A stretch of DNA of 64,000 nucleotides from Macrostomum lignano (Eukaryota). Location of the stretch: assembly GCA_002269645.1 (NCBI GenBank), contig NIVC01000152.1, positions 868,001-932,000 of the forward strand, in the 5' to 3' direction. Of this stretch, positions 1 through 64,000 are shown piece by piece (position 1 is the first letter of the stretch; every line of letters begins with the position of its first letter). The notes under the pieces are model-generated. The model made no database searches. It was not told the DNA's origin and worked only from the letters and a program-made list of their open reading frames with translations. Made by a program: the position numbers and the translations under genes.

Positions 1-429
1 TTAATATTTGCTTGCTCGATCGTCTCCTCTATATTCTTGGCCATGTGGGGACTTGCAATGTCATGGTGCAGAAGGTGCGGAGCCACAGTACCTAGTGGGC
101 GGATATCTTTGACAGTTCCAACTCCGCAGTCATCGTGCGGTGTGAAACAGTGAACTTTGGACTGCAGATTTCATGCTGCAGATGTTTTGTTGATTCTTTG
201 AATGTTTCGTTGTTTTGTGCATCAGGTACAAAGCTTTGGTGTATGGCAATTTGTAGAAGTAGCACAGGGGGGTGGGGCATAAAATTGCTCATATCTATAG
301 AATGCCAGCAGATAAAAAAATAAATAGAAAGTCATTTTAATGGGCAGATAATTCTCTTGTTAACTGCTACAAAATTTAGAGCAGAAAAGATCTATAAAAT
401 AAAATACTATTGAGTTTCATAGTAATAGG

Positions 430-730
430 CATACATGCGCAACCTCCAAAATTCGGTCAGCCATGTGACTTAGTTTTAACAAAAATGCGACATAGTTCTT
501 GGCCAAAAATGCGACTTACATGTAAAAAACCTAAAGCAAAATTAACGAAACTTTGGGTAAACGGTAGAAGTACTCGTAACTATGACTGTCTTACTAAGCC
601 AAAATGCCTCGTCAGCTACTTAGTACTACTACTTGGGTGTTTTTTGGGTGGGCATTTTTGCAACTTCCTTGGTTGGCCGCCAAATCGGTTGGCTAGATCG
701 GCCAACTCGGCCGACTGTTGCGCATGTATG
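430..730. mobile_element. MITE, 301 bp, 14-bp TIR CATACATGCGCAAC, 8-bp TSD (P/hAT-like)
   Basis: TIRs at 430-443 and 717-730. Flanks gtaatagg (422-429) and gtgatagg (731-738), one mismatch. A second copy lies at 48095-48377. Confidence 0.8.
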
Positions 731-1599
731 GTGATAGGTCATGGCAAATTTTTGCTATATATAAGAAAGCTAAATAGAAAAATAGAAAAAAGCAACTAAG
801 AGCTTTTGTCATTTTGGTATGAAGACCTACCTATAGAAGGATGCAAGGCCTTTCCTGGGAAATACTTAGATTAAAAAAGAAATGACAAGAGTCTACAAAA
901 AGGAAATGAAATACTTTACAGATATAATATAAAAAATAATTTCTATTTCTTTAGGCATATTGCAAGAAGTGATAGAATATTAAAGGCAATAGTTGAATAT
1001 TATTTTAAAGGTTGAGAAATAAGGAAATAAAGGCAAGCCACAATTGACTAGATAGGCAATTGAAAGAATGAAATAGAAAAAAGGTAAAGGCCAAGTATAG
1101 CTAAGAAAAATTTCTTTAGACTAAAGGTCAAGAAAAGTCATTATTTAAAAATGTGTATCAATGGACATAATGGCTAGGGACTTATGATGATAATAATAGT
1201 GTTCCAAAAGTATTTAGCCCCTATAGTAACTTCTAAACTGCAGTACAAGTATACAAATGAATGAAAAATTATACACAAGCACATGTATATAGGCCAAGCA
1301 GCTATGTAGAGTTTGGGCTCTCAGTTGAATATTTAAAATCTATCAGGAAGAATGTGAAGCCTAGCTTCTATAGTGCAATGTGTACTCAACCTAAATTTCT
1401 ATGGTCACAAACTCTAACCAGAGCTGTGGTTTCAAAGCATTTTTACTGGTGCCTAAAGTTAGTAGTTGTCTATCTGTTTCTAAGTTGCCTATCATACTTT
1501 TCTATAGATGAAATGAGTGAAATAATGAAATGAGTTACAATAAGGAAAAGGCCCAGTTTTTTGCTTATATAGAAAAGCAACTTGGCAAGAATGCTGCAA

Positions 1600-2560
1600 A
1601 AATTAACTGTATACTAAGTCAGAGTTGGAATGACTAAGCACCATGCTATGCCACCATAAAAAACTGGCTGGCTAACTTATAAATCTAGAAGATAGACATC
1701 ATTTGAAGACCTGCCCCAATGTGGCTAGCCTGTTTCTGCAAGTTGGGATGACAGGTTGCAAGAAATTTTGATGCTTGTCAGTGATGATCCACATATCACT
1801 GTGTGAGAGATTTTTGAAGACTGAGATACCTACTATAAGTATCTACAGAATCCTAATAGATATCCTGAAATTTCACAATGTTGCTTCTTTCTGGGTACCA
1901 AAGATTCTGATAGCACAGCAGATGGAGCAGAGGAGACTGCATGCAGCCATTATCAAGGACTGTTTTGTGAGATTAGGTGAGCAGAAAAACAACATCTACA
2001 CTGTTGAGGATAAGATATGGGTTTGATATGATATAGAGTTCATACAGAAGGATGCTTAGGCTTAGATATTGGTTGATACAGCCTAACCACAGGTTCCTTC
2101 CGGCAAACTAACACCTTTGAAATGCATGTTGGGCATTTTTTTCACTGGCAATAAAGATTTTTGTGTTCAAGCACTGCCATACAGAAAGAGCCTTGATGGT
2201 GACCTGTATACCCAGTTTGTTCAAAGTATGGGCAACAAATGGCATTCTCTGAGAAGTTGTTCTACATATCTTAATGAATTGGTATGGCAGCATGACAATG
2301 CTCAACCATATGTTAAATAGTCTGTACAAGACTTCTTTACAAAGCAACAAGTGGAGATCCTTAATCAGCCCCCTTACTCCCCTGATTTGAATTTGTGGAC
2401 TGCTAGCTAGACAACCAAATCAAGAACAGCCTACGCCAGGTGCATTTTTAAGACCCAGCAATGGTTAAAGAAGCAGCTTTATAATGTTTGAGATGGACAG
2501 AAAAATCTATTTTTTGAAAGGAACTGGACAAGCTGATCACCCACCTTGTCCAAGTTTTTG
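1600..2560 (+). pseudogene. Degraded mariner (DD34D) transposase
   Basis: Broken frames carry mariner motifs: WVPKIL (ORF 1775-2026), TVEDKIWV (TGDETW-like), QHDNAQPY (HDNARPH-like) and QPPYSPDL (2351-2390). Many stops and frameshifts. Ends are approximate. Confidence 0.8.
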
Positions 2561-3156
2561 CATGTGGCAGAGACTACATTTCTCCTGCTTAAGTTTTGCA
2601 TTACATATGTAGGACACAGTTTCTCATGTTTTTGTATCCAAATACCCATTGGTAAAAGATTTATTGCTGAAAATTAGACTGTGTCTAGTTGTTGTCTAGG
2701 TTTTTTAAGGTTGGAAATTCAGTTTCCAGCTGGCCCTTGGGGCTCAAAATCCAGTTACCAATGGTTATTTTGGTTGCATATTAGCAACTAGCCAAATTCT
2801 CAAAGATATATTTTCAAGGCTCATTAAACGTGTATGCACTATATGACTATGGGAATGAGATTGTCTGGGACTTGTTACTGACATTGTCAATTTTAGCAAC
2901 TTACTAGCCATTTAGCCCCCCGCTGGGGGTGGGAGGGAGGCAGGGCCTTAAAAATGACACCAAATTGCCATGAATCAAAACTTTCATCAGCCAAAAAAGT
3001 TTCCTTCATCAACCCAAAACAAATTCTCAATCAGCAAATAGTGCTTATCCTTTCAAGCACAAACTCTTAGTGCATATTGTCACTGACTGGGGCATATTCT
3101 GGTCTACAGCAGGAGCTCAGGGCCTTAGACCCTTCTTTATTAGCCTAACTCAAAGA

Positions 3157-3510
3157 ATCTCCCAGAAAGCAAGCATCCCCCAGACAGCAAGCATTAGCAA
3201 GCATCCTCTAGACAACAAGCATTAGCAAGCATCCCCCAGACAGCAAGCATTAGCAAGAATCCCCCAGACAGCAAGCATCCCCCAGACAGCAAGCATTCCT
3301 TAGACAGCAAGCATCTCCCAGATAGCAAGCAACTCCCAGATAGCAAGCATCTCCCAGATAGCAAGCAATCCCTTAAGCAGCAAGCATCAACAAACATCCC
3401 CCAGACAGCAAGCATCCCCCAGACAGCAAGCATCTCCTAGATAGCAGCATTTCCCAGACTGCAAGCATCTCCCAGACAGCAAGCATTCCTCAGACAGCAA
3501 GCAATCCAGA
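3157..3510. repeat. Minisatellite, ~20-21 bp unit (cccagacagcaagcatc..)
   Basis: Tandem copies read directly. Confidence 0.9.
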
Positions 3511-5968
3511 TAATTTTTAGCATCAGCCATATATATCAGCCATATATGTGACCATATATGGTTTGGCACTGCAGTCAAATATATAGCAGTGATATACACA
3601 TTGAGTAATATATAGCAGTAAGGCCTATACACAGTTGCACAATACTTCAATACTTTTAAAGTGCACTGGCTGATATCTCTCCTTTATGCAGAAAAGCATG
3701 TTTTCAAATACTCATATGTAATTATTTATAGTGTAGCATCAGCTCAAGAAGTTGAAGTTTAGTCTATAGCCATAGACATATTGAGCCCTCACTGCAAGAA
3801 AATATTGCAAGAAAACTGCAAGAAGTTTTTCAAATACTTAACCATCTTCCCATTCAATTTTTTTTATGCAATTACACCCACATAATCTCACAAGAATTTC
3901 CAATTAAATGAAGCAAGTTTGAAAAAATCGGTTCAGGCATTCAGGCTTTAGACTGAAATACCAGTTGGATCTAAGAGATTTAGTATATTGTGACTATTTG
4001 CCACAACTTAGATTTATATGGCACATTTATTACACTTTCAAAATCATTTTTTGAAATTGGCAACTGGCATGGGGAAAATAAAGTTGCTAGATTGGCCTCT
4101 GATACCAAAAATTAAATTGCTAATAAGATTTTCAAGGGGCCAAAAAACCCCATATGGCCCAAAAAATAAACCCATTGTTTTTTGTTACTATGTGGCATAC
4201 ATGCGCAACTGCTGGCTGATCTGGCTTGATCTGGCCACCGTAAATTGTGGTGGACCAGGGGTAAGTTGTAAAAATGCCTAATTAATGCCTATAGGTTAGA
4301 CCTAATTAAATAATTATTAGGCTTAGGGATAATGATAAGTTCTATAATGGCCCATTCCATATAAGATGGACATATTTGGAAAAAGGAAAAAAGTCAATAT
4401 TTTTGCTTGTCATTGCCTTATCAGCCATTTTTTACCAAATCTTTTTTGTATGTAATGTATACAATCTAAGAATAAATAAATGATAAAATGTTGGATTAGT
4501 ATGTTATCAATTGGCAAAAAGTTATTTTTGTAAAAAATTGGACATTTTCTAAGCAAAAGACATCATTAAGTTTATGTACCTTTTAAAAACAAATAGAAAG
4601 CTTTAGAAGGTTAAAACAAACTATATATAAAATTATAGTACTTGCATCATCAGATAAAAACATTAGCAACCATATAATCTATTATATTTTTAATATATTA
4701 GTACTTCAAAGTTACTGAATTGACAGAAAAAAATATGTTACGACCATAATGTTATAACCATAAGGCTGCCTTTTCTTTTGTATCTTTGTTGCCTTTTTGG
4801 GTTTATATATTCTAATAAAAGAGTATGGATTCTAAAAATGTTCTTAGTCAAATTAAAAAAAATATTGCAAAATACCGGTATCAAAAATGAAAAATGTTAT
4901 AAGACTTTTACCTTTTAGTTTTTTATATGTCAAAAATCCTGTTGTTACGACCATAAGTGCCATTCAAGGTTTAATAGCATCTATACTAATGATGATATCT
5001 ATATGAAACTTTATAAACATATTGTTGACAAAATAATCTTTCATTCAAAATATTGGTTTAGTATATTCTATTATTAGATTTCATTTTATAAGTAAAAATA
5101 GTCTGTCATGTTATGACCATAATTATATGGAATGGCCCTAATAAACAAAAAACATTTCTCATGAATTTTGCAAACAAGAGTCAAAAGTTCTTGCCTAATA
5201 CTTGATATTTAAAAATTTGTTAAAACTGCTTTTCATGCCAATTATACAAATTCTATCTAAATATCTTTAGGGTTTATTTATAAATAGGGACTCCAATAAG
5301 GTTTTAAAAGTTTTTAACAATTATTTTTATCCCATTTGATAAATCTTATTTGTCTAAACAAAATGACACTTTTTGTCATTGTAAATCATTTTAAACTTTT
5401 ATAATGTATGTTACCTAGGCTAGGGCTATATAAGGCTATATTTATATATTAAGACATTGTACTATGATAATTTTTGTCCAAAAAATATTTTTACTATAAA
5501 TAATTTCTAGGCCTCATATAAATTTTCTACATAGCCAATTGCCTAATTTCATTTTTAGTCCTTTTCCTTATCTTTTGATAAGAAATAAATATAATACAAC
5601 CAAAATATTAAATGCCACACTTGGAGACACAATGGCATGTCTATAATGCAGAAACTTATAGACATGGCGGCTGTGTCTCTAATAGTGACTAGGTCTATAT
5701 TTATAGACACAACTGCCATGTGTACAAGTTTCTACATTTAGCCAGCTACCGTGTCTATATATAAGTATAGAACTAGTCACTATTAGAGACATGGCCGCCA
5801 TGTTGATGAAACTTGCATGGCGGCTATGTCGTTAATATTGAATGGGTTCACACTTACAGACATGGTAGGTGGCTGTGTCATTAATATTGAATGGGTTCAC
5901 ACTTAGAGATAAAATGGGTGGCTGTGTTGTTATTATTGAATGGGTTCATACTTAGAGACACGGTAGAT

Positions 5969-6838
5969 GGCTGTGTCTATAATATTGGAGCTTATAGGCA
6001 TGGCTGCCATGTATATAATCATTGATATAGAATGTGTGTTCTGTGGGGCTTTCTTATAAGCAAATAGTTGCTTAGTGGATAAGTTAATTGCCTTATGATT
6101 GTATGAAAAGGTTTGAATCCCAAGTGGTCAAAGTTTTTTTTTTTAATTTGAAACTTCTAGAAACTAAATTAAATTAAAATTTTAAGAGTAACACTAGTGA
6201 CTAAATCTTAAAGTGTGGCCAGAATTATATATGTAGCTACTGAAAAAGAAATAATTTTTTTGATACATATTGGCTGCACTTTGTCATGAGTTAAACATTA
6301 TATAGCCTTACTAAATGCGTAATTAAGCAACTTGAGAATAAATAAAAATCCAGCAATAACTGAAGAGCATGAACAAAAATGTGGCAAACTTCTTATAATA
6401 TAAAATTTGTAATAATCTATAAGTTCAAATACTTACTGGCCCTGTCTAGGCTAGCAGTACTTATAGTCACAGATATACTTACAGATATAGCTACATTTAT
6501 ACTTGCGGCTACACGTTAAGATTTAGTGAATTGCTTTTATTAAAAAATTAATTTAAGTTATTGTTTTATTTTAATTAAAAACTTAAAAAGTTCAAGATGG
6601 AAAAAATTATGTTTGTTAAAATAATTTAAATTAAAAAAATGCTAACCTCTTGGGATTTGAACCTTCTTAGGCTATACACAATCACAAGGCAATTGACATA
6701 TCCACTAAGCCATCATTTGCTTATAAGAGAGCCCTACAAAATGTGCATTTTATATCAATGATAATAGCTGTGCCTATAAGCTCAAATATTATAGACATAG
6801 CTACCATGCCTATAAGCTCCAATATTATAGACACAGCC
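5969..6838. mobile_element. Degenerate long inverted repeat (foldback-like) with tRNA-like A/B boxes in its arms
   Basis: Arm ~5969-6125 is an imperfect reverse complement of ~6645-6838. The left arm has gcttagtgg...ggtttgaatccc and the right arm has gggatttgaacc...ccactaagc. Confidence 0.45.
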
Positions 6839-6892
6839 GCAATGCCTGCCTATAAGCTCCATACTTATAGACATGGCCACCATGCCTAAAAG

Positions 6893-7941
6893 GGCGGATG
6901 ACCAAGATGGCCACACACTAAGATGGCCATAGCTCTGAATGGCTGCTTGGATAGGAATGGGCCTATATATTTCCTCATTTCCTATTGGCTATGATTGGGA
7001 TGGGGTATGACCTAGCTTCAAGTCTCGGAGAAGACAGATTTTGTTAGTGAAATTAGATTAGTAAAACAAAAAACACTTCCCTTTACAGCAGGTATTACTA
7101 CCTACTAAAGCTAGTAGCACTACTAGCACAAGACATTTGATTTTTTTATTATGGATAATAGTTTCAAACCTATCTTCAATATACTAAAACTGACATGTTG
7201 TTTGTATATGTTAAAAGTTAAAGGTAGAGGGTAAAGGTATTAGTTATGATAGAAGTAAGCAAAAATTGGAGTGCCCTCTTATCTCTGATCTTTTCTCTCA
7301 TCTCTGCACTCTTGTCTCTTATCTTTTCTCTGTCATCTCTGCCCTCTTGTCTCTAATCTCGTCTTATGTCTGCCCTCTTCTCTCATCTTTTCTCTCTTTC
7401 ATGTCTGCCCTCTTCTCTCATCTTTTCTCTCATGTCTGCCCTCTTCTTCCATCTTTTCTCTCTCATGTCTGCCCTTTTCTCTCATCTTTTCTCTCTCATG
7501 TCTGCCCTCTCTTCTCTCCTCTCCTCACCTCTCTCCTCTCCTTACCTCTCTCCTCTTCTCTCTCCTCATCTCTATCTTCTCCTCTCTCCTCACCTCTTTT
7601 CTCTCATCTCCTTTTTCCTCTTCATTCTCTTCTCCCTTCCCTCCTCTCTCCTCTCCATTAATCTCCCTTCTCCTCTCTCTCCGCTTGTATTTAATCTCTC
7701 CTCTCATCAATTCCCCTCTTTTATTCCTTCGCCTCTCCTTTAGCCTATGCTCATATTTCTCTTCTCTATTCCTTACCCTCTCTCCTCACCTCTTTCCTCT
7801 TCTCTCTCCTCACCTTTTTCCTCTCTCTTCTCCTCTTTAAACCTATCTTCAATATACTAAAACTGACGTGTTGTTTGTATATGTTAAAAGTTAAAGGCAG
7901 AGGGTGGCCATCTTGGTGTGTAGCCATCTTGGTCTTACACC
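6893..7941. mobile_element. Non-autonomous TIR element with 8-bp direct flank cctaaaag, carrying a CT-rich tract
   Basis: Imperfect TIRs ggcggatgaccaagatggcca / tggccatcttgg..ggtcttacacc. cctaaaag at 6885-6892 and 7942-7949. An internal ~66-bp direct repeat (~7166-7232 and ~7838-7904) brackets the CT-rich run 7270-7835. Confidence 0.55.
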
Positions 7942-8891
7942 CCTAAAAGTAGTCCAAATACTAAAATAGGCCTAGCCAGATCCTTTGCAACAGTAGGCTA
8001 CCTCACCTACCTGCAGAAATCAGTTTTAGGCCTATAATAGACAAAAGTATTAAAGAAGAATAAGCCTATTTTTGCCAGTTTTTGCCAATACCAGATAGAT
8101 AGGGCCTAAGATTAGAAATTAGATAGTATAAGCCTAAAAGGGTTCCTGGACACTTCGTCATCTTACCACTTCGTCATCGAGATGACGAAGTGACCGAGAT
8201 GACGAAGTGACCATGGTTTTTGGATGCTTCGTCATATCAAAAAAATGTTAGTAAATCTAGATGACAAAGTGACCAAATTTTGAGGACACTTCGTCATCCC
8301 AAGATTTAGCAACGCTGTAAATTGTTATTCGATTGTTATTGCTATAAATTGTTACTCAATTATATTAGTCAATTTTGTCTGTTGTCGCTATAATTGGCAT
8401 CCAATGTACACAATGTATACGCAGTTTGCATATGCACGCTTTAATGTACGAGTACATACGTAGATACTAGTGCTCATTGTAATTTTGTTCTAATGTTCAA
8501 ACTTGCCAAGCTCTAATAATTATTTTTGCTTCCTTGCTAAAGCCTAAAATTGGCATTATCACTTCTACAACCCAGGGGAGGCAACAAAGTATGTGGCCAT
8601 GGATTTGGTACCCGGTAAAATGCGGAATCCGCAACGGAATCGGAATGGAATAGTACGGTAAAACGCGGAATCCGCAGCGGAATGGTAAACTGCGGAACGA
8701 AGTGCGGATTCCGCATATTAAAGTAAAACGCGGAATGCGAAAATAAAAAAAAGAAAAATGCGGAATGAAAACTAACTGAATTATACTTTTATTCATCAAC
8801 ATCAACATGTACTAAAGACTACAAATAGCTTTCTAGCTACATGTATATATAGCTTAATTTATTTAGAAGCTGATTTTTTGTAGTGTCAAAT

Positions 8892-11178
8892 GGGTGTGTA
8901 TAAAAGCTGGCACTGGCACATTGGACACATTGGACACCCCTTTTTATAACAAAATTAGATATGAAAATGCAGAATAAACCTGCGAAGTTACTTTTAAATA
9001 ATTAAAAAAAATTATAATAATAGAAATGACATTCTCGCTTTCGTGATAGATGATTTGTTAAATATTCTTTGTATTATCGTTTTTTGTACATGTTGAATTT
9101 GGCATTCGATTTTTTAAAAATAATCGCACATGCAAAAACTGCAGCTTGCAATGCTATTACACTGTGATTTTACTACCCCGAAGGTTCTGTACTACAGGCG
9201 TACCGATTTAATGCTAAATATGCCTGATATATGAAATGATCAAACTAATAGTCAGAACTCAATTTTCCATAAAATGATGAAGCATTCTGCTCTTATCAAA
9301 AAAACCACAACTTATTTTGTTAGGATTACTTCATGAAGAACGAACTTTGGATATTCCAAATTGCAAGCAAGTATTTCTATATTTAAAAAGTTAATACATT
9401 GGCAGATTATTTGATGAAAAAATTGCACCCAAAAAGTTTTTTTTTACTTTGTAAGATGATGATTAAATTAATAATTTCCAAGCTTCTTCTTTTATTAGTT
9501 TAATTACTTTTTGTATGATTTCAACCAACAAAAAAGGAATAGCTACTCAGTGAAAGTTCAAATTACAGTCTCTTCTTTATATACAATCCTTTTAAGAAAA
9601 CCTTTATTATTATGAATAATTTGCCAAGTCATGATATTTAAGAAATTGTGCTAATCATTTAAATTATGAGTTAAAAAATGCAAGCATATAAGTAAAAAAT
9701 CTACCTTACAGACCAAGAAGTCTTTTTACTGAAAAGTTATATGTGATGCTTTGAATAAACAACATATAAACCATCTTCACATAACATTTATTGTCATTTA
9801 TTTCAGACCTAAATCCTTTAGCACATAAATATTCTGCACATATGTTGCAGGGTATACTTCTAAAATCCTACAAATGCCACAAAGTTTTAATAGGCAAATT
9901 TATTAGTATTGTTTATAGTAATATTTCTATACTTATGAGAAGTTTTCCAATAAGAACAAGTTTCCAATCAGTAAAACACTATTTTTTAATTCTAATGTCC
10001 AGAATTATGGCGTTCTAAGGGACCAAGTGATAGGTTTTAAGCTACTATTAGCACCTGCATGATTTATTTATTTAATACCTACACATTCCTTAATGTCTAT
10101 AGTTTGCCTAATTGCCTAATTGCTAACCCTAATTCTAGCCTTCTTGGCTTACAAGTTTGAGTCTTCACAGCATATTATTCAATTCAAGCCCTACTAATTT
10201 TATTAGCCTCTCTTAATTTTATAAAATAATAATTTTCTTTAGTGTAACTGCTCCAAAAATTTAAATTTAAATTTAAGTGGTGTGCCAAAACACCACTTGC
10301 ACCATTACAGCCCTGTCTATAATTTTTTTGTGCTAATTGGTTGACCACTTTCAATAATTTTCTTGGGTCAAGAGTGTGATATATGCATATTGCAGCATGA
10401 ATTTTTTAAAGAATCCCTAATTTTATACAAGGAATCATATATATTTATAGAAAGTTAGCTCTTAGAGTAGAGATAAAGTACATAAGACTATTAATAGCAA
10501 CTTTTCATACAATTGCTTATGGTATTGATTTCTATTGTTATAAAGTTACAAATAAATAAAAAGTTACATTGCATTTAAACTGTACTTTATGAGTTGTAAG
10601 CCTTTCAACTCAGAGTGCACTTCAATTGCTTTAATATACATTGCTAGATGTTATTTAGCATTTCTTTGTTATTTATCATTTAACTCATTGCATTGTTTAA
10701 TTGCTAATTTCAATTTGCTCAACTGCAATATTTATTACTTTTTTATAAATGCCAAAGTTTGTTATACTTTTTCTCCCCATTTTTAGTGTTTGTGGTATTC
10801 TTTTGTCAAATTTTAATTTTTCAGCTGTATCTATCTTTACAAAAAAATGGACCTGTAGGTTTTTTGCTTACAATGGTACTGTACTAAATTATATTTATTT
10901 CCTTGTTAGATTCTCTAAATTGAAAAAGTAATGCACTGCTTTATTATCATGCATATTGAATATTAAGGATAGTTAGTATTCCTTCCTTGAAAAAGATTCT
11001 AGAGTTGGATTCTATTTGATAAGAGAATAAATAATTTATTGAGTTTAAATGTTTTTAAAACATTAATTAATTGCATTTTGATGGAAATCATAACTTAAAA
11101 AATTATTCGTTTTTTTATTTAAGACACGGGGGATTTTAAAAGTCCATATTAACAACAAATCAAACATTAACATTATGG

Positions 11179-11247
<69 letters not shown>

Positions 11248-11702
11248 ATTATATTCACTTTCACCATTGCTGTTGATTTATGGAAAGGCAGTAAACAAGC
11301 CAGAGCAGCTGCAAATTGTCAAATATGCCATGTCCGGCTATAAAATTCTGCAACTAGTCTGCTGCTCACTTTTTCCAACGTTTATTGAGGACAAGAAACG
11401 GCATTTAATGTTTCTATGTTTTCTGTAAGTGCACCAACTAGGTAAATGAAAATGACGTACCGAAAGTAGTTCGACAATAAAGCAAGATAAGAAATGAATT
11501 TAAATGTAGAATAAAACTTGTTGATACTACCAATCTCATGGTTGTTAGAAGTATATGAAAAAGTTCAATTATAAATAAATATTTACATTTTCATTCGAAA
11601 GCCAAAGTATATTTATTCAAGCAAAACAACGATCAAAACTCGATTTTTGTTAACATAAGGGGTGTCCAATGTGCCAATGGTGCCCTGCTTTTATACAGAC
11701 CC
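8892..11702. mobile_element. Mutator-like element (level 3), 9-bp TSD gtgtcaaat
   Basis: Imperfect ~60-bp TIRs gggtgtgtataaaagc..ttggacacccc / ggggtgtccaa..gcttttatacagaccc. Exact TSD at 8883-8891 and 11703-11711. Confidence 0.85.
11185..11244. repeat. (GA)30 microsatellite
   Basis: Perfect dinucleotide run. Confidence 0.97.
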
Positions 11703-13679
11703 GTGTCAAATAAAGTTTCTATCATCGGAATGTATATTAACAACATATTGTGCAGTTTTCGGAAATAAGTATACGCTAAAAATACAGAAATAAATTTCTT
11801 TGCAAGAAATGTTTAAATATTCCATTTGCCTTTCTTGCAAATGCATTCGGAAGTGTTACCATGATGCTCACTTGCGCTAGGGCTTCCGCGCCAGTTTATC
11901 ACAATATATCATGATATTAAAAAGTGCTTATGCATGGACCTGGCCTGATTTCCAAGTGCCAAAATGTGCTACAAGGGAACCTAACGTACAAGCAAAACCC
12001 TTTCCTGGACATCCTTTTTGATCCGACCAACTATTAACAGCTAATTTTCTAAATGTACTGTTTGATTGAATCTATGCATTAACTTTTCTGTGGACAAAGC
12101 CCACGAGATTAAGTTCCGAAGAGGGTTTACAGACGACAACAACCCGCTCTACGGGTGTGCGGGTAGAGCCTCTATGTGACTATGACCCGAAACAACAGCC
12201 CAGCAGTTGAACAACAGCCGTGTAGGCTTTAATCAGTCACAAGCATAATCAGCTTGGCTTCAATTTCAGTTCCCTCACCCAACTCTAAAAGACTGCAGTC
12301 TGTAATTACTAGTTAAACGTCGACAAAAAACTAAATATTAACTAATAAAAAAGCGCATTGCAAATTTGATTGGTGCACGAGTTAGGAGGCTGCTGACAAG
12401 GGTCCAACTAAAAGAAACTAGAAAGCAACCAACCCACGTTTATAGACTAGATCCTTTTTGACAATTTAAATGGAATGGACAGTAAATTTAGCACACGAAC
12501 ATGATTTAACATAATTTTAGTAGTCATTTAGTAGTCGTTCCAAAAAGGAATTGGTTACTATTTCGAAAGATTATTCTAATTGTCTTTTTTCAGTTAGCTT
12601 AGGTCACTTTGTTTCCTTAGTAGTTTGACATACTAACAAAAACTTATTTGTCCCGTCGCTGGCGAAAAGTCGCTGGCGAAACTTCGCTAATGTTCCGCTG
12701 ACGATTCGCCAATGCGACCGAGGTGGAAAAACTATGTTTTATGCTGCAGGAAGAAAAGTTCCAGACAAACACAGCTTTTTGAAACGTTCTATATGGGAAA
12801 TGAAGAAAAAAAATGTCGCCACTACTTCGCTGTCTCGCTGACAATTCGCTTGCGATTCGCCGGCGATTTTCCCAGAGGGTACTGACCTTCCATACTGATC
12901 TGACTGATCTGACTTTCCATGCTTCCTTGTACTATTTATTGCCTTTCTTGACACTAAAAACGTAAAAGCGTCTTGCAAATTGTCTCTTTGCGTCTCTTTA
13001 GGAAACTATATCTTGTCCTAAAGTTTCGGATATAATTTTTTTTTTAGAAATGCACATTTAATGCTACGATTTTTTTTGACAGCAATAGGATGTAGGATGA
13101 CTTCTCGCCACATGTCAGCGGGCACTTTTGAAATACATTAAATATAAAAATTGTACGTAGTATGCACTTTCGCTTCCAGAGTATGAATTTACCTTAAATG
13201 AGTTGCCAAAGCTCTATCTTCATTCCGAAAATTACTGTATCTTAACCATTCTGCTGAGGATTTTGCTAAGGGAAGATCAACAGATTTGATTTGAGTGTCA
13301 TAGTGACAATGAAAAACAATTTGTTCAGCAAAAATGTACATAAATCTCAGATGTTTTTTGAATAAAAGTATAATTCAGTTAGTTTTCATTCCGCATTTTA
13401 CTTTTTTCATTTTCGCATTCCGCGTTCTACTTTAATATGCGGAATCCGCATGCACTTTCGTTCCGCAGTTTACCATTCCGCTGCGGATTCCGCGTTTTAC
13501 CGTACTATTCCATTCCGATTCCGTTGCGGATTCCGCATTAATTTTACCGGGTACCCATGGATTTCTCCTTGCTCCACCTTGCTCTCCTTGCTGTCAGGGA
13601 AGTCTGTGCATGATTACAATTCTATCTTTAATTTACAATTAAGAATGTAATTGGAGGCCAGGCAGGTCCTGAGTCATGC

Positions 13680-13830
13680 GTGCTTGATTTTGAATCTGCT
13701 GTCTGGAAGTCACTGCGCTCCGTTTTTCCTCGTGCTAAATTGCAGGGCTGCCTATTCCACTACTCCCAAGCAATTTTTCGCCGTGTACAACACATGGGCC
13801 TGCAGTCTGCAGTCTGCAGGAGTCTGCAGA
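13680..13830 (+). pseudogene. MULE transposase fragment
   Basis: LDFESAVWKSLRSVFPRAKLQGCLFHYSQAIFRRVQHMGLQ matches the MULE D-F-E...CxFH catalytic segment. It lies inside the 9-bp-TSD element 8141-14129. Confidence 0.78.
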
Positions 13831-14839
13831 GCGCAACTGGGCTAAATATCGAGCTGGCGAACTCTCCATCCGCAGCTTCCTGCTTAGCTGCTCTCGCCTG
13901 GGTCACATCCCTCGGTTCGGCTATCTTTATATAGTTATGTAGTTGCATGTACGAGTATACATGTTACATATAGCAAAGTTTTTCATACAAAATGTGGATG
14001 ACGAAGTGTCCAGGGAGTAGATGACGAAGTGTCCACATTAGTAAGTGGATGACGAAGTGGTAAGATGACGAAGTGTCCAATAATAAGAGTGGATGACGAA
14101 GTGGTAAGATGACGAAGTGTCCAGGAACCGCCTAAAAGTTGTTACCTAACAGGCACAACAAAACTAAGCCTTAGCCTGTTAAAAAAGTGAAAAAAATTTT
14201 TTATCAAAACTTGAAATATAGAAGGTTGGTCAAAAATATTTTACTACACTCATAGGCTCTGCTCTGCATTATAACCAGAAGAAGATATATAAATATAACA
14301 TCCATAGGACTTCAATTAGGCTTTTTTATAAAGATTGGTTCTAGAACAAGAGTAGGCCTAATTCCGATTCCAGGACCAAAATTGGTAGGAAAATGAAAAG
14401 CTTCGAACCCATTTTATGTTTGTTAGTATTTTACAACCTAAATTTGTCTTTCCTTAACTTTGCTTTGTCTTGGATAAGACAAACAACAGAGTATTAATAT
14501 GTTGATAACAAAAAAAAATTAACAATTTCAAATATATTCTACTGTTAAAGAATAAAGTGTGAACATGATAACGGATCAAGAAAATTTCTCAATCCAAATT
14601 CCAGAACCAAAACACGCTTCTGGAACCTGTTATGGAACAGGCAATATGAAAAGCTTAAAATTGGATTCTGGTTCCGGAATTGTTAAAAAGAAAAGCCTTA
14701 GAGACTTTCACGCTGTATAAATAATTTTAATTTCATAATTTAAAACCGCGTGGCTTCACTAACTATAATCTTATTTAATGCATGAATATATAATTTTTTG
14801 CGGAATTTTTTTTCATTCGTAATCCTCTTTCTTCAGGCC

Positions 14840-15447
14840 GCTTTCAACCTACTTCGGCGAAAGAATTTTCGGCGAAAGTCAATAACGGCGAAAAATACTT
14901 TCGCAATGAGCATTTCGTCTAAAGCTGCAGACCATTTCGGCGAAAAATTTATTCTAAGCTTTGCTGAGAAGTTTTTTGTTTTAGAAGTAAGTTAAAAAAA
15001 ACGATGAACTTTAAAGAGACTTATTTTATCTAAACATGTTTTTGTTTTGTCGCAGTTTAATTTAGTTGTTTTATTAGATGCCCTTCCATTACGGCGGAAT
15101 TTCAAAGTACGATTTTAGGAGACTGGGATTTAATCTGAAAAACCACACCGTCATCATCCCTAATCTATCGACTGTATATCGATAGATCGGCAGATCGCAT
15201 ATACATAACTACGAGTTAAGTCATGAGTTTTTAAATTTTCTAACTGCAAATAATGAACAATTTATTAAAAAAAAGCTTCAATCACCAAAGTAGTATATTT
15301 GCAATATAGGCCTATACGTAGTCGTAGCCCATCTTTTCGCCGAACTGGTCACTTTCTTTCGCCGAAATGTACATCTATTGAAACTTAAAATTCACTTTCG
15401 CTGAAGCGTCTTTCGCCGAAAATTTCTTCGCCGAAATGGGCTGCACC
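14840..15447. mobile_element. MULE-like MITE, 9-bp TSD cttcaggcc
   Basis: Subterminal ttcggcgaaa / tttcgccgaa inverted arrays. Exact TSD at 14831-14839 and 15448-15456. The extreme termini are degenerate. Confidence 0.7.
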
Positions 15448-18407
15448 CTTCAGGCCAACCTAATCTGTTCGAGGCTCTTCATATTGCTTCTTCTGGTTCT
15501 AGAACCAGAACCAATTTGTAAAGTAGGCCTATAACTTTTTGTCTCCTAAACTAGACTAGAGGGATATTAGTGCTTTAAAATTGTGATTATCGAATGGCAA
15601 TAGCCAAGAAGAAAGTGAGAAATTGTGCAAAGTGAGGCTGTTAAGGCAGTCAAACATTCAACAAAGTTAAACAGTTATACTGTTTTTTTCTTGGAAATCC
15701 GAACCAATTCTGGTTCGAGAATCAATTTGCCATGAAGAGGCTCTTCAATGAACCTGTCAAAAGTTTTACCTAGCTGTTTTATCTGTGTTATCTAGCACTT
15801 ACAGTTTAAATGTACAAAATTGTTTAGGCCTAATTTAAAATTTAAAGTTTTAAACTAAAATTTATAGAACTTCTAGGGCAATAATGATAATCTAGGAGCC
15901 TCTTCATGGCAGTCGATTCCAGAACCAGAACAAAATAAAACAAAACCAAAAAATTGCATATCCCCCATGCCAAACACTGAGCATTAGTAAGTTAGGCCTA
16001 ACAAAATATCTAGTCAAGAGAGAGTTCTGCCATAGCTATAGATATAGTCATACATGCCCAACCTCAAAATTTCACCTGTTTGGTGCAACTTAGTTTCTCT
16101 GAATTGTGATTTAGTTCCCCCAATTGTGACTTAATTTTCACTTAGTATATGACTTTTCGGCTATCCTGTAGTTTCGCACGTTAAATTATTTTACGGAATT
16201 ATTTCGCCCTCTATTCAAGGGTGGTGGGGGGTGGGGGTTATAATTAAACGTGCGAAACTACAGGATAGCCGACTTTTCTTGCCTTTTTCTCTTTTCTCTT
16301 TCTTTTTCTCTTTTCTTTCCCCTCCCTCTCTTCTCTTTCCTTTCTTTTCTTTTTTTCTTCCTCTCTCTTCTTTTCCCAATTTTTGTTTTTTGCATTTTCA
16401 ATTTTGCAGCTTACCTTGGCTGGTAGCCATTTCACCCACCTAGTTTAGACAGGTTGGACAGATGTTAGGCATGTATAGATATGGCTATGGCTTACAAATA
16501 ATAAAAATTACAAATTACAAATGGCAAAGCATACAAATAATAAATATATATATAGTTATGGGAACACATATTGCCTTATATCTAGTTCTTATATCTAGGG
16601 CCTAGTAATACCACTCAATTAAGAATTAAAAGACCATTAGAGCTATTGATTTGATAAGGTTACAATAGTAAAAATAAATGAATGTTGGCAGTTTCAAAGT
16701 AGGAGGAACTCATAAGTCCTTAGAATTTATGACTCAAGCATTAACATAGATTGTCAATATTATGTCCATATTGTAGTTGGGTGGTAAAGGCTTAAGTTAA
16801 TAGTTAATGTTAATGTTTTCACATTCCAAGGAGAGCTCTAAGTCCCTGCATAGATTTGGAAACTTAGCAATTGAGTTTTAATACCATGTATATATTGGGA
16901 TTGGGTGGTAGCCTAAAGTTAGGCCTAAGTTGATTTTTTTCACTTTCAAGGGGAGCTTTTAAGTCTCTATGGTCAGGGACTAGGATGGGGTTGGGATGCT
17001 GAAGGCTAAATTTAAGATGAATATTTTCACTTTCAATGTGAGAGAAGCTCCTAAGTCCTTAGAATTGGGAATTCAAACAACAAAGACATATATGTTTGAC
17101 ACTATGTGCATATTGAGTTTGGAATAGGAGTAGAGGGTTAAAGTTAAGATATTTAACTTTCAATACAAAATTGCTGCATATTCCAAATGCCACATATAGC
17201 ATGGCCATATGTGCAGTATCTAGCTGCCTCTATAATGTGTCCATTAGGGTCCAGGTCTTGGCATTGTACAATAGTTACAGAAAGTTTTTTGCTACAAATA
17301 TGGATATGGATAGGCTACAGAAAATTTTCAAAATACAGCTATGGATATAGATATAGGAAAAATTTGGTTATGGCAGAACTCTAGTCTAGTCATTTGGATC
17401 TTATATTTGCAATTAATAAAGCAATCAACTATAAAACATTCTTTTCTACTCTTTCCAATTGACAAAATGACTAAGATCCATTTATGTTAAAAAAAGTAGC
17501 CTAATCTAATAAAAGTAATTACTTTTGCATTTTTTGTTAAGCAAACTAAAGTAGTCCTATTTATTTTGTTAATCTAATTGGCTTAGTCTCTTTTTTAGTC
17601 TCATTTGATATAATTGCATCAGCTATACATAAAGGCTATTCAAAGCATCCCCTTTAAGAAAGCTTATTATTTAAATAATGAAATATATCAATGATGTTAC
17701 AAGTTTTGCTTATAGTTTTAATCAAAATTATAATATCAAAGAAAAAAAAATCATTTTAAAAGTTACCAATTTTGCAACTAAATTCTAGGTCTACCCTTGG
17801 TCTATTACAGTTTATGCTAGAATATGTATAAACTAGTTGTCATATTTAGGCTTCTTAGCCTACTAACTTTATTTTAGTTGTAGCTTATCATTGGAATTTT
17901 AGACCCAGAGCTTTTTATTCTTTAATCAAAGTATCTTTCTTCTATCTTCTATTGGTATATTTTCATTTCCATAAATGATTATCATATCCACTTTAATTTT
18001 CGCATCTTAAATTTTGATCCCAGATTTCTAATTATTGCCTTGTTTAAACCAAGCTAGATAGCATTTAAATTAAAGTTCCATTAATTTTCTTTAATTCATA
18101 TTTCATTTGAAGCATCAACATGGAGTCTGGAGACTTCTCCAATGTAAAGGGTAGGGTAGAGATGTTGATATTTATTTGATTTTGACCTTTTTGATAGATG
18201 CCCAGTTGGCATCCTAATTTCGGACTCAGGATTGCAACAGTGATTTTGATGCTTAAAAACCCAGAATAGAGTTCAAACAAAATTGAGGCTAAGATAAATT
18301 CAAGTCTAAGAATGACTAAAGTCAATGATGCTTAAACTTCTAACCCGACTGCATTCAATTCAGCAAAGCTGGCGTGGTCTTCGCACTCATACAGCACGTC
18401 CAGCAGT

Positions 18408-21430
<3,023 letters not shown>

Positions 21431-21664
21431 AGCTACATTAATTTAGAGTTTTTGCTTGGTTCGATGGGGGTCACGTGACTGTTTAACTTTATGGGAGCGT
21501 GCGATAGGCACGGGTGAAGGAATATAAAAACAGTGTTTATGTACATGTTTGGCGTCTAGGCCATAGCAGTTGCGGGCATCAGTTATGCTGTTGGTTTAGG
21601 CCATAGACGAAATCATGGATTGACCGTCTGCTTTAAATTTGGGGGTGCGATTTTGCTCCGCGAT

Positions 21665-22093
21665 GCCCCCGTTTGCATTGATTGGCTACTGAAGGTCCCT
21701 TAGTTGTCTATGGTAAAAACTGTTTAAGCTGCAGTGCACAGACACCACCCTGGACATGTTCAACCGATTGCATTGATGAAATAGACTAACACTGATGTAT
21801 TAGAGCAGTACTCTCGAACTAAGAACTATCGGCGATCCTAGAAATCTTTTTTTTAAACCTACGGCGTCGGTTTTTGGATAGAGTGAAAAAGACTTATTTT
21901 GCTTGAATAAAGTTTCAAGCTTTGTTTGCCAATGCGAGATCTCCCGTGTCAGTTTAACTGAGGAGCGAAGCTTGCATAGAGGACTCTTTGGTTTACTACA
22001 GAACTAGAACTGATTTAAACTGCAGCTTGCAACATTTTTGCCATAGACAATTAAGGAATCTTCAGTAGCCAATCGATGCTAATTACGGGGGGC
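21665..22093. mobile_element. MITE-like inverted repeat just 3-prime of PBX
   Basis: gcccccgtttgcattgattggctactgaag..gtctatgg (21665-21715) versus ccatagac..cttcagtagccaatcgatgctaattacggggggc (22041-22093). No TSD established. Confidence 0.55.
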
Positions 22094-23304
22094 TTCTCTC
22101 AGGAGAAACTCTCAGCCCGACTACTGTTAGTAGCTGTAGTAGACATCCGCTTTTTCACTTTTCCAGTTCTCTGCTTTGTGCCCATTGTTTGTATCATTAT
22201 TGAAATATGCTACGCTAAGTCCAAAAACTAATTCGGTCTAAAAATTTTACAGGACGCATGCCATCGCTTGCTTGTTATTGTTTAACATTATCATTTCTTA
22301 TAATAATGAATTCACTTCCGCTTTGTACCCTCCTGTGTAGATATTTTTCATTTATTTAAACTTGATTGTTAACGTAATTGACGCTAATTGTTACGCTGCT
22401 AAACTGTTTTATGCAAAGTTTTATGATGATAAAATGAGAATCTCCTAATCTCTAGCGAGCTTCTGTTAATCCCTCTATATGTATGTGATCAATTATTGAT
22501 AATCCCATCTGCTCTACTTATTTAAGCCTGATTATTGATAGCCTGATCGAGTTGACGCGGCAAACTGGTTAATTAATTATAAGCTTCGTTATAATTACAC
22601 TTTTTCTTAGCTAACATTGTATTATAATTGACTATGCTTTGATTTAAAGCGTGAATTCTTTCTCTTTTTTGCGGCTAGAATTGTTGTTGCTATACTACTT
22701 ACAAATGCTACACACGCGTAAGTAATAAGATATGAAGCGTACTGAATAAAACACTGTAGTTTGAGAAAAAAACTCGGCTTTTTGTTAACTCGATTTAAAA
22801 TTTCTTTAAGCGCCCGCGCATTCACAGTCACAAGCTCAATGACTTGCTGGATCGTAGATTAGATCTGTTAAACACAAAGTCGTCTTGATATTGTAAACGT
22901 TGAATAGTGCTTATATTGTTTGCATTAATATATTTCTATGAAAATTGGCAATTTGACTTGTAAAAAAATAAAATCGTAACTTTTGCGCGCCTTGTAGTCG
23001 CGCCATCATGTTGCATCATGAGATAGAGAATAGGCAGTTGGGTTTGAAAATAAGCATCTCAAGCAAGCACAACAAAGCCCTTATGCCATGGGCGCCAATG
23101 AGCACTGAGCGCTATTTGTTTTTTGATACATTAAAAATCAAAGTGAGCGTGAAAGTGACTTGGATCGCAGCTGAACTACAAGCGATATGTGATAAAACTG
23201 TGCTAGTCCAGTAACTTTTTAATCCTAGCTGCATGTACCTGTGCTTTCCTGCAAAACGTATGGGAGCTTGTCGAAGCACTTTATGACACATCTAAACACA
23301 GGCC

Positions 23305-23590
23305 TGAGCACCCAGAGTAGTGAGAACACAGTCCTGAACACCCACAGGAGTCGAGAACACAGTCCTGAACACCCACAGGAGTCGAGAACACAGTCCTGAA
23401 CACCCACAAGAGTCGGGAACACAGTCCTGAACACCCACAAGAGTCGATAACACAGTCCTGAACACCCACAGGAGTCGAGAACACAGTCCTGAACACCCAC
23501 AAGAGTCGAGAACACAGCCCTGAACAACCCACAAGAGTCGAGAACACAGCCCTGAACACCCAACAAGCTAGAATCGAGGACACAGCCCCA
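23305..23590. repeat. Minisatellite, 31 bp unit gaacacagtcctgaacacccacaggagtcga
   Basis: ~8 copies, 160-450 bp downstream of the NHL gene stop codon. Confidence 0.92.
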
Positions 23591-23753
23591 AACATCTAGA
23601 AAAAGAGCACGAAAAGCATGTATGCCATGCAATGTGAAATCAATACACAGCTCATGATACCCATGCAGTGTATAAAAAGAAAGCCTCATCATCGCACAAC
23701 CGTATAGGGAATGCAATCAAAAGAACCACAACAGATAAAAGGAACAGAATATT

Positions 23754-26700
23754 TCAAAACAGCTGCACCCGGTTGTTGTCCCGGTCGGTGACCGCCAGTC
23801 TGCCGTCCGGCAGCGCGGCGATTCCTTCGGCGCCTTTAAAACAGCCGGGCCGGCGCCCTGTGGCGCCCCAGTGGCAGAGGAAGGCGCCGTCCCGCTGGTA
23901 AACCTGCAGCCGGCTGTTGCCAGCGTCCACCACGATGATGCGGCCGGCTGAGTCGCAGGCGAGGCCGCGCGGATGACGCATCTGACCCGCGCCGGAGCCT
24001 TCAACGCCGAATTTGAAACGGAAGCCGCCGTCGGTACTTTCGAAGGCCTGATAAGTTAAATATGGCGAGTTTTTATAGTTTCTGCGTCCGTGTGACTGCG
24101 AGAGCATTATTGAAATGTATAGTGTCGTAGATCACTAGATGCATGTAATAGTCCTCTACATGTAGATTTAGCAGTGGTTCTCAAGACTGTTGATATATCT
24201 GGGATATATGGAAATCTCTAGATTGTAGGAGAGGGATATCTCTATTGATTGGGGGGACAGGGATATCTCTATTGATTGGGGGACAGGGATATCTCTATTG
24301 ATTCGGGGGACAGGGATACCTCTAATAATTGGGGGACAGGGCCATATCTCTATTGATTGGGGGACAATGATATCTCTATTGATTGGGGGGACAGGGATAT
24401 CTCTATTGATTGGGGGGACAGGGATATCTCTATTGATTGGGGGGACAGGGATATCTCTATTGATTGGGGGGACAGGGATATCTCTATTGATTGGGGGACA
24501 GGGCCAAATCTCTATTGATTGGGGGACAGGGCCATATCTCTATTGATTGGGGGACAGGGCCAAATCTCTATTGATTGGGGGACAGGGCCATATCTCTATT
24601 GATTGGGGGGACAGGGATATCTCTATTGATTGGGGGACAGGGCCATATCTCTATTGATTGGGGGACAGGGCCATATCTCTATTGATTGGGGGACAGGGCC
24701 ATATCTCTATTGATTGGGGGACAGGGCCATATCTCTATTGATTGGGGGACAGGGCCATATCTCTATTGATTGGGGGACAGGGCCAAATCTCTATTGATTG
24801 GGGGACAGGGCCATATCTCTATTGATTGGGGGACAGGGCCATATCTCTATTGATTGGGGGACAGGGCCATATCTCTATTGATTGGGGGACAGGGCCATAT
24901 CTCTATTGATTGGGGGACAATGATATCTCTATTGATTGGGGGGACAGGGATATCTCTATTGATTGGGGGGACAGGGATATCTCTATTGATTGGGGGACAG
25001 GGATATCTCTATTGATTGGGGGACAGGGATATCTCTATTGATTGGGGGGACAGGGATATCTCTATTGATTGGGGGACAGGGATATCTCTATTGATTGGGG
25101 GGACAGGGATATCTCTATTGATTGGGGGACAGGGCCAAATCTCTATTGATTGGGGGACAGGGATATCTCTATTGATTGGGGGACAGGGATATCTCTATTG
25201 ATTGGGGGACAGGGATATCTCTATTGATTGGGGGGACAGGGATATCTCTATTGATTGGGGGACAGGGCCAAATCTCTATTGATTGGGGGACAGGGCCATA
25301 TCTCTATTGATTGGGGGACAGGGATATCTCTATTGATTGGGGGACAGGGCCATATCTCTATTGATTGGGGGACAGGGCCATATCTCTATTGATTGGGGGA
25401 CAGGGCCATATCTCTATTGATTGGGGGACAGGGCCATATCTCTATTGATTGGGGGACAGGGCCATATCTCTATTGATTGGGGGACAGGGCCATATCTCTA
25501 TTGATTGGGGGACAGGGCCAAATCTCTATTGATTGGGGGACAGGGCCATATCTCTATTGATTGGGGGACAGGGATATCTCTATTGATTGGGGGACAGGGA
25601 TATCTCTATAGATTAGGGGACACGGATATCTCTAGATTATACATGTAGGACCTATTATCTAAATTATACATCTAGATTCGGTCACACAGGTGTCAATGGT
25701 GATAGGATGTCAAGGATGTCAAGGCTTACTGGGGGAACTACAGAGATGTCAAGGCTTACTGGGGGAGTTGCTGTAGGTGTCAAGGCAAATAGGATTCACA
25801 TAAATATATTTTCGTCGCTTGCTTGTTGGGCACCCTGAAGGGGAGCACTAGATTGCTAGTAAGAGACTAATCTTGCCTGTGTGCAGGCAAATACATTAGA
25901 ATCGCGCCAATTTGAATTCTAGACCCCACCTGCACCCGGTTGTTGTTGCTGTCGGACACGAACACCAAGGCAGACGCTCCGTCCGGCCTGACGCAGACAA
26001 AGTGCGGATTGTCCAACTGCCCGTCCGAGCGGCCGTGCTCTCCGAAGCTGGACAGAAATTGCCCGTCCAAGTCGAACACCTGCACTCGGTGGTTCTTTTT
26101 GTCGGCCACGTACAGGTGGCCGGAGTGGACGGCAGCGCCCCATGGATAGCGGAACTGGCCGGGCCCGGAGCCCTCAGCGCCGAACTGGCGAAGGAACTCC
26201 CCCTGATGGGAAAATTCAAAGCGTGTAAATACTTTGTATATATTCCCCATTTATTTTGTTGTCTAGCGGGCAAAAGCAAGAGGTGTCTCGTTTATTGACC
26301 GAGGCGAAGCCGAGGTCAATGATCGAGACACCGAGTGCTTTTGGCCCTAGACAGCTAAATGAGTGGGGAATATGATATGTATCCCCCGTTCGTTGTCTAT
26401 GGTTGTTGTCTCGAATTTATCAGCCCGCGGGGCAGCGGGAAATAAATGATTTATTCACCTAGGGAAATAACTGAAAACATGCGTCACATAGACACTCGCC
26501 CGGGGCAAAAGGGGGATACATATTTTGTATATACTGTGTCATTTTCTGACTTGCTACGAAATGCATGCAGCGAATAGGCAACACTTTTGTATATTTTTAC
26601 AAAGCCAAATTCTTTCGACTGTGTATCGCTTTTGACGATCTAAATAGGAATTTGGGAGGGACGCCATAGACATTCAAGCCAGGCCACAGACTCGATCGGG

Positions 26701-29700
26701 CGGCTTGGGAATACACAACCAAAGAATGTGGAATGTACTATAAAAATGGGAATTCGCCCAATTTAATGTATTTTCTAAATCTCAAGGCCACTGGAATATT
26801 TAAAAGTGAACAAAGTGCCCGTTACCGGACGCGAAACAAAAGTAACTCAGAACTCCTTAAGCGTCAGGAAAGGATTTTCATCGAGTTTCTCAACCAAGAA
26901 TTCTCTCATTTCCTGATCGGCCTTGCACAATCCTTCTTTACGACCACCGCGAGGAAGGGATTCCACTCTGCCATCAAGTCGAAAGTTGGCAGCGATTCGG
27001 AATGCGCTTGTTTTTCTTGATTTGCAAGATTCTTGCAGCTCCTGCGATGGCTGACCCTTGTTCAATCGCATCAGTCAGCTGCTGGCGATCTGCTACAGGA
27101 ATTGGTGGCGCCATTCAATGGGGTCGCTTTCAGGCCAAAGACGAGCAAACAGGGGAGAGAGGGACAGAGAGCTGTAAAATCTCAGTCCGATCCCCGTATT
27201 GAATATAACATTAATATTACTTTTTGCGGGCATCAATGTAGAATTTCTTATGCTTAGCACCTAGGTGCTAAGCATAATTTCTGCACTTGACAGGATGTGG
27301 AAGCAGTGTAGCCCTAAAATAGATTACACCGAATGCAAATGAAGCAGTGAAATGCATATTGGAAAATTCTCTATTGATGCCTCGCAAAAAGTAATATTAA
27401 TTACATTATTGTCATTAATGCAAGAGATTTCCGGGCATCAATGTCGAAAATTCCGGGCTCTGTGTTATTACATAGAATGCAGTTGAAATGTCTATGGCCA
27501 TTCTTTCTTTTGATTTGCGAGCTCTGGGCCATAGACGAAGTTTTGATGGTCCAGGTCTAGAGATGGACAGTAAAACTGAAGGAGCTAGAAAAATGCTAAA
27601 TGTATATTTTTCAAATCTGTCAGGACTAAGCTGTGCTTGAGTTCTGAAAATGATCAATCATTTAATTAATTATTCCAATCTGCCGGGAGAAATGGTTTCC
27701 GGTATGTCGACCGAAGAGCTGGCGTGGGTATCATCCGAGTCGAACAGCCGGTATTTGGAGGAACTGAGCGAAGAATTTTCGCGCAAGATAGAATCAGAAG
27801 AGATTCTCGACATTCCGGAGGACGTGATGCAAGAGTTAAATCAGCTTGAACGAGATGGAATACCGGACTCCTCCGCCCGGCAGATGGAGGACAATGTGAG
27901 CCGCTTCAAGACTTTTCTGGAGGAAATGAATCTGTCAACGGATCTGCTGCGAATTCCAAAGTCGATTCTGGCTAATTATTTGCGTTTCTTCTATTCGACA
28001 CTGCGAACAAAGGACGAGCGTCCTTGCTCGAGATCGTCTTGCTGAAGGACAAGTTGAGCAGGCTGCGCCAGCTCCATCGGTCAGTGTGAATTTCTCTGGA
28101 ACATTTCAAAATTGTACGTTCGATTTCCACGGCCTGAAAGACTAATTTAATTTAACTAACTGATCGTCTCTCTTTGCATGCTTATAAGCGCATAAACTTT
28201 GCTGTTATTTGTTGGTCTCTGTTTCACACTGTTGTTCTATTTCGCTCTATTACTGAAATAGAAAATACCATAGACAATTCAAGGCACGAATTGCCACATT
28301 GACGCCCGGAAAAGGGACGCTTAAGCCCGCAAAAATTAATGACAATGGCTTTTCCCATATTGAATGTCCAAAGTTATAGTCTATGGCCAAGCCTCCCTAA
28401 GTAGACTTTGCTAAACTGCTTAAATTCATGACTAAGGTGCGATCTGTGGCCTGGCTTTAATGTCTATGGCGTCCCGTTTTGATTGTCCAAATTCCCATTT
28501 CGATCGTCAAAAGCTACCAAAATCTGATCTTTTTAAATACTTAAACTACCGCTTCTCGTTATGATTAGCAACACCAGCTACTAACAATCCTACCTAAATT
28601 CCCCAGCTACATGTACATATCGATGTTTCTTTGGTCATTCAAGCATTTAACTAGCGGTTAGAGCCACTGCAGATTCTATATTTACCTAGATTTGTCACTC
28701 CATCATTTGCTAATGTATTTAGCGGCCGTCTCCGAGGCCCCGAAAACCCAGGGGGGGGGGTTGGGCCACAGACACCTCGTAGTTGCTGCTACTTATGCTG
28801 GAGAGCAGCAGAAGCTACAGTCTATGGTCTGAACCGCGGGGTTTTCGCGGAGTGGCATGGAATAGAATCTGTAGTTAGAACGTACACTATAAAAATTGAC
28901 ACCCTCACCTGGTAGTCAAACACCAGCACCTTGTGATTGTAGCGGTCCGTGGCGAACACCCGCCGGGAAGCCGGGTCCACCGCCACCCCGGTGACGCACT
29001 CGAATTCTCCTGGACCAGCGCCGCGCCGCCCGAACGCCAGCCGAACCTGGCCAGTCAGAGAGAAAGCCTGCAGTCGGTGATTGTTGGAGTCGGCCACGAA
29101 CAGGGCGCCGGTGCGGGGACAGGCCGCGATGCCGCGCGGCGCGCTCAGCTGGCCGACCTCGGCGCTGGGCCCGAGGCCGAAGACGCCACACGGTGCGCTG
29201 CGAGCCAAATAGGAGGCGTCCTCGCCGGCGGACACCGATAGGTCCGACGGGTCGCCGTTGCCGTCCAGGGACACCTGGAGAGGGGATTTGGGGATCGAAG
29301 CTAAATGAAGGCTTGAGTTGAGTTCAGACAGGGTATTCGAATAGACTGCCAGTCAATTCGCGTTTCAGTATTTTCCAAGAAACAAATATTAATAAAAAAC
29401 GAATCACTAAAACAAACCTGAAATGCAACCGGTCGATTCGCGCGCGACAGAACAAAAGTTCCCGACCTCTGGACCATTGTCAGCTGTTGATGCGGTTCCG
29501 ACGAGGAAGGCGACTCATCATCTGACGGTTGCTGCTGCTGTTGTTGCTGCTGCTGTTGTTGCTGCTGTTGTTGTTGCTGTTGATTATTGTGCTGCTGTTG
29601 TTCCTGCCTTCGGATTGCTGCATTCGCTGCTCGTCTTGATGCGTTAACCCTACCCCCTGCGCCTCCAGCTCCGACTCCCCGTTCGCCTGCGCCACTGCCG

Positions 29701-30785
29701 GCCGCGCCAGACGTTGCGTTGTCGGAGCTCAGTCTTGGCGGTCGTCGATTTCCGCGAAATGCCGGATTAGCAAAACTTATGAATGCGCCACCGCCGCCGC
29801 CGCCGCCGCCTCGGCTGTCATCCGAAGCGGAGAGATTTTGACGCTCGGGAATTCGGCTCTGACGCTGCGGCTGCTGCTGCCGACTGCCGGCGCGCTGAGG
29901 ATTCAACGGCGTCCGATAATTGTTGGCCACCAGCAGCTCCGCCGGGTAGCCGCCGCCCGACAGCGACGACTGGCGGCCCAAAGCCGCGATGGCCCGGCTG
30001 ACTGGCTCCGCGTTCACCGGCAACTCGACCGCCGCAGAACCGCCGACATCGGTCGCCACCTCGGACCAGTCGGCGACCGCGGCGCCGGCGAGTCTCCTGG
30101 CGGCGTCTTCGCAAGCGTCCAGTCGGCGACGGAGTTCTTCCACTGGCGCTCCCGGCGGCGGCAGCGACTCGCAGCAGCTGCTGGCGCTGGCCGCCTCCAC
30201 CTCCAGCGAGTCCAGCGCGGCGTAGAGGGACTCCAGCCGGCTTGCCGAGGCCGCCGCGATGTCGGCCAGCAGCTGCGCTCGTCGCTCCGCCAGCTGCTCG
30301 GCGAGTGAGTCTACAGCGGCAGCCAGCCGGGCGCTCTGTCTGGCCGAGGAGGCCTCGATATCGGCGGCCACGGAGCGAAGGCGGGCGGCCTCGGAAAGCA
30401 GGGCGGGCACGGCGGCGCTCAGCCGACTAGCCGATGCGTCGAGACGACGTCTCAGTTCCACCTCCGACTCTGGTGACTCAGTCGAGCTTTCAGCTACTTG
30501 ACGTCGATTCGATTGCGACTGCGACGGAGGCGTCTGCTGATGTTGCTGCTGCTGCACGCCAAGCAGTGCCGTGACTGTGAGGTTCCGAGGCAAATTTTCC
30601 GGGCCTCGGGCAGCCCGGCTGAGCTCGCGGCACAGCGGGCATCGGATTGTCCGCACTGACTCGTCGTAGATGTTCACCAGACAGGGCCGCAGACAGAAGG
30701 TGTGCTGGCAGGGCAGCAGCCGGGGGTCGGTGAAGCGACTCAAGCACACAGGACAGGTGAGCACATCCTCTACAGTCGTGCCCAT
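23754..30785 (-). CDS. RING finger / coiled-coil / 6x NHL-repeat protein (TRIM-NHL, NHL-1/abba-like), 766 aa
   Basis: complement(join(23754..24047,25930..26202,28909..29274,29418..30785)), all introns GT-AG phase 0. N-terminal C3HC4 RING (CPVC..LPCQHTFCLRPC..CPLC), Ala/Leu/Glu-rich helical region, Q18 tract, six NHL blades (e.g. FGAEGSGPGQFRYPWGAAV..YVADKKNHRVQVF). The ORF track starts at a TTG. The first ATG is 30785. Confidence 0.93.
24233..25635. repeat. Intronic minisatellite, 26-28 bp unit ggg(cc)atatctctattgattgggggaca
   Basis: ~50 copies in NHL gene intron 3 (24048-25929). Confidence 0.97.
26282..26332. other. Hairpin module ggtgtctcg..attgaccgaggcgaagccgaggtcaat..cgagacacc
   Basis: Nested inverted repeats read directly. 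The ccgaggcgaagccgagg core resembles, from recollection, ends of invertebrate non-autonomous Crypton-type elements. Confidence 0.5.
26850..27100 (-). pseudogene. IS630/Tc1-like transposase N-terminal HTH fragment, frameshifted
   Basis: DRQQLTDAIEQGSAIAGAARILQIK, then a frameshift, then KTSAFRIAANFRLDGRVESLPRGGRK...EMREFLVEKLDENPFLTLKEF. This is the typical paired-like HTH plus RGG linker. No DDE domain is visible. Confidence 0.65.
27650..28145 (+). mobile_element. Internally deleted Crypton (tyrosine-recombinase transposon) ORF
   Basis: N-terminal part (IPKSILANYLRFFYSTLRTKDERPCSRSS, 27650-28045) resembles the Crypton/DUF3504-associated N-domain. It abuts, in another frame, a C-terminal tail (SVNFSGTFQNCTFDFHGLKD*, to 28145) of the type ending Crypton proteins. 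The catalytic core is absent. Flanked by inner IRs 27408-27444 / 28296-28346. Confidence 0.65.
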
Positions 30786-31559
30786 TGCTTCTGGTATCAA
30801 GCTGCGATGGCTTTCACATATAGGAACTAATATTTAGTTGTAGCGGCTTGGCCTCCCATATTTTTGATGCGCAGCGTCTCACCCTTCTGTCCTGAGCAGT
30901 AACAGCAGTGTTTTCCCAGGTAAATTGTTGCAGGGGTAAAACTTTCTACTATGCAGCCTATATGCTCACAGTGCAGCCACTGCAGTTCAGAGCAGACAAT
31001 TTTTAGAAGCACGCGAGCGCGGGGGTAAGAGAAGCCGTAAGACTGCAAGTACGGAAACGCGAGTACAGGCGCGCGACTTCAGAAGGAGTCTCGCATGCAC
31101 TTCCCTGCCCCAATTGCATGGATTCACACCCGCCTCTGCAGAGCCCAACCCCATGGATACTGAGCGCCGTTGTACACTTCGCGTCATTGGCAACCTGGGG
31201 TGGCCAAACTGAGGGTTAGAGTTACTCTTAATCTGCCTTGTCCAATGTATACTGAGAAATTAAAACGTATGAAAAAAAACGGTAAAATATACGTGTCGTG
31301 CGATTTGACAGCTTAATGACGGTGTAGACGAGTCTTTATCACAGAATCGAAACAGCGATTTTTTATTGGAAGGCAATAGTGAGTACAGAATTATTAGAAG
31401 ATGTACATGTACCTCATCTCTACGCCTCCTAATGGTCAGTTCATGGTACCGCGCTATAAATAGCTAGTTCAAATCAATGTTTGCAATGTTCAGATCCGTT
31501 TTAAATTTGATTTGAACAATGAGGAAGTGCAGAAGGCACGTAGCTTCCTTGTCAGCGCA

Positions 31560-31850
31560 GTTGGGGTTAGCGCCCCTTAACAGCTGGTGCTGGTGCCAGC
31601 GCCCATTGTCAGCTGGTGCTTGCGACCCATTATCAGCTGCAGGGGTGCCAGCGCCCCTTATCAGCTGGTGCTGGCGGCCCTTTATCAGCAGGTGCTGGCG
31701 GCCCCTTATCAGCTGGTGTCAGCGCCCTTTATCAGCTGGTGTCAGCGCCCTTTATCAGCTAGTGTCAGCGCCCTTTATCAGCTGGTGTCAGCGCCCCTTA
31801 TCATCAGCTGGTCTCAGCGCCCCTTATCAGCTGGTGCTGGCGACCCCGCG
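31560..31850. repeat. Minisatellite, ~22-23 bp unit cagcgccctttatcagctggtgt
   Basis: ~12 copies between the NHL gene 5-prime end and the NKIRAS 3-prime end. Confidence 0.9.
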
Positions 31851-32544
31851 ATGCGTCCCCTAGGTTCCCAATCAATAATCTAGGCTACAAATCAGACTCT
31901 TATCTGTTAATTTAAGAACGAAAAACTTTCTTTTTCCCCGATCCCATTAGAGCAGGATCATCCCACAGGTGCCGGGTGAGGACATACATGTACAACGATG
32001 GTATTCTATAATCATTGCCGCTCTGATATCACGTTACTAACTACGGCCAACTCTACTTAACTTACAACGCCAGCTAATAAGAGCTATGATTGGACAATCA
32101 TAAACATAGTCTAGCATACCCATTTGTTAACATAATACATGTACCTATCTGGAATATAAGAACATTGTGAATATAAGTACATCCTGAATTTGGACCCTGT
32201 TCCGCTTAGTAGGGGTGGTGCAAATGTGCAGATGACACTTAAGCCAAGGCATGCGAGTCCATTATATTTCAAGTTTAAAGCTGCATTAAATGTGATTCAG
32301 TAATAACAGTTGCGATCAGGAAGAAGCATTAGCATAGGCAATTACAATGATAGGATTGGATAATATTACACTTTAACTGTAGGATGTATGCAGTGAAAGA
32401 CCGTGAAAATTAGGCTGCTTCAAAACAGTTTGCATATCTTTGCGATTACTAATTAATTGCGAAAGCAATACTCAACATGCATGTACTAGAAACACTACTC
32501 AGTTGAACGTGTCTTGATAAATTAAATAATGCTTTTTTGATCAA

Positions 32545-33896
32545 TCATTTAGGATCTTTCTTGACGAATGGAAATCCCGATTTACTTGGCGGCGTAGTAA
32601 TCTTGGTTGTTATGGCAACGAATGCATCGATTAATGATTGGCGATCCTGAACGGTGACTGAGAAGTGCCGGAATACTGCAAAGGTTAAATCAATGAGTAT
32701 ATAATGCATTAGTATATGTATGGTACATCATGGCAACAGGGGGAGGTGGGGGTTGGCCCTAATGCGCGAGAATAGCACGAAAAGCCTAGGCCAATTGTCA
32801 TACACGAGCCACAAAAATAATCGAAACTGCATGACTACATTAAAATTAAAATCATGCTAGACTACTGATATGAGTACCCACTTCTCTCCTTGTTGACGAA
32901 CTTGGCCGCCAGTTCGCTGGTCCGACTACTAGCGTCCAGATCTTTTTTGTTGCCAAGCAACAGAAACAATAGCACATCTTTGCGATCTTTATTCTTCTCA
33001 ATTTCGCGTTTCACAGCGTCCAGGTATGAAAGGGAGCCGAGGTCTGTTGTGTCGTACACTAGCACGAATGCCTGCGCAAGGAAAGGTAAATTATTGATAA
33101 CTTGCCTGCAACAAACTTACTTTGCTTTGTTCTTGGCAACGGGTTTTGCGCACCCTGGCGCACTTTAAGCGACATTGTCACACAATCAGCGAGAGGCATT
33201 GCTGCCCATACGTACGCAGTCATACGCACAGGTACACACTCACACAGGGGTGTACAGCGGCACTAGCTTGAGATTACTCATCGTCAGCCATGTACACTTC
33301 ACTGTGCCTTGGGGATTGGCCCTCAAGGGCTTTAATGGACGAGCGAGATTTCAATTTAACCCCAGATTAATTTGACTGCACTTGGAATCGAGCCTGGGCC
33401 ACTGGTTCATAAAAGCGCTATGCTAGACCTTGTACTTACATCTGCTCCAACAACAAAGTGCTTTGGTATGCTGACTGACTTGATGTCCTAAAAAATGAAA
33501 GAGGCTTATTTGAACAATCAGTTTAACTGCACTATTCACAAAGGTAGATGGCTTGCTCAAATGCAATTCAAAACTCACTGATGAGCCACCGATCTCATAA
33601 AAGCGAACTTTCTCCTTGACGCCTCGCTCTGACTCAATGTGAGCAACATAGGTATCTTCAATAGTATGAGGGAATTGTGGCTGAAAAGAAAACAACAAAG
33701 ATACAAAGCAAATTTTTGCTGTGCGATTTGATAAGGACAACAATAAATGAAATAAGTAGAAATTATTAATAAAAGCTTTTTAACTCACCTTTGAAGACGT
33801 CGAATTTGAATAGTTGCAATAAATTAACTGTTCAAGGATTGATGTCTTGCCACAACCCTTGCTGCCACAAACAACCAGTTTAAGTGTTTTGCCCAT
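32545..33896 (-). CDS. NKIRAS: NF-kappaB inhibitor-interacting Ras-like GTPase (kappaB-Ras), 192 aa
   Basis: complement(join(32545..32675,32882..33071,33440..33487,33579..33680,33789..33896)), all GT-AG. MGKTLKLVVCGSKGCGKTSILEQLIY, TIEDTY..ESERGVKEKVRFYE, LLGNKKD, SVTVQDRQSLIDAF..TPPSKSGFP. No CAAX box, as typical for kappaB-Ras. Confidence 0.93.
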
Positions 33897-35390
33897 TGCT
33901 CAACATGCAAGTATTAAAGATTTATTAGTAAGTGTGGTAAACACCAATGAAATTAATATTATGCCATGGTCTATTGACTATATAAATGAAATGGGAAAAA
34001 GTTAATTAATGTACTAGGTACATAATATTGCTTATCAATTAAAGGTAAGCATTGCTAGCTCTATTTTAAATCAAAGTAAAGTAACCCAAAGCATTATATA
34101 TTATATTGTATATAAAAAACAAAAGATTATATATAGAGTCCCAATGAGCCTAGCTTTTTCAAGTCAAGGTCAAGTCAGTAGTGCAGCTAGGGGGGGGGGG
34201 TAGGGGCCTAGGGCTCTTCAAAATTCTAGAAAAAATTACTCCCCCCTGAAATTCTAGAAAACCCCCCTTTATACCTTTTGTTCCAAGTGCTAAATAGGTA
34301 CCCACCCCTCAAAAATTTCTAGCAATGCCACTAGCTCAAGTTGAATAGTATGAATATCTGCCTAAATAAAATTAAAGGCACCTTACTTTTGAAAATTGTT
34401 CAAGTATTGTAACAGAAAAGTTACAAAACTTTTTGTACTTTATATTTAATATTTTTTATTGCATTTTGCCTATGAGGCACTGTGATGAGACCTGGTTTTA
34501 CTTAAAATTTCTATGTCCAATATGTCATTTTAGCTTTTTTATTAATTATTTATTGATAAAAATATTTAACATAGACATTATAGCCAAAACCTTTGCAACA
34601 ATGCCTATGAAACTTCATCTTAGGCCTAAAGCATATAAGGACCTAAAAATCTTATTAATATTATTTCTAGGGCCTAGTATATTTCTCAAAACTATACTAT
34701 ATTTATCCTATAAATAGGGTCATAAATAAATCATATTATATATTATAAAGTTCTATTATAACCAAAGGGCCTATCAACTTAAGCTCAAAGTTGAGCCTAA
34801 GTAACATGTATACACAAATGATATGTCATTCTGCTTGTTGTGACACTTGGAAGCTGGGTTTGGCAAAAGCGATAAAAAACCAGACTTGAAATAGGGGAGA
34901 AAATTATCAATATTTAGGAATAGTTGATGATTAATGACTATTATATTGACTTTAGCTCATAGTAGAGTCCCTAATTATTTCCTTAGTTATTATCCCACAT
35001 TCCAAGTCCAATTTTATCGCTTTTTTGCCAAACCCAGCTTTTTCGTGTCATTATGAGCAGAATGATATCGTATATAGCCATATCTCAATTTTTTATTATA
35101 GGCCTAGCTATCTATCTATATCCATTCCATATCCATAGCTTATAAACTCCCTATAAATTCTTACAACTTTCTTGCAAGAGTCAAGAAAAATAAGTAGAAT
35201 TCTTAATATAGGTGTAGGACCAAGACTGCCATATACCAATACCATCATACTTAGGGGAGCAGGAGCTAAGCGAGAAATTTGGCTCAATGTGATTATTAGA
35301 TGGTGCTAATGAGAAGATGAATGGGTAGGAGAGCTAGCAAGACAAGGCTGCGAGAAAAGAACCTATGAGAGGATTAGCAATGCTAAAAGA

Positions 35391-37421
35391 CCATAGTGCA
35401 GAAGGACGGGTGTACGACGGAAATTTCCGTCGTACATTGAGGTTGGTTGTCGTACATGTCGTACATCGTTCATTTTTGCAAGGGCTCTTTGTCGTACATG
35501 TCGTACCGTCGTTGGCCACACTGTCACTGTCGTACATCTCTGACTAGAAAGCTATATGCATAGGGCGAAATCCAAAAACGTGGGATAAAACGGTAAAACA
35601 AATCTGCGGACATTCGATGGAAAGTAATGTATCTAAAAAAGGTTTTTGAAAGATAGATAGGTCTTTAGAAAATAGTTCTGGATAAAAACTATTGTTTTCA
35701 TGCTTTATATTGTTGAATAAACAAGAAAAAACCACAAAAAAGCATTTTGAAAGTCCGAGTTGACCGATTTGCAATTTTTTGTTTCACTTTTTTTCATTAT
35801 TAAACAATTAATTTTAAGACTTGTAGGCCTTAGAGAAGGCTAATTTTTTTACTACTTACAAAACAGAAAGTAATCTGTGTTTTACTTTTTATTCAATTCA
35901 AAAAGATGAAGTATTTCTAAGGATTTTAAAGTTTTTCTAAAACCATATAAACTCGCAAAAATTCATACTAATATAAAGTGCAAAGTTTGCCAGCAAACAT
36001 CTTTTTCTAAAAGTAAATATATCGCTAATTCCTTGTTGCAAAATAATCTTTAAGTTGTTTTCTTTCATTTAAATATCAACTTGCATAGCATTAGTATTTG
36101 TAATATGCCTATATTTAGACTTAAAAATTTTGGGTAAAAAATGGTACCACAAAATGTGAACCCGGCATCCAAATCAGATGCTTACTGTATGCTCATTAAG
36201 CGACGAAGAACAATGAAATTACACTAAAACATGTATCATCGCGGCGTGTATGCAGGAAAAAAAGAATTTTCCAAATCGCTTCAGTAGAAGCTGAGTAAAA
36301 TGCAATTTTCCAATCCTTATGGGAATTCCAATGTGTTAGCCGGCTTCCAAATCAGATGCTTACTGTATGCTTATTAAGCGACGAAGAACAATGAAATTAC
36401 ACTAAAACATGTATCATCGCGGCGTGTATGCAGGAAAAAAAGAATTTTCCAAATCGCTTCAGTAGAAGCTGAGTAAAATTCAATTTTCCGACCCTTACGG
36501 GAATTTGTATGTTTAAATAATAAACTTACGTTGAATACAATTTATTGCAAACGAACTCTACAAAATACACGTTGTCAAGAGTAACGAAAGTGATAAACAA
36601 ATAAAACCTTAAAATAATGTTAAATATGTTGTAGAATTATAGAGTGTAACATTATAATATAGTTAAAGTTAATAAAATACATTATTATAGCTTTTCAATC
36701 ATTTTCATTAGACTCATTTTAGGTCGTAATTAAACTTACCGTTTTAACAAATCATTTTATTAAAAATAAAGCTATACGAAAATAATTTGTGCTTTAATAG
36801 ACTTTTTTACTTTTTAAAAACTTGAATAAATTTATTTTATAGCTTTATTGCTTTCAAATTGCCAAAAAACGAATTTTCATAAAACTTGCCCCCGATTTTT
36901 GGATTTCCCCATAGGCATTTAAAAATACAATTTCGTTTTCATAATTAAATTAAATTTATTCAAAGTGCTTTTTACGAGGCACAAATAAAATATAATCTTG
37001 GCATACTTAATAATGATTTTTTATTATGTGGCACCAAATTTTACATTTTTATATTCAAGGCCACACAAATGTGCATCCGTTGTTTTAATCTTAACCTTGT
37101 TTATTTCTTTTTTGAAATGCGTATCGTTACCATTCATCGGCCGTCGGAAGCAGAAGCCCAAAGACGGCGACAATAATGCCAATTGATAAATTCATTTAAT
37201 TGAATCATTCATAATTAATATTACTTCAATTACTTGTAAACTTGTTATTACCACTTACAACTTATTATTACTCTTTGTCTGGGTCGGGAGTATGTGGGTT
37301 TCTGCATTGTAGTTTGTCGTACAAAAAAAAATTACTTAGTTCACTTGTGTCGTACTGTCGTACAGCAGGCTAAAACTGAAATTTGCCTTCCGTCGTACAC
37401 AGAAATCCTTCTGCACCATGG
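35391..37421. mobile_element. Non-autonomous TIR element, TIR cca(t/c)agtgcagaagga, 5-bp flank aaaga
   Basis: ccatagtgcagaagga at 35391 and tccttctgcaccatgg ending 37421. Subterminal gtacgac/gtcgtac arrays. aaaga at 35386-35390 and 37422-37426. Superfamily unresolved. Confidence 0.7.
36163..36490. repeat. Tandem duplication, period 178 bp
   Basis: aaatcagatgcttactgtatg...gctgagtaaaa recurs at 36171 and 36349. Confidence 0.9.
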
Positions 37422-37581
37422 AAAGATTGGTAGCTCCCCCGCAATACCTACCAGTAGCTAGTAATAGCTAAGGTGTTCTTAGTGTATGGCAGTCTTAGTC
37501 ATGCACCTAATAATGGTTTCTAGTTGTAATTGTTTTATGCCATAAATAAATACTGAAAATTGAAACCCTACTGGTACTAGG

Positions 37582-37768
37582 CAGGGACTACTCAAACACC
37601 GGGATGGGAAACTTAGAAACTAGGATTTTTTACGAGGCTGGTCTATCATCAGCAGTAGAAAATAACCATAGACAACAAAGTAACACAGCATCTCTCTAAT
37701 GAAAATAATTGCCAGCCAGCCTCGTAAAAAAATTTTATTTTCCCATCCCGGTGTTTAAGTAGTCCCTG
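37582..37768. mobile_element. hAT MITE, 187 bp, 8-bp TSD gtactagg
   Basis: cagggactact.aaacaccgggatgggaaa TIRs. Exact TSD at 37574-37581 and 37769-37776. Confidence 0.9.
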
Positions 37769-38024
37769 GTACTAGGCCTAACATAGGCCAAAGAAAAGCC
37801 ATTAGCAGGATATAATATTATAAACATAAAATAACAATAGAATAAAAGTAAAATATTAAATTAAATTCATTTATCATATTTAAAATGCTTAGGCCTTAGC
37901 AACATAAAAATAATCTTAATAATATAAGGTCTTTAAAATGAAATAAAATAAAGTACAAGAATCTAAAATAAAAAATGTATGCTATTTCAGAAAAGTGAAA
38001 ACATTGCTATTTTGGGGTTTGGGT

Positions 38025-38623
38025 CCATAGTCAGGAAGGTGGCAGTTTGGTCGGAAAATTCCGGCGCACACAAGCCCTTTTTGGGCACACAACGGCGCAC
38101 AACGGCGCACAGCGGCGCGCCACAACAGCGCACAGCGGCGCACTGGCGCACAGCGGCGCACAACGGCGCACACCAGAGGACACCGGCGCATGGCGGCGCG
38201 GCGCGGCGGGCGCCGCGCCACATGCAGCGTTACCCTTGTGGCGATCCCATGTAACGATGTAAGTCGTTACTTGTTACAGTACACTATTCACTGTTCTGTC
38301 TAATGTAACACTGCATTCTACCAAAAAATAAAAAATAAAATAAAATATTTTCCTTTTCCTTTTTACCTTTGTTTTTGCCATTTGCTTACTTTTTATGTTT
38401 GTTTTGTTTTAAAAATTAGAAATTAAATTAAAAATTTTTTAAATTTCTATTTTCGGTTTAACGATCTCAATTTCTCAAAAAAAAGGTATTTTATTGTCGC
38501 AAGGCAGGTAGTGGCGGGCGCACAACGGCGCACACGAGAGTTTTTGTGTCGGCGCACGGCGCACAATTTTGGGAGAGGCCAAAATTTGTTCCGGCGCACA
38601 CTCTGCCACCTTCCTGACTATGG
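38025..38623. mobile_element. MITE, 21-bp TIR ccatagtcaggaaggtggcag, 8-bp TSD gtttgggt
   Basis: Exact TSD at 38017-38024 and 38624-38631. Internal ggcgcac repeats. Confidence 0.88.
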
Positions 38624-41344
38624 GTTTGGGTTTGTTATTAATGGTAATAACAATATACCATGATAACAGCAATATAATAGTATAGATAGCAATAACAGTA
38701 ACCAAAATAAATCTTAAAAAAGCAACCTTTCATTTAACACAAGTATATGATAATTTGCTTATTTATTTCACAATTAATTGCAGGTACGGGAAAGATTTTG
38801 AACCTTAATTTGCAAAAATTAAACATTTTGTGTATCCATCGAGTATTTTTCCTAACTCAAAATTTTACGTTACTTTGAGGATTCAAAAAGATTTACTTTT
38901 ACATGCCACAATACAACAGCCAAATTTCCTTAAGGATATACTTTTTCAAAGAAATTTTGTTTGAACAAGAGTTTCTGAGAAGCTATTGCTACTTAAATAT
39001 ACGTTTTACCTACTTCTTCGAGTTTGCTTTGCTTACTAGACTCGAGTTTGCTAGACGAATACGAATACGTTTGTTTTGCTGGATTTTACATTAATTTATC
39101 TAACTAAAAATGGTCTTTTTATCTGAAAGCATGCGTTGCAGCAAACAATAATGAGATAACAAAACTTACCTGCTTTATTTTATTTAATCATTAGCCTAGA
39201 ATCTATCAAAGATCTATTTCATTCAAGATCCAATGGCTTTGTAATTCCTAAGATAAGATAGTCAATATATAGTAATAGTATTAGGCCTGGCTAGTATCTT
39301 GGCTAGGGCTGCTAGGCGAATGCATGCATACCATTCCTATTTAAAAATTGACTCCTTGAAATCATGCATGTGTCAAAACTATGCAAGGCAGCAAGTCCAA
39401 TGAATACAAAATCTACTACTTAAAATTTCTACTAGTAGTTCCTCTTAGTTTTATTTTTATTGTTATTTTTAATATACTATATTAGTATTTAAATATTTTG
39501 AATATTTGAATATATTCTTATTATTGAGATAGGCCTTATTTAGCATCACTCGTTTTCTTAGAAAGTATTGTATTTGAAACTATGCTATTTTTGTTTTAAT
39601 GAGTATAATATCAGTAATATTGTAAATATTATAAATATTATGAAATTTTATTTGTTTAAAACTGAGCTGAGAAAAGGGTATAAATACATAAGCAGAATCA
39701 AAAGGAAAAATAGGAAACCAACTTATCTGCCACTTGTTTCAAGCTTGAAATTGTTCTAGTATCTTGAAATTGAAGCCTTGTTCAATACTTACTGACTTAG
39801 TTATTTAGGTAGAAGCATTAAGAAGCCCCAAAATTGGGAAAGTTCAAACCATTCTTAGAAGAACAAGAAATCTAGATCTAGCTAGAATCTGAAAAGTCGC
39901 TTTAAGAAAGGCAAGAATCCTACCACAAGGTAGAGAAGTCCAGACTCAGAGTCTAAGAAACTCGCCTCAGGGTAGAATACCCAGCAAGTGACCCTCTGAT
40001 CCTGGGAACACCCAGGACTAAGAGAATAAAATCTGTAGAGGAATATAATGATAGAATAGATAGTGCCTAAAGACTGCTTAGGCCAGAAAGGACAATAGAA
40101 GTATATATGCTACCAATAGAAGTATATACACTACCAATAGAAGTACATGCGCTACTAGTGGAAAGGCAATTAATAACCAATAAGATCATTAAGAAGAAGT
40201 AACCCCTATTACAGCTAGTAGCATTGTGAGATTATTTATAAAGACAAAAGTAATCCCTATGTCAACTTTGGTGGCAGTGGTGAGATTTTGTATTATACAG
40301 GAACACCGCTACATCATTATATATTTGAATAATAATATTTTGAATAAATAATAATATAAATAATAATAAAAAATAATAAATATTCCACTTATGATCTAAG
40401 TTATCTGCCATTTTTACTTATTTTTTTCTTTTCACTGGGGTCTTGGATAAGATAATTCCCTGGAGAATTGACATCTATTCCCTTCCTAGGCCTATAAATC
40501 ATTTGACATTAGAGACATTTTAAAACTCTTGCCTTACTTTATCTATTAGGCCAACTTTATATATGACATGACACAAAATATTAGGAGCATGAGCATCAGC
40601 GTTAATAATGCCTTGGAAGTCTTTAAATGATCAATACAACACTAGGTATTATAAAATTTCAACTCTAAAGCTCACTGGGGCGAAGACTGTCTTCATTAAC
40701 TAGTATAGTAGTTGTAATATCACTTGGCTAGGGCCTATTAATAGGAATTAATAAACGTGCCTACTAGCCTATATATTAATAGTAATAAATGCATGCTTAG
40801 CCCAAATTAATTGGCACAAAGACTGAAAAATATTTTAAGTTTTTGTTCCCAAAAAGCCGAGACCCTAGGATATACCATGCTCACCAATTTTAGCATCAAT
40901 TTTACACCTCTATTAGCTTCTATTATGGGGGTTGGTTTTCGCTACTCTGTATTGGCCGATGACAAGGTCATTTGTATACAGTCTAGGGTCGTCCTCCATT
41001 TATATTTAGCTCACTGGTATCGAAATAGAAAGCATGAGGGGGTATCCTACTAACTGATAGAATGCGCGTTCACGAGCATCAATCAAAGCCAATTCTTCAT
41101 TCATTCAATCTATGGTTAGCCAAGTTGGTTAGCTATGTTCTCTTGTTTGCGAGTTTAGATCATTTCGCGTATTCGCCCAGTCTGTCCGCTTCGTTTGATG
41201 ATTGTTTCTGGAATCCTGGATTATGATAAACTGTGATTGAACTTGTGATTGAACTGGAATATAGTGCGACAAGTGATTTATACTTGATTGATTCATTGAT
41301 GTTTGATTGATTCATTCATTCAATAAAAACCATACTACCAAAAG

Positions 41345-43345
41345 ACTGGTGATGTGACTGAGTTTACTAGTGATGTGACCGCATAGACTGGTGAGGTGAC
41401 CATGTTGACTGGTGATGTGACCCTGTTGACTGGTGATGTAACCGTGGTTACTGGTGTTTTGACCAAGTTGACTTGTGATGTGACCGTATTGACTGGTGAT
41501 GTGACCATATTGACTGGTGATGTGACCGTATTGACTGGTGATGTGACCGAGGTGACTGGTGATGTGACCACATTGAATGGTGATGTGACTGCATTGACTG
41601 GTGATGTATGTGACCACATTGACTGGTGATGTGACCGTATTGACTGTTGATGTGACAGAGGTTATTGGTGATGTGACCACGTTGACTGGGTGATGTGACC
41701 ATATTGACTGGTGATGTGACAACGTTGACTGGTGATGTGACCGGATTGACTGGTGATGTGACCATATTGACTGGTGATGTGACCACATTGAATGGCGATG
41801 TGACTGCATTGACTGGTGATGTATGTGACCACATTGACTGGTGATGTGACCGTATTGACTGTTGATGTGACAGAGGTTATTGGTGATGTGACCACGTTGA
41901 CTGGGTGATGTGACCATATTGACTGGTGATGTGACCGAGGTGACTGGTGATGTGACAACGTTGACTGGTGATGTGACCCGATTGACTGGTGATGTGACCA
42001 CATTGACTGGTGGTATGACAATGTTGACTGGTGATGTGACAGATGTGACTGGTGATGTGACCATGTTGACTGGTGATGTGACTGTATTGACTGGTGACGT
42101 GATTGAGGTGACTGGTGATGTAACTGCGGTGACTGGTGTTTTGACCACGTTGACTGTTGTGACCACGTTGACTGGTGGTGTGACCGGATTGACTGGTGAT
42201 GTGACCGTATTGACTGGTGATGTGACCGAGGTGACTGGTGATGTGACCACATTGACTGGTAATGTGACCACATTGACTGGTGATGTGACCGAGGTGACTG
42301 GTGATGTGACCACATTGACTGGTGATGTGACCGCGGTGACTGGTGATGTGACCACGTTGAATGGTGATGTGACTGCGTTGACTGGTGTTGTGACCACGTT
42401 GACTGGTGATGTGACCCCGACGACTGTTGATGTGACCGTATTGACTGGTGATGTGACCGAGTTGACTAGTGATGTGACCACGTTTACTGGTGATGTGACC
42501 GTATTGACTGGTGATGTGACCGAGGTGACTGGTGATGTGACCACATTGAATGGTGATGTGACTGCATTGACTGGTGATGTATGTGACCACATTGACTGGT
42601 GATGTGACCGTATTGACTGTTGATGTGACAGAGGTTATTGGTGATGTGACCACGTTGACTGGGTGATGTGACCATATTGACTGGTGATGTGACCGAGGTG
42701 ACTGGTGATGTGACAACGTTGACTGGTGATGTGACCGGATTGACTGGTGATGTGACCACATTGACTGGTGGTATGACAATGTTGACTGGTGATGTGACAG
42801 ATGTGACTGGTGATGTGACCACGTTGACTGGTGATGTGACCGTATTGACTGGTGACGTGACCGAGGTGACTGGTGATGTGACTGCGGTGACTGGTGTTTT
42901 GACCACGTTGACTGTTGTTGTGACCACGTTGACTGGTGGTGTGACCGTATTGACTGGTGATGTGACCGGATTGACTGGTGATGTGACCGGATTGACTGGT
43001 GATGTGACCGTATTGACTGGTGATGTGACCGAGGTGACTGGTGATGTGACCAAATTGACTGGTGATGTGACCACATTGACTGGTGATGTGACCGAGGTGA
43101 CTGGTGATGTGACCACATTGACTGGTGATGTGACCGCGGTGACTGGTGATGTGACCACGTTGACTGGTGATGTGACCCCGACGACTGTTAATGTGACCAC
43201 GTTGACTGGTGATGTGACCGAGTTGACTGGTGATGTGACCGAGTTGACTGGTGATGTGACCACGTTTACTGGTGATGTGACCGTATTGACTGGTGATGTG
43301 ACCGAGGTGACTGGTGATATGACCCGACGACTGGTGATGTGACCT
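41345..43345. repeat. 21-bp minisatellite (actggtgatgtgacc + 6 variable nt) with higher-order duplication
   Basis: ~95 units. A ~758-bp block is duplicated (ORFs 41910 and 42668 are offset by 758). The same indel variants recur in each block. Confidence 0.95.
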
Positions 43346-43414
43346 TTTATCTCACTTTGCTGTAGTTATATAGATTTAATATGTCTTTTTAACAATATTG
43401 TTATATAATCAATA

Positions 43415-43738
43415 TTATACAGACCAACTACGGATGCGAACTGATGTAGAGTCCGGTCTGATGTTGTCAGTTTGACACGCGACAGAACGAGCGCCGCTAC
43501 AGAAACTGGACTCTTCAAGAAGATTATCGTCTGAATCACGCAGAGACTCGGCCGGGCTACATCGACTAAGTGGATTGATTAAGCCAGTGTTGTCGCCGGA
43601 CGAGTGCTGTTCCGCGATAAACAGGTTATATAAAAACTCAATCTCTTCTAGTTCGTCGATCATCTGTTCGCCGGCGTCCTCGTCGAGATTGTCGAGCATC
43701 GGATCATCTGCCTCGGCGGCTGTTTCCTCGTTGGTCAC
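43415..43738 (-). CDS. Unidentified acidic ORF or possible exon
   Basis: GC-richer island in AT-rich DNA. The frame stays open upstream past 43738. Acidic content and an SVACQTD motif, but no recognisable family. Confidence 0.3.
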   Translation of the reverse strand: MTNEETAAEADDPMLDNLDEDAGEQMIDELEEIEFLYNLFIAEQHSSGDNTGLINPLSRCSPAESLRDSDDNLLEESSFCSGARSVACQTDNIRPDSTSVRIRSWSV

Positions 43739-44640
43739 TGAACAACAGTCGCCACTCGAGTGCGTTGGACTACACGTACAATACGTTGTGTTGCCCTCTA
43801 CAGACTTAAATATTAATGAAATACCAAATCTATAACAAAGTTCCTTTATATGACAGACTGATAAGCAGCAGATGCGAACAAATTATAGTCTATGTCATCA
43901 TTAATAACAATCTATAATTCTAATATTTACGAACTTTACTGAGTACAGAATAGTTGTACTTATGCATTTGTACTTATGCTTGTCTAAAATATGCTCAATC
44001 TGCACAATTATCAGAATTATCAGCTACACTCAGACAGCAACAGGCGAAAATTTTCTAAGTCAAAGTTAATCTAAGCGCAGCGTTACCCAAAAATAAATGA
44101 GGCTGTGACAGGTAAGTGGTTGGGTTAGTGGGATAAATGCTGGTAATAGGTATGTGGGTGGGTAGATAGGTATGTAGGTAGTTAGTTAGTTAGTCAATCG
44201 GTATGTATTGGCGTGTGTGTGCGTGCGTTAGGCATTATTATATGCATACTAGTTATTATATGACTATATGCTGAGAGCTATATGATGAGTATTTACTAGT
44301 GCTTGTTTATTGTTTAGTAGCCAGCCGGGTGGTTAGATTAACAGCATTATTAGCAACACAGACAAACATAAACTATATAACATAGCTCGTAGATAGCTTA
44401 CCATAGACTATAAAGTACTCTAGTCGGTTAGTTACACTGTGTTAGCTTCCGACTACATGTCTGCCTAATATATATTGGGGGGGGGGTAGTGGGGGTTGGG
44501 GTATAGACATAGACAATTGTTTATTATTTAACCGTGCTCGCTCACTCGCGCGGACACACACACTCTATTCCATCATGTTACTATAAATAGTTCATAATTT
44601 GAAATTTGTTACTATTTATGGAAGTGCATACCTAGACATA

Positions 44641-44849
44641 TTGTTTAATCAATTATATTAGTAAATATTGATAGAATAATAGACTTGAAACTAATTACTC
44701 ATAATACAAAAACTCCCTAGTGATAGAGACTTGGATTATACTAAATTTAGAAACAATCATCCTATATCTCTAGGGAGTTTTTGTATTATGAGTAATTAGT
44801 TTCAAGTCTATTATTCTATCAATATTTACTAATATAATTGATTAAACAA
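44641..44849. mobile_element. Young TA-flanked MITE with perfect 80-bp TIRs (Tc1/mariner-type target)
   Basis: 44641-44720 is the exact reverse complement of 44770-44849, with a 49-nt spacer. TA at 44639-44640 and 44850-44851. Confidence 0.85.
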
Positions 44850-46300
44850 TAATTAATATAACAATAGCTATTAAGTTGCTAATTAATTGTAAAAAGATAG
44901 TGGATATAATAGAGATTCAATGTTGTGTGGCCATCTTAGTCTTATACCCTTTTTTAATAGGGATCATATAATAAAAGAATACAATAAAGAAAATTATTTA
45001 ACAAAAAGAGAGCAGTTCAAAATGTTTTTGAAAAAAGCTTGTACGAGCCTAAGCTCGTAGGGCCTAAGCAAATTAGCAGAATGATCACAATGCCTAATAG
45101 GCAAAGTGTATCATAAAGTATTGAAAATATAAATACAAACAGTTTTATATAATACAAGCTCATAATAAGTCCAATATATTAAATATTTACTTAGCAAGAG
45201 ACAAGTGCACTACTATTAGTAACATAATAATTTAGCAACTACGCCTGTCAGTCCAAAATGATTTACTATAGTATAAGAAATTGTGTTGTCTTATTATGAA
45301 TGTGTATACTAATGATTGACTTTGATTTATCAGTGTGCTATGGTTTTCAAATGCTAAATTGATTGATCTATGTCTAAGGCTGCCACATGCTTATAGAAAA
45401 GACTAGAACTTACATGTTTAAATATGAGTCACATTTCTTAGAAATGGAAACCAATTAAACAAAATACCTATTATTAGAACCTTATAATAAACTACACATA
45501 ATTATTATAGCTAAGGATCTTGACTAAAGTTAGAATAAATAAACTAGATTCAAATTACAGAATAGTTACAATACCTTTTTTATTACATGACAAATTTTTA
45601 AGACTAAGGTATCTTTTTAGGCAAGTGAGATTCATCAAATAAAATAAAAATACCAAAATAGCTTTTAAAATCCCAAATTTAAGCCAGGCCTAATAATTTT
45701 TTTACTAGAGGCCAATGCTTAGTCACTAGTAGCAAGTTGATTTGCTAAAAATCAATTTGCTGAAAGTAGGTTTTTTTGTTGAAAGTTTTATCTTGACTTC
45801 TAACTCATCTTATATATAAATATGATGGACCTTATATAATGGTATATTCAGTATTGTAAAATAGAAAATTAAATAAATAAATGAACAAGGTCCAGCTATG
45901 ACAGGTTGACATCTAGCACTAGCTGCATTGTCCATAGAATGTTTATAGTCCAGCAGCGGCATCTGCTTGATATTGCCTTTGCAGTTGGCTATGAGTATGT
46001 CAATTATGCAATAATATGTCTACTATAAAAGCCGCAACATATTGGCTAAGGCAATGATAGTGTGTTGTGCTTGTCATCATCATGATCATGTTAATAGAAG
46101 CCTTTTGGCAGATGGTGATGCTCTAGTCAAATGAGTTTTGCAAATTTTCCAAAAAGAAAGTAAAAAAGTAATTAAAAAATTGTTGCTTTTGTAGTAATAG
46201 TAATAGATAATATACTAATAAAGTATTTTTAGTCAACCATTATAATCTTCTGTCTTCTTTTTATGGTTCTTTCTACCCACAATCATTGGGCTTTAATTTA

Positions 46301-49300
46301 ATGACTATGAAGAAATCAAATAAATTTCCTGAGAAAAATACTGAAGAAGAGGAAATGCTGCTGCAAAATTATGCATTGTTAAAGAAATTGGTAAGTTAAA
46401 TGGATTGTTTCTTTGGCCTAAAATTGTCTTTCCTTAAGCTGAGCTTCTATTCTAGCAGATCTCCAAGTTAAGACCCTACTCTACCACATCTCCAGGTTGA
46501 GACCCTACTCCACCACATCTCCAGGTTGAGACCCTACTCTACCACATCTCCAGGTTGAGACCCTACTCTACCATATCTCCAAGTTGAGACCCTACTCTAC
46601 CACATCTCCAAGTTGAGACCCTACTCTACCACATCTCCAAGTTGAGACCCTACTCTACCATATCTCCAAGTTGAGACCTTACTCTACCACATCTCCAAGT
46701 TGAGACCCTACTCTACCACATCTCCAGGTTGAGACCCTACTCTACCACATCTCCAAGTTGAGACCCTACTCTACCATATCTCCAAGTTGAGACCTTACTC
46801 TACCACATCTCCAAGTTGAGACCCTACTCTACCATATCTCCAAGTTGAGACCCTACTCTACCACATCTCCAAGTTGAGACCCTACTCTACCACATCTCCA
46901 AGTTGAGACCCTACTCTACCATATCTCCAAGTTGAGACCTTACTCTACCAAATCTCCAAGTTGAGACCCTACTCTACCACATCTCCAGGTTGAGACCCTA
47001 CTCTACCACATCTCCAAGTTGAGACCCTACTTTACCATATCTCCAAGTTGAGACCTTACTCTACCAGTCTACCAGATCTCCAAGTAAGGACCCTACTTTA
47101 CCAGATCTCCAAGTTGAGACCCTACTCTACCATATCTCCAAGTTGAGACCATACTCTACCCGATCTCCAAGTAAGGACCCTACTCTACTATCTGCTCTGC
47201 TTTAGGATCAATTCACCGGGTCAAGGTTAACCTTAGATCTACAAAATTATATATTTTAACTGTGCCTGTCAATCGCCGCAGAGAAAACAGCTGACTGAGC
47301 TGCGCAGCCGGCAAGCGGCCGAGGCCGAGACAAATCGCGAGAAGGAGGAAACGCCGGTTAAGCCTAACGAAGATGCCAGGGTGGCGGCTGAGCGCCTGGT
47401 GAAACTGGGCAAAATTAAAATACAAAGCGCCTGCCCGCCTCGGGTATTGATGAAGAAAGGCCGCGATTCGACTGGCCCAGTCTCCGCTTATCGGCCCTAC
47501 TCGCCTACTGGCGGCGGCTCTGACGAGATTCAACAGCATCAGAATCAGCTGCAGCAGCCGCCAGCCAAGCGGCCGCGCTCGAATCTCTACGACAGCTTCG
47601 TTTCTGGCGGCGTACAGGATCCGGCGCCAGCTACCCCGTCAGGGAACAGCGCCGAGCCCAATAAGCCCCGTGGCAACACTCTATTCGTGCAGGGCTACAA
47701 TATCCATCCAGATATGCTCCGGTCGGCGTTCAGCCCGTTCGGCCCGATCTCGCGCATCGCTATGGAGAATCGCGCTGGCGGCCTCGCCGGCCGGTTTGGC
47801 GACTCCAAAGCCAACAACAAGCCGAAGGCGTTTGTCACGTTCGAATCGGAAGACGACGCCGCTAACGCTATGGATCAGGTGTGCTACTTAATATTTTTAT
47901 TAATTAGCTGGTAGATAGATAGATAAAAAGACGCTATAGAGTCAAAAACCTTAGCGCTCACACGCTCGCGAAAAAGCTCAGAAAGGCAGGAAGTGGGCTC
48001 AAGTGTGGTGAGGTAGATGGCTTGAAGGTCACTAGCAAAGTTCTTTAGAAGCGTCTCAGTGCGCGCATGTCCGCGACGGTATGGGTCGCATAGACATGCA
48101 TGCGCAACCTCCAAAATTCGGTCGGCCATGCGACTTAGTTTTAACAAAAATGCGACGTAGTTTTTGGCCAAAAATGCGACTTACATGTAAAAAAACCTAA
48201 AGCAAAATTAATGCAACATTGGGTAAACAGCAGGAGTAACTATGACTGTCTTATTAAGCCAAAATGCCTCGTCAGCTACTTAGTACTACTACTGGGTAAT
48301 TTTTTGGGTGGGTATTTTTGCGACTTCCTTGGTTGGCCACCAAATCGGCCAACTCGGCCGACTGTTGCGCATGTATGCGCATAGCGGATTGAGCACGACA
48401 ACCGCAAGGGGGTTCATTTCCCCTCGAACGTAGCTGCGTAGCACATTGCCGCGAAGTCGCCGCGCTCTCAGGAGGGAGCTCACTGGTGGGACGCCGGAGC
48501 GAGCAGCGAGCGCACGGTTTGACAGCCTTTCAGGGTAGCGGAGATCGAGAGCAAACCGCAGCAAAGCTCTGAAGGTGGCGTCGAGAGCCTGGTTGCGAGA
48601 TTCCGTGACCGGCAGAGCTTCGAGACCGTAAAGGAATATCGGCAGCACGACAGCACAGAAAATCCGGATTTTAAGTTGGTCAAATTAGCTGATAGTAGTT
48701 GTTAATAGTCATAGTGTTTGGTAATATTTATTTAAGTTCTTAATGTTGGATTTTTATGCAAAAACGGTCGCGAAGTTTTTACAATTGTTTTTTTATTGAT
48801 TCTGTTAATTTTTGCACTGTTAAGCACAGATCAAAACATAAAATTTCACTTAACTTCGAATTGGAATTGGAATTGGAACTCTGTTGACTAAGCAGTTTAC
48901 GTATTGTATTTGCGTTGTTTGTTTTTGCTGAAACATTTGCTTAATATTATCTGCTTTCTACTGTAAGTAGGTGGAATCGCTTATTAGCGACTTAGTAATT
49001 AAAAATTAGTTTCGTGCCTTATGGCTGGGGTGGCCTAGGGGGTAGCGGGTGGCGCGGCCGGCGGTCCAGGGGCAAAGAGGGGTTGGTAAGAGTTCGGAGG
49101 CGGGGCGGGCCGCTCTAGTCTACGCGAGGCCTCACACATTCCTTATTTGGTAAGCGGCCGGCGCCGAGAAAATTCTATTTATGGTCAAAACTAAACCTGA
49201 GAGACTTAGAAGTATTGAATAGTTTGGGCTATGCTACCAACTATGGCTTAGTCGGTACGGGCGGCAAGATTATGACGCAGAAATTTTATCTGGTCCCGGC

Positions 49301-51964
49301 CGTTTATAGAAGTTTCACTAGCTGCCGGACCCCTCGCATCCTTCACTTGCTAACTTTTACCCCTCTGTAGAGTTTAGCGGTTATTCGTTTCTGTTTATGT
49401 GCTTTTATCGCTTAGTAAATTTTTATTAACCGGAAAAAACGGATGCAACTGTCAAGTTTGCCTGCAATTCTATTAATTTCTGGTGTTTCTACACTAATAG
49501 AAAAAGTCTATGTTTTTTATCTGAATTTGGTTTTGGTTACCCTGACGATGAATTTTGCCTGTCACCTGAATAGACGGCAGCTTAGAGGGGGCGCCAGCTA
49601 CAGAAGGGGCTCCAGCTACAGAAAAGGGCGCCAGCAATAGAGGCGCCATCAACATAGTCAGGCGCTGCTAGCAAAAGAGGCGCCGGCTACAGAAGGGGCT
49701 CCAGCTACAGAAAAGGGCGTCAGCAATTGAGGCGCCATCAACATAGTCAGGCGCTGCTAGCAAAAGAGGCGCCGGCTACAGAAGGGGCTCCAGCTACAGA
49801 AAAGGGCGTCAGCAATAGAGGCGCCATCAACATAGTCAGGCGCTGCTAGCAAAAGAGGCGCCGGCTACAGAAGGGGCTCCAGCTACAGAAAAGGGCGTCA
49901 GCAATAGAGGCGCCATCAACATAGTCAGGCGCTGCTAGCAAAAGAGGCGCCGGCTACAGAAGGGGCTCCAGCTACAGAAAAGGGCGTCAGCAATAGAGGC
50001 GCCATCAACATAGTCAGGCGCTGCTAGCAAAAGAGGCGCCGGCTACAGAAGGGGCTCCAGCTACAGAAAAGGGCGTCAGCAATAGAGGCGCCATCAACAT
50101 AGTCAGGCGCTGCTAGCAAAAGAGGCGCCGGCTACAGAAGGGGCTCCAGCTACAGAAAAGGGCGTCAGCAATAGAGGCGCCATCAACATAGTCAGGCGCT
50201 GCTAGCAAAAGAGGCGCCGGCTACAGAAGGGGCTCCAGCTACAGAAAAGGGCGTCAGCAATAGAGGCGCCATCAACATAGTCAGGCGCTGCTAGCAAAAG
50301 AGGCGCCGGCTACAGAAGGGGCTCCAGCTACAGAAAAGGGCGTCAGCAATAGAGGCGCCATCAACATAGTCAGGCGCTGCTAGCAAAAGAGGCGCCGGCT
50401 ACAGAAGGGGGCGCGAGCTAAGGGGTGTCAGCTACATAAGGCAGACTAGACAGGGTCCTAGTAAGTACTGGAGGCTGGCTGCAACGAACTGCTTTTCAGT
50501 GAGTTCATCATGGCTCATAACTAAGCTTGCCGTCAACCCTTGTCAAAAATACACAGTTTGGTAAAATCTTACAAGTACCAGTTTACTCGTAGTGTTTCGT
50601 GTGCACATGCGCGCACAAGCAGGTGAGACAGATACTGGGTACTTTGCTTTCCCCCTGTCCCTGTGTTCTCATTTTTTCACCTACTCGTAGCTGGCACTCG
50701 CATGGAGCTTTGAAAGATTTTATCGTCTCTTTTTTTATTTCAATCAGTGCGCGATCGCCAGTTTCATGCAGTTCAAGTCGCCTTTCTTATCAGATTGCCT
50801 TGCCAGCTAATTTGTAGAAGGCTAAGTTGGGTGGCTAGATAAATAGTCGAGGGAAAGGTGAGGGTAGGGGGAGGGCTGGTCATGGCCTGTCTGAACAGGT
50901 GATTCTAGCACGCGACTGCAGTTTTTGGCGCGCAGTATTAAGAAAATGTGCTAAGATACAAATTCTAAATGAGAGAGTTGGACTTGGCTAGACTTTGTAT
51001 CTGAGGTTTGGGCATTTATGTAGCTTAGCTATCTTACAATTTTGTTACAAAGCTTGTTTAGTCAACACTGCAGCTCCATAAAGTTGTTATTTAGCAGTGG
51101 TACAGAAATTGCTACTGCATAACCTTGTTGTGCGTATGTGTATGATGGAGTTTCTTTGGCTAGCGATTACCATGCCGTTAAAATATTTTTAAAACTCGTG
51201 ATTATCCATAATTATCGCAACTTCACTCCAACCAACTCGAGAAATACCGTCATCAGCTACTTCCCTCACTCAACTCAGAGTACCTCAGTCAACTCAAAGA
51301 GTCCCTCAGTAATCTCGAAGAGTCCCTCAGTCAACTCGATGAGTCCCTCACTCATCTCAGATAGTCCCTCACTCATCTCAGAGAGTCCCTCACTCAACTC
51401 AGTCCCTCATTCTATACCGGTGTTTATTATATTCGATTTCGCTAGGCTCCTATGCTGCGGCGTAACTCAACTTTCCAACACCTCCCTCCCAATTATCATC
51501 AGCTGGATGGCCAGCTGGTCAAAGGCAGCGTTCTGAGCGTTCGCCTGGCAAGGAAGCAGCCGTCAGCTGGCGGTCAGGGATTCCGCGGCTACGGAGGCCG
51601 CCCGATGCCTCCTCAGCTGCCTGGCATCTCCGACTGGACGTCGGACTCGGGCGGCGGCGGCGGCGGCGGCAGGTACCGACTCGGTCTTGGCTTTGCCAGC
51701 CCGGACGCTCCAGACGCCGCTGGCGCTAGTAGTCCGCGCTACGCGCCACCGGACACTCCGACTAGTGCTGGCGGCGCTGAACTAGGAGAAGCGTCAAATC
51801 TGACTCCCGGCGCCAGGTCGACAGAGGGGCCGTCATCAATTGGCGAAGATTCCGACAGCCTGCGAGATCAGCAGCGGCGACCACTACAATACTCGGACGG
51901 AGTGTTCGTGTCCTCGGATCCGATGGAGGAGGACGCAGTTGTGGAACTGGATGAGGTCATGTGA
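46301..51964 (+). CDS. NELFE: Negative elongation factor E (RRM protein), ~382 aa
   Basis: join(46301..46390,47282..47878,51503..51964), GT-AG phase 0. N-terminal FPEKNTEEEEMLLQNYALLKKLRK, RSNLYDSFVS motif, and an RRM (GNTLFVQG...KAFVTFE...LDGQLVKGSVLSVRLARKQP). No RD dipeptide tract. The start could be 46301 or 46307. Confidence 0.9.
46447..47190. repeat. Intronic minisatellite, 29 bp unit actctaccacatctccaagttgagaccct
   Basis: ~25 copies fill NELF-E intron 1 (46391-47281). Confidence 0.96.
47960..48655 (-). mobile_element. 5-prime-truncated RTE-like LINE fragment, split by a MITE
   Basis: LPIFLYGLEAL...ALLRFAL..ERLSNRAL..SSLLRARRL.GNVLR is the typical post-RT C-terminal region. Removing 48095-48377 plus one TSD rejoins ..VVLNPLC to DPYRRGHARTETLLKNF... 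Confidence 0.75.
48095..48377. mobile_element. Second copy of the 430-730 MITE
   Basis: Near-identical internal sequence. Flanks cgcataga (48087-48094) and cgcatagc (48378-48385). Confidence 0.85.
49585..50410. repeat. 89-bp tandem repeat, ~9 near-identical copies
   Basis: cagaaggggc recurs at 49601, 49690, 49779 and onward. The unit is built from degenerate ggcg.cagc.a subunits. Lies in NELF-E intron 2. Confidence 0.95.
51268..51410. repeat. 21-bp minisatellite agtccctcactcatctcagag
   Basis: ~6 copies near the 3-prime end of NELF-E intron 2. Confidence 0.85.
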
Positions 51965-53678
51965 CAATGTTATGTACTGGAGCTTGAATTTCGACGAAAG
52001 GCAGCATCTTTCGTCGCTATAAATATTTCAATCTTGTATTTGTTTTCTTTTCAAACCGAAATAAACATAAATTCTTGTACATTTTCAGTTGGAACTTTGA
52101 ATTATCACTTTGAAATGCTCGTTTTGTAAATATTTTTTTTTTCATTTTTAACTCTAAAGTGAAATTCAATAAGCAGATCGTTTTGTTGAGAACTTCAGTA
52201 GATAATTAGAGGCTATAACCAGCTATACCAGTAGTTCAGGCGAACTTGCAAATTAACCATTTGGATATTCAGTGAAGTGGGGGGGGGGGGGTAAAGCTCC
52301 CTCCGGTTTAGCCTTTGGCTCTGCCTCAGACCGAAATGCGCATACCAAATTGACTGCCTAATCACGTACGCAACTGCGTGTCAGAAGCTGCTTGGCCTCT
52401 CTCTCTCTCTGTTTCTCTCGCTTTACTATTATAGTTCAGCTCGGTGTAGTGTAGGTAGCTCAGAATGTATGAAGATTTAACGCTGGCGTCTGTCCCTCTC
52501 TCTTAGTAGAGTGCTTTGTATTTTGGCCTACTGCATGCTTACTGCCGTGCCGTGGGTTGCTAAATTTTAGTAGAATGGGGCTCAGAGTCTCAGAGTTACA
52601 ACTTGGCCAGCCATATACGAGCGTAGAAGTTTTCGTCCCGCTCGTTTTACAGGCAAGCTAGCTAGTTGTTAATAGTTTGTCTCTTAACTTCGCCTGATTC
52701 GAGTTCGCTGTTAATGCGCTAGCTATTGCACCGGATTTAGCATAGTGTTGCAGCCGATGTGCATGAATTACAATTACTTTTGCTTTGTACATTGTAGGCG
52801 CTGTCCTAAATAAAGCAATTATTACTCGTAGATAAAAAACGATTGCAAAATGAGATTTCAAAGGCGATATCGACATGTTTATTATTATTTTATTTTGTGG
52901 CAAAGGCATTCCTCACAGCACGCGGACACAGTTTACTGGATGCTCTCGTGTATTTAGTTCAGTTTATATTCATCCTTTCAATTGTTTACTACTGACTGGT
53001 GGATAAAAACCGACAGAAAAACTATTTTGCTAAATATAAACTGGGAAACAAATAAACGAAAAAACCGGATTAGACAGTTAAATATAGGTGGGAAGAATAT
53101 TTTAATTTGCATTTGCATTTGTTTATTTAACTTCAGAAAGAGAACAGAATAATGAGAAGCAAAGGAAAACCGATGCGTTTAACATTGTCAAATAGGAAGG
53201 CTGCTTCGCTATAACAATAGCAGACACAACAGACAGACTAACCGACTCCCACTAACTATTAGCTACGGCGGGGATGTAAAGAGACAACACAACAAAGAAT
53301 TTAATGTAGCACAGGAAATGTGACGGGCTTCTTGGAAAAGTTAATTATTGACAGAGCTGTCAAAAAGCTCTACGGAATACACAGAGAGACTGGGAGTTGC
53401 ATCAAAGACTGCCACATGCCAAGCTTGATGGAATCATGTTTTTTCAATTATATTTCTGCTGTCTTGATTATAACAAAATGAAAACTTAAGTAACTCAGTC
53501 CAATAGTCAAGGCCTACATATTACTTAATAATATATTTAAAGACAGTTATAAAGATAGGCATAGGGTTTTTTAATAATGCGGGCGGTCGAGTGCAAATGA
53601 ACTGGTTGTCAAAAAAATATTCATTATTAATAATAGAAAAACTGATGATGAATAACCACCGGCTGACAGGCTGCTCGC

Positions 53679-54981
53679 TCAGTTGGCGCCACGGTCGCCC
53701 TGGCGGCAGAGCTCCAGCATGCACTCCTCCGAAGCCTCATCGATGCCGCTAGCCTGCAGCTCCTTGAAGATGCCCTGCAGTTTGTTCTTCAACTCAACCT
53801 TGGACGAGGCGATCAGCATCTTCTGTCTGATTGGGATGCCGTCGGGACCCCTGGACACAGTGGAAATCAATTAATGCATTGTATTTTTAGATTCTAGAAG
53901 AAAGATCCCAATTATTGGGTTGAAGCGGGTTAGACTTCGGTCGAGAGTTTTCCCTCACTAGAAATCTCAGATCATTGTGGATCCCACCAACTGATGCCTA
54001 TCAATGGGGATCCCACCAACTGATGCCTATCAATGGGGATCCCACCAACTGATGCCTATCATTGGGGAATCCCAACAACTGATGCCTATCATTGGGAATC
54101 CTAACAACTGATGCCTATCATTGGGAATCCCAACAACTGATGCCTATCATTGGGGAATCCTAACAACTGATGCCTATTATTGGGAATCCCAACAACTGAT
54201 GCCTATCATTGGGAATCCTAACAACTGATGCCTATTATTGGGGAATCCCAACAACTGATACTTATTATTAGGGAATCTCAACAACTGATGCCTATCATTG
54301 GGGATCCCACCAACTGATGCCTATCATTAGGAATCCCAACAACTGATGCCTATTATTGGGGAATCCCAACAACTGATGCCTATCATTGGGGATCCCATCA
54401 ACACACAGTTAAAAAGGCAAAACAACTAACCAAGACACAAAAAACGAGCCGGCTGCGCTTTTGCTTGGACTCTTCAAATTCGAAGACCAAGTCATAAACG
54501 GCATAGCAGCCAACTTTCCTGTTCACCGAGTCCTTCAGATCTTCTATGAATTCATTGTAGGTGGCGTCAGCTGGGGCCTTTTTCAAAACGCCAATCTCCT
54601 TGTCATTATTGACAAAGCCAAACAGCAGATACCTGTAGCAGTGGTTGGTCTTGATCTCCTGGAAGGTGTCAAGCACCTCCTGCTGAACTTTCACTCCGGA
54701 AGCCATGCAATAAATTGGGTTAGAAATAAGTTAACAAAATCTTACTCAAACTGCTTCATATGCAACAAATACCTTGTAGTTTTTGAAAAATTATTTTTCA
54801 TTTTTCTAAATTAAATATAGTAAAACAAAGCAATTCATTCAATTAAATGCTTGAAATTTATACTAAGAATTTTATTTGGTTGATTTAAACAAAAAATAAA
54901 CACTAGAACAAAAGAACTAATCATTTAATCAAATCCACTAAAATATGAGCCTAAACTTATTAATGGCATAACTTTTACCAT
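53679..54981 (-). CDS. ADF/cofilin, ~148 aa (assembled sequence carries apparent 1-bp lesions)
   Basis: (M)ASGVKVQQEVLDTFQEIK...YRYLLF...CYAVYDLVF...RLVF(VSW)GPDGIPIRQKMLIASSK...KELQA. Model: ATG at 54981-54979 | intron | 54703..54431 | intron | 53850..53679, or the ATG at 54706. Needs one T removed from the T6 run (a54439-54444) to keep frame. Confidence 0.88.
53980..54398. repeat. Intronic minisatellite, 29-30 bp unit cccaacaactgatgcctatcattggggaat
   Basis: ~14 copies in the cofilin intron 53851-54430. Confidence 0.95.
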
Positions 54982-57900
54982 ATTGACAAGTTTTTATCCA
55001 AATAAACATTCAACATTTTAATTGCAACCTGAAAATTAGATCAAAAAGACGATTTTTAGTATATAGATGTGGAACTAAACTAAAAATTTAAGTCTTATGT
55101 CTCTAATAATATTATTATCAAGTCTTTTATTACATAAAAATTGAATAGATAATAAGTTTAATACAAACATTAATATTATATATATATATACTAACTTTGT
55201 CATAGTTTTAATTGAAATTCTAAAAAATGCAACCTAGTTTTTCAACACATTGATCCCTAATCCTTTTTGTGACTTCCTAATCTTTTTGCAACCTAGTCTG
55301 CTTTTTTTGTTTATTCTTTTTAATTTGTGCTATTTACCTGTTTTTGTTTTGCTTTTTTGTAGTACCTTTTTAATTTTTCTTTATCTTTCTATGCTAGTCT
55401 TCTTTTACACTTTTGATTATCAATTTTATAACTTAACCTTATAGTTTATATCAGCCAAATCAGCTGGGTTGGCTAGTAGTGCAATTGCAAAAACAGTTAT
55501 AGATGCCTTATATGGAATGTTTTAAATCGATAACAGTCTAATTTAAGTAAAAATGGCTTGACAAGACTTAATGTTTATAGCAAAAAAAGGATAGGCCATT
55601 GCCAAAATTTTATTCTTATATACACTTGCTACCTTAAATATGGCATACACTTTTTTATTATGTATACCTCTATATTACTTTTGTTTCTATTATTTATTCT
55701 ATTAAGCCTATTTTAATATTTGCTACCTTGGGTTTAGCAGTTAATGTGGATAAAGTTTTCATTAAACAAATTTGATTGCAAAGGATGAAGGTTTGAATGG
55801 TTTGAAGGATTGAATGGTCCAAAGGCAAAATGCCTATAGAAAAACAGTTAGAGGTCAATAGTAGGTCTATTTATATAGTCATTTTGTCTCTTATCAAGTT
55901 AACTGCTAGTTGACAAACTTAATATTTATTAATTAGTACTTAAAAGATTGATTAATATATGCATAATTGTTTACATAAAAAACTATTTTAAAATAGGGCT
56001 TGGCTTAGGCCTAGTTTTCTTATACTTAGTGAAACATCATTTGAAGAGCCAATGTTATGCCTTTTTCAATTTTAATTGTGATTTCTCAATATATTTTGTT
56101 TGTACCTATCAAAGTCTTTCTTTCTCTTACAAAATGACAATAGACAAAACAATCTACACCTATAGGTTTAAATACTAACCAATTTGGCAATAGAGATTTA
56201 CATTGGACACATTTGGCAAAAAAGTAAATTCAGCAACAATCTTGTTGAATTGAGTAGTAATAAAGGAAACAATGGTATATCTTATTATTTAGTATAATCA
56301 TATCAATCAATATGTATTAACTTTGCTTTCTACCCAAGTTTGTTTCATCTATTTTTTACCATAAACTTTCTAAATATACTTTTTAAGAAATGTTTATTCA
56401 TTCTTATAGCCAATATAACTTATAGCCAAAGAAAATAAATTGTAAACTACAAAATTTTATAATTCTAAAGTTAGTTTTAGAGATATATACAGAGACATAT
56501 ATAACTTTTAAGGCATTTTAATTTGAATTTAAATTAAATAATATCATTTTTATTTTTTAGCTGACATGCACTTAATCAAAACTTTTTGGCATACATAGTT
56601 ATTGGTATACGTTTGTAATTGTTCAATTTTTGTTTGGCCATACACTTTGCATAATTTAGAATATGGTGGTTATTGATTCAAGGCCATAGTTTAGAATGAC
56701 ATATATGCCAGGATTTCCCAGTATACAATAAAGGTACTTACTATTTTTCAGCATATAGCAAGCATATCCCAATGTACATAACATAGTAGATACATTGTGT
56801 CAATGGCAATTTTTTTGCATTGGCATACAACCTTGCATACAAATGAGGTCTTGTAATTTTTCCGATATTAAACCTGGTATATACTAATATATAATCTAAA
56901 CTATAGATTCAAGGTAGGCCTAAACATTGTAGAAAATATAGGCCCCCTTATTAGATTATAATTAAAAAATTTTATAACTTCTTTAAGTTTAATACATACA
57001 AAAATGAAACATTTTTTTAATTTAAAATATTTTTTGCCTTTAATATATCTTTTAAAATTTATTATCACTACACTAACAATAGGGGCCTAAATAAAAATTA
57101 TTTTTTTTTACTAAATTTCAGCTTATATAAGCGCTAGTGCTTAATTAAAACAAAAGGTAACAAGTCAATTTGACAAAAGTTGATTTGCCAAAAGTCAATT
57201 TTTTAAAAGCAGGTTGTTTCACCAAAAGTTGTTTTGCCAAAAAATGACCAAATAAATAAATAAAATAAAATAAATAAAGAAATAAAATTGTAAATGTTAG
57301 ATTTAAAACATGTATTTTGTAAATTGACTTTTTCTAAAAGTTTTTTTGGCAAATCATCAAGTATTCATTTAAAATGATTACATTTTGGTTTAAAAGTAAA
57401 ATTCTTTCCTAATGCAGAGTGCATAGGCCTATGCACATTTATTAGTCCAAAAAGTGTTTTTGCACAGTTGATATGATCAACCTAGGCCTAGGCCTTTATC
57501 TTCATAAAAAATTGCAACTTTTAGACCTAGTCTAGACTCTAGCCTATCATTTAAATCTAAAGGCATTGGACACGAATAGAATATAAAGTGTAACAGTAGG
57601 CCTAGCCTAGTAAACTGCAGAGGTTAAAAAAATCATTAACAATTAAAAAGCAAACCAAGTTATTTCGTCGTTAAGGAGAATGCAGACTAATTTTGCAAAG
57701 TGTTATTTTTAGTGCGCACATACGTCGTATGTAATTAAATTTATAAAATTAGAATTGCTGCTCCGATCATGCTGATGCATACATCTGACTAATCATATAC
57801 ATACGACCATGCGTGCGGAATTCAGAGTTCTGCAGTTGAAGAAGAATAGAAGATGGGTTTATAGCTGTCCCAAGATAGGAAATATTCGCTTTTTAAAACA

Positions 57901-58487
57901 TTATATGTAGCATGGTCCTGTTTAACAAAGTAAAAAAACGTTATAAAAAGTTAAAACTCTAAAAATTAACTTGAAAATAATACAAAAATACAAAATAATT
58001 TTTTCTTTACACACATGTAGCCAAAAAATCTAAATTTAATTCACAACAAAAGATATTTTGAATTGTTTATCGTTCATTCCGTCCGTCGGTGATGCGTCGT
58101 CACTACTCGGCAGCATGTTCATACCTCCCGTTCAAGAAAAAATTAGGATTAATATTTAATTAAGGATTAATTAGGATTAGGTTTATATATTTATAGTTAA
58201 TTTAACGTGGTAACTATTAAATTTAAAAAAGCAATATAAACTTAAACATAATTAAATTTTTGAGTATTAAACTGTAGTGTTTAACTTTAACAAATTAACA
58301 ATGAAAGTAAAAACACTTTATTAAGCTTATTATGTTTATTAAGCAAAGATTTAAAATCATTATTACTTCCGTACTTATTTCAGAAGTATGACCCTATTTG
58401 CCTTATGCATACAGGTGTTTTGGCATTTCGTCCATATGTCCATATTTTGATTTTTGGGCAATCCTTCAGTTTCCCGCTCTAAATTAT

Positions 58488-58886
58488 CAAAGAGCTTGCG
58501 TGCACGGCAGCCGTTCACGTAAGCTCAGAATTGCGTGCACGGCGGCTATCTACCTAGTGCTTTATTTGCATGTATGCAGCCGTCCACCTAGTGTTGTGAT
58601 TGCGTGCACGGCAGCCGGCAATTGGCCGGGACTGGGGCCCTTAAATCCATGCATTGGCATTGGCAAACCTAATTAAAAAATATTTTTACTATATTGTTTT
58701 ATAATGTTTTATTCCCCGTACACCATGGACGGACTGCAAATGTAATCTTAATTCATTGTTATTTTTGTTAACTTGAATATTAATTCGAATAGTATATGAC
58801 TTACTATATAAGCCTATAAGATATAGCTCTGCCGTGCACGCAATTCTGAGCTTACGTGAACGGCGGCCGTGCACGCAAGCTCTTCG
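58488..58886. mobile_element. MULE-like MITE, 9-bp TSD ctaaattat
   Basis: ~55-bp TIR aagagcttgcgtgcacggc.gccgttcacgtaagctcagaattgcgtgcacggc. Exact TSD at 58479-58487 and 58887-58895. Confidence 0.87.
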
Positions 58887-59239
58887 CTAAATTATTTAAA
58901 CCCCTTTTTGAACATTCAGAGTCTGACTAGCTCACAGAGTTCTTGCAAGAGTTAAAAGAGTTCTACATAGGGTAGTAGTGTGTTATCCAGTAGAGGATAT
59001 TGCCAAAGTGCTGATGGGGGAAAGCTCGGCAAATGGTTGACCATCAGATGGTTGGCCAACGTGTTGTAGGTGGCCTATTGGTCCAGGGTTTAAATAATTT
59101 AGAGCGGGAAACCAAAGGATCGCTGTTAGGCCTAGTTCAAGCCAAGGGCTAGGCAAACCTCTTGATTTAGCACAATCTACCTATAAGCTATGTTGAGGCA
59201 AAAGGTTGTCCACCAGCCATTTTTAAGTAGAAACCACTT

Positions 59240-59560
59240 ATTTGCAGTATTTGCAGCTTAGCAGCAAAATATTTCTAACCCCAAATTGGAAAATCCCTCT
59301 TTTTAAAGCCACATGGTACAAACTAAATTGCAGAAATGGTTTAGTCTTTCCCTATTTTCCTTAACTAGCTTTGTGCGACTAACATCCAGCATGTGGCCAA
59401 TATTCATTCTAGATAGCAGGGCATTGGCTTTGATCACAAAGTCACTTCTGTGGTAGTCACACTGCAAATGTTTCTTCAACTTTGTTGTGATAACATTGAA
59501 CTTAGTGCATAAAGGCATGGATTATTTGCCCATAGATGGCAAAGTTGGTTGGAAGAAAGA
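59240..59560 (-). pseudogene. Degraded hAT (ZMYM1/DUF4371-like) transposase remnant
   Basis: KLKKHLQCDYH...TKLVKENRERLNHF, followed after a frameshift by CGFKKRDFPIWG, resembles the KHxxSxxH...ENRxxL...LCGRQxIxLRGH signature. Heavily decayed. Confidence 0.45.
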
Positions 59561-60667
59561 GAATGCAATACCTGAAGGTAAGAGAAATGGTTAGAATGGT
59601 AAGAGTAAGTATTAAGTCCATGCCTCAAGACTAGATCCAGATGTTGAGAGTACAATAATATCAATCTAGAATAGATAGGCCTTATCTGTCAACATGATTC
59701 TGTTTCACTTCCTCTTCCTCTTGCCTTTGGGTTCTTGTTTATATAGGCATAGCAATCATCTTTCCCTAGGCTTAAGTGTTATTTGTTTTAATTTGCCCAA
59801 CAATTTATTTAAACAAAGGCTCAATTTCCATTGGCTATTAGCCTCAATCTCCCTGTTGACCATTCCTAGCCTTCCTTTGATAGCTAAAATCTAATTAGCT
59901 AGTCTACTCATCTTTTTCTCATCCAATGAAGTCCCAACTTGTTTGCTTTGGTTTTGTCCCTTACCTTTGCTATCAACTTCCCTTAGGCCCCCTACTTAGT
60001 ACTTTAGTTCTTCTATATAATAGATTCTATACAGAGACTAGCCTTTTCAGATAGCATTGGCATCTACAAGCTATTTGGGGGCTTGGTCTAATTGCACATG
60101 TTATACCTTTTAGCTGGTATTATGTCATCTTGTTCCTTATTTTGCTCATCGCTTTCTTATTTCCTCACTTTCTTTCTCTTTCATGCTCAAGCTCCGATTC
60201 TTCTCCCTTTCCACTTTCCTCAATCTCTTCTTTCAAGCTGTTATACTTGGTATTCTCTCCTTTGCTTCCTTCCTTTCTAATTTCTACTTCTGTGCCTACC
60301 TCTAAATCACTTCCTCATTAAATTATTTCTATCATAGAACTTGCATTGCCAATTAATTTAGCCTTCATCATCTGATAATGATGGCTCTACTTCTTGTTTA
60401 TTGATCTTCTTAGTTGATCTAATTTTTGTCTTCTTCCTAGGCTGGCTTCCCTTGCAAATTGCCTTTGTCCCTTGGCCTCCCATGCCTTGAAGCTTTGCAG
60501 TTGGCATACTGGGCTGGTGCTTGGCTTCCCTTATCTATTCATTCTTTCACTGAATTCAATACTAGTGTCATGTTGTCTCAGTGCACTACTAAGTTTATTA
60601 CCTAATACTTCACTATTCTCTTCTTTCTAAATTTAAAAAACTATATATCCAAAATTTGCTTTAGCAC

Positions 60668-61066
60668 TAGAGGTTGGATGGGATCCCGATCCCGATCCCG
60701 AAATCTCGGGATTCCGAGGAAAATTGAATTCCCGTGGGACCAGAATCCCGACCCTAAAAAACTCGAGATTCGGGAACAGGTCTTTCGATTAATAATTTAT
60801 AGAATTAGTGATTACTTGAAGGTATTTTGCTTTAACTTGTACTCGTTACATTATTTACTTTGTTGGTTACAAAATTTCATATCAATTTCGTTGTGTTTTA
60901 CTTCTTGATCTTGACAATCTTTTCTCAATTTTGTTTAACTTTACATGGACAATACACTAAAAGACCTGATCCCGATTCCCGAATCTCGATCCCGATCCCA
61001 ATCCCGAGAAAAAAATTATTCCCGATCCTGATCCTACCCGAAGATTTCAATCCTGTCCGACCTCTA
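60668..61066. mobile_element. hAT MITE, 8-bp TSD tttagcac
   Basis: TIR tagaggttggatggga / tcctgtccgacctcta. Exact TSD at 60660-60667 and 61067-61074. Internal gatccc arrays. Confidence 0.87.
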
Positions 61067-61161
61067 TTTAGCACTCTATAAGCTGCTCTTCTCTTTCTAT
61101 GAAACTTGTGCAATTCCTCGTTCTCTAGTTGCAGATTGTTGATCAGCACCAAACTTCTTAG

Positions 61162-62370
61162 TAGGGGTCGGATGTGATCACGATTGTGATCACAATTTTG
61201 TGAATTCACGACCATTTTTTTCACGATTGTTATTTCCTTGAAACCCATTCACGACCGCTTCCGGACATTTGCCCTCCGGCACTTCCCCTCCGGCACTTGC
61301 CCTCCGGCACTTCCCCTCGGCGGCGTTTGCCCTCCGGACATTTGCCCTCCGGGACATTTCCCCTCCGGACATTTGCCCTCCGGACATTTCCCCTCGGGGA
61401 CATTTGCCCTCGGGGACATTTGCCCTCCGGACATTTGCCCTCCGGCACTTCCCCTCCGGCACTTGCCCTCCGGCACTTCCCCTCGGCGGCGTTTGCCCTC
61501 CGGACATTTGCCCTCCGGGACATTTCCCCTCCGGACATTTGCCCTCCGGACATTTCCCCTCGGGGACATTTGCCCTCGGGGACATTTGCCCTCCGGACAT
61601 TTGCCCTCCGGACATTTGCCCTCTGGACATTTCCCCTCCGCACATTTGCCCTCTGCAAATTTACCCCCTCGCACATTACTCACCTCACCTCCTCCTGTAC
61701 CCACCCGTCGTTCCTCCAGCACCAACCTCATCCTCCCGCCTCTTGCATCCATCAGGTTCTTCTCCAGCCAACAACTCATCCTTTTCTAGTAAGCAATATA
61801 TACCCGCGCCCTACCCTATCCCCAGCCTTACCTGTAATTTTCCAGAGGGGAAATGTCCGGAGGGCAAATGTCCGGAGGGGAAATGTCCCCAAGGGCAAAT
61901 GTCCCCGAGGGCAAATGTCCGGAGGGCAAATGTCCCCGAGGGCAAATGTCCTCGAGGGCAAATGTCCTCAAGGGCAAATGTCCGGAGGGGAAATGCCGGA
62001 GGGCAAATGTCCGGAGGGCAAATGCCGGAGGGCAAATGTCCGGTAGCCATTTACGACAGTCGTGAATTTCCGCTTTATTACATTTTTATTAGAAGTATAA
62101 CTTTTCTAGTTGGTTTACCAAAATATATGAACACACATGTGTAAAAGAGTAATAAATTTTAATTTTGTTGACTTGACAGCATTACTGAGTACTATTATCA
62201 ATTTATAAATATTTCTTTTCTTGTTTTGTTATTTTCAACACTTGTAACTTACGAGCTCAAAATATGTGTATGCAAATATAAATTCACAATCACAATCACG
62301 ATCACGCCCGACTTTAAAAATTTTACGAAATTTCATGCCCGACCAAATTTTTCTGCTCATCCGACCTCTA
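61162..62370. mobile_element. Non-autonomous hAT element, 8-bp TSD cttcttag
   Basis: TIR taggggtcggatg / catccgacctcta. Exact TSD at 61154-61161 and 62371-62378. Confidence 0.87.
61256..62048. mobile_element. Foldback/MULE-like element with tandem-repeat arms, nested in the hAT element
   Basis: Arrays of ggacattt(g/c)ccctcc at 61260-61650, inverted at 61845-62043. 9-bp flanks attcacgac (61247-61255) and atttacgac (62049-62057), one mismatch. Confidence 0.75.
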
Positions 62371-62806
62371 CTTCTTAGTTCAATGTTAGTATAGCATATT
62401 GGTTAGGTAGGTAGATATAGATATCAACTTTAATGTATTATGATAGACATATTGCTTTCTTAGTTGCTAGCATTCAGAATGTCAACTCTTGGGGCTTATG
62501 GCCATAGTCTTTGTTCCTCTTTATATATATATATATAGGTTGGTCTGCATTGCCATTGTTTATACCTTTTTGCATTGCTGATACACTACCAGTGAATGAT
62601 AGCTAGCTTCTAAAATTTTAACCTCTAAAATCAAACTGGCCAACACACTATGTAAAGTTTTGATTGAAAAAATTGATTACTAGAAAGCTGTTAACTTTTG
62701 ACTTGGCCAATAACAAATAAATATAATAAGATTCTATGCTATACTACAAAGTTCCCTTTTCTTATAACAATCTCACATTCTTAAAGATAATTTTGCACTA
62801 GATATA

Positions 62807-63425
62807 CAAGAGTTGTCCCAGAAATAGTGGGAAAACTGGTATAGAGGCTGACTGTGATATTCAAATTTGATGCAATCTGTGTCATAAGTAGAAAAAATCC
62901 AACTGTTATTTTGCTTTTTAAATGGAGTAAAAATGTCAATTCATTCAAAAGTTATGCCTATAATTAGAACAAGGGGTAGGGGGTAAAGTTACACCAAGTT
63001 GAGGGGTCTGCAAAGTCAGTCACACAGCATTGCCATTGCCCTTGACTAATGACTTTTTGACAAAGTCATTCCTCAGCCTGCAGCTGTTCTGCTTCTGCTT
63101 CTGCTTCAGATTAGCTTCTGCTTTTTTTGAGAGCTTATGTGCTCTTTTGTTTCTCTTCAGCTTCTTTGTTTGCTTTTGATGGTTCTGACTAAACATCAAA
63201 AGTTTAATCTATGGCCAGCATAGTAGGCTCAATTTGGTGTAACTCTACCCCTACCCCTTGTTCTAATTATAGGCATAACTTTTGAATGAATTGACATTTT
63301 TACCCCATTTAAAAAGCAAAACAACCGTTGGATTTTTTCTACTTATGAAACAAGTTGCATCAAATTTAAATATCACAGTCAGCCTCTGTACTGGTTTTTC
63401 CCACTATTTCTGGGACAGCCCTTTG
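62807..63425. mobile_element. Tc1/mariner-type MITE, ~200-bp TIRs, TA TSD
   Basis: ta|caagagttgtcccagaaatagtggg ... cccactatttctgggacagccctttg|ta. Confidence 0.88.
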
Positions 63426-64000
63426 TATATGTAAACATATAATGTGTTAATATAAGAATGTTATAATTTGTTACCATTAATTTTATCTTCCTAAAGTATA
63501 AGACTTTTCTCACGCGATTTAAAAAAATATTTTTTGTCACTAGTCTAATAAAGCAAACAGTTTCTAGAAAAAATATTTGGCCATTTCAACCAGTTAAAAA
63601 CCTGATAGAAGTTAATTTGTCCTACAATCATTTGTCTAGGTCACAGTCAAATCAAAGCAAATAAACAAATCCAGACACTTACTGAAAAGTAGGAAAGTTT
63701 GTCAAATTTGTCATATTATTTGTCATTTTCTTCAACCACACACAACTGTCTTGAAATTTTTTATTAAGCATCAAAAAAGTCCTTCAATTTGTCTCAGATT
63801 ATGGTAGCTGCTATAGTGATGCTTCTCTTTAAAAATTGCTTTCTATTATCTATAGTAAAAAGATCAATTTATAGCTGGTAGTTAGCTAAAGCCTAAAAAT
63901 CTGTTAAGATCTTTTGTTAATTCTTCACAATGTATCTTTAACTCATCTAGATTATTTACGTGTTCCTATCTGCACATATTGAGTTTAAAGGCATTATGCC

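Follow-up and report, generated by a model that had tools for sequence, protein, structure and literature searches.

The window analysed here comprises 64,000 nucleotides of Macrostomum lignano contig NIVC01000152.1 from GCA_002269645.1, the assembly known as Mlig_3_7, in which the record position equals 868000 plus the window coordinate. Its minus strand carries a gene for ADF/cofilin (PF00241, ADF-H domain; MASGVKVQQEV...CRQGDRGAN). As read from the sequence, coding exon 1 runs from codon 2 (GCT) to a donor reading TG/GTTAGT (54431-54703; slashes mark splice junctions throughout), and it is followed by a GT...CAG intron of 580 bp (53851-54430) that holds 14.7 tandem copies of a 29-nt unit (53971-54402) and by coding exon 2 (53679-53850), whose stop codon TGA occupies 53681-53679. 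The ADF-H domain extends over the whole protein, with precomputed PF00241 matches on both the product of a paralogous copy, P0001, which begins ASGVKV at the same base as exon 1, and that of the window copy, P0002. Alignment with the paralog revealed a homopolymer of six T residues in the window copy (54439-54444) in place of five, and this run shifts the reading frame, so that the window copy is annotated as a protein of only 81 aa (P0002, Mlig031117g3) that starts at an internal, out-of-frame ATG (54504). Removing one T from the run gives, after splicing, a product of 148 aa with 100% identity to P0001. The additional T is either a homopolymer error that escaped correction or a true change that makes the copy a pseudogene. 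The paralogous copy, g1, lies on NIVC01001154.1 (L001/L003), with its junction region at about 133,040-133,060, and is ~99% identical to that in the window, the 865 columns of the alignment containing 12 substitutions; collinearity between the window and the paralogous contig stretch (L003) is lost beyond window position 52609.

The convergent neighbour of cofilin is a NELF-E-like RRM gene on the plus strand with exons at 46268-46390, 47282-47878 and 51503-51964. Its product of 393 aa is identical to P0006, a match that was obtained with the full spliced query, the raw RRM ORF having matched nothing. Both introns of this gene hold tandem arrays, of 29-nt units in intron 1 (46447-47188, 25.3 copies) and of an 89-nt unit in intron 2 (49590-50410, 9.2 copies, 99% identity). 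A third copy of the gene exists (L005/L006), and no cofilin sequence was found at that locus. Elsewhere, the window has plus-strand exons (18638-19171 and 20858-21430) of a PBX-type homeobox gene with a PBC domain and a KN homeodomain, and a TRIM-NHL-like gene with RING and NHL repeats (28822-30784, minus strand), which has its own genomic ATG at ~30784 and a start devoid of text resembling a spliced leader (SL). Two further regions, 41312-43342 and 61190-62144, are GC-skewed and of low complexity, with several frames open on both strands and only spurious low-complexity Pfam matches, and are probably simple repeats.

Directly 5′ of the cofilin Ala2 codon the minus strand reads ...cttatttctaACCCAATTTATTGCATG/GCTTCCGGAGTG, or in wider context ...gagtaagattttgttaacttatttCTAACCCAATTTATTGCATG/GCTTCCGGAGTGAAAGTT..., with an ATG at 54706-54704, GCT at 54703-54701 and CTAAC at 54723-54719. 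The published M. lignano SL is 35 nt long, CGGTCTCTTACTGCGAAGACTCAATTTATTGCATG (PMC8629364). Comparison of the two showed that the 14 nt at 54717-54704 (minus strand), CAATTTATTGCATG, are an exact match (14/14) to the last 14 nt of the SL, and that the 17 nt at 54720-54704 have 16/17 identity to its last 17 nt. An earlier note on this DNA had reported SL-like sequence at the cofilin start, and the exact match directly 5′ of GCT bears this out; the Macrostomum SL end given there, and the 16/17 identity derived from it, proved right when set against the published SL, and the CTAAC branch-like motif that it placed before the tract is present. No SL likeness was found 5′ of the 54720-54704 match, nor were the 5′ 22 nt of the SL found within the 64-kb window. 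Another Macrostomum species with an SL ending ...ACCCAATTT was rejected as the source, as the sequence is that of M. lignano NIVC01000152.1.

The match is far from what the composition of the window would yield. The exact SL 14-mer occurs once, against an expectation per window of 0.01 from shuffles and 0.0013 from base composition. Among the 2366 ATGs on both strands of the window, the runner-up has an exact SL suffix of 8 nt versus 14 nt at cofilin, and the best other 17-mer scores 13/17 versus 16/17. All other SL-suffix matches in the window were at chance level, with lengths of 7-8 nt (31120, 23626, 5819 and others), and the SL matches with two mismatches (including 2551, 36538 and 38771) were also at chance level, with 4 found and 1.74 expected. 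At 36538-36549 (plus strand) there is an exact 12-nt SL fragment, CAATTTATTGCA, which is followed by AAC in AT-rich sequence with no evident gene; ~0.02 such fragments are expected per window, and this one, though odd, is probably due to chance; it neither ends in ATG nor lies at a recognisable acceptor. No SL-like text was found at the start of RPL17 (L002:436).

Comparison with other versions of the same gene was informative as to the origin of the tract. Three of the 12 substitutions between the window copy and its paralog lie inside the 13 nt that end at the junction (54716, 54711 and 54710), and in each case it is the window that has the SL base. The probability of such clustering is ~7e-4, or ~2.5e-5 if the direction of the changes is included. 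The paralog (L001) reads ...TATTTGCTGCATG/GCT (cccTATTTGCTGCATG/GCT), which is SL-like over its last 5-6 nt only. An additional version is provided by the protein model P0003 (UniRef100_A0A1I8J914, n=2 in M. lignano), a member of the same 90% protein cluster, which begins PICLQ/ASGVKV. Going by its accession series, which is older than that of the Mlig_3_7 proteins (A0A267...), we take P0003 to be an earlier model from the older ML2 assembly, which shares its worm line and PacBio data with Mlig_3_7. Read back into nucleotides, its start becomes CCT ATT TGC YTN CAG/GCT, giving a source text of cccTATTTGC(T/C)TNCAG/GCT in which the PIC codons CCT ATT TGC are the native bases of the paralog L001. 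The acceptor in this model is a canonical CAG, it has the same length as in both Mlig_3_7 copies, and it fits the published M. lignano trans-acceptor motif [T/C]TNCAG (PMC8629364). When the versions are set beneath the end of the SL (...CTCAATTTATTGCATG) without gaps, as cccTATTTGCyTnCAG for P0003, cccTATTTGCTGCATG for copy g1 and cccAATTTATTGCATG for the window, the SL text extends leftward from the junction from one version to the next while the length remains constant.

These comparisons, together with the polishing method described below, point to a native text of TATTTGC(T/C)TGCAG, a trans-splice acceptor, beneath the 13-nt tract AATTTATTGCATG at 54704-54716 that matches the SL 3′ end at every base, the native sequence of the window copy being reconstructed from its paralog and from P0003. 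The adjoining outron heptamer CTAACCC (54717-54723), which includes the branch-point-like CTAAC, is the same in the window and in L001; by this comparison it is native, and its chance matches stretch the SL likeness to 16/17. SL position -15, a T, was not copied at the cofilin site, where a C stands, although position -13 was. In addition, the P0001 CDS is annotated as 5′-partial with Ala2 as its first codon, immediately past the assembled ATG, and therefore the annotators' SL-trimmed reads begin at GCT, a position at which splicing needs an AG that is absent from both assembled copies.

We consider it very probable that the 13-14 nt resembling the SL exist only in Mlig_3_7, as assembly text overwritten by RNA-seq polishing, and are not part of the worm genome. 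The use of RNA-seq in correcting Mlig_3_7 is documented, as the assembly was polished by Pilon v1.20 with Illumina DNA reads (aligned with Bowtie) and RNA-seq reads (aligned with STAR) (PMC5730564). The STAR setting --alignEndsType EndToEnd is given in that paper for transcriptome mapping, the mode for the polishing step not being stated there. The same authors trimmed the 35-nt SL, ATG included, and mapped the remainder of each read (PMC5730564), a procedure that results in a CDS which is 5′-partial from Ala2, as in P0001. Under this explanation the native cofilin pre-mRNA would have an ordinary outron ending ...CTAACCCTATTTGC(T/C)TGCAG/GCU, and the 35-nt SL ending in AUG would be trans-spliced onto GCU (Ala2) and supply the initiator Met (M-A-S-G-V...). 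RNA-seq reads that start inside the SL would then be laid ungapped over the outron end, presumably through end-to-end alignment by STAR, and with RNA coverage of cofilin far above DNA coverage, the DNA reads would likely be outvoted and Pilon would swap genomic bases for SL bases. Since most SL-bearing reads would cover the positions nearest the junction, those positions would be overwritten first, with overwritten lengths of 13 nt in the window cofilin, 5-6 nt in its paralog and 1-2 nt in copies of the NELF-E-like gene. At 54690-54730 (NIVC01000152.1:922,690-922,730), where the assembly has AATTTATTGCATGGCT, the native sequence would read ...TGCAGGCT. The altered bases are indeed SL bases, placed without gaps and running from the junction, over the last 13 nt in the window and the last 5-6 nt in L001. 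In Pilon polishing with transcript alignments, assembly bases are likewise replaced by the majority base of the aligned reads, and the case here would be an RNA-seq polishing artefact in which the SL forms a non-genomic 5′ extension of the reads and its sequence is thereby transferred to the end of the outron. Two observations speak against such an artefact. The T at SL position -15 was not copied, and the same polishing did not correct the T6 frameshift, 260 nt downstream; to accommodate the latter one would have to add the assumption that reads over it favoured the T5 copy in mapping.

A second gene in the window has comparable damage. The trans-splice acceptor trinucleotide of the NELF-E-like gene (46263-46265, plus strand) is ATG in the window, CTG in the paralog L004 and CAG in the paralog L005. 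The 5′-partial CDS in the window starts 2 nt after cttctttttATG/GT and is preceded by a polypyrimidine tract, and the bases at -3 and -2 are the AT of the SL. In L004 (1496-1498), which lies on the contig of the cofilin paralog, the text is ctatttCTG/GT, where the base at -2 is the T of the SL, whereas in the third copy, L005 (1496-1498; Mlig031282g1, NIVC01001476.1), it is ctttttCAG/GT with the acceptor intact. All three CDSs are 5′-partial, and each begins 2 nt past the trinucleotide. A native CAG at this site was predicted from the overwriting model before L005 was seen, and L005 has CAG. We infer from these sequences that the ATG at 46263-46265 is a second case of the same artefact, and its shorter overwritten tract fits an expression of the NELF-E-like gene that is presumably below that of cofilin. 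Overwriting of the acceptor by RNA-seq polishing had been among three options raised in the earlier note, and it is the one upheld by our analyses, given the documented polishing, the normal acceptor in P0003, the lack of SL-specific bases in the paralog and the like damage at another trans-splice site of Mlig_3_7. The evidence for overwriting comes from two genes in five copies, damage beyond cofilin having been observed in the one further gene examined, and we found no published account of trans-splice acceptor AGs erased by the SL terminal ATG in Mlig_3_7.

A different explanation of the tract is that it represents a genuine genomic relic of the SL, in which an SL-bearing cofilin cDNA recombined with, or gene-converted, the locus and thereby fixed the SL 3′ end and its ATG. 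Relic spliced leaders in dinoflagellates are retroposed SL-bearing cDNAs, and the cofilin tract resembles them in being a partial SL directly 5′ of a coding region in genomic text, as well as in the place of its truncation, since the 17-nt match starts right after an AG inside the SL (GAAG/ACTCAATTT...). A relic would account for a match that is far beyond chance and in exact register with the start codon, and SL sequence ahead of a coding gene is reported from another M. lignano locus: what was originally published, from ML2, as the SL RNA gene is placed by mapping at the 5′ end of Mlig013257.g1, a trans-spliced coding gene (scaf577:45,663-48,770, Mlig_3_7; PMC8629364). The SL text at Mlig013257.g1 may be an artefact of this sort or an actual insertion, and that locus leaves room for genuine SL-in-genome cases in this species. 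At cofilin, however, a relic is very unlikely, as it would need four separate short tracts (13, 5-6, 2 and 1 nt) in two genes, all starting at the junction, and every one of them would destroy the AG required by an annotated trans-splice site. The signature of a cDNA (intron loss, a poly(A) remnant, target-site duplications) was not found; the gene keeps its 580-bp intron, lacks a poly(A) or any other mark of retroposition, and has no A-run at its end. In addition, CAG is present in P0003, taken to be an earlier model of this line, the sole source with the SL-specific bases is the RNA-seq-polished assembly, those bases being absent from both the paralog and P0003, and a technical route by which they could have arisen is on record. 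The cofilin tract is very probably no relic of the dinoflagellate type, from which it differs also in that tract length changes from copy to copy with distance from the junction and in that other versions have an intact acceptor, and the recombined SL-bearing cDNA proposed in the earlier note finds no support. We see a slim chance that the tract is truly in the DV1 genome and that in this flatworm, a hidden polyploid, trans-spliced genes repeatedly undergo gene conversion at their 5′ ends by SL-bearing cDNA. If so, the SL AUG would be fixed in DNA with the acceptor abolished, and the locus would be the first metazoan counterpart of the dinoflagellate relics.

The third option of the earlier note, a native acceptor that mimics the SL and has gained a single base (TTGCAG to TTGCATG), was correct in its premise, as the native (T/C)TGCAG suggested by P0003 and L001, of the motif [T/C]TNCAG, does resemble the SL end TTGCATG, and the T6 run shows that the window copy has a homopolymer indel elsewhere. 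Mimicry implies a native AATTTATTGCAG/GCT in which only the T is spurious, whereas replacement implies TATTTGCTTGCAG. The indel did not stand up to comparison, as the distance from the conserved CCC to GCT is equal in all versions, which means that bases were replaced and not inserted. A one-base gain also leaves unexplained why the SL-specific bases at 54716, 54711 and 54710 are missing in the paralog, and the AG-to-TG change recurs at the NELF-E-like gene; we regard the probability of this reading as slight. Scarcely any probability attaches to the view that the assembly is correct, with its SL likeness a coincidence and cofilin starting at its own genomic ATG through an upstream acceptor or a cis exon. 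ATG GCT TCC... does form an intact start as assembled in both Mlig_3_7 copies, and the AG at 54742-54741 (gagtaag/atttt) could act as an upstream acceptor. Against this, the chance expectation of the tract is ~0.001-0.01 per window, the paralog's annotated transcript begins at GCT and not upstream, P0003 has no ATG at the site, and the differences from the paralog are directed toward the SL.

With overwriting of the assembly text as the preferred explanation, the start codon of cofilin can be considered. The published SL ends in AUG (...TTGCATG), and it is established that flatworm SLs end in an AUG that is usable as a start codon (Cheng et al. 2006, cited by PMC12582326; also PMC10468722). 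An AG before codon 2 with no in-frame ATG is seen in the sequence implied by P0003 and not in the literal text of either Mlig_3_7 copy, and we attribute the missing AG and the present ATG in both assembled copies to the artefact. Because the frame 5′ of codon 2 in the native sequence (…N P I C L Q) would be without an ATG, the SL terminal AUG would have to be the initiator, giving the N-terminus MASGV. Indirect support thus exists for a cofilin mRNA with SL trans-splicing immediately 5′ of codon 2 and with the SL AUG as the source of its Met, and the suggestion in the earlier note that the Met may come from the SL gains from the paralog CDS being 5′-partial from Ala2 and from the reconstructed native sequence. 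In these respects (an SL ending in AUG, an acceptor adjoining codon 2 and a native sequence with no in-frame ATG) cofilin would correspond to the SL-AUG initiation known from flatworms. It would be nothing unusual among such genes, MASGV being the canonical cofilin start and use of the AUG being deduced from annotation and sequence.

The earlier note had also proposed a cis exon as a source of the Met. A 50-nt stretch ending in ATG/GTAAAA exists as it was written, at 54979-55028 on the minus strand (ttttcag/GTTGCAATTAAAATGTTG...CAATATG/gtaaaa), and is a candidate on sequence grounds for an ATG-only exon. ATG-only first exons are known from ADF/cofilin genes such as C. elegans unc-60 (PMC3875643) and plant ADFs (PMC11374638), in which the junction right after the initiator codon corresponds to the position of the trans-splice acceptor in M. 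lignano cofilin. In unc-60 and the plant ADFs the Met comes from the cis exon, whereas in M. lignano cofilin it apparently comes from the SL, in place of that exon. Acceptors common to cis- and trans-splicing have been reported in parasitic flatworms (PMC12582326). The paralog has ATG/gtataa at the site of the candidate exon, and conservation of the stretch does not exceed that of the flanking sequence. A further ATG lies upstream within it, in a different frame from its terminal ATG, and as ATGGTA is expected ~42 times per window, the motif alone is without weight. Use of this upstream ATG-only exon by cofilin therefore appears unlikely.

Our results matter chiefly for the reading of Mlig_3_7, an assembly that serves widely as the reference of a regeneration model and whose trans-splice acceptors may be systematically damaged. 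If overwriting is general, then acceptor-motif statistics would be biased, and in this context the motif [T/C]TNCAG was seen in only 9551 of 21754 trans-splice regions (PMC8629364). General overwriting would also produce spurious genomic ATGs at 5′ ends, false SL-before-gene loci among the BLAST matches of the SL to the genome, and errors in promoter, outron and guide designs built on such bases. For the biology of M. lignano the finding has little weight, since with the disappearance of the SL relic it is known flatworm biology that is left. The biology that remains at the cofilin locus is a known principle, comprising SL trans-splicing, the SL AUG as initiator and the conserved position of the cofilin intron directly after the initiator Met.
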